Source: a virus (Duplodnaviria; Heunggongvirae; Uroviricota; Caudoviricetes). Taken from it: a stretch of 34,834 nt of DNA. The notes under the pieces are model-generated. The model was given only the letters and a program-made list of their open reading frames with translations. It did not search any database and was not told the origin of the DNA. Positions 1 to 34,834 of this stretch are shown in pieces. Where the stretch lies: the IMG/VR virus record IMGVR_UViG_2541047861_000007, positions 1 to 34,834 of that record. One strand, given 5' to 3'. Positions within the stretch are counted from its first letter, which is position 1; every line of letters starts with the position of its first letter. Both the position numbers and the translations under genes were made by a program.

Positions 1-1293
<1,293 letters not shown>

Positions 1294-1314
1294 TACCCAA
1301 TTTTTCTGAATCTA

Positions 1315-1336
1315 AAAAGCGCCTGCGGGCGCTTTA
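1315..1336 (+). terminator. Rho-independent terminator candidate downstream of serS
   Basis: GC stem aaagcgcc/ggcgcttt with a 4-nt loop followed by a short T stretch, about 20 bp after the serS stop. Confidence 0.55.
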
Positions 1337-1410
1337 AGCAGAAGTTTAATTATTTGAAAATAAATGGATTTTATTTTTAAGTGTCCATATAACGTCCATC
1401 TTTGAATGCA

Positions 1411-1448
1411 AAAAGCCCATAGCATTCCATGCTATGGGCTTTGTTTTT
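1411..1448. terminator. Strong hairpin with flanking A and T tracts (bidirectional terminator candidate)
   Basis: aaaaagcccatagcat..atgctatgggctttgttttt: 13-bp stem, A-run before and T-run after. Confidence 0.6.
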
Positions 1449-1477
1449 GGTGTCCTCGTGAGTGAGGGAACCAAAAA

Positions 1478-1512
1478 GAAAACCCGCAGTTTTTACGCTG
1501 CGGGTTTGTTGT
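1478..1512. terminator. Second hairpin with flanking A and T tracts (bidirectional terminator candidate)
   Basis: aaaaagaaaacccgcag..ctgcgggtttgttgtt: 9-bp GC-rich stem plus T-rich tail. Confidence 0.55.
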
Positions 1513-1925
1513 TCATGTCTGTGAAATAGGGTGCCTTATCGACCTTACCCTGGCAACCGATTGACGGGGGATTGCTCCCCCGTCGCGGTTTCCTTACTGC
1601 TTACACTGTAAGAACGCCGCAAACTCCGCTCCCCAGAAGCTCATCCGTATTTCGCACAGCGAACCGTGCAGCATCCAGATGATGAGGATTACCGTCACGC
1701 AGAATGTGATGGCTGTAAGCGATTTTTGCGACATAGCGCTTGCTCCTTTGTTGGAGAGGCGCTAACCTATCACTTGCTTAAGGTAGATATGTTAGGGCCT
1801 CGGTTAAACAGAGATGTTTTCCGGGGCCTTTCCACATCTGGCCTTCGGGTATTCCCTCCGACCATCAGCCGAAAGGCACCCGCGCGTAATCTATCGCTTT
1901 TTTGTTACTCCGGCAATTCTGCCTG

Positions 1926-2186
1926 TTAATTCTGAGGTAAAGGCAAACTCATCTGATTGTTTCCCCTGTGTGAAGCTGGCAGCTCATGCCACGGGATACC
2001 TTCTGAAGAGTGAACGCCGGGGGCGTGTTTCGATGTGAATTTATGGAAAGCTTCCAGTGTTGAGAAACTTATGCCGCATTCCAGATTGTTACACTGGTAA
2101 TATTTTTTCCGTACGGTGTTTGAATCATTTTCCGAACGACTGGTGCGGATACGGGCAGATGCGCCACAAAGCGGACAACGGAACAT
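1926..2186 (-). CDS. ogr: Ogr/Delta-type zinc-finger late-gene transcription activator
   Basis: N-terminus MFRCPLCGASARIRTSR...YYQCNNLECGISF has the CxxC-(22)-CxxxxC zinc-finger arrangement and motif order of P2 Ogr. The ORF is 86 aa, longer at the C-terminus than P2 Ogr (72 aa). Confidence 0.85.
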   Translation of the reverse strand: MFRCPLCGASARIRTSRSENDSNTVRKKYYQCNNLECGISFSTLEAFHKFTSKHAPGVHSSEGIPWHELPASHRGNNQMSLPLPQN

Positions 2187-2364
2187 AGCGACCTCCCTTA
2201 ACGTGGTGCTGTCTCTATTCTAAGCTGTACAAGTTTTAATTCCAACTGACTGCCTACTTTGAACAAGAGATGAACTATTAATTTGGAGATCTCTGTGAGA
2301 CTGTTTTATACCGATGGATTAAGTAAGGCTATTTCTATATTAAGGTTAGTTTTGAATAAAAGAA

Positions 2365-2395
2365 TTTGTCAAAAAAGCATTTGGAGTAGACAATC
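2365..2395 (+). promoter_or_regulatory. Candidate sigma70 promoter for the TIR-domain gene
   Basis: ttgtca-(17)-gacaat upstream of a GGAG Shine-Dalgarno about 8 nt before the ATG at 2430; AT-rich context. Confidence 0.3.
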
Positions 2396-2429
2396 CTCTT
2401 TTCACATTGCTTAAGCAGGAGCTTAATGA

Positions 2430-3344
2430 ATGAAAACCGATTTGTTTATTTCATATGCTTGGACTTCAGATTCCCATAGAGAATGGGTTCGGTTGCTTGC
2501 AAGCCATCTCGACCTTATTGGTTATACGGTTAAAATCGATGAAGCTGTTAGATATGGTTCAAGCTTATCTGGTTTCATGCGAGAGGTTATCGAAACCGAT
2601 CATGTGTTGTTGATTGTCGATGATAATTATGTCGAACGCGCTAATAACAATCCGAATTCTGGAGTTGGTATTGAAAACAAATGGATAAGTGACGCTTTTA
2701 TGGAAAAGCCCTCGACATGGTTGTCAGTTATCTTTGTTCGAAATCCTGAGCGAAAACTACCTAAGTGGCTTGAGGGGCATAATCCTAAAGGGTTTGATTT
2801 TAATTCTAATTCTGATAGAAATGAATTTCCCGGCTCTATGCAGATCGATGCTATTTGGCGTTGGATTGAAGGGCTGCCGGCAGATAAAAAGTATTCAATC
2901 CCATTACCGGTTTATCGTCAACGTATTGCACGGCTTGAACATATTGATATTCTCCGAGCCCCTTCGCGTTATGCAAATCCAGCACTCAAGGGATGTGAGA
3001 TTTTTCGTTTCAGGGATTATTCCCACTATACGGTTGGTAACAGTGAGTACCAATTTAAAATAGTATTTAGTGCATGCTCTCATGATAGTGTTTACATCTA
3101 TATAGATTGTGAACTTAAAGCTATAGGATTGATCACATCTGTAGAATTCAATCCACAAACTGTCGAGTCTTTTTTAACTCCAGGTCGTTCTGTTAATGCG
3201 ACTGTCGGGCAAAAGGTAGTCCTACTAAACTCCTATGGGGTTCTGTGCATTGTAACAATTGATAATGTGCAACATGAGATTAATACCGCAGAGTATGTTC
3301 ATCCACATGTGGAGTTCTCATACGAAATACTTGAAAAAAACTAG
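2430..3344 (+). CDS. TIR-domain protein with an uncharacterised C-terminal domain (candidate defence/abortive-infection cargo)
   Basis: 304-aa ORF. The N-terminal 130 aa (DLFISYAWTSDSHREWVRLLASHLDLIGYTVKIDEAV..GSSLSGFMREVIETDHVLLIVDDNYVERANN) follow the classic TIR pattern (FISY, W..L, G..V..D, I.LLS..Y..S). The C-terminal 170 aa have no motif I recognise. Strongly AT-rich, opposite strand to flanking D and ogr. Confidence 0.65.
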   Translation: MKTDLFISYAWTSDSHREWVRLLASHLDLIGYTVKIDEAVRYGSSLSGFMREVIETDHVLLIVDDNYVERANNNPNSGVGIENKWISDAFMEKPSTWLSVIFVRNPERKLPKWLEGHNPKGFDFNSNSDRNEFPGSMQIDAIWRWIEGLPADKKYSIPLPVYRQRIARLEHIDILRAPSRYANPALKGCEIFRFRDYSHYTVGNSEYQFKIVFSACSHDSVYIYIDCELKAIGLITSVEFNPQTVESFLTPGRSVNATVGQKVVLLNSYGVLCIVTIDNVQHEINTAEYVHPHVEFSYEILEKN

Positions 3345-3490
3345 TGCCACATTATAAAAACTTCAGCGATTCTCATACTCCATTTTACTGATAACGTCCG
3401 CTCTTGGTGCAGAGCGGACTACTACTAGATAAGGTATAGTTTTGTCTGTAATCGTGTTTTTTTTAGGGGTGAGCAATACATCTAAGTTGC

Positions 3491-4591
3491 TCACTCTGTT
3501 TCTGCTATCCATTCCGGGATTTTTGCCTCAAGCTCAAGCTGTGTGGTAAAGCCGCTGTTATCAATGGTGTGCTCGGCTTTTGCAATAATCCAGTCCTGAT
3601 TATCAATCTCGCTTTTAAATCCTGTTACCGTGCCATGCATTTCGGGGTAGAGTTCTGCACGTCCACGTGCCAGCGTGATGGAGAATGATGCGGCTCCGCG
3701 TTGTAGCTGCTGCCACTTTGCCGCCGCTGCACGTCTTGCTGCCTGCTCGTTCTGATAAGTCTTGCGTAACACAAACACGTTGCCTTCCGCACCTTCCATA
3801 TAGTCACCTTCACGGCTGCTGCTTTTCTCCTTTTTCGGTTTGCGGCGTTTCACGCTGACTTTTTTCTTTTTCCCGTAATTAAGATCAAGCCAGTAAGCGC
3901 GTCCCCCCGTATACGCTTCGCGGTCAGCAATGCGGAACTGATGGCGATCGCCACTGCTGCGCGTGATGGCGAACGAGGGCAACGGCTGGCCCTGTGCGTT
4001 CACGCCACCGCCTGGCATGATGAATAACAGATTACCGCTTTTTACCGTAGTGATTGCGCCCAACATTTCCGCCATGCGCGTAAGGAAGGACATGTCGCTT
4101 TCTTCGGTCTGGTCGGCGTGGTCGATTTCGATATCCATCAGCATTTCGCTGATTTGCGGTTTCAGACCGTACCGATGAGCGATGGCGGATACCACGCGCT
4201 CAACGGTCACATCATGCCAGGATACTTCACGTTTAACGTTAAATTCATCCCGAAAATCTGCGCTTCTGGCTGAAACAGTCAGCCTGTCCGGCGGTCCTTC
4301 GTGTGCGATTTCATCAACAATGTAAGACCCTTTTTCTGTCAGCGGTTCGCCTTTCCAGCCAATGAGAACCGTCAGGCGCGCGCCCCGTGGCGGTAGCTGC
4401 AACTGACCATCCGCATCATCCAGCGTGATGGTGAGCTGGTCTGCCTCAAATCCCCGGTTGTCGGTCAGCGACAGGCTCATCAGGCGCTCTGCCACGCCGG
4501 ACAGCGTTTTACCCTCCGCGAGAATATCAAAATCCGGCATTTTCACGGGGTCTGTGCTCTGACTGAGCAATTGCATGGTGGTGTCGGTCAT
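3491..4591 (-). CDS. D: Tail protein D (late control gene D family, baseplate hub)
   Basis: Translation has the length and character of phage gpD-family proteins. Start placed at the ATG preceded by AGGGAGG (MTDTTMQLL) rather than the upstream end of the open frame. Confidence 0.8.
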   Translation of the reverse strand: MTDTTMQLLSQSTDPVKMPDFDILAEGKTLSGVAERLMSLSLTDNRGFEADQLTITLDDADGQLQLPPRGARLTVLIGWKGEPLTEKGSYIVDEIAHEGPPDRLTVSARSADFRDEFNVKREVSWHDVTVERVVSAIAHRYGLKPQISEMLMDIEIDHADQTEESDMSFLTRMAEMLGAITTVKSGNLLFIMPGGGVNAQGQPLPSFAITRSSGDRHQFRIADREAYTGGRAYWLDLNYGKKKKVSVKRRKPKKEKSSSREGDYMEGAEGNVFVLRKTYQNEQAARRAAAAKWQQLQRGAASFSITLARGRAELYPEMHGTVTGFKSEIDNQDWIIAKAEHTIDNSGFTTQLELEAKIPEWIAETE

Positions 4592-4748
4592 CTGCTCCCT
4601 CCCTGTGCGGCATGGTCGCATGTGTGTGCGGGCGGGGTTACTGCTTTTTGTTGTCGCCGGGCGGCAAGAACGGCGCAGGGGTGAGATTACGCGCGTGGTG
4701 GGTGATGATTGTTGCCGAATCATTTAACGGATACAAGGGGCTGAAGCT

Positions 4749-5933
4749 ATGAGTGAAACTCGTTTTCATGGTGCCCGTGTTACGGAAAATACCGACCTGG
4801 TAACAGCGATTAACGATGTTGATTCCAGCGTTATCGGTATCGTGGCAACGGCGGATGATGCGGACGCGAAGCTGTTCCCGCTGAACAAGCCCACACTGCT
4901 GACCCGCGTCAATGACGTGCTGGGAAAATGCGGGACAACGGGGACGCTTTATCGTGCGCTTAAGGCCATCGCAGACCAGGTGAGCACGAAGGTGATCGTC
5001 GTTCGCGTGGCTGAACACAAAGAAGAAGACGGAAAGACGCAGGATCAACTGGTTATCGGTGGTTCTGAGGATGACGGCAGCTATACGGGGATGTATGCGC
5101 TGCTTGTTGCAGAGCAGGATGAAAGCATCGGATACCGTCCGCGTATTCTGGCCGCGCCGGAGCTGGACACGGAGGCTGTAACAAAATCCCTGTGCGTGAT
5201 TGCAGGTAAACTGCGCGCGTTTGTGTATGCCGCATGTCATGGCTGTAACACGATGGCTGAGTCGATTACCTACCGCCAGAAATTCAACGAACGTGAGGTG
5301 ATGCTCTTATGGCCGGACTTCATCGCCTACAACCCGAAAAGTGGCAAAAACGAAACGTTCCCCGCGCCTGCCTATGCGTGCGGCCTTCGTGCGTACATTG
5401 ACCATGAGCAGGGCTGGCACAAATCACTGTCCAACGTTCCGGTTAAAAATGTGCTGGGGATGTCGAGGCATGTGTTCTGGTCGTTGCAGGCCGAAGACAG
5501 CGATGCCAACAGCCTCAACAACAAAGAAATCACGACCATTATTCGTCGCAACGGGTTCCGCTTCTGGGGCAACCGCACACCGGAAACGAACGCCTACATC
5601 TTTGAGGTGTATACCCGAACCGCACAGGTGCTGGCTGATTCAATTGCGGAAGCGCAGTTTGAAACCATCGACAGTCCACTGACGCCTGCGAACGTGAAGG
5701 ATGTTATCAGTGCCATCAGGGCAAAACTGGATTCACTGGTTACTGCCGGGAAACTGATTGGCGCAGAGTGCTGGTATGACGTGGTGGATAACAGCACCAC
5801 GGATTTACGTCAGGGGCGTGTGCGTATTCGCTACAAATATACGCCCGTTCCGCCACTGGAAGACATGGAGCTTTACCAGACGTTTACTGATGAATACTTT
5901 GAACCCGCATTTGCGGTGCTGGGAGGTGCCTGA
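4749..5933 (+). CDS. FI: Contractile tail sheath protein FI
   Basis: 394 aa, motif-by-motif similarity to P2 gpFI (FPLNKP, KLRAF, WPDF, QGWHKSLSNV, RRNGFRFWGNRT, YTRTAQVLADS, YTPVPPLE). Confidence 0.95.
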   Translation: MSETRFHGARVTENTDLVTAINDVDSSVIGIVATADDADAKLFPLNKPTLLTRVNDVLGKCGTTGTLYRALKAIADQVSTKVIVVRVAEHKEEDGKTQDQLVIGGSEDDGSYTGMYALLVAEQDESIGYRPRILAAPELDTEAVTKSLCVIAGKLRAFVYAACHGCNTMAESITYRQKFNEREVMLLWPDFIAYNPKSGKNETFPAPAYACGLRAYIDHEQGWHKSLSNVPVKNVLGMSRHVFWSLQAEDSDANSLNNKEITTIIRRNGFRFWGNRTPETNAYIFEVYTRTAQVLADSIAEAQFETIDSPLTPANVKDVISAIRAKLDSLVTAGKLIGAECWYDVVDNSTTDLRQGRVRIRYKYTPVPPLEDMELYQTFTDEYFEPAFAVLGGA

Positions 5934-6445
5934 TGGCTGTGCCAAAACATCTTCGCTTTTTTACGCTGTTTGTGGATGGCGAAAACGAAGTGGGTAAGGT
6001 GACGTCCGTCACTCTGCCTAAGCTGACGCGCAAAACCGACAGCTACCGGGGTGGTGGCATGATGGGGGCGGTAAGTATTGATCTCGGCCTGGACGACTCC
6101 GCGCTTGATGCGAGCTTTGTCATGGGGGGCGCAGTTCGTGAGCTGTTCCTTAAGTATGGCGGCACGATTGACGGCACACTGCTGCGTTTTGCGGGTGAAT
6201 ACTACACCGATGCAGAAAGCGACCTGTATGAAGTCGAAATGCGCGGACGTGTGACGGAAATTGATATGGGGGAAGCCAAACAGGGCGAAGCCACATCACA
6301 CACTTACGCCATTAAAAACACCTACTACAAGCTGAGCGTTAACGATCGCCCGTTGTGGGAGATTGACCTGCTGAACTTCATTTACCGGAAGGACGGCAAG
6401 GACATTGCGCCCGATCGCATCCGTTCCGCGCTTGGGCTTGGCTGA
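5933..6445 (+). CDS. FII: Tail tube protein FII
   Basis: 170 aa directly after FI with an overlapping stop/start; size and position match P2 gpFII. Confidence 0.9.
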   Translation: MAVPKHLRFFTLFVDGENEVGKVTSVTLPKLTRKTDSYRGGGMMGAVSIDLGLDDSALDASFVMGGAVRELFLKYGGTIDGTLLRFAGEYYTDAESDLYEVEMRGRVTEIDMGEAKQGEATSHTYAIKNTYYKLSVNDRPLWEIDLLNFIYRKDGKDIAPDRIRSALGLG

Positions 6446-6500
6446 TAAGTAATATGCAGGCGGCGCAGTGCGTCGCCTCTGACTGAAAAGGAGACCACTG

Positions 6501-6875
6501 ATGAAAAACATCGATACTGAAACCCAGAATAACACCGTGGCGGATGATGTGACGGCAGATGAGGATATGGCTGTCGAACGTGGTGTAAAACTTTCCCGGC
6601 CAATTGAGCGTGGCGGCGAAAAAATCACGTATGTGGAGATCACCGGGGCTATTGAGCAGGCTGGATCCCTGCGAGGTTTGTCGCTGTCTGATGTGCTGAA
6701 TCTGAAAGCGGATACCATGTTCACGCTGTTGCCTCGCGTGACTTCGCCACGACTGGATGAAGTGATGATTAAAAAAATGTCGTCACGCGATTTTATTCAG
6801 TTGTGCGCTGTGGCTGTAAATTTTATGAGCGAGCCAGACTCTGGCGCGAAGAGCGTGCAGGAGACGGCAGCGTAA
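6501..6875 (+). CDS. E: Tail assembly chaperone E (frame-0 product)
   Basis: 124-aa ORF between tail tube and tape measure, acidic N-terminus, at the position of P2 gene E. Confidence 0.85.
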   Translation: MKNIDTETQNNTVADDVTADEDMAVERGVKLSRPIERGGEKITYVEITGAIEQAGSLRGLSLSDVLNLKADTMFTLLPRVTSPRLDEVMIKKMSSRDFIQLCAVAVNFMSEPDSGAKSVQETAA

Positions 6876-7039
6876 TCACCCTGGTGTGCTTTGAGCACAT
6901 CGAAGATCTGGTGGCGGATATTGCCGCCATTTTTAACTGGTCGCCCGCCGAAATCTTCATGATGACGCCCGGCGAAGTGGTTAGCTGGCGTGAGCGGGCG
7001 GCACTTCGCAGCGGGAATGCAGACAATGAAGACTCTTGA
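6501..7039 (+). CDS. E+E' fusion produced by programmed -1 frameshift (slip site not fixed)
   Basis: The -1 frame is open from 6773 to the stop at 7037..7039 and encodes LVCFEHIEDLVADIAAIFNWSPAEIFMMTPGEVVSWRERAALRSG, the E'-type extension. Candidate slip sites are the A7 run near 6771..6777 and TTTTATT/TTTTATG heptamers at about 6791 and 6821. Confidence 0.6.
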
Positions 7040-9833
7040 TATCCGGGTCGCTTTCAGCGCCGTTGACAGGCTGACCCGGCCTGCCGAAAACGCCCGCCGC
7101 CTGATGGGGCAGTTTGGTGACTCTATCCAGCGAACGCAGGGGGCGATCAAAAATCTCGAGCGTCAGGCGCGTTCATTTGAGCGCGCCCGTGACGCTGTCA
7201 GTAAAGCGGATGCGGGCATCGTAAAAGCACGACGCCAGCTTAACGCCCTTAATCAGTTACAACGCACGGGTACAGTGCTCAGCGAAAAACAGCAAAAGCT
7301 GATGCAGCAGTTAAGCACCCGGCTTGAACGCCTGAATGAATCGCGCACACGGGAAATTCAGAAAATGCGGGAGCTTGGCGGAGAGCTGAAACGCCACGGC
7401 ATTTCCCTGACAGGCAGCGATAACACCATCCAGCAGGCCATCAGACGCACCGAACAGTACAACAACCAGCTTGAACGCGAACGGCAGGCGCTTGCGCGTG
7501 TAACGCGGGCGCGTGAGCGGTATTCGCGCGCGCAGGAAACTGCGGGAAAACTGAAAACAGGTGGTGCGCTGGCAATTGGTGCGGCAGCGGCTGGCGGTTA
7601 TGCCGCCGGGCGTTTTTTGCAGCCTGCGATCGGGTTCGGGAAAGAGATGTCCCGCGTTCAGGCGCTGACGCGAATCGACAAAAACAGCCCGCAGTTTAAG
7701 GCGCTGCGTGAGCAGGCGTTAAAACTTGGCTCTGAAACGCAGTTCACCGCAGGCGATGCCGCCAGTGGACAGGCATTTCTTGCAATGGCTGGCTTCACTC
7801 CGCAGGCCATTCAGGCTGCGCTTCCCGGCGTACTGAGCATGGCAACGGCTGGCGGTATGGATCTCGGCGAGACGGCAGATATTGGCTCAAATATCCTGAC
7901 GCAGTTCGGCCTTTCTGCTGACCAGATGGACCGGGTCGGTGACACACTCACCGCAGCGTTTACCCGTACCAACACTGACCTTCGCGCACTGGGCGAAACC
8001 ATGAAATATGCAGGTCCGGTGGCGGGTAAGCTGGGAATATCGCTGGAGCAGGCCGCAGCGATGGCTGGCGTGCTGGCGAATATGGGCATCAGAGGGAGTG
8101 ATGCCGGGACGGCAATGCGTGCCAGCCTGGCTCGTCTGGCATCACCGCCAAAGGCAGCGGCAGAAGCGCTGAAAGAACTGGGCGTGTCCGTCTCGGATGC
8201 CGGGGGCAAAATGCGCCCGATGGAAGATCTGCTGGCTGACCTTTATAAAGCTACCCGCAAATACGGGGAAGTTGACCGGGTATCCTTCTTTAAGGACATC
8301 GCCGGGGAAGAGGCTTTCACATCGTTTATGGCACTCGTTGATGCGGCGGGTGACGGTTCCTTACCCAAACTGAGAAAAGAACTTGAGGGCGCACGCGGTG
8401 AGGCTGAACGCACGGCAAAGGTTATGGCCGACAACCTTGATGGCGACCTGAAAAATCTCGACAGCGCATGGGAAGGTCTTCGTATTCGCATCAGTGATCT
8501 GGTTGACGGTTCGCTGCGTTCTGTCACGCAGTGGCTAACGCGGGTGGTCTCAAAAGTGACGGCACTGGCGCAGGCCCATCCTGTACTGACGCGCCAGCTA
8601 CTGATTGCAGGCGGTGCGCTGCTGGCAGTGACTGCAACCGTAGGCTCGTTGTCGCTTGCTCTTGGTGTGCTTGCTGGCCCACTGGCAAAACTGCGTCTTG
8701 GTTTTTCCCTCCTGACCGGATCAATGAATGCTGTCAGGCTCCTGCCTGCACTATGGGGAATGGTGACGGGTTCCGTTTCGTTACTGGGGGGCGCTATCGG
8801 GGCGCTGTTCAGCCCGGTCGGATTGATTGCTGCTGCGTTTGTGGCTGCGGCAGTTCTCATCTGGAAATACTGGGAACCCATCAAGGCGTTTTATGCCGGG
8901 GTGTTCAGCGGGATTATGGAGCGGCTGGCCCCGTTACGCGAAACCTTTGAACGGTTTGGTCCTGTTTTTGACGCAATCGGAAGCGGGATCAGCCAGGTGT
9001 TTAACTGGTTTAAATCGCTGTTGTCACCGATGGAGTCCAGCAAGGAAACGCTGGATAAATGCACAAGTGCTGGCGAGGTATTCGGTAACGTTCTTGGCGG
9101 TGCGTTACAGCTTGTCCTGACGCCTGCAAAAATGCTGCTGGATACGTTGGCGTGGATACTTGAAAAACTCGGTGTTCTTCCGGATGAAGCGGAAAGGGCG
9201 CGCAAGAAAATCGAAGACGCACAGCGTGCGGCCATTCTTCAGGACAAGGTTGCTCTGTTTCAGGGAGACATTGCGAAAATCAATCCGCCGAAGTCTGCGG
9301 AAAATGGCAATGGCACCGGAGGCGATAAACCCAAAGACAACAAACCGCTCACAGACAGCAATACCGGTACGCTACGCAGACTCAGCAAGATTGCTGATAA
9401 CACAGGTAAGCTGGTTGATGAGACGAAAAAACGCATTGGCCCTGGCGATATTGTCTTTAAGAACCTGCCCCGCGCACTTGCTGTTCGTGGGGAGTGGCAG
9501 GAGCGGAAGATTGCGCAGGTCAGTAAGCCTGCCCCCGCAATTAAGATCGCACCCGTGGTCCAGGCTCCGCTGCCTCCGGCGCTGGTCCCTGTTGTTGCGG
9601 CCAGCTCCCGCCCGGTGGCGGAGGCCATACGATCGCCAGTGGCGTCAGTTCCTGCAACTTCCCGTAACCGGGAGCCTGTTGCCTCCGGATTTGGCGGTGA
9701 AATTCATGTTCATCTGCATAACGTTGTTACGCAGAATCCCCGCGAACTGGCGAAACTGGTCGGTGAAATGGTCAGGGCAGAAATGGAACGGCGCGCCCGT
9801 GCCGGGCGTGGCAGTTTTTACGATAAAGATTGA
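7017..9833 (+). CDS. T: Tail tape measure protein T
   Basis: Long ORF after E/E' with an N-terminal coiled-coil region, Ala/Gly-rich hydrophobic central segments and a C-terminal domain. Start is ambiguous (GTG 6990, ATG 7017 or ATG 7026). Confidence 0.9.
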   Translation: MQTMKTLDIRVAFSAVDRLTRPAENARRLMGQFGDSIQRTQGAIKNLERQARSFERARDAVSKADAGIVKARRQLNALNQLQRTGTVLSEKQQKLMQQLSTRLERLNESRTREIQKMRELGGELKRHGISLTGSDNTIQQAIRRTEQYNNQLERERQALARVTRARERYSRAQETAGKLKTGGALAIGAAAAGGYAAGRFLQPAIGFGKEMSRVQALTRIDKNSPQFKALREQALKLGSETQFTAGDAASGQAFLAMAGFTPQAIQAALPGVLSMATAGGMDLGETADIGSNILTQFGLSADQMDRVGDTLTAAFTRTNTDLRALGETMKYAGPVAGKLGISLEQAAAMAGVLANMGIRGSDAGTAMRASLARLASPPKAAAEALKELGVSVSDAGGKMRPMEDLLADLYKATRKYGEVDRVSFFKDIAGEEAFTSFMALVDAAGDGSLPKLRKELEGARGEAERTAKVMADNLDGDLKNLDSAWEGLRIRISDLVDGSLRSVTQWLTRVVSKVTALAQAHPVLTRQLLIAGGALLAVTATVGSLSLALGVLAGPLAKLRLGFSLLTGSMNAVRLLPALWGMVTGSVSLLGGAIGALFSPVGLIAAAFVAAAVLIWKYWEPIKAFYAGVFSGIMERLAPLRETFERFGPVFDAIGSGISQVFNWFKSLLSPMESSKETLDKCTSAGEVFGNVLGGALQLVLTPAKMLLDTLAWILEKLGVLPDEAERARKKIEDAQRAAILQDKVALFQGDIAKINPPKSAENGNGTGGDKPKDNKPLTDSNTGTLRRLSKIADNTGKLVDETKKRIGPGDIVFKNLPRALAVRGEWQERKIAQVSKPAPAIKIAPVVQAPLPPALVPVVAASSRPVAEAIRSPVASVPATSRNREPVASGFGGEIHVHLHNVVTQNPRELAKLVGEMVRAEMERRARAGRGSFYDKD

Positions 9834-9839
9834 GGAGTC

Positions 9840-10334
9840 ATGGCCATGATGATGATCTACGGCATGTTTGTTTTTGAGTTGCGCACATTGCCGCATCAGC
9901 AGTTACAGCAAAATAAAAGCTGGCGACATGTGAAAAATGAACGCGTTAACCGTTCAGCAAGCTGGCAGTATATCGGGGCAGGCGATGATCGCATCGTTCT
10001 TTCTGGTGTGCTTTATCCTGAAATTACAGGTGGCGAAGTGTCGCTGTCGCTGCTGACCACGCAGGCGTATACAGGACGCCCCTGGCCTCTTATTGATGGC
10101 GTCGGGCAGATTTACGGCATGTATGTCCTGACCGAAACGAATACGACCCGTTCCGAGTTTGATCGCTACGGTAAGGCGAAAAAGATAGAATTTTCACTGA
10201 CTCTTGAACGCTGTGATGAGGATTTGCGGGAGCGCCTGCAATCCTCATCGTTCAGTGATATGCTGTCCGGCTTCAAAGATAAGGTCACATCATCCCTTAA
10301 CAGCGCGGCCAGCTCCGTTAAAGGGCTGTTTTGA
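9840..10334 (+). CDS. U: Tail protein U
   Basis: 164 aa; IYGMFVFELRTLPHQQLQ..VLYPEITGG..AWPLIDGVGQIYGMYVL parallels P2 gpU. Confidence 0.9.
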   Translation: MAMMMIYGMFVFELRTLPHQQLQQNKSWRHVKNERVNRSASWQYIGAGDDRIVLSGVLYPEITGGEVSLSLLTTQAYTGRPWPLIDGVGQIYGMYVLTETNTTRSEFDRYGKAKKIEFSLTLERCDEDLRERLQSSSFSDMLSGFKDKVTSSLNSAASSVKGLF

Positions 10335-10340
10335 TTAACG

Positions 10341-10372
10341 CAAAACCGCTAATGGTCAGATTAGCGGTTTTT
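10341..10372. terminator. Bidirectional rho-independent terminator between convergent U and invertase genes
   Basis: aaaaccgctaatggtcagattagcggtttttt: 9-bp stem with an A-tract before and T-tract after. Confidence 0.65.
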
Positions 10373-10962
10373 TATTTTCCCTGAGTCTGCCCGGTTGTTT
10401 CTTCAGCCTGTATATCGCCTACAGGGTGATAACGATAAATCGTCGATATACCGATGTCGTAAATGATCGCCAGTTGTTTCCTGTCATGGCCGTTTTTAAT
10501 CAGCCTTTCTATTTGCTCATGTTGTTCTTTTGTCAACTTCGGGCGACGTCCGCCAATGCGTCCCTGTGCTCGTGCTGCTGCCAGCCCGGCCAGTGTACGC
10601 TCTACAATTAATTCACGTTCCATTTCTGCTAAAGCTCCCATGACGTGAAAAAAGAAACGCCCCATGGGTGTTGATGTGTCAATGCTGTCCGTCAGGCTAC
10701 GGAAATTAACACCTTTTTCCCGCAATTCCTCAATAAGCGTGATCAGGTGTTTCTTACTCCTGCCCAGCCTGTCCAGCTTCCAGACAACCAGCGTATCTCC
10801 TTCTGATAGCGTTCTGAGCAGTTTTTTCAATCCCGGTCTGGCTGATTTCGTTCCGCTGATTTTATCTTCAAAAATCAGTTCACATCCTGCGCACTCCAGC
10901 GCGTTACGCTGCAATTCCGTGTTCTGGTCATTTGTTGATACGCGAACATAACCAATAAGCAT
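10372..10962 (-). CDS. Serine-recombinase DNA invertase (Gin/Pin/Cin/Hin family)
   Basis: MLIGYVRVSTNDQNTELQRNAL..DTLVVWKLDRLGRS..FRSLTDSIDTSTPMGRFFFHVMGALAEMERELI..GRIGGRRPKLT is near-identical in motif content to Mu Gin, including the catalytic Ser in YVRVST and a C-terminal HTH. Confidence 0.93.
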   Translation of the reverse strand: MLIGYVRVSTNDQNTELQRNALECAGCELIFEDKISGTKSARPGLKKLLRTLSEGDTLVVWKLDRLGRSKKHLITLIEELREKGVNFRSLTDSIDTSTPMGRFFFHVMGALAEMERELIVERTLAGLAAARAQGRIGGRRPKLTKEQHEQIERLIKNGHDRKQLAIIYDIGISTIYRYHPVGDIQAEETTGQTQGK

Positions 10963-10989
10963 GAGCATCCCCCTGAATAAAAACCGGAG

Positions 10990-11403
10990 ATGATGCCCGT
11001 TACCCGTTATCTCTGCATTTTCACAAACGTTGGTTTGGGAGAAGCAGCGAAACGGGGGGTGGGAACAGGGGAAAATCAGATACCGGACATGGCTTCTTTT
11101 GCCAGTGGTGATGGATGGATGAAATTACCCAACGGGAAAATCCTGCAATATGGTCGTGGTGCGATTACGCCGACATTATCGACGCAAACAATGAGAATTA
11201 CATTCAGCATCCCTTTTCCTAAAGAAGTGGACTGCGCCATGCTTACCCATTCTGGTGATGGTGGTGCGCCTTTAGGCGCTGGACGGGGATTCGTGATGAC
11301 TGCAGAAGGTCCAACACTAACCGGTTTTAATTCCGCTTACAGAACTGCATCAACCAGCTCCACAGTATCGATGAATTACAGTTGGTGGGCTGTTGGTGAG
11401 TAA
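10990..11403 (+). CDS. Alternative (currently silent) tail-fibre C-terminal segment inside the invertible region
   Basis: Open frame on the opposite strand from H, containing VGLGE encoded by the same 15-bp sequence as LGLGE in H; no independent promoter expected. Confidence 0.65.
11019..11044. repeat. Gix/cix-like recombination site, left end of invertible segment (approximate)
   Basis: ttttcacaaacgTTGGTTTGGGAGAAg; the reverse complement reads TTCTCCCAAACC-AA-CGTTTGTGAA, resembling the 12+2+12 architecture of Gin-family sites and shared in inverted orientation with the H site. Confidence 0.5.
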
Positions 11404-11414
11404 TTTTATTCAGG

Positions 11415-11867
11415 GTGATTTATATGAACGAATATGTTTATAGTGCCAGACATAATGCTTTTTTCCCTGTGGATATGATTGATAAATATAAATCAGAGGG
11501 ATGGGATTTATCAGATGTGAAAGAAGTTAATCAAAATATTGTCGGTGAATTTATGGCTGAGCCGCCACAAGGAAAAATCCGTATTGCCGGAGATGATGGG
11601 CTGCCTGCGTGGGCAGATATTCCTCAACCCACGCATGAAGAGCTTATTGAAATTACTGAATCAGAAAGACAGCTACTAATTAACCAGGCCAACGAATACA
11701 TGAACAGTAAGCAATGGCCCGGTAAAGCCGCTATTGGTCGTCTGAAAGGTGAGGAACTGGCGCAATATAATTTGTGGCTGGATTATCTGGATGCACTGGA
11801 GCTGGTTGATACCTCCAGTGCGCCAGATATTGAATGGCCTACGCCTCCGGCAATTCAGGCCAGATGA
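11415..11867 (+). CDS. Tail fibre assembly protein (alternative, partner of the silent fibre tip)
   Basis: 150-aa ORF directly after the alternative fibre segment; 3' end overlaps convergently with the other assembly gene, the pattern of the Mu U/U' pair. Confidence 0.75.
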   Translation: MIYMNEYVYSARHNAFFPVDMIDKYKSEGWDLSDVKEVNQNIVGEFMAEPPQGKIRIAGDDGLPAWADIPQPTHEELIEITESERQLLINQANEYMNSKQWPGKAAIGRLKGEELAQYNLWLDYLDALELVDTSSAPDIEWPTPPAIQAR

Positions 11868-12441
11868 CATCCGGCGCGGTGCTGGTATCTGTTGCCGTCA
11901 CCGCGTCAATGTAATCCAGCACAGCGTTAAGTCTGGTTGTTTCTGCCTGTGTCAGTTTACGTCCGGCCTGCAATTTCAGTTGAATCAGACTGATGGAAGC
12001 CATTGCAGTATCAATCAGCGACTGGCGCTGTGCTTCTGCTGCATCTACTGCGGCGCTGTGCTGTGCCTCGGTATCCGTCACCCATTTCTCACCATCCCAT
12101 TTATCGTATGACGTTAACGGGGCGATAGTGGTTGTATTTTCAGGATAATCACCCGGAGCTGTGATTTCTTTCGATTCTCCTGTTTCGGTGCTATAGACAA
12201 TTTCACCGCGATGATCTGGCACATATTCCCATGAGTTTAAATCCATCGAACGGCAGATAGCATAACCCGCCTTATGTGTGCCAGGGGCATCTAAACAGGA
12301 ATATGCAGGGATACCGACACCAATGGCAAGATATTCATTTGAAGTGGAAATATATTCCCGTGTTTCACCATCATAGTTATAGACGGTAATATTCCCCGCC
12401 TTCGTGGCAATAAGTTCGCTATTTAATACGGCTTTATCCAT
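11839..12441 (-). CDS. G: Tail fibre assembly protein G (expressed orientation)
   Basis: 200-aa ORF immediately after H with an ATGA-type stop/start overlap; C-terminal ..TATDTSTAPDVIWPELPEA parallels the alternative copy (..VDTSSAPDIEWPTPPA). Confidence 0.8.
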   Translation of the reverse strand: MDKAVLNSELIATKAGNITVYNYDGETREYISTSNEYLAIGVGIPAYSCLDAPGTHKAGYAICRSMDLNSWEYVPDHRGEIVYSTETGESKEITAPGDYPENTTTIAPLTSYDKWDGEKWVTDTEAQHSAAVDAAEAQRQSLIDTAMASISLIQLKLQAGRKLTQAETTRLNAVLDYIDAVTATDTSTAPDVIWPELPEA

Positions 12442-13964
12442 TATGCAGCTCTCACGATATAGTTAAATGCAATATTTCGTGGACGGGTTTCGCTCCCACC
12501 TGTGTTACCAATACTCCCTCGTGTATGTAGCGTTGGTGATGGAATCAGAGTTCCTCCGGCATCGGCAGCATCAAGCCCCCGGCCTTGCGTATATGCTCTT
12601 CTGAAGATTGTCGCCAGTTCCCATTCCTCTTTTGAATCATACCCATCGTTGGCAACAACAATATGGCGGTGTTTTTCCAGCATCCCAGTCTGAATGCTCA
12701 ATAAAGCACGTCCTGCATCAATACCACGCCTGTCATCCCATCCACGAATAAACTCACCACGGAGATCAGGTAGTTTCCCTGATGGATATGCTGTAGCAAG
12801 ATGGGGATATTTCACCTTATCAAAGGCAGCGCCGTTGCATTTCAGCCAGCCCGTTGGCGGGGTTGCGGAGGGCCACGGAACAGGTACACCAACAGGCAAT
12901 GCAGAGCCTTCTCCCAAACCAAGATAATCAAGAACTCCCTGTGTGCTGGGCTTACTAAGAATTGCACGACCAACACTTGTCAGTGCAGTTAACGCGGCAC
13001 GATCTACCCCTGTAAAATAAGGGAGTTTATCTGCCGCTGTAGCAAGCCCTGCCAGAGCAGTGAGTATGGCGTTTGCCGGTTGTCTTCCATTAGCCAGGTC
13101 GTATGCAGCCTTTACCGCTTTTGGCGTTGCAGCCAGTGTTTCAGATGTGCTGTTGGTTGCACTACTGAGCTGAACAAGCCCTTTTTGCGTCGTGGTGGCG
13201 TTCTGGGCGGTATATTTCCCGTTAGCCAGGTCATACGCCGCCTTGACCGCTTTTGGCGTTGCAGCCAGTGTTTCAGACGTGCTGTTTGTGGCGCTACTGA
13301 GTTGAACAAGGCCTTTTCGTGCCGTAGTCGCATCCTGAGCGGTATATTTCCCGTTAGCCAGGTCATATGCAGCCTTTACCGCTTTCGGTGTTGCGGCCAG
13401 TGTTTCAGATGTACTGTTAGTTGCACTGCTTAACTGAGTAAAACCTTTTGCGGTCAGCGAGGCGTCCGGGTGGCGTCGTGACTGTTCGTGCTCAGAAATT
13501 TTGTCATCCACATATTTACGTGTTGCCAGTACCACAGCCGGGTCGATTTTCAGCGTGATGGCTTCGGTGTTCGTGACAACCAGAATCATGCGGATAGTCT
13601 GGGTACGACCACTGCCTTCCTGCAACTGCGGTTTGTACGTTTCCGGGCAGTTCGCCACCGCAATGAGTACGCCTTCATCATCATAAAGGCCAATCTCACG
13701 TATCCAGAATCCACCCTCGTTCTCAGGGATGATTTGCTCCGCAATAATCTGGTTCTGGCTGTTCGGGTCAACACTCAGAAGATTCAGCGGTGCAATGCGT
13801 TTCTGGTTAATCAGTTTTGTTTGTGCAGGATCTGGTGTCGGTAATACACCATTTGCATCACCAACGGCCATTTGCGTCAGATTCAGCTTACTGCCGAGCA
13901 TCGTCGCGTTAGCCAGTCGTGCTGCGCCCTGATTAGTCAGAATGGCGTAGTATTTCACTGTCAT
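12441..13964 (-). CDS. H: Tail fibre protein H (constant N-terminal part plus variable C-terminal part)
   Basis: 507 aa with three tandem 44-aa repeats and a C-terminal receptor-binding-type region (WLKCNGAAFDKVKYPHLATAYPSGKLPDLRGEFIRGWDD); follows gpI as in P2. Confidence 0.9.
   Translation of the reverse strand: MTVKYYAILTNQGAARLANATMLGSKLNLTQMAVGDANGVLPTPDPAQTKLINQKRIAPLNLLSVDPNSQNQIIAEQIIPENEGGFWIREIGLYDDEGVLIAVANCPETYKPQLQEGSGRTQTIRMILVVTNTEAITLKIDPAVVLATRKYVDDKISEHEQSRRHPDASLTAKGFTQLSSATNSTSETLAATPKAVKAAYDLANGKYTAQDATTARKGLVQLSSATNSTSETLAATPKAVKAAYDLANGKYTAQNATTTQKGLVQLSSATNSTSETLAATPKAVKAAYDLANGRQPANAILTALAGLATAADKLPYFTGVDRAALTALTSVGRAILSKPSTQGVLDYLGLGEGSALPVGVPVPWPSATPPTGWLKCNGAAFDKVKYPHLATAYPSGKLPDLRGEFIRGWDDRRGIDAGRALLSIQTGMLEKHRHIVVANDGYDSKEEWELATIFRRAYTQGRGLDAADAGGTLIPSPTLHTRGSIGNTGGSETRPRNIAFNYIVRAA
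12909..12934. repeat. Gix/cix-like recombination site inside H at the constant/variable junction (approximate)
   Basis: Plus strand TTCTCCCAAACC-AA-GATAATCAAGAA; the 15-bp core is identical, in inverted orientation, to the site near 11029..11043. Confidence 0.5.
13083..13448 (-). repeat. Tandem 132-bp (44-codon) in-frame repeats within H, about 2.8 copies
   Basis: Protein repeat KG(F/L)(T/V)QLSSATNSTSETLAATPKAVKAAYDLANGKYTAQ.ATT.. at residues 173-216, 217-260 and 261-294; the repeat is also visible in the overlapping artefactual ORFs 13080..13433 and 13112..13366. Confidence 0.8.
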
Positions 13965-14569
13965 GCGTTTACTCTCAGGTTATCAATTAAATGAATGGCC
14001 GGGGCCGGGAAATAATCCCCTTCGACAACAATGGACTCCGGGGTGTAGGGATAAACCGTCAGGGCGTCGCCGTAATAGCATCCCGTACCAACGAAAATCT
14101 TTCCGTTCACACTCAGACTGATCGCCAGCCCTGTCAGATGGCGACTTACTGGTTTTGCATCCGCAATAAGGCGCTCAAGTTCCTGATACATTTCATCGGT
14201 GATGCCCTGATCAAGTACTCCGACAACAATGCGAAATGTTCCCGGCTCCTCGTTGAGTTGCCACCACTCCTTTACTTCAATCAGGTAGCCGAGAGGCTCC
14301 ACGGCTCTTCGCAGGGCGCTGATGGTTCCTTTGTGTCGGTGTATCAGCCATGCATCACGAATCACCTGTCGCTTTGTCTCTTCCGGCCAGTTGCGATCCC
14401 AGCGGTCAACGGAAAACGCCCAGGCGAGATAAGGCAGCAGATGTACCGGGCAGGTGTCCGGCGACCACAGCGTGTTGAGGTCTACCGGAATGTCTGTAAT
14501 GCGTGTTCCGACGGCTTCGGCACAACGCATGAAATTGCTGGCTGATGGTGGTAACAACGAATTACTCAT
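13961..14569 (-). CDS. I: Baseplate protein I
   Basis: Position between J and H; start placed at MSNSLLPPSAS (the ORF track extends upstream to 14602). Confidence 0.85.
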   Translation of the reverse strand: MSNSLLPPSASNFMRCAEAVGTRITDIPVDLNTLWSPDTCPVHLLPYLAWAFSVDRWDRNWPEETKRQVIRDAWLIHRHKGTISALRRAVEPLGYLIEVKEWWQLNEEPGTFRIVVGVLDQGITDEMYQELERLIADAKPVSRHLTGLAISLSVNGKIFVGTGCYYGDALTVYPYTPESIVVEGDYFPAPAIHLIDNLRVNA

Positions 14570-15458
14570 TACGCCCACCTTCGCTGATGGTGAGCGACTC
14601 ACAGCGCGCCGCCTGTATGTCGCTGATGGCCATATTCTGTGTGGGTTCGATTATCTCCACGCGTTGCACACCGTGCACATGCAGTGCGGCAGCAATGGCG
14701 GACAACGCCACGTCCTGACCGATAAGCCCCTGCTCAGCCAGCCACTTCCTGAACGACGATTCAGCCGCAGCCAGAATAGGTTCGGATTCCGGGCCAGGGT
14801 AAAAGTACAGTTTTGCATTCAGCCGCCATGTCACGATTCTGGCGCTCTGTACGGTCAGGCGGTCGGCCACCGGGCGGGTATCCTCTGCATTCAGAACGGC
14901 GCGAACGGTATTAAGCAACGCCTCCGTTGCTGTGCCGTCGCCCTCAGTGGACAGGATGGAAACCGTCACGTTGGCCGGAGACGGGCTGATGGCCCGCGCG
15001 TCGCGTACCAGACCGCTGGCGCTGCGTGCAAAATACTCGTATGCACCTGACGGGCCAGCAACACTCAGACCGTCATACGCCCGTTGCGCCCGCAGTCTCA
15101 GTGAGGTGTCACTTTCCATCACCGCGTCGGTGGTATCCGTTGCCGGAGTGATAACCAGGCGCTTTGTGTTCATATTGCCCGCGAGGTTGTCCAGGTCTGT
15201 CCCGGCGCTGTGGCTTAGCATGCAGGCGCGTGCACCCTCATTGACCCGCTGGCGTAACAGCATTTCACGAAACGCTGTTGTCTGGGCGATAACGTTCAGG
15301 GGTTCCGATTCCAGCTCCAGCGCGGCGGAGACGGCTTCACGCTGTTCGGCAGGATAGGACGCAATCATCATGGCCTTTGTGTCAGCCAGAATTGCCTCAA
15401 AATCAGGCTCCGCGATGATGGCGGGTTCCGGTAACTGGGAAAGGTCAACAGCAGGCAT
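14562..15458 (-). CDS. J: Baseplate assembly protein J
   Basis: 298 aa, position and size match P2 gpJ. Confidence 0.9.
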   Translation of the reverse strand: MPAVDLSQLPEPAIIAEPDFEAILADTKAMMIASYPAEQREAVSAALELESEPLNVIAQTTAFREMLLRQRVNEGARACMLSHSAGTDLDNLAGNMNTKRLVITPATDTTDAVMESDTSLRLRAQRAYDGLSVAGPSGAYEYFARSASGLVRDARAISPSPANVTVSILSTEGDGTATEALLNTVRAVLNAEDTRPVADRLTVQSARIVTWRLNAKLYFYPGPESEPILAAAESSFRKWLAEQGLIGQDVALSAIAAALHVHGVQRVEIIEPTQNMAISDIQAARCESLTISEGGRNE

Positions 15459-15461
15459 GAT

Positions 15462-15812
15462 TTACTCTCTCAGCGTGATGGTTAATTCAACATTCTGCAT
15501 GGTCTGCATGACAATGCCCGACAGCGTCACCCCGGCGCGGCCTCCTGCCTTCCAGACAACGTCGATGGCGTCCAGGGCAATGCGGGGTTCCCATCGTGTC
15601 AGCGCAATCACGGCAGCACTCATGCATTGCAGACGAGTTGTGTTATTCATGGGTTCGTCAATCAAATCAGGCACAAGGCTGCCATATTCCCGTCGCATAA
15701 CCCGGCTTGCCAGCGGGGTGATCAGGATGTCCCTGACTGACTGTTTCAGGTGCTCCATATCGTTCAGGTTTCCCGTCCCGTCCGGATTCATTCCTGTGTA
15801 GCGGGTTGTCAC
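15462..15812 (-). CDS. W: Baseplate wedge protein W
   Basis: 116 aa between V and J, size of P2 gpW. Confidence 0.88.
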   Translation of the reverse strand: MTTRYTGMNPDGTGNLNDMEHLKQSVRDILITPLASRVMRREYGSLVPDLIDEPMNNTTRLQCMSAAVIALTRWEPRIALDAIDVVWKAGGRAGVTLSGIVMQTMQNVELTITLRE

Positions 15813-16390
15813 TGCGGGCCTCCTGTCGAATCGCTGCCACCTTTCACGCCACCGTGTTTATGCGTATGCACGGTAATGCCGTTTGAGGTGAAGTTGCCGC
15901 CGCTGTGCGTGATATTGCCGCTCATCTTTCCTCCTTTTGTTACGTCAAGCGTCGCCGTTCTCAGAAGGTTTGTGCATTCCACGACGGGCGTGTCCAGTTT
16001 CACGCTGACGGATGCCTGTAAAGTGGCCGTTTTCATGCCGCTGGCGCTCAGTGCGCCTGCGTCCGCGTCGTAGCGGAACACCGCGCCGTCCGGCGCGCTG
16101 ATCACGATTTCTTTCAGGCTTTTGCCGGGAGCCGGATTGGCATCACTCCACAGGCTGCCAATTATCATGGCGGTTTCCGGGTTGCCGCCAATGCAGGCAA
16201 TTACCACCTGTTCGCCTGGTGATGGCGGCAGCCACACATTGAAGGCTCCCGCGCGCGTGGTGTTCCAGCGCAGCCAGCCTGTTTCCAGTTCGCCGCTGCG
16301 AACGCGCACGCGCCAGGACTTCTCATCAACTTCAGAGATGATCCCGGTGCGGATGATATTGCTCAGCAGTCGCATGAGTTCTGCGCTCAC
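15809..16390 (-). CDS. V: Baseplate spike protein V
   Basis: 193 aa with a Gly/Ser-rich C-terminal region typical of spike proteins; position matches P2 gpV. Confidence 0.88.
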   Translation of the reverse strand: MSAELMRLLSNIIRTGIISEVDEKSWRVRVRSGELETGWLRWNTTRAGAFNVWLPPSPGEQVVIACIGGNPETAMIIGSLWSDANPAPGKSLKEIVISAPDGAVFRYDADAGALSASGMKTATLQASVSVKLDTPVVECTNLLRTATLDVTKGGKMSGNITHSGGNFTSNGITVHTHKHGGVKGGSDSTGGPQ

Positions 16391-17031
16391 CGTACAGCCT
16401 CCGCAATCCGGCCCAGCACCGTGTTATAAATCAGGCGTTCATCTGCCTGACTGATGCCCAACAGCTCACGTACCGGGTAATCGGTGAAAATGCCCGGCGC
16501 AACCTGATCGCGCTCACCGAACTGATGAACGCGGGCAATACGTGCGGCCACGCCGCTGTAACCCACCGTCACACCGGAAGCATCTGCACGGGCTTTCAGG
16601 TAGCGGGCGGTGCGCAGTTTTACGAACATGGGGACGCGCTTTGTGCTGTCCTGGTTGATGCGCCGGGTGCGTATTTCCAGAAAACGGTCGATGTCATCCC
16701 GGTAAAACGTGCGGATATTGTTTTTATCCTCATCCCATCCGGTAATGGTTCGCCCGTATTTCCCCGTGTCGTGATGCCAGTTTTTCAGCGTGCGTGCTTC
16801 GTTATTCCAGATAAAGCGAATGCGTTCCTGTATCCGGGTTACGCGGCGTCTGCGCGGTGTCCATGCGGTCCCGTCCGGCGCTTTCTGTGACCGGATGCGC
16901 GCCTGCTGGGCGCGGCGTAAATCCTGTGCCAGCTTTCTGGCGATGTTATTGATGGCCTGCTGATTCAGGCTGTCGCGGATGGCCTCAAAGGTTTCATCCA
17001 CGCGGGTGAATGCCTTATCCATCGCTTTCAC
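16387..17031 (-). CDS. S: Tail completion / virion morphogenesis protein (gpS position)
   Basis: Placed by synteny between R and V; at 214 aa it is longer than P2 gpS (about 150 aa), so the family assignment is tentative. Confidence 0.6.
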   Translation of the reverse strand: MKAMDKAFTRVDETFEAIRDSLNQQAINNIARKLAQDLRRAQQARIRSQKAPDGTAWTPRRRRVTRIQERIRFIWNNEARTLKNWHHDTGKYGRTITGWDEDKNNIRTFYRDDIDRFLEIRTRRINQDSTKRVPMFVKLRTARYLKARADASGVTVGYSGVAARIARVHQFGERDQVAPGIFTDYPVRELLGISQADERLIYNTVLGRIAEAVR

Positions 17032-17482
17032 ACCACGTCACATCCTGGAATACATGCGACCAGTCGCCTTCGGAAGATGGCAGGCGGGGTTTTGGCTCCG
17101 GCAGGTGTTCTGCCTGCGGTGTGCCCTGACTGCTGCGCGTGATGCGAACGCGTTCCCGCAGGGGGAGCGTAAACAGGAGATCGGCGCTGTCATCGCCATT
17201 GATAACGGCGGAGAATTTGATGTCCTGATTACGCTCAGGGTTGAGCAACAACTGTGGCTGATTTTCGGATAACCACGCCAGCAGCGGCAGCGTGAGGTCA
17301 TCCAGCTCCCCGGCGTAATCCATGACAAACATCACCATCTGATAGCGGTAAACAAACGATGGGGTTTCTCCTGTCGTTTCAATGTTGCCGCTCTCCACGA
17401 AAATGGTGAATTTTTCCGGGTTGGCCTGACACCATCGGCATGAACGGGTCATGGCTTCACGCAGGGAATCAGTTTTCAGCAT
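17015..17482 (-). CDS. R: Tail completion protein R
   Basis: 155 aa, MLKTDSLREAMT..NPEKFTIFVESGNI..LLAWLSENQP parallels P2 gpR. Confidence 0.8.
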   Translation of the reverse strand: MLKTDSLREAMTRSCRWCQANPEKFTIFVESGNIETTGETPSFVYRYQMVMFVMDYAGELDDLTLPLLAWLSENQPQLLLNPERNQDIKFSAVINGDDSADLLFTLPLRERVRITRSSQGTPQAEHLPEPKPRLPSSEGDWSHVFQDVTWCESDG

Positions 17483-17759
17483 GGTTGTTGTCCTCGTTGT
17501 TCAGTTGTTGCAGCCTGCGCTGTTCCAGTAATTCAATGGTCCGTTTATCCGCGTTACAGGTTTCCAGTGCATCCAGAAGGCGGTCGCCCCATATACCGAG
17601 ATTTCCCCATGTGGGAGTGTCAGGGAAGGGGGGAGGTGTTACCGGTATGGTCAGCGTCTGCGGTATAAGCCGGACTGACGGCGCTGGCCGTGGCGCGTTC
17701 TGCGTGCCTGCGCAACCTGTCAGTAAAACGAGCGTCAGGCAAAGCGTGGGCGCATTCAT
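17469..17759 (-). CDS. lysC: Outer-membrane spanin lipoprotein (LysC/Rz1-like), overlapping the 3' end of the i-spanin gene
   Basis: Signal peptide with lipobox (MNAPTLCLTLVLLTGCAG), Pro-rich mature part; alternate frame overlapping lysB. Confidence 0.7.
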   Translation of the reverse strand: MNAPTLCLTLVLLTGCAGTQNAPRPAPSVRLIPQTLTIPVTPPPFPDTPTWGNLGIWGDRLLDALETCNADKRTIELLEQRRLQQLNNEDNNHAEN

Positions 17760-18027
17760 CTTTTGCAATATCGTTGCGTAACTGTTCACGTCTGGCCTCT
17801 CCGTCCTGATTTCGCTGTTGATTTTCCACGCGGAGTTGCGCCAGCACCTGCTGCATATCCTGTACCCCGGTGCTGATGATATTCAGGTTGTCGACGGTGC
17901 TTTTCAGGGCGCTGGCCTGCGCTTCGTTTCTGGCGTTCTCCCGGCCCAGCGACCACGACAGACGCATGGATGTTCCCCATGCGGCAATCAGAAGGAAAGC
18001 GACGCCCAGCGTGGGCCAGAGCTTCAT
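17620..18027 (-). CDS. lysB: Inner-membrane spanin (LysB/Rz-like)
   Basis: N-terminal transmembrane segment (MKLWPTLGVAFLLIAAWG) followed by a charged coiled-coil region; start overlaps the endolysin stop (ATGA). Confidence 0.7.
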   Translation of the reverse strand: MKLWPTLGVAFLLIAAWGTSMRLSWSLGRENARNEAQASALKSTVDNLNIISTGVQDMQQVLAQLRVENQQRNQDGEARREQLRNDIAKDECAHALPDARFTDRLRRHAERATASAVSPAYTADADHTGNTSPLP

Positions 18028-18416
18028 GCCGGATAGGCTCCGTGTGGTAACTGAAAATGCGGTCCGTCTTTCAGGGTCTTCCAGTCGCCGCCCCATTCCA
18101 CCGGAATATTCAGTTCCCGGCTGGCCTGTCTGAATGCTGCTGCGATTTTTTCGTACAGCGGCCATTCCCATGACACCTGGCTGCCGATATAAGCCACAAC
18201 ATCCACGGCATGTCCCGTAAGGTGGCGGCTGTTCATGGTCTGGCTCTTACCTGTGGCCACAAGTTGCTTCTGGCGGTAACGGCTGCGCAACCCTTCGGTG
18301 ATACCAAAATCCACTTCCGAAATTTCCAGTGCCCGTCGGGTCACTTTCACCAGATCAGGATTTACGCCCTGCAAATTCTTTTCGCTCCGGCTGCTGAATT
18401 TAAATGTGTTGCTCAT
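18024..18416 (-). CDS. Endolysin, peptidase M15-type (L-alanyl-D-glutamate / VanY-like metallopeptidase)
   Basis: 130 aa with spacing resembling the zinc-binding motifs of M15 peptidases (..SRHLTGHAVDV.. and ..GGDWKTLKDGPHFQL); sits between holin and spanins. Confidence 0.75.
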   Translation of the reverse strand: MSNTFKFSSRSEKNLQGVNPDLVKVTRRALEISEVDFGITEGLRSRYRQKQLVATGKSQTMNSRHLTGHAVDVVAYIGSQVSWEWPLYEKIAAAFRQASRELNIPVEWGGDWKTLKDGPHFQLPHGAYPA

Positions 18417-18736
18417 TCGTCCTTCTCCTTCACCCTGCGATTAAAGGCTGCAATAACCTTGTCGCGTGCTTTCTCTGCGCCCATAAAACCGATTGATGCG
18501 CCGATAAACGTCACGGCATCTTCAGGAAAACCGAAGAAGCGCAACGACCCGGCCACGGCCATGGCAAGAACGCCGCACGCCAGCGATCCCGTTACGGTCT
18601 GAACCAGTGTTCGTCCGTCATAAAGACTCATCAGCGCGGAAATGCTGACCGCCGCGCCTACTGCATACACCGTTGGCAGGTGGTCAAAGAGCCACGCAAT
18701 AACCTGCTCTGTGATCCCTGTTTGAATGGTGCTCAC
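18413..18736 (-). CDS. Holin (class I-like, three predicted transmembrane segments)
   Basis: About 107 aa from a GTG start preceded by GGAG; three hydrophobic stretches and a charged C-terminus (EKARDKVIAAFNRRVKEKDE); directly upstream of the endolysin. Confidence 0.6.
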   Translation of the reverse strand: MSTIQTGITEQVIAWLFDHLPTVYAVGAAVSISALMSLYDGRTLVQTVTGSLACGVLAMAVAGSLRFFGFPEDAVTFIGASIGFMGAEKARDKVIAAFNRRVKEKDE

Positions 18737-18738
18737 TG

Positions 18739-18939
18739 CTACTCCCCCCACAACTGAATCATTTCTCGTTTCTTCTTCTCCGGCTCCGGCATCTCCACGT
18801 CCTGCCCGGCGTCCAGAAATACCTGCTGACAGAGTCCGGGGTTGGCATCCAGCACCTTTTCGGTGACGCCCTGCGTCGTGCCGTAGTACCGGAAACAGAG
18901 CGAATCCACGGTGTCGCCTTCCAGTGCCTTCACTTTCAT
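18739..18939 (-). CDS. X: Tail protein X
   Basis: MKVKALEGDTVDSLCFRYYGTTQGVTEKVLDANPGL parallels P2 gpX (QGDTLDAICVRYYGRTEGVVETVLAANPGL). Confidence 0.85.
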   Translation of the reverse strand: MKVKALEGDTVDSLCFRYYGTTQGVTEKVLDANPGLCQQVFLDAGQDVEMPEPEKKKREMIQLWGE

Positions 18940-19442
18940 CAGCACAACTCCGCAAAGATTCGCGGGCGGCACAGAATGTCAGAGATGGCCCAGCTCACAT
19001 CGCGCCACAAATCCGATGTCTGTATATCCAGTGCGTCCGCCCGGCGGTCGCCCTTGTCCGTTGTGTCCGCATCGCGGTAACGCTCCAGAATCAGGGCGCG
19101 TGTGGCGGTGTAAACCGCATTGCGCCAGTGCCAGAGATTGACGCTTTCTCCGTTAATTACGGGTGCCGGAACATCGGCCAGCGTCTGATGGCCAGCCGCC
19201 TGCTGTTCCTGCTGCCACGCTTCCAGCTCGCGGGTAACGTGTGCCACGGCCCCGGTGGCGGTATGCAGCAGGCGGGAGGTGGTCACACGGCCCGGCAGTC
19301 GTACCGCCAGACGCAGTTCACGCAGCACAATATCCGGCCAGAATGCACCCGCTGAAATACGGGTATCACCATCATCGGTATCGGTGATGTCGTCCTCTGC
19401 GGGTCCGGGGTTGGTTCTGGCAACCATACTCATGGGGTTCAC
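18939..19442 (-). CDS. L: Head completion / stabilisation protein L
   Basis: 167 aa between M and X, size and position of P2 gpL. Confidence 0.85.
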   Translation of the reverse strand: MNPMSMVARTNPGPAEDDITDTDDGDTRISAGAFWPDIVLRELRLAVRLPGRVTTSRLLHTATGAVAHVTRELEAWQQEQQAAGHQTLADVPAPVINGESVNLWHWRNAVYTATRALILERYRDADTTDKGDRRADALDIQTSDLWRDVSWAISDILCRPRIFAELC

Positions 19443-19534
19443 TCCTGAAAAAATCGGGCGGTGGGTGCGCGGTGTAAACGGTCACGGAGTCAAACCAGAA
19501 CACCGCGCACGCCGCCCGCTGACGGGGTCAGTCG

Positions 19535-20335
19535 TTAACCGCGCTTCGCCTTCTGCGTCGCGGTGGTTTTTCGTGTTGCAGGCTTCCGCGTTGTCTTTTT
19601 ACTTTTGCTGCTTTCGTCCTGCGCCTGCTGTGCGCTGGCGTCTTCTGGTGCGGCTGCGGAATCGGCTTTTTTCAGGGCGCGGGAAAGGGTTGCAATCTCG
19701 CGTTTCACACCTGCGTTCGGGTTCAGGTGCATTGCTTCGCGCAGCAGCTTCAGTGACAGGGCCATGCTGTCCGCATCACTCAGGCCACGGCGGGCAAAGG
19801 CGCACGCTTTGCATAATTTGGCGCGCACTTCGTCCGGCATGTCCTGGTCGGTGACAATCTCCCGGAGGGTGTCCAATGGTTCGATAAAGGCGGACAAATC
19901 CGCGTCGGCATCCGTCCCGGCCTGCGTCAGTACCGGATTACAGATTTCTTCGGTCAGTACCGTGGCAGCAGTACGGCCAAAGTTATCCGGCATGATGAGG
20001 TTGTGACGGACCACATACGCGCCGATACGCAGCGCAAGCGGAAGATCGCCACAGTCAATCGCCCACACCATCAGCGTGGCAATCACTTCATCCTGCTGCC
20101 CGCCGTCAGCCTCCAGCGTTCCCTCAATCCAGCCGGAAAAATCCGGCAACAACTCTTTTTTGATGGCGGCTTTCGCGCTTCTGGCCTGTACGCCCTTAAG
20201 CCGGGCTTGTGCCAGACGCAGACGATACAGCACCTCTTCATGCGCGGTACGCGCGGCGTGGTCCACGCCTTCATTCGCCCGGCCTGCGCGCTGTGCCATC
20301 ACGTTCTGCCAGTGTTGCTGTGCAGGAGTAATCAT
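19535..20335 (-). CDS. M: Terminase endonuclease (small) subunit M
   Basis: 266 aa with ..MPDEVRAKL.. as in P2 gpM and a basic Lys/Thr/Arg-rich C-terminal tail. Confidence 0.85.
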   Translation of the reverse strand: MITPAQQHWQNVMAQRAGRANEGVDHAARTAHEEVLYRLRLAQARLKGVQARSAKAAIKKELLPDFSGWIEGTLEADGGQQDEVIATLMVWAIDCGDLPLALRIGAYVVRHNLIMPDNFGRTAATVLTEEICNPVLTQAGTDADADLSAFIEPLDTLREIVTDQDMPDEVRAKLCKACAFARRGLSDADSMALSLKLLREAMHLNPNAGVKREIATLSRALKKADSAAAPEDASAQQAQDESSKSKKTTRKPATRKTTATQKAKRG

Positions 20336-20380
20336 TTGTTCTCTCCGTTACTGGCGGGCATGATGCCCGCCGTGAGTTGA

Positions 20381-21433
20381 TTAGCTGTCGGCGAACTTCA
20401 GGCCAGTGACCATCGCGCACTTGCCATAGTCTTCAACGACATAAGCGTCATTGATGGACTGGTAGGTGGCGATGCGGTTGTATTCCGGCTCGTCTTTCAT
20501 CAGGCGACGCATTGAACCTTTCTGCCAGTAAATCGACAGGTTGTTGAACGAGGTGATCAGCATCGTTGCATCCGGGAAGAACGGTGCAAGGAACACGCCC
20601 AGCCCGCCAATGGTGCGCGATGACAGGATGAGCTGCCCGGCAAGTAATTCCGCATTGGGATTCTGGCCGCTGATGCTGTTCAGCACGGGCAGACGCAGCG
20701 AGTTAAACAGGTTGCGCCCCATAATCACCACAAGGTCGTCAGCTTCCTTGTGCCATTCATCCAGCAGGGATGAACGCGCGTCCTGTACCAGTGCATCAGC
20801 GTTCGCATACTTACCCGCGTGCGCCACGGTGTTGTCCATGTTGCGGGAGGTCAGCGTCACGTCATTCATAACGCGTTCGCTGGCGTCGGTTCTGATGTGC
20901 TCCAGCCATCCCACGTTAACGTCCTGAAGCAGCTTGTTGGTGCTGAAGTTGGACTCATCCGCGTGAGACGTGCCGTTGAAACCGATCATGATGCGGTCAA
21001 GCGCCACCTGCCGGGCAATCTGTGCGCTGATGCGGGACTGAAAATCAGGATGTGCCGCCCAGGCATCAAGCTGCGGATATGAAATAAACGTGTCGTAGTT
21101 CACCTGTTCGCACTGGTATTTGCGGTTTTTCAGATCAACCACGTTATTCGGGTTACGGCGTTTTGTGCCGTCATAACTGGTATTCGTGCGTGCAATTGGC
21201 CCGGTGGTGTCCAGGAGGATTTTTTCGCCTTTCTGGTCGGTCACGCCGATCACGTTAATTCTTTTTGTAAATTCGGTGCTTTCCTTTGAGGCGTTTTCAA
21301 AACGCTGCTGCACCGAGGGTTCCACGGTAAATCGCGATACCAGTGCGGAAACCGGAATATTATTAAGCGACGCCTGCTGCGCCATATAGCAACCCAGCTT
21401 GTTGCGGGTAATATCTGACATCACCAGATTCAT
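20381..21433 (-). CDS. N: Major capsid protein N
   Basis: 350 aa; RFTVEPSVQQ, GEKI, MIGFNG, VGWL, DLVVIMGR, NLSIYW, YVVEDY align with P2 gpN motifs. Confidence 0.93.
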   Translation of the reverse strand: MNLVMSDITRNKLGCYMAQQASLNNIPVSALVSRFTVEPSVQQRFENASKESTEFTKRINVIGVTDQKGEKILLDTTGPIARTNTSYDGTKRRNPNNVVDLKNRKYQCEQVNYDTFISYPQLDAWAAHPDFQSRISAQIARQVALDRIMIGFNGTSHADESNFSTNKLLQDVNVGWLEHIRTDASERVMNDVTLTSRNMDNTVAHAGKYANADALVQDARSSLLDEWHKEADDLVVIMGRNLFNSLRLPVLNSISGQNPNAELLAGQLILSSRTIGGLGVFLAPFFPDATMLITSFNNLSIYWQKGSMRRLMKDEPEYNRIATYQSINDAYVVEDYGKCAMVTGLKFADS

Positions 21434-21456
21434 AAAAAATTTGCTCCTTTGTCTTA

Positions 21457-22293
21457 TCAGAAGTCAGCCAGCTGGTCGGAGGCTGCACCTGTTGCGGTGA
21501 ACCGGTTCTGCGGATCGCCGTCCTGCGTGCGCAGTTTTTCCTTCAGTGCTGCCAGCTCTGTGGTCAGTGACGTAATTTTCTGGCGGTCCTGCTGATGGCG
21601 GGTTTCCAGCACATTAAAACGGTCGATAATGTCGGCCTGTGACGTTGCGACGCCTTCCACCGCTTCCTGAATACGGGAAAAACTGGCGTCATCCGCTTTG
21701 CGGCCACGGCCAATAATCCCCATTACGCGGTTAAACCACTGGGTGCCTTCTTCCTGGCGTTGTTCTGCCATTTCGATGATTTCAGACTCGATGGCTTCGG
21801 AGATAAGCGGCGCTTCACCCTGGATACTGTTGAACGTCATCACCGCCTGACGTTGCTGTGCCGTGAATTTCAGGCGCTCAGTGCCCAGGCTTGCCGGGGT
21901 GTCGGTCATCGCCAGCCCGACCAGATAGGCGCGCCCGTTAACGGAGAACTGCGGGTGCAGTTCGATACTGGAATAGATTTTCTTGCCGTCCGCGACAAGC
22001 TGCTTCATGCGCTCGGTCGGTTCGATTTCTGCATACAGCGCAGTACGTCCGGCCAGCGGACCTTCCGTAATGTCTTCCGTACTCAGTGCGGTGACATCGC
22101 CCATTGCGGAAAATTCGCTTGACGGGCATGGCGAGAGATAGTGCTCAACGTTCACGCGGGCAGCGTAAACATCCGGGTCGAAGTTCTCGGCGGCTTCACG
22201 CAGATGCACCGGACTGATTTCACGGCCATCAACAGTTGATCCGGAGACAGCCACGCGAAACTTTTTGCGGGATGTCTTTTTTTCATTAGCCAT
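21457..22293 (-). CDS. O: Capsid scaffolding protein O
   Basis: Start at MANEKKTSRKKFRVAVSGSTVDGREI (P2 gpO begins MAKKVSKFFRIGVEGDTCDGRVI); YLVGLAMTDTPASLGTE motif; divergent from P. Confidence 0.88.
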   Translation of the reverse strand: MANEKKTSRKKFRVAVSGSTVDGREISPVHLREAAENFDPDVYAARVNVEHYLSPCPSSEFSAMGDVTALSTEDITEGPLAGRTALYAEIEPTERMKQLVADGKKIYSSIELHPQFSVNGRAYLVGLAMTDTPASLGTERLKFTAQQRQAVMTFNSIQGEAPLISEAIESEIIEMAEQRQEEGTQWFNRVMGIIGRGRKADDASFSRIQEAVEGVATSQADIIDRFNVLETRHQQDRQKITSLTTELAALKEKLRTQDGDPQNRFTATGAASDQLADF

Positions 22294-22447
22294 AGTTTTT
22301 GCCCCTCTGACTGGTTCTTCAGTCATGATGGCAAAGCGTAACAGGCTGATACAAAGGGCTTTTGTTGTAAGAAAACGGCCAGAACAGGGGGTTAAGGAGA
22401 ACAGTTTCGCGCGCGGGTAATCTTCCTGTAATTACTCAGGGGGAGCA

Positions 22448-24199
22448 ATGATTCAGGACGCTTTTGTGCGCCAGCGTGCGCGGCAACTTTACTGGCAGGG
22501 TTATCCGCCCGCAGAAATATCACGTCTGATGGGAATAAACCCGAACACGATTTATGCGTGGAAAAAACGTGACCAGTGGGATGAAACGCCACCCGTGCAG
22601 CGTGTCACGCAGTCCATCGATGCGCGCCTCATCCAGCTTACTGAAAAACAGAATAAAACAGGCGGTGACTTTAAGGAAATAGACCTGCTGACCCGGCAGC
22701 TTAAAAAGCTGCATGATGGCCAGCCGGATGCGACGGCCGCAGGAAAGAAAGGCCGGGCGAAAAAACTCAAAAATCATTTCACGCCGGAACAGATTGCCGC
22801 ACTGCGGGAAAAAATCATCAGCAGGCTGGAGTGGCATCAGCGGGGCTGGTTTGACTCCCTGACCCTTTGCAGGGAAGCCGGGATACGTAACAGGATGATC
22901 CTGAAATCCCGACAGATTGGGGCGACCTGGTATTTTGCACAGGAAGCACTGCTGATGGCGCTGCGTGACGATGTGGCGCAACCTTACCAGCGTAACCAGA
23001 TTTTTTTGTCTGCGTCGCGTCGTCAGGCGTTCCAGTTTAAAAGCATTATTCAGAAGGCCGCGGCTGAAGTTGATGTGGAGCTGAAAGGGGGCGATAAAAT
23101 CATCCTCTCCAACGGCGCAGAGCTGCATTTTCTCGGCACTTCTGCTGCGTCGGCACAGTCCTATACGGGCAATTTTTATTTTGATGAATTTTTCTGGGTC
23201 AGTCGCTTTGCTGAACTGCGCAAGGTGGCTGGCGCTATGGCAACCCTCAGCGGACTGCGGCGCACCTACTTCTCCACGCCATCCACCGAAACGCACGAGG
23301 CATACGCCTACTGGAACGGCGACCGCTGGAATGAGAAAAAGGCCTCGCATAAACGCCAGCGTTTTTCTGTGGACTGGAAAACGCTGCATAACGGGCTTAT
23401 CTGCCCTGACCGGACGTGGCGGCAAATTGTCACGCTGGAAGATGTGGTTAATCACGGCTGGAAACACACTGATATCGACGAAATTCGTGATGAAAACACC
23501 GAAGACGAGTTCCTCAATCTCTATATGTGTGAGTTTGTCCGCGAAGGGGAATCGGCATTTAACCTGAATATCCTGATTGGCTGCGGTGTTGACGGATACG
23601 ACGACTGGAAAGACTGGAAACCTTTTGCTCCCCGCCCGATGGGGAATCGTCCGGTATGGATTGGGTATGACGCAAACGGCAGTAGTGGCAACGGCGACAG
23701 CGGCGCTGTGTCCGTGGTGGTTCCTCCGGCTGTTCCTGGTGGCCGTTTTCGAACGGTGGAGACGCGACGCGTTCAGGGGCTGGAGTTTGAAGAACAGGCC
23801 AGAGTCATTGAAGAGTTCACGTATCGCTACAACGTGGAACACATCGGCATTGATGTGACGGGCGGGAACGGGGAGGCTGTTTATCAGATAGTGAAACGGT
23901 TTTTCCCTGCTGCTATTCCGTACACCTTCACGCTGTCATCAAAACGGTCGCTGGTACTGAAAATGCTGCAAATAATGCGTGCCGGGCGGTGGGAATACGA
24001 TCGCGCCGAACGCGAGCTGGTCGCGGCCTTTAACGCCGTGCGTAAGGTGAAAACACCGGGCGGCTTTATCACTTACGAAACGGACCGCGCGAGGGGGATC
24101 AGCCACGGCGACCTTGCGTGGGCAACCATGCTTGCTGTCATTAACGAACCGATTGGCGGCGAAGGAGAAAACGAGCGTTTCACGGTTATGGAGTTCTGA
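22448..24199 (+). CDS. P: Terminase large (ATPase) subunit P
   Basis: 583 aa, divergent from O as in P2, with a terminase-type ATPase N-terminal half and nuclease C-terminal half. Confidence 0.93.
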   Translation: MIQDAFVRQRARQLYWQGYPPAEISRLMGINPNTIYAWKKRDQWDETPPVQRVTQSIDARLIQLTEKQNKTGGDFKEIDLLTRQLKKLHDGQPDATAAGKKGRAKKLKNHFTPEQIAALREKIISRLEWHQRGWFDSLTLCREAGIRNRMILKSRQIGATWYFAQEALLMALRDDVAQPYQRNQIFLSASRRQAFQFKSIIQKAAAEVDVELKGGDKIILSNGAELHFLGTSAASAQSYTGNFYFDEFFWVSRFAELRKVAGAMATLSGLRRTYFSTPSTETHEAYAYWNGDRWNEKKASHKRQRFSVDWKTLHNGLICPDRTWRQIVTLEDVVNHGWKHTDIDEIRDENTEDEFLNLYMCEFVREGESAFNLNILIGCGVDGYDDWKDWKPFAPRPMGNRPVWIGYDANGSSGNGDSGAVSVVVPPAVPGGRFRTVETRRVQGLEFEEQARVIEEFTYRYNVEHIGIDVTGGNGEAVYQIVKRFFPAAIPYTFTLSSKRSLVLKMLQIMRAGRWEYDRAERELVAAFNAVRKVKTPGGFITYETDRARGISHGDLAWATMLAVINEPIGGEGENERFTVMEF

Positions 24200-25245
24200 T
24201 GAGCAGAAAAAACAAAAAAGTGCGCATGAGTTCACGCATTGATCTCGCTGATGCGCTCAGGAAAGAATCATCGCTCAGTGCATTCACATTTGATGGTCCT
24301 TATCGCCTGACCGGGCATGACCTGCTGGACAATATGTACTGTGCTGATAACGGGCGGTGGTATGAAACCCCGGTGGACTGGTACGGTCTGGCAAGAGCAG
24401 CCCGGCAAACGTCCTGGCATCAGTCTGCGCTTTACTTTAAGCGCAATGTATTACTCGGTTGCTACATCCCGCACCCGCTGCTTTCCCGGCAGGATTTCTC
24501 GGCGCTGGCGCTGGACTGGTTTGTGTTCGGTAATGCATTCCTTGAGCTTCGAAGCAATATGCTCGGCGAACCGCTTAAATTACGGCACGCCCTGGCGAAA
24601 TACATGCGACGCGGAAGCGATCTTGAATCATGGTGGTATGTGCAGGATGGTAAGGACGCGTTTCAGTTTCGCCCTGGCAAAGTATGCCACCTGATGAATC
24701 CGGATATTAACCAGGAAATCTACGGCATGCCGGAATATCTTGGCGCATTACTCTCGGCCAGCCTTTCTCATTCGGCGGACATGTTCAGAAAACTGTACTA
24801 CGACAACGGATCCCACGCCGGGTGCATCATCTACATCGGTGCAGCGCAGGTAAACCGCGAAAGCATGGACTCCCTGAAAGAAACGTTACAGGGTGCGCGT
24901 GGTGGTGGTGCATTTAAAAACGTGCTCATTCATGCGCCCAACGGGGGCAAAGAGGGGGTGCAAATTTTGCCGTTCCAGCAGATCACCGCAAAGGATGAGT
25001 TCATGAATGTTAAGGCGGCATCCCGTGATGATGTACTGGCTGCGCACCGCGTTCCGCCGCAACTGATGGGGGCGATGCCGGGCGAAAAAAGTGCGTTTGG
25101 TGATGTGGAGAAGGCCGCGCGGGTTTATGCAATTAACGAGCTGATGCCCGTTATGGAGGCTATGAAGCACATCAATGACTGGCTTGGCGAAGAGGTGATC
25201 CGCTTTAACCCTTACGCACTGTTAGACACCCAGCCCACATCCTGA
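24199..25245 (+). CDS. Q: Portal protein Q
   Basis: 348 aa directly after P with an ATGA overlap; size and position of P2 gpQ. Confidence 0.93.
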   Translation: MSRKNKKVRMSSRIDLADALRKESSLSAFTFDGPYRLTGHDLLDNMYCADNGRWYETPVDWYGLARAARQTSWHQSALYFKRNVLLGCYIPHPLLSRQDFSALALDWFVFGNAFLELRSNMLGEPLKLRHALAKYMRRGSDLESWWYVQDGKDAFQFRPGKVCHLMNPDINQEIYGMPEYLGALLSASLSHSADMFRKLYYDNGSHAGCIIYIGAAQVNRESMDSLKETLQGARGGGAFKNVLIHAPNGGKEGVQILPFQQITAKDEFMNVKAASRDDVLAAHRVPPQLMGAMPGEKSAFGDVEKAARVYAINELMPVMEAMKHINDWLGEEVIRFNPYALLDTQPTS

Positions 25246-25269
25246 CGCGCTTCGCTTGTCTGCTGCTTC

Positions 25270-25298
25270 GTCGGGGCATAAAAAATTTATGCCCCGAC
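25270..25298. repeat. Perfect 12-bp palindrome hairpin just after the Q stop
   Basis: tcggggcataaa-aaaa-tttatgccccga; no downstream U-tract, so it may be a protein-binding or RNA-processing element rather than an intrinsic terminator. Confidence 0.6.
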
Positions 25299-25389
25299 TC
25301 TCCAGCTCCTGTATCAATCAGATAATTTCACGACGTCTTCCAGCTTATCGCCATCATCGACGGTCAGGCTCTTACGCAATCCCACCGCG

Positions 25390-25425
25390 TTGACTGCATG
25401 TTCTCGCCGCCTCAGTGCGATTTTG
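25390..25425. other. Candidate cos (cohesive-end) region
   Basis: Reverse complement reads GAGGCGGCGAGAACATGCA, which resembles the P2 cohesive end GGCGAGGCGGGGAAAGCAC as I recall it, and lies about 170 bp beyond the Q stop, where P2 places cos. Confidence 0.35.
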
Positions 25426-25573
25426 ACGGCCTTATCTGTCACCCCATCAAATCAAAAGCCCTCACGTCTTTTTCACGCTCAGCGTGAGAAATACAGCCAT
25501 TCTGTTGTGTCGCTGCGACATCGTTCAGGGGATGCTATTTACCCCCTGAAACGCGGGCTGTTCCCCCGTCACC

Positions 25574-25599
25574 TGCGCGCAGAAAAAGCGCGTTTTTTT
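25574..25599 (+). terminator. Rho-independent terminator candidate
   Basis: cgcgc-agaaaaa-gcgcg followed by T7. Confidence 0.45.
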
Positions 25600-25670
25600 G
25601 TGCACGCACGGATCCTTGACGGATCCAGCCGCCACGCGGGCCGGAAGGGCAAAAAGTCGTTCAAAAAAAT

Positions 25671-25700
25671 TGTGCAAATTTGTGCACTATTGTGCAGTGT
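25671..25700. repeat. Three direct TGTGCA hexamers phased at exactly 10 bp
   Basis: tgtgcaaatt tgtgcactat tgtgcagtgt, preceded by an A7 tract. Confidence 0.6.
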
Positions 25701-26098
25701 GTATCGTGCTGTTTTCTACGTAAAGAACGGATGGTAAATTTGCTCGTAGCAGAGAAGATTTTAATGATCGCAAGATATGAAAAAAGATTCATAACCCTAT
25801 TTGATGTGCATCCTGTTTCAGGACTTGATATGTGACTGTATTACTGGGGCCACATCGTTGGGAGTTTTAAAGGACTAAGGTAATTATTATGGCATTCAAT
25901 TAAAAACAATACTATATACTATTTGATAACTATTTTGCAGCATGAAGAACCTTTAATTAATTATATGATTTTTTGTGATTGCAAATTTTTTAGATAAATA
26001 GCAAGATATCATAAATCATTATTATTCGTTTGCTTTTTTAATGAGAGTGTTTGTTTATAACGCTAATTTAATTTCAATAAGGAAAAAATGGAGTTACT

Positions 26099-27463
26099 AT
26101 GAATATAACTACTAATCGGAATGGTTTTGAGAATGGTTTTGATATTACATCTGACATATTTAATCGTAAGACATTATATGATCAAATGATACGGCTTATT
26201 ATTAATGCTCCTGACTCAAATTTGGTTTTTGCGTTAGATGATATATGGGGTAGCGGTAAAACATCATTTGTTAAGATGTTAAAATCAGAATTAGAATTAA
26301 CTAATAGTGAATATATAGATGTTGTTTATTTCGATGCATTTGAAAATGATTATCAATCAGATCCATTTATTTCAATATCATCTGAGCTATATAATTTACT
26401 AAAACACAGAGGAGTAGAGGCCGAAGATGTAGCTGATCGCATTATTAAAACTGGTAAGAAAATAGGTGCAAAAATATTAATCGGAGGTGCAAAGGTAGCT
26501 ATTACAACCCTGACAGCAGGTGTTGTGAATGGTTCTGCTCTTGATGCGGCAGGAAAAACAGTTAGCGATTCCATTAATAGTGAGTTAGAGTCTTTTGTTG
26601 AAGAGAAAATAAAATCCATGGAGCAGGAAAAAAACTCAATTGCTGACTTTAAAAAAGCTTTAGAAGAAATATATACAAATACAAAGAGAAAAACCTTGAT
26701 TATTATTGATGAACTTGATCGAGCCCGCCCAGATTATTCTCTAGAGCTATTGGAAAAAATTAAGCATCTTTTTTCTGTGAAAGGTATGGTTTTCTTATTG
26801 GTAATGAATCGAGAGCAATTTGAAAAGGGAATTGCATATAAATACGGTGATATCAATACTGGTCTGTACTTGAATAAATTTATTCATTATTGGTTTTCTT
26901 TGCCCAAAATAAATATGTATGACTCTATGGTGTTACAAGCATCTAACAAAACAACGATTACAACGTATATTAAAAAAACTCTACAACAGAATCACTCTCT
27001 AGGTATTAATACAGATGGTGCTTTTGTAAGAGTCTTATCATGCTTGATTGAAACCAATAATTGCTCGCTGCGAGAAGTTGAACGATGTATTTCAACTATG
27101 CTTGTAGTGGATAATCATACGTGTATAGCGAATAATGATGATAATTATTATATGATTGCATTAGCATTGGTTTGTTTCTTGAAAGTAACTTCTCCAGATA
27201 TGTTAAATCGACTACTTAAGAAGGAAATGTCTTCTGAAGAGATATTAGAATTACTTAATATAAAATCTGATTATTTTTCATCAAAGATGGAAATTAAATT
27301 GCTTAAAGAACTACTGGATTATTATTACATCGATAAAGAAACATTAAAACTATTACGTAATGAAAAGGGAAGTTATGTTCAGCGTATAGAAGGTGATTTT
27401 GCGTTTGAATATAACCATATCTTTAATATTTCCACATCAATAGCTAATATGACTATAAAATAA
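26099..27463 (+). CDS. KAP-family P-loop NTPase (candidate phage-exclusion/abortive-infection protein)
   Basis: 454 aa; Walker A in ALDDIWGSGKTSFVKM, Walker B in LIIIDELDRARPDYSLELLEKIKHLF, the KAP NTPase signature (the family that includes F-plasmid PifA). Very AT-rich with rare-codon usage; GGAG Shine-Dalgarno 7 nt upstream. Confidence 0.8.
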   Translation: MNITTNRNGFENGFDITSDIFNRKTLYDQMIRLIINAPDSNLVFALDDIWGSGKTSFVKMLKSELELTNSEYIDVVYFDAFENDYQSDPFISISSELYNLLKHRGVEAEDVADRIIKTGKKIGAKILIGGAKVAITTLTAGVVNGSALDAAGKTVSDSINSELESFVEEKIKSMEQEKNSIADFKKALEEIYTNTKRKTLIIIDELDRARPDYSLELLEKIKHLFSVKGMVFLLVMNREQFEKGIAYKYGDINTGLYLNKFIHYWFSLPKINMYDSMVLQASNKTTITTYIKKTLQQNHSLGINTDGAFVRVLSCLIETNNCSLREVERCISTMLVVDNHTCIANNDDNYYMIALALVCFLKVTSPDMLNRLLKKEMSSEEILELLNIKSDYFSSKMEIKLLKELLDYYYIDKETLKLLRNEKGSYVQRIEGDFAFEYNHIFNISTSIANMTIK

Positions 27464-27683
27464 GAACCGTGAGTCATATTTAATCACTAAGATAATTGAA
27501 GCCTTAAATGATTGGACTTAGGGCTTTACTTATTTTTATTATTTGAAGTTGTTTAAGCTCACTATGTTACATAGTTTGTGGTCCATACCAATTTGATTTT
27601 ATTGGCATTTCATAGATACACATGTTCTGTGTGAATATCCTTCTTTTATTTATCATTTGATTTTCAAACTCCGTTTCTTTTGA

Positions 27684-30464
27684 TTATTTGTTCCCACTCT
27701 TTACTCCTCTTCGCAGTAGGTCAGCTTTGTGGCAGGCGCGTTCGGTTGTTTCACAGATTCTTTGTGTGTGCTCTGTGTCGTGAATGGCGCGCAGCATGTC
27801 AGAAAGCACAGTAACGGGGGTTTTCATGGTGTTCTGGTCCTGCTGAAGTGTGGATGCCAGGCGTGCGGCGGCTTCGGGGTCTGATGCCCCCAGCTGTTCC
27901 AGATAGCTGGCGACCGGGTTATGGCGGATCTCCGTGCTGCTTACGCCGTGATTACGGCTCAGGCGCTGCCAGAGCTGCGTGATTCGGCTGTCCGGGCGGG
28001 TATCCGGTTTGCGTACAATTTCAAATCCCTGCGGTGCAATGATGCTGCCGTCAACGTACAGGCTGCCGCCCCGTAACAGGTGCTGCATCTGCTGTTCACC
28101 GATATGCAGGCCGAGAGATTCGGCAGATTCCCGCCATTCTTTAGCGAGTAATTCGTGGTTATCAGGCAAAGGCCGCTGCTGTTTGCGGCTCTGTGTCCAG
28201 CTCTGCATTTCATCACTGCTGTTTTTTGCCTGTTTGTCACGCAGCGAACGCATCAGCGCCCGGCGTTCGTACCGTTTCAGTGAGCGCATCCATTCATCCA
28301 CATCAACGCCGTCAGGAAGCTGCGGCCACAGTGCTGGCCGTTCTTCCGGCTGTTCTGTCCCGTTGTTGTCTGTTTCCTGTACACGGGGACAGTTATTGCC
28401 ACGAGTCCAAGGGGCGGCAGGGCCGCCCTGAAGGTCAAAACCATTTTCGCGGGTGCTGTCTTCCGCTTCCGGTTTACGTCTTACCAGCTTCCAGTTATCT
28501 GGGTGCGTGCACACACGGGAGGATTCCCCGATGAGTGGTGACCAGATCCCGTAAATCTGTACGCTCTGTTCGCCGTAATCGTTCAGCTCATCTGCGAGGT
28601 CGTAGGCGGTGCGAATCAGGTAGTCCTTGCGTGGAACAAGTACGCCACCCTGTTTTTCAATGTAGGAGGCAAAACACCCGGCATCAGCGGCAGCGAGTAC
28701 CGCATCCATTGCGTCATCCTTCAGCCGTTGCGGGCCTTCCGGGTTGCGTGCCATCTGGCTGGCAAGGCGGCGCAGTTCACGCCACACCTGACGGGAGGGG
28801 ATGCCAAAGAACTGGAACTGGCGGACCCGGTGAAGGCGCGCCCAGCCGATGGCGCGCTCCACGCTCTCGGCCATTGATTTTCCGGTTTCGTGGTCAACGC
28901 GTGGTTTGCCCGTTTTCGGGTCGATGCCATCCACGGCGCGGCTGTCCAGGTTTTTTCCGATGTAGGTCGCGATATAGCTGGTTGGTGTGCCTTTTAAGCC
29001 GTCGACATACTCCACCTTAAAGCGCGGAGTAATATCATTGCCCAGCTCGTGGCGGTCTTCCTGAATGGCAATATCGCGGGTGATGGCCACGATGCTGTCG
29101 ATTTCTTCCGGATGAGCAAAGACCATCATATGCCAGTGCACGGTGCCGTCATGGTGAGGCTCCACCGTGCGGATGCCATACCAGCGCAGACCGTCGCGGT
29201 TCAGTTTTTTGCGGACCGCCGCAAAAAACGTGTTAACCAGGTAATCGCTGGAGTCGCGCATGGTGGCCCCGTTCCATTTGGGATTCGGATGACCGTTCTC
29301 TGTTGTGGCGTGGTATTTTGATGGGCAGGTGACAGTCAGAAACACCGCTTTGTCGCCACGGGCCTCGGCCAGAAGTTCCAGCCCCTTCATGGTGGCCATC
29401 ATTTCTGCCTTACGGTGAACCGGGTTACTTACTCCCGCGTAATACACTGTCTCGAGATCAATCGTGAACCCGTCTTCGTTTTCCAGCATGAAACTTTTCA
29501 GGAAATCGCGTGTTTTCTCGCGCTGTGCGCGAAACTCGCTTAACGCGTCCTGGCTCAGATAGGGCGATGTTTTTCTGGAAACCAGACAGGCGGCGCGGAG
29601 TTGTTCTTCTCTCCACTCGCAACGTAACAGCCACAGTTTGCGTTTCCACCATTCAGCACAGGTCAGGCGAAGGATTGCGCCTGGCAGCAGCTCCGTGTCC
29701 GGTTCGTTCCTCCGATCTCTATCTGTTGTCAGTGCGTCATAATGTGGAGGCATGGCGTGCAGGTGTAACGCCATGCGGGCCAGCATCTGATACGCCTTCA
29801 GCGTTACATCCATGGTCAGCTCACCATCGGTCGCGCCAAAGCCATCGCAGAGTTTTTCGAAGGTGCTGCTGAACATCGCCGCCGTCATGGTGGCCAGCGT
29901 CTGTATCTGGTGTTTGTTGAGCTGCGGCAGGTAAAGCAAATCGTCCAGGCGTTCGCGTCCGGCAAGGGAGCGATACCCCTGTGTCAGCCAGCGGCTGTCG
30001 GTGCGCTCCAGACGTTCGAATATTTTGCGCAGGTTTCCGCGCGCGTAGCGTTCGGCCTGCCAGCTCTTTTTGCCTTTCTGACGATCGGCTTCCTGCTTCT
30101 TGCGCAGGAACGAGAGGTGGCGGCTCAGGGGTTCTCGCAGATAAACGGGAAGCACCTTCAGTGTGGCAAAGGCACGGGCCACCGGGTCTTGTTCTGTTGC
30201 CCGACGCTTACTGATGATGCTTTGTGCCAGCTTTTCACGCTGTCCGGCTTCCTCAAGGGATGCCATGAGTTTTTTACCCATGGCGGATTGTGCGAAAAAG
30301 GCTTCCTCTTTCGCTTCCTGTTCTTCCTGGGCCTTTTTGTCTGCCTCAAGGTAGTAACGGATGGCGCGTTGCAGGTCGGTTTCAGTTTCCTGCCTGCGCT
30401 CCGTAAATCTGGCCGGATCAATGGCTGGCCGTGGTTCATTCCAGCTCCATGCAAACTCACTCAT
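27684..30464 (-). CDS. A: Replication initiation protein A (rolling-circle endonuclease, P2 gpA family)
   Basis: Large protein with a HUH-type motif region (DGTVHWHMMVF) and a tyrosine-containing segment (TSYIATYIGKN); start placed at MSEFAWSW where the ATG overlaps the upstream gene stop (ATGA). Confidence 0.92.
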   Translation of the reverse strand: MSEFAWSWNEPRPAIDPARFTERRQETETDLQRAIRYYLEADKKAQEEQEAKEEAFFAQSAMGKKLMASLEEAGQREKLAQSIISKRRATEQDPVARAFATLKVLPVYLREPLSRHLSFLRKKQEADRQKGKKSWQAERYARGNLRKIFERLERTDSRWLTQGYRSLAGRERLDDLLYLPQLNKHQIQTLATMTAAMFSSTFEKLCDGFGATDGELTMDVTLKAYQMLARMALHLHAMPPHYDALTTDRDRRNEPDTELLPGAILRLTCAEWWKRKLWLLRCEWREEQLRAACLVSRKTSPYLSQDALSEFRAQREKTRDFLKSFMLENEDGFTIDLETVYYAGVSNPVHRKAEMMATMKGLELLAEARGDKAVFLTVTCPSKYHATTENGHPNPKWNGATMRDSSDYLVNTFFAAVRKKLNRDGLRWYGIRTVEPHHDGTVHWHMMVFAHPEEIDSIVAITRDIAIQEDRHELGNDITPRFKVEYVDGLKGTPTSYIATYIGKNLDSRAVDGIDPKTGKPRVDHETGKSMAESVERAIGWARLHRVRQFQFFGIPSRQVWRELRRLASQMARNPEGPQRLKDDAMDAVLAAADAGCFASYIEKQGGVLVPRKDYLIRTAYDLADELNDYGEQSVQIYGIWSPLIGESSRVCTHPDNWKLVRRKPEAEDSTRENGFDLQGGPAAPWTRGNNCPRVQETDNNGTEQPEERPALWPQLPDGVDVDEWMRSLKRYERRALMRSLRDKQAKNSSDEMQSWTQSRKQQRPLPDNHELLAKEWRESAESLGLHIGEQQMQHLLRGGSLYVDGSIIAPQGFEIVRKPDTRPDSRITQLWQRLSRNHGVSSTEIRHNPVASYLEQLGASDPEAAARLASTLQQDQNTMKTPVTVLSDMLRAIHDTEHTQRICETTERACHKADLLRRGVKSGNK

Positions 30465-30850
30465 GGCTGGTATCCCGTCACGCGCTGCCACTCCTGCGAG
30501 AAGAGGGCGGAAAGGCGGTTAAACTCAGCGGTGTATTCACTCAGCGAGGCACACCCGCCAGCAGTGCGATGCGCCAGCATTGCCGCAAATACGGAGGCCG
30601 GGGAGTCGTAATACGCCAGCAGTGATTCGCCGTGCGGTGTCAGGCAGTGCAACGCCAGTCCGTGTGGTGTGAAGTCCACGCGGTAGCAGTCGTCTACTGT
30701 GAAATAAAGGGTATCCACATTCTCCGGTTTTGTGGTGCGTGCTCTGTTGTCACGACCACGAATGTAGAGATCAAATAATCCCCGAAGAATGGGAGCCAGA
30801 CGGGTGTCCTGTGTGCGCACCCATCTTGTGAAGTCATGAGCGTCAATCAT
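30461..30850 (-). CDS. Hypothetical early protein at the position of P2 gene B, translationally coupled to A
   Basis: 129-aa ORF in the early operon; function not recognisable from sequence. Confidence 0.5.
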   Translation of the reverse strand: MIDAHDFTRWVRTQDTRLAPILRGLFDLYIRGRDNRARTTKPENVDTLYFTVDDCYRVDFTPHGLALHCLTPHGESLLAYYDSPASVFAAMLAHRTAGGCASLSEYTAEFNRLSALFSQEWQRVTGYQP

Positions 30851-30958
30851 GCTGCAATTCTCTCTACTAAGGATGTGCGAAGGCTTCCTGCCAAAAAACT
30901 CAGAAGCGGTCGGTTACAGAAATTGGCGTTCTACGAGTAGTTATTGCTGGCTTGAGGT

Positions 30959-31177
30959 TCATTTCTGTTTAATGCCGTGCATGCTGTAGAAGAAATCAAA
31001 AGTGTTATCTATGCGTATCATGAGCTCACGCTGCATCGCTTCTGGTGTTTCTGGTTCACCTGGTGAGCCAACTCCCGCGAAGAAATCACCGATCTCGCTT
31101 TGAATAAGTGCCTTTAGCGTTGCTGAGGAATTCAGGTGTGTGCGGTGATGTCTGCGAGTGATTCTTCTCCTGCTCAT
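30959..31177 (-). CDS. Hypothetical early protein (72 aa, basic N-terminus)
   Basis: ORF in early-operon orientation; stop overlaps the next gene's start region. Confidence 0.45.
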   Translation of the reverse strand: MSRRRITRRHHRTHLNSSATLKALIQSEIGDFFAGVGSPGEPETPEAMQRELMIRIDNTFDFFYSMHGIKQK

Positions 31178-31377
31178 TTGCGTGGATCCTGTACCTGTCG
31201 GATAAGATTCACCCGCGCCACATTAGTGGCGCAGAAGTAAGTACCGTCAATGAGATAGATGTGGTGTGCATCCTTTTCTGAGCGGTGTTTGTCGATTGTG
31301 GTAATCAGGCGTTCGTCGACTTCGTATTCACGTCCTCTGGAAGTGAAACGAACGACAGGAAAATGCTTAATTGCCAT
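31174..31377 (-). CDS. Hypothetical early protein (67 aa)
   Basis: ORF in early-operon orientation. Confidence 0.45.
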   Translation of the reverse strand: MAIKHFPVVRFTSRGREYEVDERLITTIDKHRSEKDAHHIYLIDGTYFCATNVARVNLIRQVQDPRK

Positions 31378-31465
31378 TACGCCTCCTGGGCGTGTGCGAA
31401 TACCTCCGCGAATGCGGATTGTTTTTACATTTTCTTATTTAACCTAGGGTTTTTATTTGCGCTGT

Positions 31466-31578
31466 TATTCGCCAGTGAAAATGCGTTCAATCTTTTTTAC
31501 TGAATGAATAATTTGCATAATCCCAATGGCGCAGACCACCGAAATAATCAGGACAAGCCATGAGATAAATATACTCAT
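31466..31578 (-). CDS. Small hydrophobic peptide (37 aa, single predicted transmembrane helix)
   Basis: MSIFISWLVLIISVVCAIGIMQIIHSVKKIERIFTGE; its ATG overlaps the TGA of the upstream ORF (ATGA). Not on the ORF track because it is short. Confidence 0.35.
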
Positions 31579-31817
31579 GCAATATTCCCCAGCTTATACG
31601 GTTCAATATGTTCCCCGCATTCTGCGGCACAGATCAGCTCGGAAAGTTCGTTAAGTGCATCCAGATCATCAGCGTAAAAAGCCACGTCATACAGACTCCG
31701 GATTGCCCTGGTCAATGAGTCACGGGCTGCACGTTCAGCATGAGCACCTGATGCACTTAAGCGAAAATAAAAACGCTCAAGTGCTTTGTTAATGAGAGTT
31801 TTATATTCTTTGCCCAT
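31575..31817 (-). CDS. Hypothetical early protein (80 aa)
   Basis: ORF in early-operon orientation. Confidence 0.5.
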   Translation of the reverse strand: MGKEYKTLINKALERFYFRLSASGAHAERAARDSLTRAIRSLYDVAFYADDLDALNELSELICAAECGEHIEPYKLGNIA

Positions 31818-31828
31818 CGCAACGCCCT

Positions 31829-32107
31829 TTAATCTGCTTTCTGAATTTCAGCTTCTGAATCCATACAAATAATTTCGATATAGGGTTCATCGCCATTAAT
31901 CTTACGTGCTTTTTCAGCTTCGCTAATGATTCCGTGTACAGTCTGGTACGGAAGTTCTACGGTCAGGCGCGTGCCGTTCAGATAAACGTAAGTAGCTGCA
32001 TTTTTTTCTGATGGGACAACTCCATCAATAGCTGATGCGCGCAATAACAGTTCACCGCGAAAATCAATAAAACGGATAAATACACCTTGTGCATGCTCTT
32101 TGGTCAT
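31829..32107 (-). CDS. Hypothetical early protein (about 92 aa from MTKEHAQG)
   Basis: ORF in early-operon orientation; start chosen downstream of the preceding gene's stop. Confidence 0.45.
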   Translation of the reverse strand: MTKEHAQGVFIRFIDFRGELLLRASAIDGVVPSEKNAATYVYLNGTRLTVELPYQTVHGIISEAEKARKINGDEPYIEIICMDSEAEIQKAD

Positions 32108-32117
32108 AACGCACCTG

Positions 32118-32603
32118 TTATAAATCAGTCTGTTTAATAAAACTTTGCCCGCGAAGCAGACGATCAACCGTGCGAAGTGCTTCGTACAATGTGAAATCCT
32201 GTCCAAACTGATTGTCACCGTTGCTCAGAGCAAAAATGCGGTTTCCGGTAAATGGGTTGCGTTGGCATCTGTGAACCACGATTCCAGCTTTTTCAATCAG
32301 CCAGGTGTGTTCGCCAATTTGTTTTACTGTATGGCCATCTGGCGTTGCGTGCGTCTCGCTCAGGCTGTAGCGAGAGTTGCTACGTGATGCACTGGTAGTG
32401 AAGCGGTTAGCGTGGCGTTCTGCGCCGTTGCGGAAGCGCTGTTGTGAAGAATTGCGCTGTTGCTTCATGTCAAAAACTCCGTACCTGTTTACTTCCCCGG
32501 CATAACGCCCATTTTCAAAATAATTGCGGCGAAATCCCATGTTATTGGGTTCGCTGTTTCGCTGTTGCTTATTCATTTTTTGTGCCTCTACCCGATAAGC
32601 CAA
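32118..32603 (-). CDS. Hypothetical early protein, Gln/Arg/Asn-rich N-terminus
   Basis: 161-aa ORF with an alternative start at MNKQQRNS; low-complexity basic N-terminal half. Confidence 0.5.
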   Translation of the reverse strand: MAYRVEAQKMNKQQRNSEPNNMGFRRNYFENGRYAGEVNRYGVFDMKQQRNSSQQRFRNGAERHANRFTTSASRSNSRYSLSETHATPDGHTVKQIGEHTWLIEKAGIVVHRCQRNPFTGNRIFALSNGDNQFGQDFTLYEALRTVDRLLRGQSFIKQTDL

Positions 32604-32794
32604 ATAACAAACGCTATGAGCACCGCGCCAATAGTGGTCGGGAAAAGACCTCTGGTATAGGCGGCGAGGTAATGAACGTTGAGAACAATAAAGCGCTCTT
32701 TTTGTCCTGTTAGCTTGTTAAGCAGATAAATCGCTATTACACCCACTTCCAGGAATACAAGGTTCAGAATGGCGCTGATGATATTGCTGGTCAT
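32588..32794 (-). CDS. Small membrane protein (68 aa, two hydrophobic segments)
   Basis: MTSNIISAILNLVFLEVGVIAIYLL..LFPTTIGAVLIAFVIWLIG; C-terminal part of a longer ORF on the track, start chosen after the Cox-like stop. Confidence 0.4.
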   Translation of the reverse strand: MTSNIISAILNLVFLEVGVIAIYLLNKLTGQKERFIVLNVHYLAAYTRGLFPTTIGAVLIAFVIWLIG

Positions 32795-32804
32795 TTTTGT
32801 GTGT

Positions 32805-33326
32805 TTAGTTGCCTTCGCTGCTTTTGAGTCGCTCCAGCTTTGAACTTCTGCCTGTATAAACTCGCTTACCGTTAATGGTCTGGCAGTCTTCTTTATTAGC
32901 TGGAAAGAACTTTCTTTTCTGGCGGTCATACGTCCAGTAACTTTTCCAGTTGTGCCATTCTGGTGGCTCAAGTTCCGGTAGCTCGTCAGCCAGTGCGTCC
33001 CACTCTTTGGCGTTAAACCACCATACTCCGTCTGAGTTTTCATCTTCCGGGTTTGTGCGCGTCTTGTGTCCCGGCATTTGACCGCGATGAATGGCTACGC
33101 GCAGTGCAGATTTTGTTAGCCCAATATATGCCGCGCCTTTTTCCAGAGAGCAAAGCCCGGCGATCGGACCATCCAGCCGTAAAGTCGCTCCTTTTTTGTA
33201 GGAACGCTTTTTCTTGTTTTCTTCGTGTTCGTCGTCGTTGGCGGCATCAATGGATCCGCTGAGTGCGTCACTTTCCTGAAGTGGTTGGTGGTCAGATAAC
33301 TCTTTATCGGCAATGAAGTCCCGCAT
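32805..33326 (-). CDS. Cox/Apl-like HTH excisionase-regulator, first gene of the early operon (start uncertain)
   Basis: Divergent from the repressor gene; contains an HTH-like segment (AAYIGLTKSALRVAIHRGQMPG) followed by a Trp-rich region (GVWWFNAKEWD), analogous to P2 Cox, but the ORF is 173 aa with an acidic N-terminal extension. Confidence 0.5.
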   Translation of the reverse strand: MRDFIADKELSDHQPLQESDALSGSIDAANDDEHEENKKKRSYKKGATLRLDGPIAGLCSLEKGAAYIGLTKSALRVAIHRGQMPGHKTRTNPEDENSDGVWWFNAKEWDALADELPELEPPEWHNWKSYWTYDRQKRKFFPANKEDCQTINGKRVYTGRSSKLERLKSSEGN

Positions 33327-33386
33327 TTGTTATCCTCTTGCGTTGGTGCGCTTGTCGCGCCTTGTGATGGTTTGTTTTGGCTTGTA

Positions 33387-33441
33387 AAGATAATCAAACG
33401 GTTATCTTTGTGCGAGAGGTTAATACTCAAATGGTTATCTT
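33387..33441. promoter_or_regulatory. Immunity-switch operator/promoter region between the Cox-like and C genes
   Basis: Two direct GGTTATCTT repeats about 33 bp apart (near 33400 and 33433); the first is part of a palindrome AAGATAA-N8-TTATCTT. P2 C binds direct repeats flanking the early promoter. Confidence 0.55.
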
Positions 33442-33772
33442 GTCAATAGACTATGCAAAAAAGTTACGTCAGATACGTAAGGCGGAAGGGTTAACACAAA
33501 AGCAGTTTGCGGATATTACTGGGTTGTCTTTGGCAACCATAAGGAATTACGAATCGGGGCAAAAGAACGCTAGAGCAAAAATCGTTGAGGCGGTTCTGCA
33601 AGTCGATCGCTTTGAAAAATACATGCTGTGGCTAATAAAAGATAAGACGCTACCTGTCGCCGGGCAGATTGCTCCGGCTCTCTCTCTTGATGGATCTATT
33701 CAGTCGGAGGGCGATCAGGTTTCAATCGGTATTACCCAAAAATCACCCCGATCAGGCCGCAATGTTGGCTGA
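33431..33772 (+). CDS. C: Immunity repressor C (P2 C-type)
   Basis: HTH (LTQKQFADITGLSLATIRNYESGQ) and C-terminal AGQIAPALSLDG matching P2 C (SGQIAPALAHFG); ATG at 33431 preceded by GAGAGG. The ORF track extends upstream to a TTG at 33377. Confidence 0.85.
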   Translation: MVILSIDYAKKLRQIRKAEGLTQKQFADITGLSLATIRNYESGQKNARAKIVEAVLQVDRFEKYMLWLIKDKTLPVAGQIAPALSLDGSIQSEGDQVSIGITQKSPRSGRNVG

Positions 33773-33841
33773 CTCTACACATTGAGCGAATTACATATCG
33801 CAAGGAGTGTTTAGTTAATTTATCCGTTGGAGGGGCTAATC

Positions 33842-34834
33842 ATGTCGATTAAGCAACTCAAAGACGGACGTTATCAGGTCGATGTCAGACCGCAGGGGGC
33901 GGAAGGAAAGCGGATTCGAAAAATCTTTGCCCTGAAATCAAAGGCTCAGGAGTTTGAGAAGTATGTGTTACAGAACTTTCATGACAAGCCATGGCAGGCT
34001 AAGCCAGCTGATCAGCGGCGATTATCAGAGCTGCTTGATGCGTGGTGGATGCTTGATGGGCGTAATCAGGCTTACGGGGATAGCTACAGGGTTAGGCTAG
34101 GGAAGGTTGTTCGTGAAATGGGAGATCCTCGCGCCAGTCAGATGACGCGAAAATTTATGCTTGAATATCGGTCAGAGAAATTACAGGCCGGATTAATGCC
34201 GTCCAGTATTAATCGTGACTTATGCGTACTGTCTACCATGTTCACGGTGCTGATTGAAGCTGAGGTCTTTCACAACGCGAACCCTGTACGCGGTATACGA
34301 AAACTGAAAGTTCAGAACACAGAGATGGCCTTTCTTTCTGATGATGAGATTGAACGGCTTCTTGAGCGACTGGAGGGTGATGCGCGTCGTGTTGCCATTC
34401 TGTGTCTTTCTACTGGTGCCCGATGGAGTGAAGCATCGGAACTACGTGGAGAGCATATCGTTGGCAACCGGGTGACGTTCTTTAACACCAAAAACGGAAA
34501 ATCCCGTTCGGTTCCTGTGGCGGATTCGGTCGTGCCTCTGATTAAAACCCGTCGAACGGGGTTATTGTATCAGGTTGATTATCTGAAGTTCCGGGAGATT
34601 CTTCAGGAGGTGAAACCGGATTTGCCGAAGGGGCAGGCTACGCATGTCATGCGTCATACGTTTGCCACACACTTTATGATGAATGGCGGAAATATTGTTA
34701 CGTTGCAACGAATCCTGGGGCACGCAACGATTCAGCAAACAATGACGTACGCTCATTTTTCGCCGGACTTTTTACAGGACGCGATCAACTTTAATCCGCT
34801 GGCTGAAAGTGTCCATAAACTGTCCATCGATTAG
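33842..34834 (+). CDS. int: Tyrosine integrase (P2 Int type)
   Basis: Start at MSIKQLKDGRYQVDVRP (P2 Int begins MAIKKLDDGRYEVDIRP); catalytic motifs ARWSEASELR, HVMRHTFATH, LGHATIQQTMTYAHF; downstream of C and reading toward the window edge. Confidence 0.93.
   Translation: MSIKQLKDGRYQVDVRPQGAEGKRIRKIFALKSKAQEFEKYVLQNFHDKPWQAKPADQRRLSELLDAWWMLDGRNQAYGDSYRVRLGKVVREMGDPRASQMTRKFMLEYRSEKLQAGLMPSSINRDLCVLSTMFTVLIEAEVFHNANPVRGIRKLKVQNTEMAFLSDDEIERLLERLEGDARRVAILCLSTGARWSEASELRGEHIVGNRVTFFNTKNGKSRSVPVADSVVPLIKTRRTGLLYQVDYLKFREILQEVKPDLPKGQATHVMRHTFATHFMMNGGNIVTLQRILGHATIQQTMTYAHFSPDFLQDAINFNPLAESVHKLSID

Follow-up and report, generated by a model that had tools for sequence, protein, structure and literature searches.

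A bSEFIR-family gene as probable anti-phage cargo between ogr and D of a P88-like Escherichia coli prophage

A gene of the bSEFIR family was found between the phage genes ogr and D in the window, which is the whole stretch of 34,834 nucleotides analysed here (IMG/VR record IMGVR_UViG_2541047861_000007). We considered, with a probability of about three in four, that it encodes a single-protein anti-phage defence of this family, a NADase, carried as cargo of a P88-like prophage. Protection and NADase activity were attributed to the protein because of the homology of its N-terminal domain. An earlier note on this DNA had proposed a TIR-domain protein that works as a single-protein sensor-effector, of the NAD+-consuming or nucleotide-signal-producing kind, and possibly protects the lysogen. 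In its essentials the proposal agreed with the published reports on bSEFIR, but it missed that the family was known. bSEFIR was described as a defence family in 2022 and is flagged by a standard PADLOC scan, so the kind of gene is already known. Our literature search found no experimental work on the protein of the window itself.

The cassette between ogr and D and its gene

The window began in serS and then passed into a P2-like prophage of E. coli that was integrated adjoining this gene. By megablast, the flanks of the cassette were 95-97% identical to phage P88 and its relatives, and the prophage was assigned as P88-like (Xuanwuvirus/Gemsvirus, Peduoviridae). The features of this end of the window were as follows.

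1-1293: serS, in which the window begins
1594-1734, minus strand: ORF of a Hok/Gef-type toxin
1926-2186, minus strand: ogr, left anchor of the cargo slot (Pfam Ogr_Delta, 1e-15; RefSeq annotation)
about 2225-3484: foreign cargo cassette of 1.26 kb in the ogr-D spacer
2366-2394, plus strand: candidate sigma-70-like promoter, TTGTCA-17-GACAAT
2416-2420, plus strand: Shine-Dalgarno sequence AGGAG
2430-3344 (stop included), plus strand: bSEFIR-family gene, 304 aa, ATG start
3396-3419, plus strand: GC-rich hairpin with a 9-bp stem, downstream of the gene
3466-3497, plus strand: second hairpin of 12 pairs, which covers both the right border of the cassette and the stop codon of D
3491-4591, minus strand: gene D (tail/baseplate hub), right anchor of the cargo slot

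Gene D was recognised by Phage_GPD (3.5e-18) on the ORF 3491-4723. Its true start is probably 4591 rather than 4723, as judged from the length of gene D in P88 (366 aa). Beyond D, the sheath, tube and tape-measure genes lay on the plus strand. Rfam gave nothing in the window at gathering thresholds.

The cassette was delimited by BLASTN and by comparing it directly with phage P88, in which the site is empty. Phages 500465-2 and 520873, whose sites hold other cargo, were also compared. In P88, ogr and D were only about 35 bp apart. The AT-rich stretch of about 1.3 kb noted earlier between D and ogr was thus a real insertion, with 38.2% G+C against 54.5% for the prophage body. In 300-bp windows, the ogr-D interval had 35-43% G+C and the sequence on either side 50-57%. 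The hexamer TCTAAG stood at both borders of the cassette (2219-2224 and 3479-3484) and occurred as a single copy in P88. One intact gene was contained in the cassette. As the earlier note had stated, it was oriented opposite to both of its neighbours, ogr and D, and its reading frame of 304 codons was intact. The identical locus is annotated in RefSeq as WP_096217408.1, a "toll/interleukin-1 receptor domain-containing protein".

The ribosome-binding site described earlier was read directly as AGGAG, 9 nt before the ATG. In the case of the promoter, the support was partial. A sigma-70-like site with 9 of 12 consensus matches was present 36 nt upstream of the start, but such sites were no commoner than chance in the region (5 found, against 3.6 expected from shuffled sequence). 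For this reason the assignment was made by position only, and a promoter belonging to the gene itself is plausible. A late promoter dependent on Ogr was ruled out, since no TGT-N12-ACA dyad was present upstream of the gene. Downstream, the region 3340-3500 folded with -43.4 kcal/mol (z = -2.9). The hairpin at 3396-3419 was regarded as a candidate terminator only, because no T-run followed the stem. A hairpin with a near-identical stem, GTCCGCTTCTGACACGGAGCGGAC, was located at the equivalent place in the cassette of phage 500465-2. The second hairpin was detected by a scan for terminator-like structures and by folding.

The intact gene was found at 99.4% identity or more in 5 of 5426 complete E. 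coli genomes, and every copy was located in this prophage at serS. Such rarity, together with the foreign composition and the weak promoter evidence, could be taken as signs of an inert passenger, or of a remnant in decay, that has no current function in this prophage. Against this, the frame was intact and full-length and was 99-100% conserved in all five genomes. Every residue that is invariant in the family was kept. The pairwise dN/dS was 0.17-0.23 against four homologues, where dS was unsaturated. The gene is under purifying selection, and we consider it very unlikely to be a passenger.

About 380 homologues were found, nearly all of 303-304 aa and alignable end to end. They were 60-80% identical and came from Enterobacterales, Pseudomonas, Vibrio, Shewanella, Alcanivorax, Novosphingobium and even Mucilaginibacter. 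Identity of this level across distant taxa indicated horizontal spread.

The SEFIR-type domain and the bSEFIR family

The protein was divided into an N-terminal effector domain, a linker and a C-terminal domain, with the following parts.

2430-2834, plus strand: residues 1-135, SEFIR-type STIR domain, predicted NAD+ glycohydrolase effector
2538-2540, plus strand: codon of Asp37
2673-2675, plus strand: codon of Glu82 in the GVGxE motif, candidate catalytic glutamate
2835-2981, plus strand: residues 136-184, conserved and mostly helical linker, containing QIDxIWRWIEGLPA
2982-3341, plus strand: residues 185-304, C-terminal all-beta domain, predicted sensor or assembly domain

The TIR assignment of the N-terminus in the earlier note was correct only at the level of the superfamily; within STIR, the domain belongs to the SEFIR type. 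TIR profiles did detect it. With the single sequence, Pfam gave TIR_2 at 35.7 bits (cut-off 28) and SEFIR at 23.3 bits, which barely passed its cut-off of 23. In this scoring the generic TIR_2 model ranked above SEFIR, a point that counts against the bSEFIR reading. The sole strong PADLOC match was bSEFIR (PDLC03957; E = 1.9e-44, 151 bits). Among PDB sequences, the only significant match was the B. cereus SEFIR domain, at 6e-8 with the single sequence and 6.9e-13 with the family profile (residues 5-125). The classical TIR domains of RPS4, ThsB and AbTIR gave 0.07 or worse with the same profile. In PHROGs, two unannotated families were matched, both over the N-terminal domain. NCBIfam had zero matches for the protein.

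Residue conservation was examined in 88 SEFIR N-terminal domains taken from clusters of at most 50% identity, BcSEFIR included. Y9, D37 and E82 were invariant in 88/88, and G78 was kept in 87 of them. The resulting pattern was FxSY ... D ... GVGxE. Asp37 is probably the equivalent of D40 in the verified Bacillus bSEFIR, as suggested by its position rather than by an alignment. A candidate for the conserved catalytic glutamate that the earlier note had proposed to look for was present as Glu82. In TIR NADases such as SARM1 and AbTir, the catalytic motif is W-x3-E. This motif was absent from the protein of the window, where G78-V-G-x-E82 was found. In the AlphaFold model, Glu82 was at the start of the helix that follows strand C, a position that appears equivalent to the catalytic glutamate of TIR NADases.

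The founding experiments on the family were done in Bacillus. A single SEFIR-domain gene of Bacillus sp. NIO-1130 protected B. subtilis against phi29, and the D40A change abolished the defence (Millman et al. 2022, bioRxiv 10.1101/2022.05.11.491447). The verified gene is IMG gene 2616229772, and homologues were catalogued in 460 genomes in the same study. Later papers described SEFIR as a single-protein system in which the N-terminal domain depletes NAD+, giving ADPR and nicotinamide, and reported that the phage NARP1 pathway overcomes this defence. By the operational criterion of Millman et al., which asks for a SEFIR match above the TIR match and an N-terminal SEFIR-type domain, we judged the protein of the window to be a bSEFIR. 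Homologues of 304 aa with 67-70% identity were present on IMG/VR contigs of Pectobacterium carotovorum BC T5 and Providencia rettgeri CCBH11880. Both strains are given as bSEFIR carriers in Table S6 of Millman et al., so the 304-aa subfamily has very probably been counted as bSEFIR already.

The gene of the window and the Bacillus bSEFIR had in common the N-terminal SEFIR-type domain and a single gene without a partner. The protein of the window also keeps the invariant Asp that is probably equivalent to D40, as well as an invariant Glu, and the family occurs preferentially close to defence genes and mobile elements. They differed in that the Bacillus gene is chromosomal, whereas the gene of the window is in an E. 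coli prophage. Homology to the verified bSEFIR extended over the N-terminal domain only. The PADLOC family model has 412 positions, against 304 aa in our protein, and the match ended at residue 235/304. This end point could have been read as a sign that the beta domain is part of the model. That reading was rejected, as the C-terminal domain alone gave no match to the PADLOC bSEFIR model. A search seeded with BcSEFIR returned only proteins of 110-220 aa, most with SEFIR and TIR_2 Pfam matches and none from NIO-1130.

Other systems were compared in the same manner. Thoeris ThsB, AbTir, TIR-STING and TIR-SAVED were barely detected by the family profile, and the protein of the window had GVGxE instead of W-x3-E. 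It also lacked a partner effector or a cyclic-nucleotide sensor domain. In the case of DSR1, DSR2 and the TIR-type Avs/NLR-like proteins, a shared logic is predicted, with an N-terminal NADase, C-terminal recognition and abortive loss of NAD+. These systems, too, occur in P2 and P4 hotspots (Rousset et al. 2022). However, their effector is SIR2 and not SEFIR, they have about 1000 aa against 304, and the protein of the window is without an NTPase or a repeat sensor.

SEFIR is the signalling domain of the IL-17 receptor (bioRxiv 10.1101/2022.05.11.491447). The five carrier strains were all derived from animals, namely APEC from chicken and isolates from pig and wild boar. These two points would fit a virulence factor directed at the host, a SEFIR/TIR mimic that disturbs IL-17 or Toll-like receptor signalling. 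Virulence proteins of the TcpC/BtpA type have a C-terminal TIR domain and are confined to animal-associated pathogens. In contrast, the SEFIR domain of the window was N-terminal, and the family was widespread in environmental bacteria: at 60-70% identity it was found in soil, plant and marine bacteria (Mucilaginibacter, Novosphingobium, Alcanivorax, Shewanella and Pectobacterium). In addition, no N-terminal signal peptide was noticed by eye in the sequence, the glutamate of catalytic type was invariant, and the neighbours of the homologues were defence or mobile-element genes, not virulence loci. A role in virulence is thus highly improbable, and anti-phage defence was kept as the preferred reading.

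The C-terminal half and a possible mechanism

The earlier note had found nothing recognisable in the C-terminus, and our searches agreed with this. The C-terminal half had no match in Pfam, NCBIfam, PHROGs, PADLOC or PDB sequences. The C-terminal domain gave nothing at E 0.001 or better against the BFVD viral fold library, and a sequence search limited to the last 156 aa gave 3 close fragments only. In the AlphaFold model, the linker had helices at 137-147 and 159-176; Q138, W143, R144, W145 and E147 of the linker were invariant. The last 120 aa formed a beta-sandwich, which gave a pLDDT of 83 and a pTM of 0.77 when it was modelled alone. The B. cereus F65185 SEFIR crystal (PDB 5Y8E/5Y8F, Yang et al. 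2018) was obtained with a construct of the domain alone, 144-154 aa. Relative to this construct, the protein of the window adds the conserved helical linker and the 120-aa beta-sandwich.

An exhaustive search of representative sequences traced the combination of SEFIR and beta domain (about 300 aa) down to 25-30% identity. Many proteins of 380-570 aa with an N-terminal SEFIR domain carried other C-termini. Single-protein sensors usually combine one constant effector with C-termini that vary, and for this reason sensing or control of assembly was assigned, as a prediction, to the C-terminal part. Two observations speak against this assignment. The C-terminal domain was conserved almost as well as the effector domain, with a mean pairwise identity of 61% compared with 73%, and it gave no sign of the rapid diversification that is often seen in phage sensors. 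In addition, a search of representatives combined with a local HMM found the beta domain repeated two or three times in tandem in proteins that have a signal peptide or a membrane anchor (per-domain E-values 3e-10 to 8e-19); in one case a matrixin metalloprotease was fused to it. Secreted proteins as the other homes of the domain are odd for a cytoplasmic sensor.

From these parts, a mechanism can be proposed. In the lysogen, the gene would be transcribed from its own promoter, separately from the phage late genes. The protein would be inactive before superinfection. An incoming phage would then be sensed, most likely by the C-terminal beta-sandwich and possibly with the helical linker. Detection may then lead to self-association of the N-terminal SEFIR domains, as suggested by the D40A result in Bacillus and by the action of TIR NADases. 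Once assembled, the domains would break NAD+ down to ADP-ribose and nicotinamide, and Glu82 is the putative catalytic residue of this reaction; NAD+ depletion is what was reported for the Bacillus bSEFIR. Loss of NAD+ would halt replication of the phage, and probably the infected cell too, and the lysogenic population would be protected.

Genomic contexts and the ogr-D slot

The contexts of homologues were mobile and linked to defence. One gene was beside IS3 and a type I restriction-modification operon, and another stood alone in a Pectobacterium chromosome. A third was at the end of a lambdoid Proteus prophage, by an AbiJ-like gene and a Gabija-like OLD-TOPRIM/UvrD pair. Others were in a Mucilaginibacter element with a recombinase and a conjugation gene (TraG), between terS and terL of a Providencia prophage, and adjoining Zot and secretin genes in Pectobacterium. 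These contexts supported a role in defence, as did cargo of defence type (PIN, DUF3800, DUF2971 and a weak HEPN-like match) at the ogr-D site of sister prophages.

The absence of an adjacent partner, stated earlier from the window, held more widely. Neither the insert nor the homologue contexts examined contained a ThsA-type effector, cyclase, STING or SAVED gene, and no neighbour was conserved among five other contexts. This bears on the possibility that the protein, like ThsB, turns NAD+ into a nucleotide messenger and thereby activates an effector whose gene lies at another place in the genome. Since the gene has travelled alone, at 60-80% identity, between mobile elements that are unrelated and between phyla, it is unlikely to have a fixed partner. 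SEFIR has moreover been published as a depleter of NAD+ that acts as a single protein. Production of a signal was accordingly considered quite improbable.

Another possibility is that the gene serves the prophage or a satellite, either as an addiction or abortive module or by interfering with P2-like competitors or P4-like satellites. The same prophage bears the Hok/Gef toxin gene beside ogr, and cargo of P2 and P4 mediates conflict between mobile elements (Rousset et al. 2022). However, no antitoxin-like partner was present, and close homologues were found outside P2-like settings (the Pectobacterium chromosome, the lambdoid prophage, an ICE-like element and the terS-terL slot), so the function appears to be independent of P2 biology. 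We consider such a role unlikely and retain defence of the lysogen as the preferred reading.

The ogr-D interval itself was surveyed in E. coli. The ogr and D flanks were present in 1457 of 5426 complete genomes (about 27%). Occupancy was determined in an evenly spaced sample of the flank matches, which gave 43 rows with both flanks. In this comparison of D-ogr synteny, which had been suggested earlier, 25/43 slots were empty as in P88, and 18/43 (about 40%) held varied cargo. By length and annotation, the occupied slots represented at least 10 different types. The cargoes identified by name were as follows.

SEC-C-motif "YecA family" protein
DUF2971 protein, PADLOC candidate PDC-S31
DUF3800 protein
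PIN_4 protein, 500 aa
alpha/beta hydrolase
ParA-like ATPase
340-aa protein in phage 500465-2, with a weak, sub-threshold HEPN match

The cargoes are single genes, mostly unvalidated. The cassettes had conserved borders, CATAGCGACCTCCC on the ogr side and a degenerate TCTAAGTTGCTCACTC on the D side, the latter lacking a match in some occupied copies. The short border sequences common to occupied slots, and the near-identical hairpin stem downstream of the cargo gene in two of them, are consistent with exchange of cassettes by recombination.

Two hotspots have been described in P2, old/tin between gpA and gpQ (Rousset et al. 2022) and Z/fun (Vassallo et al. 2022). The ogr-D slot was absent from both papers, and a further, limited text search of the literature did not find it. 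All three sites have AT-rich cargo in a Peduoviridae prophage, with a promoter of its own (a plausible one in the case of the window), and their content varies among near-identical phages. The slot of the window differs in lying between ogr and D, at the end of the prophage. In this prophage, the gpQ-gpA slot was occupied by a separate gene, and Q and A were assigned by position and size.

24199-25245: Q
26099-27463: gene for a KAP-family NTPase, matching PADLOC candidate PDC-S20
27684-30491: A-like gene

What is modestly new is that in P88-like prophages the D-ogr interval serves as a slot for variable cargo. Two further ideas go beyond this. One is that ogr-D may be a third defence hotspot of Peduoviridae. 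The other is that the beta-sandwich of the bSEFIR subfamily may itself sense the phage, through recognition of either a conserved component of the phage or a ligand of surface type. We regard these readings as tentative, at somewhat less than even odds.

For annotation, the result means that the gene should be named as a bSEFIR-family defence gene rather than as a generic "TIR domain protein". It is a bSEFIR native to E. coli and borne by a prophage, small (304 aa), and would have its native promoter in a tractable host. An E. coli bSEFIR therefore suits questions about the trigger of the family and about how the SEFIR domain is switched on. The ogr-D slot is exchangeable, with conserved cassette ends, and can be mined for single-gene defences in the same way as gpA-gpQ and Z/fun. 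The current understanding of bacterial immunity is unchanged by an E. coli bSEFIR or by this slot. The interest that remains lies in the C-terminal domain, in the trigger to which the protein responds, and in the ogr-D interval as a cargo slot.

Cargo and borders of the ogr-D slot

The interval between ogr and tail gene D, which holds the bSEFIR-family gene in the window, was compared with the same slot in other E. coli prophages. At least ten further cargo types were found (loci L016-L021, L001 from phage 500465-2 and L002 from phage 520873), including the following.

Cargo in the ogr-D slot of other E. coli prophages
500-aa PIN_4 protein
DUF3800 protein
DUF2971 protein (PADLOC candidate PDC-S31)
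"YecA family" protein with SEC-C motif
alpha/beta hydrolase
ParA-like ATPase
HEPN-like protein (weak match)

Except for the DUF2971 protein, none of the cargoes at these loci gave a strong PADLOC match. Short border sequences were common to cassettes with different cargo, as seen when the window, L001, L002 and the prophage locus L019 were compared.

Conserved border sequences
window: 2219-2260 and 3460-3500
L001: 1785-1860 and 3030-3131
L002: 556-640 and 1457-1558
L019: included in the comparison

On the ogr side, the motif (C/A)TCCAAC(T/A)G was located about 55 nt past the ogr start codon, and on the D side GAGCTAATAYATCTAAG stood shortly before the D stop in differently loaded cassettes. 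Two cassettes also had a hairpin 3' of the cargo gene, and its stem (GTCCGCT...AGCGGAC) was almost the same in both. Judged from its sequence, the ogr-D unit looks like a recombination-exchange cassette.

Other accessory genes and the ends of the prophage

Further features of the window were as follows.

Features of the window outside the ogr-D cargo
1594-1734, minus: Hok/Gef-family toxin ORF, 46 aa (RefSeq "Hok/Gef family protein")
3491-4723, minus: gene D open frame (compare locus L004, 7305-8149)
10372-10968, minus: serine recombinase, 198 aa (Resolvase + HTH_7)
10990-11403, plus: small ORF after the recombinase
11415-11867, plus: small ORF after the recombinase
25390-25737: 115-aa ORF accompanying the KAP-family NTPase gene
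26099-27463, plus: KAP-family P-loop NTPase, 454 aa (PADLOC candidate PDC-S20)
33827-34834, plus: integrase (Int_N + Phage_integrase), cut by the window end

The KAP-family NTPase gene lay in the interval from portal gene Q to the replication gene, the site known as the classical defence hotspot of P2. It matched PADLOC candidate PDC-S20 at 1.8e-75, and the matches to PifA and QatA were weaker. With the ogr-D cargo, the prophage therefore carried at least two defence-type cargo genes.

The Hok/Gef ORF was placed between ogr and that end of the prophage which adjoins serS, and it is named "MokW-like host killing" in P88-like phage records. No Sok-like antisense RNA was found in the window by Rfam at the gathering threshold. 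At the other end, the window stopped within the integrase gene, and the right attachment site therefore lies beyond it.

In several such prophages, RefSeq (PGAP) splits gene D into a "VgrG/Pvc8 family" protein of 264 aa and a small pseudogene fragment. The window frame was uninterrupted over 410 codons and matched the 366-aa D of phage P88. The split seems to reflect inconsistent annotation, not a gene that is broken.

The serine recombinase gene was flanked by the tail gene U region and the tail-fibre genes. With the small ORFs that follow it, it is probably part of an invertible host-range switch of the Gin/Cin type.

Relatives of the bSEFIR-family protein and its domains

With the SEFIR domain of B. 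cereus as the seed of a search, 167 proteins were recovered. All 120 that were listed (P0273-P0392) were 89-219 aa long, and most of them had SEFIR and TIR_2 among their precomputed Pfam hits. The short lengths reflect either a bias of the word-index search towards small targets or the existence of many short proteins, mostly SEFIR-only and chiefly from Firmicutes and metagenomes.

No Pfam family covered the C-terminal beta domain (residues 185-304). The domain was found again as two to three tandem repeats in proteins that carry a signal peptide or a membrane anchor (P0202, P0242 and P0248), in one of them fused to a matrixin (M10) metalloprotease. The module is common to a predicted cytoplasmic defence protein and secreted proteins.

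In an unrelated Providencia rettgeri prophage from IMG/VR (L023, 5295-9502), a homologue with 67% identity to the bSEFIR-family gene separated the genes for the small and the large terminase subunit. Here the gene has been captured as a phage moron for a second time, independently of the ogr-D insertion.

Follow-up and report, generated by a model that had tools for sequence, protein, structure and literature searches.

The inverted orientation of the tail genes FI-FII-E/E'-T-U relative to phage P2 is normal, and fixed, throughout a large, long-established P2-like branch that includes phage P88 and its relatives. The window, meaning the whole stretch of 34,834 nucleotides analysed here (IMG/VR record IMGVR_UViG_2541047861_000007), is a P88-type (Xuanwuvirus/Gemsvirus-like) P2-family prophage adjoining serS. 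Its inverted order is ordinary for the lineage and is already present in known phages. This order very probably arose by one old inversion of FI-U, with one Ogr-type activator site in a single spacer predicted to drive the divergent FI-U and D units.

Gene order of the window relative to P2

The window has the gene organization of P2-like phages (Peduoviridae), with Q-P divergent from O-N-M-L, and with V-W-J-I, H-G, FI-FII, E/E', T, U, D, and ogr. It shares with P2 the gene set Q P / O N ... R S V W J I H G / FI FII E E' T U D / ogr, an Ogr-type activator, dyad sites with a GTTGT left half, and divergent P/O late promoters on one site. When 20 window proteins are compared to P2 by tblastn, the identities are only 26–61%, and the genes follow the P2 order apart from the orientation of the block.

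In the P2 record, FI-FII-E-T-U-D-ogr share the direction of V-W-J-I-H-G, and FI-U-D form one co-directional operon from PF in which the U stop overlaps the D start. In the window, by contrast, FI-U is inverted and D stands alone. The initial annotation had described the block (4749–10334, plus strand) as inverted relative to a co-directional P2 order, with D and ogr on the minus strand, and the ORF strands and PHROG matches agree with this description. H (12441–13964) and G (11839–12441) also lie on the minus strand, as it had stated.

The gene for the ogr/Delta-type zinc-finger late activator is found at 1926–2186 on the minus strand (PHROG 603, transcription regulator, 7.2e-16; RefSeq "ogr/Delta-like zinc finger family protein"). 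The encoded Ogr is 93–94% identical to the P88 and 500465-2 homologues, and its translation has the cysteine spacing CX2CX24CX4C, compared to CX2CX22CX4C in P2 Ogr (PMC3931495). D, which encodes the tail (baseplate hub) protein gpD, lies at 3491–4591 on the minus strand (PHROG 52 over residues 1–366, 1.8e-164) and has the Shine-Dalgarno sequence GGGAGGGAG 5 nt ahead of its ATG. Window gpD is 99% identical to P88 gp51 and 49% identical to P2 gpD. D keeps the ancestral orientation and is now its own transcription unit, diverging from FI across a spacer of exactly 157 bp (4592–4748), the length first reported.

The inverted block itself begins on the plus strand with the tail sheath gene FI (4749–5933; PHROG 23, 2.5e-126), whose product is 45% identical to P2 FI and 99% identical to that of P88, and continues with the tail tube gene FII (5933–6445; PHROG 55, 1.4e-59; RefSeq "phage major tail tube protein"). 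The tail assembly chaperone pair (PHROG 103) consists of E (6501–6875) and an E' extension to 7039 in the -1 frame. An ORF at 6803–7039 lies in this -1 frame relative to E, and the RefSeq names for the positions matching E/E' are "phage tail protein E" and "GpE family phage tail protein". These are followed by the tape measure gene T (6990–9833; PHROG 28, 8.6e-214), for which the RefSeq start corresponds to window position 7026, and by the tail gene U (9840–10334; PHROG 76, 5.4e-75), which ends the block.

Beyond U, on the minus strand, lies a gene for a Din-family serine DNA invertase (10372–10968; PHROG 125, 1.7e-98). The two genes converge over a shared hairpin, also recognized in the initial annotation, with 37 bp between their stops. 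This hairpin (10342–10371) is a predicted bidirectional intrinsic terminator with a 12-bp stem and A/T runs on either side. Its folding energies on the two strands are -15.6 and -15.2 kcal/mol, with z values of -3.7 and -4.0.

Distribution of the inverted order and the neighboring invertase

Gene order and strands in the window are identical to those of P88, 500465-2 (Gemsvirus), and Shae_phiSM (Xuanwuvirus), and P884B11 is likewise inverted; this likeness runs through ogr, D, FI-U, the invertase, the invertible fiber segment, and H-I-J-W-V. In the window, as in P88-type phages generally, D diverges from FI and H-I-J-W-V converges after U. The D/FI spacer of the P88-group phages is 157 bp long and contains the same dyad. 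The 24-kb late region is collinear with P88, 500465-2, and Shae_phiSM at 94.6–96% nucleotide identity over 80–86% of its length. Identity multiplied by coverage is approximately 0.77–0.81 for these late 24 kb against P88-type members, collinear and in one place per record. The ICTV genus criterion of approximately 70% identity applies to the whole genome, and the window is accordingly placed no more closely than as Xuanwuvirus/Gemsvirus-like. The window differs from the P88 group in its tail-fiber C-termini and chaperones (H is 51–67% identical), in its integration site, and in its cargo genes, including a bSEFIR/TIR gene between D and ogr that is absent from P88. P88 is described as an inducible, plaque-forming phage (PMC5285337; PMC6456863), which means that the inverted arrangement is functional.

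The same order extends well beyond this group. Klebsiella phages Kp4847-1 (Reipivirus) and Kp4875-2 (Reginaelenavirus), whose proteins are 45–73% identical to those of the window, have it without the invertase. In a scan of species-representative genomes, D diverges from FI in all 52 prophage loci with FI at least 58% identical to that of the window (approximately 25 mostly enterobacterial genera). Of the loci with a more distant FI, 26 still have D, and every one of these 26 shows the canonical order. Orientation is uniform across the 59 loci of the inverted clade, and H-I-J-W-V is convergent downstream of U wherever it falls within the fetched DNA, with locus L026 as the sole exception. Neighbor-joining trees of FI and of D both place the inverted loci on one side of a single bipartition. 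Among complete E. coli genomes, 1349 of 5426, or approximately a quarter, match the region from D to the invertase collinearly at 80% or more, and a synthetic query for the P2-type U-to-D junction has no match in the 1413 E. coli genomes carrying these genes. The initial annotation had allowed that the arrangement might be normal in this lineage, and the synteny comparison with related P2-like prophages that it called for shows this to be correct: related invertase-bearing phages share the orientation, which makes it a lineage feature.

The invertase belongs to a tail-fiber switching cassette and is incidental to the inversion of the block. Its invertible segment (11018–12934) is bounded by 26-bp hix/gix-like sites at 11018–11043 and 12909–12934, which form a 15/15 inverted repeat with half-site matches. 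Within this cassette, the active G and H C-terminus are on the minus strand and an alternative H C-terminus and chaperone (10990–11867) are on the plus strand. The segment at 11045–12907 is 100% identical but flipped in NZ_CP126928.1, and the invertase therefore appears to be active. In these respects the fiber system resembles Gin, Cin, Hin, and Pin (of Mu, P1, Salmonella, and e14), with a serine invertase, 26-bp inverted sites inside H, and both orientations seen. The FI-U block, unlike such segments, has no flanking gix/hix-like inverted-repeat sites, is independent of the invertase, and occurs in a single orientation over the 1413 genomes. Among close relatives, only the true fiber segment, which serves as the positive control, was found in both orientations.

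The position of the block, whose right end lies only 37 bp from the gene of an apparently active invertase, could suggest a recent inversion in this strain, catalyzed by the invertase on a pseudo-gix site near D. A past inversion of an invertase-mediated or illegitimate kind was indeed proposed in the initial annotation, but it finds no support as a recent or invertase-linked event. The invertase is not tied to the inverted block: it is found in 13 of 59 inverted loci and 1 of 28 canonical ones, and the 46 inverted loci that lack it include the Klebsiella phages and E. coli FCI17. Moreover, Peduovirus magyaro (phage "P2" from O157:H43 T22, NC_041848.1) has the invertase and invertible fiber cassette at approximately 89% nucleotide identity, in the same slot between the fiber genes and the sheath operon, yet its FI-FII-E-T-U-D-ogr are co-directional with V-H. 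The cassette thus does not track the inversion of the block. At the junctions, the phage's own recombination half-site TTCTCCCAAACC is absent from both 4592–4748 and 10335–10372 when up to 3 mismatches are allowed, which confirms the earlier remark that a gix-like site is missing from the left breakpoint. Across the search as a whole there are 17 matches, compared to 28 expected by chance, and the exact ones occur only at the true fiber-segment sites. A scan of 3400–12700 also finds no inverted repeats linking the two junctions, and just chance-level imperfect pairs elsewhere. A recent invertase-catalyzed event is refuted by the distribution data, and we give it next to no probability. We regard an assembly artefact, in which the 5.7-kb block would be mis-oriented, as less probable still. 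Nothing more than the departure from P2 order speaks for mis-assembly, which had also been raised at the outset, and it is excluded by the occurrence of the same junctions in 1349 complete E. coli genomes, in 52 loci from other genera, and in the independently sequenced P88, P884B11, Shae_phiSM, 500465-2, 520873, and Chuche. The block is also not flanked by repeats that could confuse an assembler.

The D/FI spacer as a predicted late promoter

The D/FI spacer contains a dyad, TGT-N12-AGA, at 4652–4669, with -10-like hexamers on both sides: GATGAT at 4704–4709 toward FI and GACCAT at 4616–4611 toward D, each 44–49 nt from the dyad center. Within the window this dyad recurs only once, at 22366–22383 in the O/P spacer (22327–22447), which is the counterpart of the shared PP/PO activator site of P2. 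Both TGTTGT-N12-AGAAC and its looser form TTGT-N12-ASAA have exactly two matches in the 34.8 kb, in these same two spacers, and Kp4847-1 and Kp4875-2 have the activator site in the same two spacers as well. In P2, PP/PO consists of one dyad-symmetric activator site flanked by two divergent late starts, each approximately 55 nt from its center; the P2 record is annotated "activator binding site; pO, pP promoters", with starts 55–56 nt on either side of the one site. Both window spacers fit this geometry, with hexamers 44–49 nt from the center (45–50 nt on the O side). Relative to PP/PO, the function of the window D/FI spacer is predicted from sequence, and the right half of its dyad is AGA.

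The consensus for P2 late promoters, of which four operons have been summarized, is TGT-N12-ACA (PMC3931495). A strict scan of the window for this consensus gives 6 matches compared to 8 expected, with none in the late spacers; the AGA right half was spotted by eye when the D/FI and O/P spacers were compared, and was then used for scanning. AGA is non-canonical, and ACA occurs in 28 of 52 relatives. Both hexamers are weak, and a generic sigma-70 scan of the D/FI spacer finds nothing, which is expected for activator-dependent promoters and is therefore uninformative either way. By its sequence, the spacer fits the pattern of an Ogr/Delta late promoter, for which a TGT-N12-ACA-like dyad approximately 55 nt upstream of the start, a -10, and a poor -35 are characteristic, and the window encodes a cognate zinc-finger activator, the ogr homologue at 1926–2186.

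One TGT-N12-A[C/G]A is present in the D/FI spacer of 54 of the 59 inverted loci, 75–88 nt from the FI start. The five loci without an exact match include L054, for which the computed spacer is empty, and several from Symbiopectobacterium; degraded prophages may account for some of them. A hexamer of the form N-A-N-N-N-T begins exactly 44 nt from the dyad center in 94% of 52 distinct spacers on the D side and in 96% on the FI side, although these spacers are related by descent and such counts are not independent trials. Conserved blocks flank the dyad on both sides. Taken with this conservation, the features of the spacer lead us to infer that it is a bidirectional late promoter like P2 PP/PO, with putative Ogr-dependent starts in both directions. 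No third dyad or PV-type spacer is found in the window, where the S stop overlaps the V start, whereas in P2 the PV promoter stands separately between S and V.

Origin of the inverted block and its significance

An ancient inversion is the likely origin of the block, in a form that assigns neither a mechanism nor exact endpoints. In the simplest history, the FI-FII-E/E'-T-U segment of the ancestral P2 "F operon" would have flipped once, long ago, while D and ogr stayed in place. One end would lie between U and D and the other upstream of the putative late-promoter activator site of FI, which would bring the FI promoter region beside the start of D. A dyad works in either orientation, and the single Ogr-type site in the 157-bp spacer could then drive FI-to-U rightward and D leftward, in the layout of P2 PP/PO. 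U now ends at the predicted bidirectional terminator, shared with whatever fills a variable slot beside the tail-fiber genes. Here the slot is filled by the Din-family invertase cassette, which flips only its own tail-fiber segment.

Two other accounts start from the same lineage-wide order. In mosaic replacement, an FI-U module from another contractile-tail phage lineage would have been inserted in the opposite orientation, in keeping with the mosaic nature of phage genomes, with an FI that is just 45% identical to that of P2, and with a gap in the identity distribution. However, genes outside the block are equally far from P2 (D 49%, J 55%, N 42%, P 44%, Q 47%), and the Klebsiella relatives show comparable identities for the genes of the block and for the others. 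The FI and D trees show the same inverted-versus-canonical split, and the putative promoter on the FI side retains a P2-type dyad at a P2-type distance from FI. Mosaic acquisition is improbable because the distance from P2 is even across the block and its surroundings; structural proteins at 26–61% identity in both parts likewise argue that the block is not a foreign module. Somewhat less improbable, but still unlikely, is a lineage-fixed order in which D is transcribed from a promoter of its own, whether constitutive or under other regulation, and in which the conserved D-side block is merely a 5' UTR and ribosome-binding element. The D-side hexamer is weak, and its location approximately 20 nt upstream of the D start codon means that translation signals could explain part of the conservation. 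Against this, the hexamer is at the exact mirror distance from the dyad center (44–49 nt) in 94% of distinct spacers, as on the FI side, and each spacer has a single dyad. The O/P spacer of the same genome has this one-dyad, two-promoter layout, which P2 documents for PP/PO, and D, an essential late tail gene, has no further gene ahead of it on its strand.

Under the preferred reading of one old inversion around a shared activator site, a broader proposal has somewhat better than even chances. The inversion would have a single origin and mark a large clade of mainly enterobacterial Peduoviridae, in which the late regulon was rewired from PP, PO, PV, and PF to two one-dyad bidirectional nodes, P<->O and D<->FI. 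The orientation-independent dyad would have made the inversion viable by at once giving the orphaned, essential D an activator-dependent promoter. No explicit description of the block inversion was found in the literature on P88, Citrobacter phiSM, tailocins, and Xuanwuvirus, and no paper describing such rewiring to two bidirectional Ogr-dyad nodes was found.

The result is mainly a correction, in that P2 is unsuitable as the synteny reference for P88-type prophages. These prophages are very common in E. coli (UTI89, ST131, APEC) and are also found in other Enterobacterales, and scans that flag deviations from P2 order should not count the FI-U block as a rearrangement. The divergent D/FI junction is easy to score and gives a clean marker: at all loci examined it told this clade apart from P2-like elements of canonical order. 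The mirrored spacer, with its putative one-dyad, two-promoter layout, would be a compact, naturally occurring case in which the symmetry of an activator site allows an inversion to split an operon while its regulation is kept.

Gene order of the prophage

The window contains a prophage of the P2 family, located downstream of serS (1–1293), and its layout was read from the ORF listing and PHROG matches. The ogr (1926–2186) and D (3491–4591) genes lie on the minus strand. The plus strand encodes FI (4749–5933), FII (5933–6445), E (6501–6875, with E' in the -1 frame), T (6990–9833) and U (9840–10334). Beyond U are a serine invertase (10372–10968, minus), an alternative fibre C-terminus with a chaperone (10990–11867, plus), and the minus-strand genes G (11839–12441), H (12441–13964) and, onward from H, I, J, W, V, S, R ... 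N and O; P and Q (22448–25245) are on the plus strand. In the P2 record, FI-FII-E-T-U-D-ogr is co-directional with V-W-J-I-H-G, while here FI through U runs opposite, so the block orientation first noted is correct. Coordinates and strands also agree with the divergence of D and FI across a spacer of exactly 157 bp (4592–4748). The stop codons of U and the invertase are 37 bp apart, and this gap (10335–10371) contains a hairpin with a 12-bp stem and good folding on both strands.

Positions 3491–10968 are 100% identical to E. coli O2:K1:H4 APEC E12053 (NZ_CP126928.1). In that RefSeq record (fetched locus L004, 20001–20845, corresponding to window 3491–4335), the intact 366-aa D is cut to 263 aa plus a pseudo-fragment. 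In the Shae_phiSM record (L003, 2294–4745), D is labelled 'ogr' and the sheath gene is labelled 'late control gene D'.

Cargo genes were also found. A low-GC (~40%) cargo gene with a TIR domain (2430–3344, plus) separates D from ogr, on the strand opposite to both, and matches the bSEFIR defence model of PADLOC (1.9e-44). The position is empty in P88 and taken by a different 1-kb ORF in phage 500465-2; the D/ogr junction thus appears to be a cargo hotspot. A KAP-family P-loop NTPase gene (26099–27463, plus, ~31% GC), which matches PADLOC candidate defence family PDC-S20 (1.8e-75), lies between Q and replication gene A, in the place of old/tin in P2. At the prophage end, between serS and ogr, a Hok/Gef-family toxin gene (~1594–1734, minus) is common to the window, P88, 500465-2 and E. 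coli FCI17.

Distribution and origin of the inverted block

The initial annotation allowed for a normal arrangement of the lineage, an assembly artefact, or a past inversion mediated by the adjacent invertase. When 1900–12500 was compared with phage records by megablast, P88, P884B11, Shae_phiSM, 520873, 500465-2 and others matched collinearly from ogr through the invertase. The annotated strands in these invertase-bearing phages agree (plus for FI-U; minus for D, the invertase and the fibre genes), so the arrangement is not peculiar to this genome. The 24-kb late region is 94.6–96% identical to these phages at 80–86% coverage, with one collinear place per record. P88 can be induced and causes lysis of E. 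coli strains (PMC5285337, PMC6456863); the inverted arrangement is therefore functional. A single collinear match to at least 80% of the D-to-invertase region occurs in 1349 of 5426 complete E. coli genomes, a quarter of them; UTI89 and strains of ST131 are among these. E. coli genomes were also searched with a synthetic sequence in which the U end adjoins the D start, as in P2, and its halves matched separately in 1413 genomes, never as one place. Within this lineage, the opposite block orientation was not found, and both an assembly artefact and a flip-flop switch of the block are thus ruled out.

An invertase-mediated inversion, suggested by adjacency, is likewise rejected. Only 13 of the 59 inverted loci have an invertase after U, and the other 46 lack it; in E. 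coli FCI17, fibre genes come directly after the inverted block. The same invertase cassette (~89% nucleotide identity) is found in Peduovirus magyaro, whose FI-U-D-ogr order is fully canonical. The left breakpoint had been described as lacking a gix-like site, and indeed neither junction contains a half-site of the phage's own recombination site, nor does any inverted repeat connect the two. The invertase is not involved in the block inversion; its cassette sits in a variable slot beside the fibre genes, which in the inverted clade borders U rather than FI.

The invertase acts on its own fibre segment, which is bounded by 26-bp hix/gix-like sites (11018–11043 and 12909–12934). The 1863 bp between the sites (11045–12907) recur at 100% identity in the same prophage of NZ_CP126928.1, but in the opposite orientation, so the window and that assembly represent the two switch states. 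These encode an H of 507 or 559 aa, with differing C-termini and chaperones. At ~13000–13430, a motif of about 30 aa (SSATNSTSETLAATPKAVKAAYDLANGKYTAQ...) occurs three times in tandem within H. BLAST comparison with the RefSeq copy gives 98.7% identity and off-diagonal repeat matches, a hint that this repeat region varies between assemblies.

The structural proteins share only 26–61% identity with those of P2, inside and outside the block alike, which indicates a deep family branch and not P2 carrying a foreign module. Klebsiella phages Kp4847-1 (Reipivirus) and Kp4875-2 (Reginaelenavirus) have the inverted block without the invertase, at 45–73% protein identity. An FI-alignment scan, with one genome per species, returned 80 loci, which were classified. 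D diverges from FI in all 52 loci whose FI is at least 58% identical to that of the window, and H-I-J-W-V is convergent beyond U in every locus where it lies inside the fetched DNA, except L026. The 52 loci stem from Salmonella, Citrobacter, Edwardsiella, Enterobacter, Kosakonia, Symbiopectobacterium, Mixta, Pantoea, Erwinia, Izhakiella, Trabulsiella, Klebsiella, Kluyvera, Raoultella, Brenneria, Serratia, Pectobacterium, Yokenella, Photorhabdus, Xenorhabdus, Rouxiella and Chania, as well as one Aeromonas MAG and one probably contaminated 'Vagococcus' assembly. Canonical order is seen in 26/26 more distant loci that keep D (Acinetobacter, Burkholderia, Paraburkholderia, Celerinatantimonas, Stutzerimonas, Pseudomonas, Dyella and some Serratia). 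Neighbour-joining trees built from FI and from D place the inverted loci on one side of a single bipartition, and a single old event suffices to account for the distribution. Canonical order is likely the ancestral state, since the more distant P2-like loci have it.

Contigs of Vagococcus sp. WN89Y, which bears a Gram-positive label, carry two enterobacterial P2-like prophage loci, L011 (FI 97% identical to that of the window) and L083 (P2-like FI, 86% to P2). These probably reflect contamination or a mislabelled assembly.

Probable late promoters of the split operon

The FI operon of P2 ends with D, whose start overlaps the U stop, while in the window no gene lies upstream of D on its strand; a promoter is therefore needed in the D/FI spacer. 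Comparison of this spacer with the O/P spacer reveals a shared TGTTGT-N12-AGAAC, of which the 34.8-kb window has exactly two copies (4649–4671 and 22363–22385); in a whole-window scan, the looser TTGT-N12-ASAA is restricted to the same two spacers. The P2 late-promoter dyad has the consensus TGT-N12-ACA (PMC3931495), and by its sequence the shared element is this dyad with one base changed. Kp4847-1 and Kp4875-2 have the dyad in the same two spacers, one of them as a perfect TTGT-N12-ACAA. A single TGT-N12-A[C/G]A is present in the D/FI spacer, 75–88 nt from the FI start, in 54/59 inverted loci.

When 52 distinct spacers were laid out from the dyad centre, conserved blocks flanked it on both sides. 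On the D side in 94% of them and on the FI side in 96%, the start of an N-A-N-N-N-T hexamer falls exactly 44 nt from the centre, and the hexamer is almost absent at other distances. In the window, the hexamer reads GACCAT on the D side (4616–4611) and GATGAT on the FI side (4704–4709); the O/P dyad has CATCAT (O side) and TAATCT (P side) at the same or an adjacent distance. The P2 record has one activator site for pO and pP, with starts 55–56 nt to either side, and this geometry predicts starts near 4605 for D and 4716 for FI. The single dyad would thereby drive divergent late transcription of D and FI, and the split operon is probably expressed from a one-dyad, two-promoter spacer.

P2 has orf30 and PV between S and V, whereas the window has no equivalent spacer, the S stop overlapping the V start (16387–16390). 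No third late-promoter dyad was found in the window, its copies being confined to the D/FI and O/P spacers. Together with the S/V overlap, this suggests that O through G may form one long operon in this lineage, and that the late regulon of the inverted clade may run from two bidirectional nodes only.

A literature search found no description of the inversion or of a bidirectional D/FI promoter. The inverted order is nonetheless already known and ordinary, a lineage norm visible in public records: phages that have been deposited with annotation and classified by ICTV show it (P88 since 2014), and the window is identical to an annotated RefSeq chromosome. What is mildly new is only the putative one-dyad, two-promoter solution and the use of the D/FI junction as a marker of the clade.

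Follow-up and report, generated by a model that had tools for sequence, protein, structure and literature searches.

A probable Din-family inversion switch for tail-fibre tips in a P88-like prophage next to serS

Between a DNA invertase gene and the constant part of the tail-fibre gene H, this prophage carries a second fibre end in opposite orientation, and the question raised by the locus is whether the intervening DNA is the invertible segment of a switch that still works. The window, the whole stretch of 34,834 nucleotides analysed here, very probably (we put the chance at roughly 0.9, from sequence comparison) contains a working inversion switch of the Din family (Gin/Cin/Pin/Hin-type) in a P88-like prophage next to serS.

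The prophage is integrated adjacent to serS and its backbone is P88-like (Xuanwuvirus/Gemsvirus), P2-related rather than P2 proper. P88 and 500465-2 are 93–94% identical to it over the aligning parts, which amount to 65–71% of window positions 1–16000, and in both a DNA invertase is annotated at the same position, downstream of H, where it converges on gpU. Among the related E. coli prophages that match best, the majority have an annotated recombinase next to two genes for tail-fibre assembly; for the P88-like lineage an invertase module is usual and no exception. In canonical P2 the place between G and FI is taken by fun(Z), and there is no invertase, as an earlier note on this DNA had said. 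The invertase gene and the elements on which its product would act are the following.

10342–10371, no strand: hairpin with a 12-bp stem and A/T runs on both sides (inverted repeat and terminator-like match)
10372–10962, minus strand: Din-family serine DNA invertase, 196 aa (Pfam Resolvase and HTH_7)
10878–10941, minus strand: candidate recombinational enhancer in the 5' end of the invertase gene, with two candidate Fis-type 15-bp cores
11018–11043, no strand: invertase-proximal 26-bp site, TTTTCACAAACG-TT-GGTTTGGGAGAA, core 11030–11031
12909–12934, no strand: H-embedded 26-bp site, TTCTCCCAAACC-AA-GATAATCAAGAA, core 12921–12922

The invertase, rightly placed by the earlier note in the Gin family, scores 4.3e-51 for Resolvase and 3.2e-12 for HTH_7, matches the Gin crystal-structure sequence 4m6f at E=2.6e-90, and is 72% identical to Mu Gin and 82% to both e14 PinE and the P88 invertase. 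It has the layout of a small serine recombinase of about 190 aa, with an N-terminal catalytic domain containing the Ser9 nucleophile and a C-terminal helix-turn-helix; it shares Ser9, the YVRVST motif and the R65/R68 region unchanged with Gin and PinE. The protein is full length, and alignment with Gin, PinE and the P88 invertase revealed none of the inactivating changes that the earlier note had allowed for, the catalytic and Fis-contact residues being kept. In Hin, Q151, R154 and L155 together with basic residues 47, 48 and 51 contact Fis/enhancer, and such residues are specific to Fis/enhancer-dependent invertases (PMC3798978). The window invertase has Q150, R153 and L154 at the first three of these positions, in invariant columns, and K46, K47 and R50 at the basic helix-B positions. 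The hairpin between gpU (plus strand) and the invertase gene (minus strand) is likely to be a bidirectional terminator closing both convergent transcripts.

Din-family systems have an enhancer with two Fis sites, roughly 100 bp away from the closest crossover site and within the invertase gene at its 5' end. Two candidate cores were located in the window gene on what we take to be the pattern of the Hin and Gin enhancers. The first (gene nucleotides 22–36, window 10927–10941, GTATCAACAAATGAC) is identical to that in Mu gin and has its centre some 97 bp from the core of the proximal crossover site; the second (gene nucleotides 71–85, window 10878–10892, GCGCAGGATGTGAAC) equals Mu gin at 14 of its 15 positions. 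G1 and C15 are retained in 53 of 53 unique relatives at the distal candidate core and in 52 of the 52 relatives listed at the proximal one. Synonymous-site conservation across the candidate enhancer was not significant (p=0.06) in a weak test, on a stretch that also encodes invariant protein. Inversion is probably dependent on Fis and the enhancer.

The 15-bp inverted core described in the earlier note is present and perfect (TTGGTTTGGGAGAAG / CTTCTCCCAAACCAA, at 11030–11044 and 12908–12922), the left arm lying one base away from the 11029–11043 given there. A perfect inverted repeat of this length occurred in 1 of 200 dinucleotide shuffles of positions 10000–14000. The repeats lie in two 26-bp sites, also foreseen, with the 12+2+12 architecture of the Din family, in which imperfect half-sites surround a 2-bp core. 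The two sites are in inverted orientation, their cores reading TT and AA on the plus strand, with a spacing of 1891 bp between their first core bases. Three half-sites fit the consensus TTnTCnnAAAC(C/G), and the outer half-site of the H-embedded site (TTCTTGATTATC) is weak, with about 5 of 9 consensus positions, one below close relatives; P88-like relatives have TTCTTGATTACC-TT-GGTTTGGGAGAA at this site. The invertase-proximal site lies 67–68 bp upstream of the invertase start codon, a position and architecture repeated in dozens of related loci. A scan with the half-site-plus-core 14-mer, allowing up to 3 mismatches, found no third crossover site in or near the module, and an extra match at 6261, with 3 mismatches, is within chance expectation. 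With its two sites the module is not a multiple-inversion system of the p15B Min or three-repeat EPEC type, which has more than two.

Both sites are also coding sequence, and the earlier note had placed one of them at the LGLGE codons of H. The H-embedded site encodes ...DYLGLGEGS..., and the invertase-proximal site reads in frame with a silent C-terminal fibre segment of 123 aa on the plus strand, opposite to H. The 15-bp identity might therefore reflect the LGLGE peptide and nothing more, the conserved fibre motif GLGE being encoded in both cassettes, and the segment would then be no recombination unit. The identity, however, is at the nucleotide level, third codon positions included, the flanks show the half-site symmetry of the family, the lack of which the earlier note had named among its grounds for refutation, and the site lies at the family-typical distance from the invertase. 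The fibre genes themselves are arranged as follows.

12441–13964, minus strand: whole fibre gene H, 507 aa in the present orientation (ORF list)
12921–13964, minus strand: constant N-terminal part of H, outside the invertible segment (Pfam)
12441–12920, minus strand: variable C-terminus of H (Sv), about 159 aa from GLGE to the stop, active (Pfam Collar)
11839–12441, minus strand: assembly gene of the active cassette, 200 aa (Pfam Caudo_TAP, 3.4e-33)
11424–11867, plus strand: assembly gene of the silent cassette, 147 aa (Pfam Caudo_TAP, 3.3e-31)
11032–11403, plus strand: silent fibre C-terminus (Sv'), 123 aa from GLGE (Pfam Gp53-like_C)

The segment contains two opposed cassettes, each made up of a fibre C-terminus and its own assembly gene. 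The constant part of H has a Phage_tail_fib N-terminal domain (2.2e-62) and three fibre repeats. The active tip is a tail-collar domain (5.3e-14), 57% identical to the C-terminus of e14 StfE with conserved ends and a divergent middle, and its assembly protein is 93% identical to e14 TfaE. The silent tip is a gp53-like C-terminal domain (1.1e-12), in the present orientation without an N-terminal fibre part; the C-terminal half of its assembly protein is 67% identical to e14 TfaP. The earlier note had recognized both assembly genes, but the start of the silent one is more likely ATG 11424 than the GTG 11415 adopted there, and in a sister prophage PGAP calls this gene as 444 nt (147 aa). The two genes converge and overlap by 29 nt (11839–11867). 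When 11030–12922 is flipped in silico, the constant part runs uninterrupted and in frame into the other tip, giving an alternative fibre of 471 aa in place of the 507 aa read now.

The flipped arrangement exists in nature. Over 2701 nt the flipped sequence matches E. coli APEC E12053 at 100%; the prophage of that strain occupies the same serS locus, shows 99.9% identity over the remaining 21.9 kb and has Sv' as its expressed fibre end. The difference from the window starts exactly at the repeat edge, the breakpoint being unresolvable inside the 15 identical bases. Both orientations therefore occur naturally within one prophage lineage, and the segment of about 1.9 kb that had been predicted to exchange the tip of H together with its chaperone is borne out by the in-frame flip and by this prophage. 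With the module as query and a match over at least 80% of it, 61 complete E. coli genomes have it in the window's arrangement and 98 have it flipped, and at IMG/VR loci, too, homologous segments are found either way round with respect to the invertase. Sequencing and PCR have been used to measure inversion in e14 and at loci of two P2-like prophages (PMC4272514). The APEC E12053 prophage is the exact recombinant predicted, and a coincidence of coding is effectively refuted by it, given the near-identity elsewhere and the junction at the repeat edge.

It might still be asked whether an invertase made the change. Any inverted repeat can in principle mediate inversion, by RecA-dependent or illegitimate recombination, and a breakpoint lost among 15 identical bases would fit such an event between strains as well. 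A repeat of 15 bp is, however, far under the length of an efficient substrate for homologous recombination, this one belongs to a genuine Din site with an intact invertase 67 bp away, and the same arrangement flips repeatedly across many lineages. Recombination at short repeats is on these grounds hardly a credible source of the inversion.

Invertase-mediated switching would proceed as in the rest of the Din family, for which Fis, negative supercoiling and sites in cis are requirements. Invertase dimers would bind 11018–11043 and 12909–12934, inverted relative to each other, and assemble into a synaptic tetramer on supercoiled DNA, probably with host Fis at the enhancer in the first 90 bp or so of the invertase gene. 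Staggered cuts at the central TT/AA dinucleotide, a 180-degree rotation of one pair of subunits and religation would leave the 1.89-kb segment inverted. Since the segment includes neither the promoter nor the first 348 codons of H, inversion would join the constant part to either tip: in the state seen in the window to the tail-collar-type tip, with the 200-aa assembly chaperone, and in the flipped state to the gp53-like tip, with the 147-aa chaperone. A lysogen population in which the segment switches would release two kinds of virion that probably recognize different receptors, since the tips fall into different Pfam families (Collar and Gp53-like_C). Inversion may thereby alter the host range.

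The switch could also be a relic, once functional and now inverting at no meaningful rate in this prophage, with the difference from APEC E12053 the trace of one rare past event. The degenerate outer half-site in H, with its one mismatch more than in relatives, points that way, and so does the mosaic invertase, which in sliding-window identity comes nearest to e14 pinE over roughly its first 100 codons and to P88 over the C-terminal part, DNA-binding domain included; in principle the DNA-binding domain and the sites could be mismatched. Against this, the window and APEC E12053 prophages are 99.9% identical, so the inversion must be very recent, the invertase shows no inactivating change, and the inner half-sites and cores are perfect; weak outer half-sites are moreover tolerated in known members such as hixR. 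We regard a frozen switch as unlikely, and a working one remains the preferred reading.

The switch is already known in kind. Its mechanism has been textbook material since the 1980s, from Mu G/Gin, P1 C/Cin and e14 P/Pin, and many E. coli prophages have it, so the locus carries little weight as a discovery and its practical value is in annotation and typing. The ORFs of the silent cassette are not independent genes; a difference in the orientation of the segment between otherwise identical prophages is neither an assembly error nor strain divergence; and host-range prediction for this prophage should consider two fibre tips.

Of the known systems the closest is the e14 P segment with PinE, from the cryptic prophage of E. 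coli K-12 (Plasterk and van de Putte 1985, cited in PMC4272514), because the e14 (Pin) sites and those of the window agree at nearly every base. Inner half-site and core (TTCTCCCAAACC-AA) are identical on both sides, and the invertase-proximal sites differ by 1 nt. Both systems run in the order fibre constant part, site, Sv, tfa, convergent tfa', Sv', site, invertase; the segment is about 1.8–1.9 kb, and tfaP and tfaE overlap by 29 nt as the window assembly genes do. The systems differ in that e14 is a defective lambdoid remnant and the window prophage a complete P88-like myovirus; the window fibre has a 348-aa N-terminus of the P2 gpH type, its collar-type tip is merely 57% identical to StfE, its gp53-like tip is unrelated to StfP (E=0.23), and its invertase has the P88-like C-terminal part.

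E14-like modules show 89–92% megablast identity to the window from inside the invertase gene (about 10522–10541) to the H-embedded site, where homology stops at about 12923–12926, within a few bases of the core, and the prophages that harbour them have quite different backbones. The crossover site may in addition be a point of cassette exchange between unrelated phages, an idea reportedly raised by Sandmeier and colleagues in the 1990s, but we hold this to be doubtful; a boundary here is also trivially expected because the constant fibre parts are unrelated. In such an exchange foreign tips, chaperones, the enhancer and most of the invertase gene would be captured together, by invertase-mediated intermolecular recombination at the site and homologous recombination in the conserved invertase gene, and the module boundary would not be ordinary mosaicism.

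The Mu G segment, to which the earlier note had likened the assembly genes, shares the logic and the gene order (Sc, gix, Sv-U, U'-Sv', gix, gin), the direction of transcription common to invertase and fibre gene, a 72% identical invertase, 12+2+12 sites that likewise fall within a ...NLGL(Q/G)E... coding motif, and candidate enhancer cores that are identical or nearly so. It differs in its core dinucleotide (TC/GA rather than TT/AA), in a length of about 3 kb and in variable fibre parts that are unrelated, the match being limited to the fibre repeat in the constant part. The convergent overlap for which Mu had been cited is found in e14 and not in Mu, where U (ending at 33502) and U' (starting at 33531) are 28 nt apart.

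The P2-like prophages of EPEC E2348/69 likewise switch the fibre C-terminus with an invertase and inverted repeats, and coexisting orientations were found there by sequencing and PCR (PMC4272514); compared by description, one of their loci has three repeats and four variants and the window has two sites. P88 itself, with the 82% identical invertase whose C-terminal part is the closest match to that of the window, has a cassette of the Mu type, in which a segment of about 3 kb lies between gix-like sites with a TC core, and 500465-2 has pix-type sites and tips that differ from those of the window. Within the lineage, then, one cassette can be exchanged for another.

The tail-fibre switch of this prophage is an ordinary, well-understood and widely distributed one, and it is found in both orientations within one prophage lineage. 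An invertase gene, inverted sites and opposed cassettes, which the earlier note had observed, are confirmed; each variable part of the fibre, as also proposed, has its own assembly gene. The parts are as follows.

10372..10962, minus strand: invertase, a protein with Resolvase and HTH_7 domains
11018-11043: invertase-proximal 26-bp crossover site, TTTTCACAAACG-TT-GGTTTGGGAGAA
ORF ending at 11403, plus strand: silent fibre C-terminus, with a Gp53-like C-terminal domain
11424..11867, plus strand: assembly gene of the silent cassette, a Caudo_TAP tail-fibre assembly protein
11839..12441, minus strand: assembly gene of the active cassette, a Caudo_TAP tail-fibre assembly protein
12441..13964, minus strand: gene H, with a P2-type tail-collar-fibre N-terminal domain, three fibre repeats and a Collar domain
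12909-12934: H-embedded 26-bp crossover site, TTCTCCCAAACC-AA-GATAATCAAGAA

A repeat search finds, at 11030-11044 and 12908-12922, a perfect inverted repeat of 15 bp, a length reached in only one of 200 dinucleotide shuffles of 10000-14000. The repeat falls within 26-bp sites comparable with those of e14 and Mu. The two cores are 1891 bp apart. The H-embedded site does fall at the LGLGE codons, as had been suggested, and encodes DYLGLGEGS, while the invertase-proximal site is in frame with the silent C-terminus. In the window the H-embedded site has a weak outer half-site (TTCTTGATTATC), which reads ...TACC in close relatives. A shufflon-like system of many sites was considered and rejected, as a search with the half-site-plus-core 14-mer, allowing up to 3 mismatches, gave no third site in or near the module. 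Among 80 IMG/VR loci with genes for close invertase relatives, such a pair of sites is seen again and again: one lies ~67 bp upstream of the invertase, the other, inverted, at a distance of 1.5-1.95 kb for pix-type (e14-like, TT/AA core) or 2.9-3.1 kb for gix-type (Mu-like, TC/GA core) sites.

When 11030..12922 is inverted in silico, H runs via LGLGE into the gp53-like tip to give an uninterrupted fibre of 471 aa. The flipped sequence of 2701 nt has a full-length, 100% match in Escherichia coli O2:K1:H4 APEC E12053, whose prophage sits at the same serS junction as that of the window. By megablast, this prophage and positions 12935-34834 are 99.9% identical across 99% of the stretch, and the genome ranked next reaches 96%. 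An alignment of the two sequences shows identity on the invertase side and divergence that begins exactly at the outer edge of the repeat. A prophage of such identity, at the same junction and diverging from the repeat, is therefore one lineage in both orientations, and the swap of the fibre tip by the invertase that the earlier note had predicted is supported by the in-frame flip and by the flipped arrangement in APEC E12053. Of complete E. coli genomes with at least 80% of the module, 61 have the window's arrangement and 98 the flipped one, and homologous inner segments face either way with respect to the invertase at the IMG/VR loci. In e14, and at loci in two EPEC P2-like prophages, orientations coexist, as measured by sequencing and PCR (Goldberg et al., PMC4272514). 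For the switch in the window, a change of host range, dependence on Fis and the frequency of switching are inferences.

ORF finders and PGAP call free-standing genes for a ‘phage tail protein’ or ‘gp53-like domain-containing protein’ on the silent cassette (10990..11403, plus strand, in the window; 20694..21212 in L003, the APEC E12053 prophage). What is called there is a set of 3' gene segments that have no promoter and are not genes in their own right. Within H, a tandem repeat of 132 nt (44 aa; 13087..13482, minus strand) encodes a fibre-shaft motif and is present in 2.6 copies in the window versus 4.6 in the otherwise 99.9%-identical APEC E12053 prophage; fibre length therefore varies within the lineage too. 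Gene D (tail/baseplate hub, 410 aa; 3491..4723, minus strand) is intact in the window, but the APEC E12053 annotation has a shortened CDS and a pseudogene fragment in its place (L003 13192..14036), and that strain's match to 12935-34834 covers an IS3-family transposase, so that the sister prophage may be defective.

The invertase is 72% identical to Mu Gin and 82% identical to e14 PinE and to the invertases of P88 and 500465-2. In the alignment, Ser9 and all surrounding motifs are invariant, and the best solved structure is that of Gin (4m6f, E=2.6e-90). A PADLOC scan of the protein matched no defence-system model, and NCBIfam gave distant serine-recombinase models only, all below their cut-offs. 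Q151, R154 and L155 of Hin, together with basic residues at 47, 48 and 51, are reported to be conserved only in invertases dependent on Fis and an enhancer (McLean et al., PMC3798978), and the window's invertase has the corresponding Q150, R153, L154, K46, K47 and R50. The gene is a mosaic, and thus a recombinant, nearest to e14 pinE over its first ~100 codons and nearest to P88 from about codon 110, the DNA-binding domain included.

A recombinational enhancer probably lies within the invertase gene. Nucleotides 22-36 of the gene (GTATCAACAAATGAC) are identical to Mu gin and nucleotides 71-85 (GCGCAGGATGTGAAC) match it at 14 of 15 positions; both are candidate Fis cores, placed by the layout of the Hin and Gin enhancers. 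The first candidate core is ~97 bp from the crossover core, which agrees with the ~100 bp reported for Hin (PMC3798978). The candidate stretch also encodes an invariant peptide. Third codon positions were compared at invariant-residue codons of 53 unique invertase genes, and conservation was weakly higher in codons 8-29, with an entropy of 0.73 versus 0.88 elsewhere (p=0.06).

The P2-related prophage adjoins serS (1..1293, by Pfam). Positions 1-16000 are 93-94% identical to P88 (Xuanwuvirus), 500465-2 (Gemsvirus) and Citrobacter phiSM in the aligned parts, which make up 65-71% of that stretch. Gene D is followed by FI-FII-E-T-U (4749..10334, plus strand) and then by the invertase, fibre cassettes, H, I, J, W and V, all on the minus strand as is D, an order shared with P88, 500465-2 and phiSM. 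The FI-to-U block thus runs opposite to D and the H-I-J-W-V operon, blocks that are collinear in P2. A large secondary inversion by the invertase was considered as its origin and rejected, the layout being fixed in all three relatives, and a repeat search around the block found no convincing flanking repeat to account for its orientation. The reversed block is a feature of the lineage, outside the fibre switch. P2 proper has H-G, then fun(Z), then FI to D on one strand and has no invertase, so the remark that P2 itself does not have the module was correct.

Two genes look like defence cargo. One, for a 304-aa protein (2430..3344, plus strand), lies between ogr and gene D; by Pfam the protein has TIR_2 and SEFIR matches, and among the PADLOC defence models it hits bSEFIR (1.9e-44). 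No gene is annotated at this position in P88, and 500465-2 carries another, hypothetical gene there, so that the position looks like a variable slot for anti-phage cargo. A 454-aa KAP-family P-loop NTPase (26099..27463, plus strand), between the portal gene and the replication gene, hits PDC-S20, a candidate defence system in PADLOC (1.8e-75), has weaker matches to PifA and QatA, and is likely to be a second defence cargo gene. Correspondence with the annotated sister prophage places a hok/gef-family toxin gene and an ogr/delta-like zinc-finger regulator at ~1594..2186 (minus strand), between serS and the TIR gene.

At the DNA level, the cassette is matched best (~92%) in prophages of unrelated backbone. 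This homology starts within the invertase gene, at ~10522-10541 for e14-like modules by megablast, and stops at the H-embedded site. Such limits are the usual mosaicism of tail fibres, and they leave room for site-mediated exchange of cassettes between prophages.

On sequence likeness, the nearest known system is the P segment of e14. In K-12 this segment is in the opposite orientation with partly different cassettes; alignment of the whole segment is therefore uninformative, and the comparison was made by the proteins of its parts. Identity is 93% between TfaE and the 200-aa chaperone of the active cassette, 67% between the C-terminal half of TfaP and the 147-aa chaperone of the silent one, and 57% between the StfE C-terminus and the active tip, which are conserved at their ends and vary in the middle; StfP is unrelated to the second tip. 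The K-12 site next to pinE is TTCTCCCAAACC-AA-CGTTTATGAAAA and that in stfP is CTCTCGAAAACC-TT-GGTTTGGGAGAA; inner half-site and core are identical to the window's at both ends, and the pinE-adjacent site differs from the invertase-proximal one by one base. The two assembly genes are convergent and overlap by 29 nt, as do e14 tfaP and tfaE. The earlier note had seen this overlap but likened it to Mu, wrongly, because a gap of 28 nt separates U from U' in Mu. The gix sites of Mu are built in the same way around a TC/GA core, and P88 combines gix-type sites with a Mu-like 3-kb cassette.

Follow-up and report, generated by a model that had tools for sequence, protein, structure and literature searches.

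A KAP-family P-loop NTPase gene, candidate for anti-phage defence, as cargo in the old/tin slot of a P2-like prophage

The window analyzed here is a stretch of 34,834 nucleotides from a Caudoviricetes virus (IMG/VR record IMGVR_UViG_2541047861_000007), in which a gene encoding a KAP-family P-loop NTPase (hereafter, the KAP gene and the KAP protein) resides between the portal gene and replication gene A of a P2-like prophage (Table 1). An earlier note on this DNA had described a single 454-aa gene, on the strand opposite to gene A and with no obvious partner, in an AT-rich interval at 25740–27683. The open reading frame (ORF) list and the base composition agree with that description: the GC content is 0.29–0.33 at 26001–27500 versus 0.53–0.60 in the flanks, and the GC3 of the KAP gene is 0.23 versus 0.60–0.63 in the portal, terminase, and A genes. 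The ribosome-binding site of the KAP gene lies five bases 5' of its ATG. Given an ORF length of 1,365 nt within DNA of 30% GC and a Pfam match with an E value of 1.8e-38, the KAP ORF is real, and a chance ORF is excluded.

We then delimited the island by homology. The cos-proximal region is 94–97% identical in P88-like and P2-like phages, and this similarity ends at ~25697–25700; because homology with P2/P88-like phages is lost at this point and regained at gene A (whose RefSeq start corresponds to 30464), the cargo island was set to ~25700–27683, close to the interval of the earlier note. Within the cos-proximal region, the sub-stretch ~25542–25605 is still recognizable in distant P2-like loci, and the linear genome of Xuanwuvirus P88_4B11 begins at the equivalent of ~25651. 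The canonical P2 19-nt cos sequence is absent at up to three mismatches, and thus the cos position given in Table 1 is a likely one, placed by homology with P88-like genomes. The terminator-like hairpin downstream of the KAP gene has a folding energy of −20.2 kcal/mol (z = −2.2 versus shuffles); it escaped a consensus terminator scan, whose limit on loop length it probably exceeds. A sigma-70 consensus promoter scan detected no site 5' of the KAP ORF and fewer sites than in shuffled controls, and a search of the whole window against Rfam gave no match. There is no other conserved ORF in the island. In homologues at ~70% identity, neither the leader of the KAP gene nor the non-coding flanks show conservation, and the neighboring genes vary among loci, with none conserved across them; the idea that the island encodes a partner or a small ORF was therefore rejected.

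Table 1. Features of the KAP locus and of the KAP protein (positions in the window; residues numbered in the KAP protein)
Feature	Position	Strand	Basis or remark
Terminase large subunit	22448..24199	+	ORF list
Portal gene (gpQ), left core border of the hotspot	24199..25245	+	RefSeq 'phage portal protein' in the APEC E12053 copy; synteny marker
Cos-proximal conserved non-coding region	25246..25699		Inverted repeat 25271-25297; likely cos ~25540-25651
AT-rich cargo island, variable cassette of the gpQ-gpA hotspot	25700..27683		GC 0.29-0.40
AT-rich 399-bp leader of the KAP gene	25700..26098	+	Ribosome-binding site GGAG at 26090-26093
KAP-family P-loop NTPase gene, 454 aa	26099..27463	+	ATG start; PADLOC candidate family PDC-S20
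Walker A (G51-S-G-K54-T55)	26249..26263	+	G51, G53, K54 invariant in 28 family members
Insert between the two Walker motifs, a helical hairpin (residues 106-195)	26414..26683	+	AF2 helices 106-139 and 152-195
Conserved tip motif GGAKVAITTLTAGVVNG, residues 129-145	26483..26533	+	Consensus [KR]-x-[AG]-T-x-G-[VIL]-[VIL]-[DN]
Walker B and KAP signature (L200-IIIDELDR-208)	26696..26722	+	D204, E205, D207, R208 invariant in 28 members
Putative sensor-1 Asn237	26807..26809	+	Invariant (28 members); end of strand 230-236
SLREVER, lid helix; R325 and R329 invariant	27071..27085	+	Helix 324-335
All-alpha C-terminal lobe, variable, residues 340-454	27116..27460	+	pLDDT 75-96, all-helical
Terminator-like hairpin followed by a U-rich tail, 3' of the KAP stop codon	27489..27545	+	RNA fold
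Replication endonuclease gene A, right core border of the hotspot	27684..30491	-	Convergent with the KAP gene

Published work describes the portal-to-gene-A interval as the old/tin defence hotspot of P2 (PMC9122126, PMC13586616). [quoted passage not shown] P2 old is transcribed towards gene A, in the orientation of the KAP gene. However, the KAP protein has no homology to the old/tin products (PADLOC, E ≤ 1) and lacks a nuclease domain, whereas P2 Old is an ATPase-TOPRIM nuclease (PMC9122126). At the DNA level, the cassette was found in only 1 of 5,426 complete E. coli genomes, and 1,400 E. coli genomes carry different cargo between the same flanks; between these flanks, other genomes carry ParM-like, XF1762, Doc/Phd, or Ea22-like genes. 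The cassette is 98–100% identical in other IMG/VR loci (L082–L087), where the cos-side flank is 95–96% identical, and the avian-pathogenic E. coli strain APEC E12053 has a prophage copy that is 99.99% identical. KAP homologues, which were sought in the same interval of other P2-like prophages, occur in many of them; homology with the other KAP-carrying backbones breaks at 30143, inside gene A, and the identity of the KAP gene is decoupled from that of the phage backbone. The family is also present in lambda-like prophages, on plasmids, and in chromosomal islands, and it recurs beside AbiU, a RosmerTA-like pair, and Ppl. Collectively, these results show that the KAP gene is swappable cargo in the P2 old/tin slot of a P2-like prophage. 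[quoted passage not shown]

The KAP protein matched the Pfam KAP_NTPase profile (PF07693) with 132.9 bits against a cut-off of 20 (E 1.8e-38), with residues 27–337 covering profile positions 5–289 of 293, and its RefSeq name is 'KAP family P-loop NTPase fold protein'. Among the PADLOC models, the best match was PDC-S20 (PDLC04959; E 1.8e-75, 253 bits, residues 17–417 on positions 17–404 of 464), followed by three further models of this family (PDLC04956, E 2.3e-60; two more at ~1e-25), the model sizes being 446–464 positions. At E ≤ 1, only models of PDC-S20, PifA, and QatA matched the KAP protein, and no RdrA or Tmn model did. With a near full-length match, the same size, the same single-gene organization, and no structural difference, the profile comparison places the KAP protein in PDC-S20, as PADLOC calls this compact, ~450-residue family. 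This family comprises 4,460 clusters at 50% identity in many phyla, ranging from Enterobacterales prophages to Alphaproteobacteria, Bacteroidales, and Cyanobacteria. Among the best 150 representatives, nearly all are 425–470 aa long, and they mostly cover most of the profile; the exact KAP protein sequence is found on 53 contigs. Our literature search found no mention of PDC-S20 and no experimental test of the family, no validated defence system could be tied to it, and the DefensePredictor paper does not mention KAP. PDC-S20 is thus a computational defence candidate.

Both Walker motifs that the earlier note had quoted were found in the KAP protein, and they are intact: Walker A (GxxGKT/S) lies in the string WGSGKTSF (residues 50–57), and Walker B, with the KAP-type signature hhhDExDR (I201-I-I-D-E-L-D-R208), lies in LIIIDELDRARPDYSLELLEKIKHLF (residues 200–225). 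In the AF2 model, the two helices of the hairpin insert are located between strand 73–79 and the Walker B strand 198–204, so that, in topology, the insert is predicted to correspond to the KAP transmembrane insert and to the RdrA 'crown'; insertion 1 of RdrA likewise sits there (PMC9994260). The pLDDT of the hairpin tip is below 50; the tip motif is recognizable in homologues down to 25–30% identity from several phyla. Asn237 is, by analogy with AAA+ proteins and with D253 of RdrA (PMC9994260), a putative sensor-1 residue. R325/R329 may provide a sensor-2 or arginine finger. The C-terminal lobe and the linker 271–305 are the least conserved parts (majority-residue frequency 0.40 versus 0.82 in the core), and the lobe is a candidate sensor, after the C-terminal lobe of RdrA (PMC9994260). 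The closest solved structure to the model is the defence ATPase RdrA, and further fold neighbors are ORC/Cdc6, DnaA, TnsC, and RFC/clamp loaders; the BFVD viral fold library yielded only generic AAA+ and clamp-loader neighbors, and a search of PDB sequences with the family profile returned insignificant matches only. No effector domain is recognizable in the KAP protein.

The founding KAP paper by Aravind and co-workers, from 2004, reportedly names in its title transmembrane helices inserted within the P-loop domain. No such helix was found in the P-loop domain of the KAP protein, although an insert of 145 residues is present there, and the absence of an obvious transmembrane insertion reported before holds under hydropathy analysis. 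The highest Kyte-Doolittle 19-residue mean of the whole protein is 1.53 (residues 351–369), within a C-terminal lobe helix that is predicted with confidence; the maximum in the insert is 1.49, in a segment with a conserved Lys, and most of ~110 homologues reach 0.8–1.5. The means over the tip motif are likewise mostly 0.8–1.5, with a conserved basic residue in mid-motif. On these values, a hidden transmembrane hairpin in the insert was rejected. The lack of transmembrane helices is no bar to KAP membership, since PifA is also reported to have none.

We then compared the KAP protein with known systems. It shares with PifA a KAP NTPase domain (PADLOC E 6.8e-17, residues 39–275), the absence of transmembrane helices (as reported for PifA), and the organization as a single gene on a mobile element. 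However, only positions 38–260 of the 720-position PifA profile are aligned, and the ~460 C-terminal residues of PifA are absent. The kinship with PifA that was claimed earlier is thus confined to the NTPase core; a PifA orthologue was rejected, and the PifA triggers (T7 gp1.2 and gp10) and its membrane-leakage phenotype are not transferable to the KAP protein. The model resembles the fold of RdrA of the RADAR system (PDB 8fnt, 8fnu, 8hr8), but the identity is only 11–13%, and the lack of an RdrA model among the PADLOC matches speaks against membership at the sequence level; RdrA is longer (~800 aa), has a four-helix bundle where the KAP protein has a hairpin, and acts with the deaminase RdrB, whereas the island encodes neither a deaminase nor another partner. 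QatA, a KAP NTPase that forms 7–8-mers and binds ssDNA and dsDNA, shares the NTPase core (PADLOC E 5e-13, NCBIfam E 9e-14). Yet the score against the NCBIfam QatA equivalog is 51 bits versus a cut-off of 600, there are no qatBCD neighbors, and QatA is longer (~600–650 aa), with a C-terminal domain unlike that of the KAP protein and 11–13% identity to it. Membership in a QatA or RdrA system was rejected on these scores, which are far below cut-off, and on the absence of the partners.

Reve is a validated stand-alone KAP system of the P4 hotspot (Moura de Sousa et al. 2026), and EF_KAP and its relatives from Enterococcus and gut metagenomes are validated as well; EF_KAP protects equally at multiplicities of infection (MOI) of 1 and 10 and was judged non-abortive. 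Like the KAP protein, Reve and EF_KAP are single-gene KAP NTPases that have a C-terminal region of unknown function and are cargo of phage satellites or other mobile elements; Reve also shares the Pfam pair PF07693 and PF13401. We translated the Reve sequence (586 aa) from the synthesized DNA in the preprint supplement; BLASTP aligned the P-loop only (E 0.089), the family HMM gave no match, and the spacing between Walker A and Walker B is ~95 residues in Reve versus 145 in the KAP protein. Identity with Reve was thus rejected. For EF_KAP, two transmembrane helices are predicted and the C-terminal region measures 322 aa, whereas the KAP protein has no such helix and a lobe of 115 aa. Tmn (YobI-family) carries two transmembrane helices in its P-loop domain; the KAP protein has neither these nor a match to the Tmn profile.

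Taken together, we consider it probable, if well short of certain, that the KAP gene encodes a stand-alone anti-phage defence protein, carried as hotspot cargo and acting through a ring, a sensor, and a crown. The KAP protein would protect the lysogen from other phages. From its anatomy and its relatives, it would assemble, like RdrA and QatA, into a ring that is probably heptameric; the fast-evolving alpha-helical C-terminal lobe, perhaps together with the linker, would sense a phage-derived cue; ATP binding and hydrolysis at K54, D204/E205, N237, and R325/R329 would drive a conformational switch; and the output would pass through the crown of helical hairpins. The deeply conserved tip motif may then make contact with the inner membrane or with a conserved target in the cell, by which the infected cell or phage replication would be arrested. 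Ring formation and the sensor and output roles are carried over from distant, partner-dependent relatives, RdrA and QatA, and the output step is speculative because the KAP protein has no recognizable effector domain. The earlier note had proposed abortive infection or phage exclusion. The defence-candidate part of this proposal is supported by PDC-S20 and the hotspot; abortive infection is only one possible outcome, since the resemblance to PifA is limited to the NTPase domain and EF_KAP, another KAP defence protein, reportedly does not act in this way.

Defence could also be direct and non-abortive, which we regard as unlikely. Here, the target of a KAP ring would be nucleic acid or a phage protein for replication or packaging, and the ring would block phage DNA replication or packaging with no cell killing or membrane contact, and the Lys-bearing tip would be a nucleic-acid- or substrate-contacting loop. 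The nucleic acid binding of QatA, the MOI-independent protection by EF_KAP, an RdrA structure described as an 'RNA-loading state', and the DNA-handling functions of ORC/Cdc6, TnsC, and clamp loaders are all consistent with such a role, and the basic residue of the tip motif speaks against membrane insertion. However, the KAP protein is acidic overall (pI 5.4) and has no recognizable DNA-binding or winged-helix domain, its C-terminal lobe is all-helical, and nucleic acid binding is only putative in the PDC-S20 family. That the gene is decaying, or a truncated piece of a longer KAP gene such as that of PifA, and thus an inactive remnant, is hardly tenable: the KAP protein is much shorter than PifA, QatA, and RdrA, but the length conservation among the best representatives argues strongly against truncation, all catalytic residues are intact and invariant, and the exact protein recurs on many contigs.

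Other readings dispense with defence. The gene may be a moron, or selfish cargo, for an addiction-type or toxic NTPase or for a lysogenic-conversion factor that alters physiology or virulence. Hotspot genes are not always defence genes, as the success rate for P2 systems indicates (PMC9122126), in other genomes the slot is occupied by ParM-like and Doc/Phd toxin-antitoxin genes, and a near-identical copy resides in an avian-pathogenic strain. Against this, the KAP gene matches a phage-defence candidate family of PADLOC that recurs beside AbiU, the RosmerTA-like pair, and Ppl, several other KAP NTPases are validated defences, and no antitoxin-like partner is conserved; we regard this moron or selfish-cargo reading as distinctly unlikely. 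Its fold, which is like that of ORC/Cdc6, DnaA, TnsC, and RFC, and its place next to cos and the replication endonuclease would also suit an ATPase with an accessory part in the replication, partition, or packaging of the prophage itself, similar to ORC/Cdc6 or a clamp loader. We consider this very improbable, as almost all P2-like prophages lack the gene, its GC3 marks a foreign composition, its identity does not follow that of the backbone, the family extends to lambda-like prophages, plasmids, and chromosomal islands, and the nearest solved structure is a defence ATPase and no replication factor.

If the stand-alone defence reading is confirmed, PDC-S20 would turn from a PADLOC candidate into a validated single-gene system with a very large family. 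Because it has no recognizable effector domain, the KAP protein serves as a minimal model of the way in which KAP NTPases (PifA, QatA, RdrA, Reve, and EF_KAP) convert phage sensing into an output, and the hairpin-tip motif and the variable C-terminal lobe are two precise targets for mutagenesis. A further and doubtful suggestion is that the ~450-residue family represents an 'effector-less' NTPase immunity, with the hairpin crown as the sole output and the tip motif replacing an ancestral transmembrane anchor. If so, the tip would engage a universally conserved cellular target or insert transiently into the membrane, a defence mechanism not yet described, which would explain how transmembrane-free PifA-like proteins act. 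The finding itself is sound and fairly ordinary, confirming more than it surprises, and it shows once more what is already accepted, namely that the gpQ-gpA slot of P2 is a reliable marker of defence candidates.

The second cargo gene of the window, which had been read as a TIR gene at another variable position, lies at 2430..3344; it matches TIR_2/SEFIR, and the PADLOC bSEFIR model (E 1.9e-44) bears out that reading. The window and the APEC E12053 copy diverge after 33259, and the integrase ORF is intact in the window. The interruption of cox by IS3 pertains to the APEC E12053 copy and not to the window.

The earlier note had described a single 454-aa gene in an AT-rich island opposite to gene A, and this was confirmed: the ORF of the KAP-family P-loop NTPase (KAP ORF) is the sole substantial ORF between ~25700 and gene A, in an island with a GC content of 0.29–0.33 (0.53–0.60 outside) that extends to the gene A stop codon. 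It starts with ATG, with GGAG five bases upstream, and its GC3 is 0.23 versus 0.60–0.63 in its neighbours. RNA folding predicted a hairpin followed by a U-rich tail 26–80 nt 3' of its stop codon (z = −2.2), while a promoter scan found no consensus promoter upstream of the ORF and an Rfam search across the entire window returned no element. The 454-bp non-coding stretch 3' of the portal gene shares 94–97% identity with P88-like and P2-like coliphages, and this similarity ends at ~25697–25700. The window lacks the canonical P2 cos 19-mer (≤3 mismatches allowed); the genome end of Xuanwuvirus P88_4B11 corresponds to window ~25651, so cos probably lies within the conserved stretch immediately left of the island. 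There is also a perfect inverted repeat 26 nt past the portal stop codon, which was not flagged by a consensus terminator scan and may act as a bidirectional terminator or belong to the packaging region.

Features of the P2-like prophage in the window and of the protein encoded by the KAP ORF (window protein)
Feature	Position	Strand	Remark
Host serS	1..1293		
Second cargo gene	2430..3344	+	304-aa TIR_2/SEFIR protein; AT-rich stretch 2001–3500
Tail gene D	3491..4723	−	
Serine resolvase/invertase	10372..10968	−	Resolvase + HTH_7, E 4e-51
Large terminase subunit	22448..24199	+	ORF in queried interval
Portal gene	24199..25245	+	directly left of non-coding stretch
Inverted repeat	25271..25297		12 bp, TCGGGGCATAAA / TTTATGCCCCGA
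KAP ORF	26099..27463	+	454 aa
Hairpin tip motif	26483..26533 (residues 129–145)		homologues in compared loci L002–L134
Replication endonuclease gene A	27684..30491	−	convergent with KAP ORF; stop codon ends island
131-aa ORF	33377..33772		
Integrase ORF	33827..34834		intact; phage integrase end at 34834
N-terminal strap before helix alpha-0	G13, F14, D19, F21, R23		invariant
Walker A	W50, G51, G53, K54		invariant
Walker B + KAP signature	D204, E205, D207, R208, P211		invariant
Putative sensor-1 position	N237		invariant
Putative sensor-2 or arginine-finger position	R325, R329 in SLRExER		invariant
Walker B/sensor-1 core			majority-residue frequency 0.82
Walker A core			majority-residue frequency 0.67
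Lid			majority-residue frequency 0.63
Hairpin tip			majority-residue frequency 0.56
C-terminal lobe			majority-residue frequency 0.40
Linker	271–305		majority-residue frequency 0.34

The proposed KAP membership was borne out by HMM search: Pfam KAP_NTPase matched residues 27–337 (E 1.8e-38, 132.9 bits vs a cut-off of 20), with AAA_22 as a secondary match, and the quoted Walker motifs are present verbatim. In PADLOC, four models of PDC-S20, a single-gene phage defence candidate family, matched, the best at E 1.8e-75 over residues 17–417 on a 464-position profile. The PADLOC matches to PifA (6.8e-17) and QatA (5e-13) were restricted to the NTPase core, and NCBIfam QatA gave 51 bits vs a cut-off of 600. 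Given the near full-length PDC-S20 match, the core-only PifA and QatA matches and the low QatA score, these profiles place the window protein in PDC-S20 and Pfam KAP_NTPase, and it is not an orthologue of PifA or QatA; it also falls outside the RdrA, Reve and Tmn families. The PHROGs match is phrog_8614, function unknown (E 3.7e-102). No mention of PDC-S20 was found in the literature searched. A 2026 study validated Reve, a single-gene KAP system from P4 hotspots that protects 10^2 to 10^6-fold against Drexlerviridae. Compared with the Reve sequence (586 aa) taken from the preprint supplement, the window protein gave a BLASTP E of 0.089 confined to the P-loop, and the family profile did not match Reve; Reve was thus rejected as a homologue, and its validation is not transferable by homology.

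The AlphaFold2 model (pLDDT 79.6, pTM 0.74) predicts an ORC/Cdc6-like alpha/beta core, a lid, and an all-helical C-terminal lobe (residues 340–454). Helices 106–139 and 152–195 are modelled as a hairpin inserted between strand 73–79 and the Walker B strand 198–204, with pLDDT <50 at its tip (127–163). The invariant positions in the table derive from 28 members at 33–81% identity, and regional conservation was measured as majority-residue frequency. Many KAP proteins carry transmembrane helices at the insert position, whereas the most hydrophobic 19-mer in the insert of the window protein reaches only 1.49, in agreement with the earlier reading that no transmembrane insertion is obvious. In ~110 homologues spanning several phyla, the hydropathy maximum of the insert almost always falls on the same tip motif (e.g., ILIGGAKVAITTLTAGVVN, VLKRGIPAFLKGITAGVVD, SIAKRSIPVGVKLATLGIL, and VPGVIRVATAGILDVNPLL; consensus [KR]-x-[AG]-T-x-G-[VIL]-[VIL]-[DN]), which scores mostly 0.8–1.5, has a conserved basic residue in its middle, and is kept from Enterobacterales to Alphaproteobacteria, Bacteroidales, Cyanobacteria, and Nitrospira at 25–30% overall identity. 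A transmembrane helix was therefore rejected; by its conservation, its central basic residue and its low scores, the hairpin tip is marked as a conserved functional element.

A word-indexed search retrieved 275 relatives, the closer of which are nearly all 445–460 aa and come from Escherichia, Klebsiella, Enterobacter, Serratia, Yersinia, Pantoea, Pectobacterium, and Vibrio. An exhaustive profile search against 1.84 billion representatives at 50% identity gave 21,168 matches (4,460 at E ≤ 1e-30); the best 150 of these are nearly all 425–470 aa and most cover most of the profile, which argues that the compact ~450-aa architecture is native to the family and not a truncation. We then compared 136 loci, searching them for counterparts of the terminase, portal, capsid, and gene A proteins encoded in the window. 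As the earlier note had anticipated, homologues occupy the same interval in other P2-like prophages: at ~35 loci (including IMG/VR L082–L108, L114, and L116, and Proteus and Providencia genomes), a homologue of 35–100% identity lies directly 3' of the portal gene, on the same strand and convergent with gene A. The backbones of these loci are highly divergent, with portals 31–100% identical, and KAP identity is decoupled from backbone identity (portal ~32% and KAP 44–46% in L095–L104; 70% and 46% in L097). In two Klebsiella/Enterobacter-type P2-like prophages, a second defence-type cargo sits in the hotspot beside the KAP homologue: an AbiU/AIPR protein (562 aa; 9545..11233, −) in L088, and in L086 (9585..11238, −) a RosmerTA-like pair made up of an RmrA-type HTH-M78 peptidase (381 aa) and a 183-aa partner that lacks annotation.

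Outside P2-like phages, lambda-like siphophage prophages with a tail-tip J protein and lysozyme carry the KAP gene close to their end (L109–L122), so the family also serves as cargo in another, unrelated type of phage. In a subgroup at 35–40% identity (L109, L113, and L117; IMG/VR, 24–36 kb), it lies 1–3 kb from the contig end, and the conserved block downstream comprises three ORFs (~97, 103, and 190 aa, without a Pfam match in L113), a GIY-YIG SegE-like gene, lysozyme, and a J-type tail-tip protein. Further contexts are a Pectobacterium locus (L007), 2.3 kb from the defence gene Ppl and beside an IS110 element; an island with relaxase, DUF4145, HxsD/radical-SAM, and DUF3800 genes (L138); and plasmids. 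No neighbour is shared across the P2-like, lambda-like, island, and plasmid contexts, in keeping with the earlier note, which saw no obvious partner gene, and the KAP gene is thus taken to act alone.

Window 19400–33259 is 99.99% (99.986%) identical to E. coli O2:K1:H4 APEC E12053 (NZ_CP126928.1), where the counterpart is WP_021546060.1, a 'KAP family P-loop NTPase fold protein'. The two prophages diverge after 33259 (L001 from 13860) because the APEC E12053 copy has an IS3 element there, with a truncated cox and an IS3 transposase per RefSeq; since the integrase end of the window is intact, it represents a different strain or an uninterrupted copy. The flanks were matched by 1,408 of 5,426 complete E. 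coli genomes and the KAP cargo occurred in only one; other genomes with these flanks carry ParM-like, XF1762, Doc/Phd, or Ea22-like genes. The cargo most often present instead (H18–H36, genomes with matching flanks) encodes a ParM-domain protein accompanied by one or two hypothetical proteins; in some cases an XF1762-family protein, a 'plasmid partitioning/stability' protein, or a Doc/Phd pair is encoded there as well. This cos-proximal gpA–gpQ interval is the main P2 defence hotspot, holding old and tin in P2, and its 18,150 recorded occurrences fall into 1,650 gene arrangements (PMC9122126; PMC13586616). The identical protein is on 53 E. coli and Salmonella contigs, and its 90%-identity cluster has 108 members. 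Near-identical copies share 98–100% identity in the cassette and 95–96% in the cos-side flank, consistent with cassette exchange by recombination. Three loci with an identical cassette (L082, L084, and L085) match the window at 97–98.5% up to 30143, inside gene A, and similarity is then lost until ~31171 (L082 and L084) or 31391 (L085). This suggests a recombination breakpoint at ~30143, in the 5' part of gene A, in which case the exchanged segment would be most of gene A plus the cargo.

Defence cargo in the P2 gpQ–gpA hotspot, the KAP domain class, and KAP-based single-gene defences are already established, and PDC-S20 is already catalogued as a candidate family. The profile, defence-database, same-interval, transmembrane, and structure checks were positive and support the phage-defence interpretation of the earlier note as a well-founded prediction; we consider it probable that the KAP gene confers phage resistance, and non-defence readings, taken together, are improbable. 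The window protein would work like the KAP defence NTPases RdrA, QatA, PifA, Reve, and EF_KAP, but it is the smallest among them and has no transmembrane helix, partner, or large C-terminal extension. RdrA is a heptameric ring; after beta2/beta3, topologically where the hairpin sits in the window protein, it has a helical insertion that builds a 'crown' responsible for almost all contacts with the effector RdrB, and its variable C-terminal alpha lobe was proposed as phage sensor (PMC9994260). By transfer from such relatives, the window protein may be an ATP-driven, ring-forming switch, in which the variable C-terminal lobe, perhaps with linker 271–305, would sense a phage cue and the conserved hairpin crown would provide the surface for output; we hold this architecture only tentatively.

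Since no partner gene is present and the tip motif is kept across phyla, the target of the tip would need to be universal, whether the membrane, a host machine that is itself conserved, or nucleic acid. That PDC-S20-type proteins provide effector-less NTPase immunity through this tip is a speculative proposal that we regard as rather unlikely. QatA forms 7–8-mers and binds DNA (PMC13279940), and EF_KAP, which requires its Walker B motif and C-terminal region, is not abortive (PMC13552941); direct, non-abortive interference via nucleic-acid or protein binding is the main mechanistic rival to the switch, and we judge it doubtful. PifA, a KAP protein reported to lack transmembrane helices, acts with membrane depolarisation and nucleotide leakage, and Tmn, of the different YobI family, with RIIB sensing, higher ATP turnover, and Mg2+ export. 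We place low confidence in either outcome, abortive or direct.

The earlier note had also placed a TIR gene at the other variable position of the prophage, and this held: the second cargo gene, between host serS and tail gene D at the end opposite the integrase, encodes a bSEFIR-like protein (PADLOC bSEFIR, E 1.9e-44, residues 1–235 on a 412-position profile). With the KAP gene, the prophage thus carries two separate defence-type cargo genes. The serine resolvase/invertase gene, located among the tail genes beside short ORFs, resembles a tail-fibre inversion switch of the Gin/Cin type.
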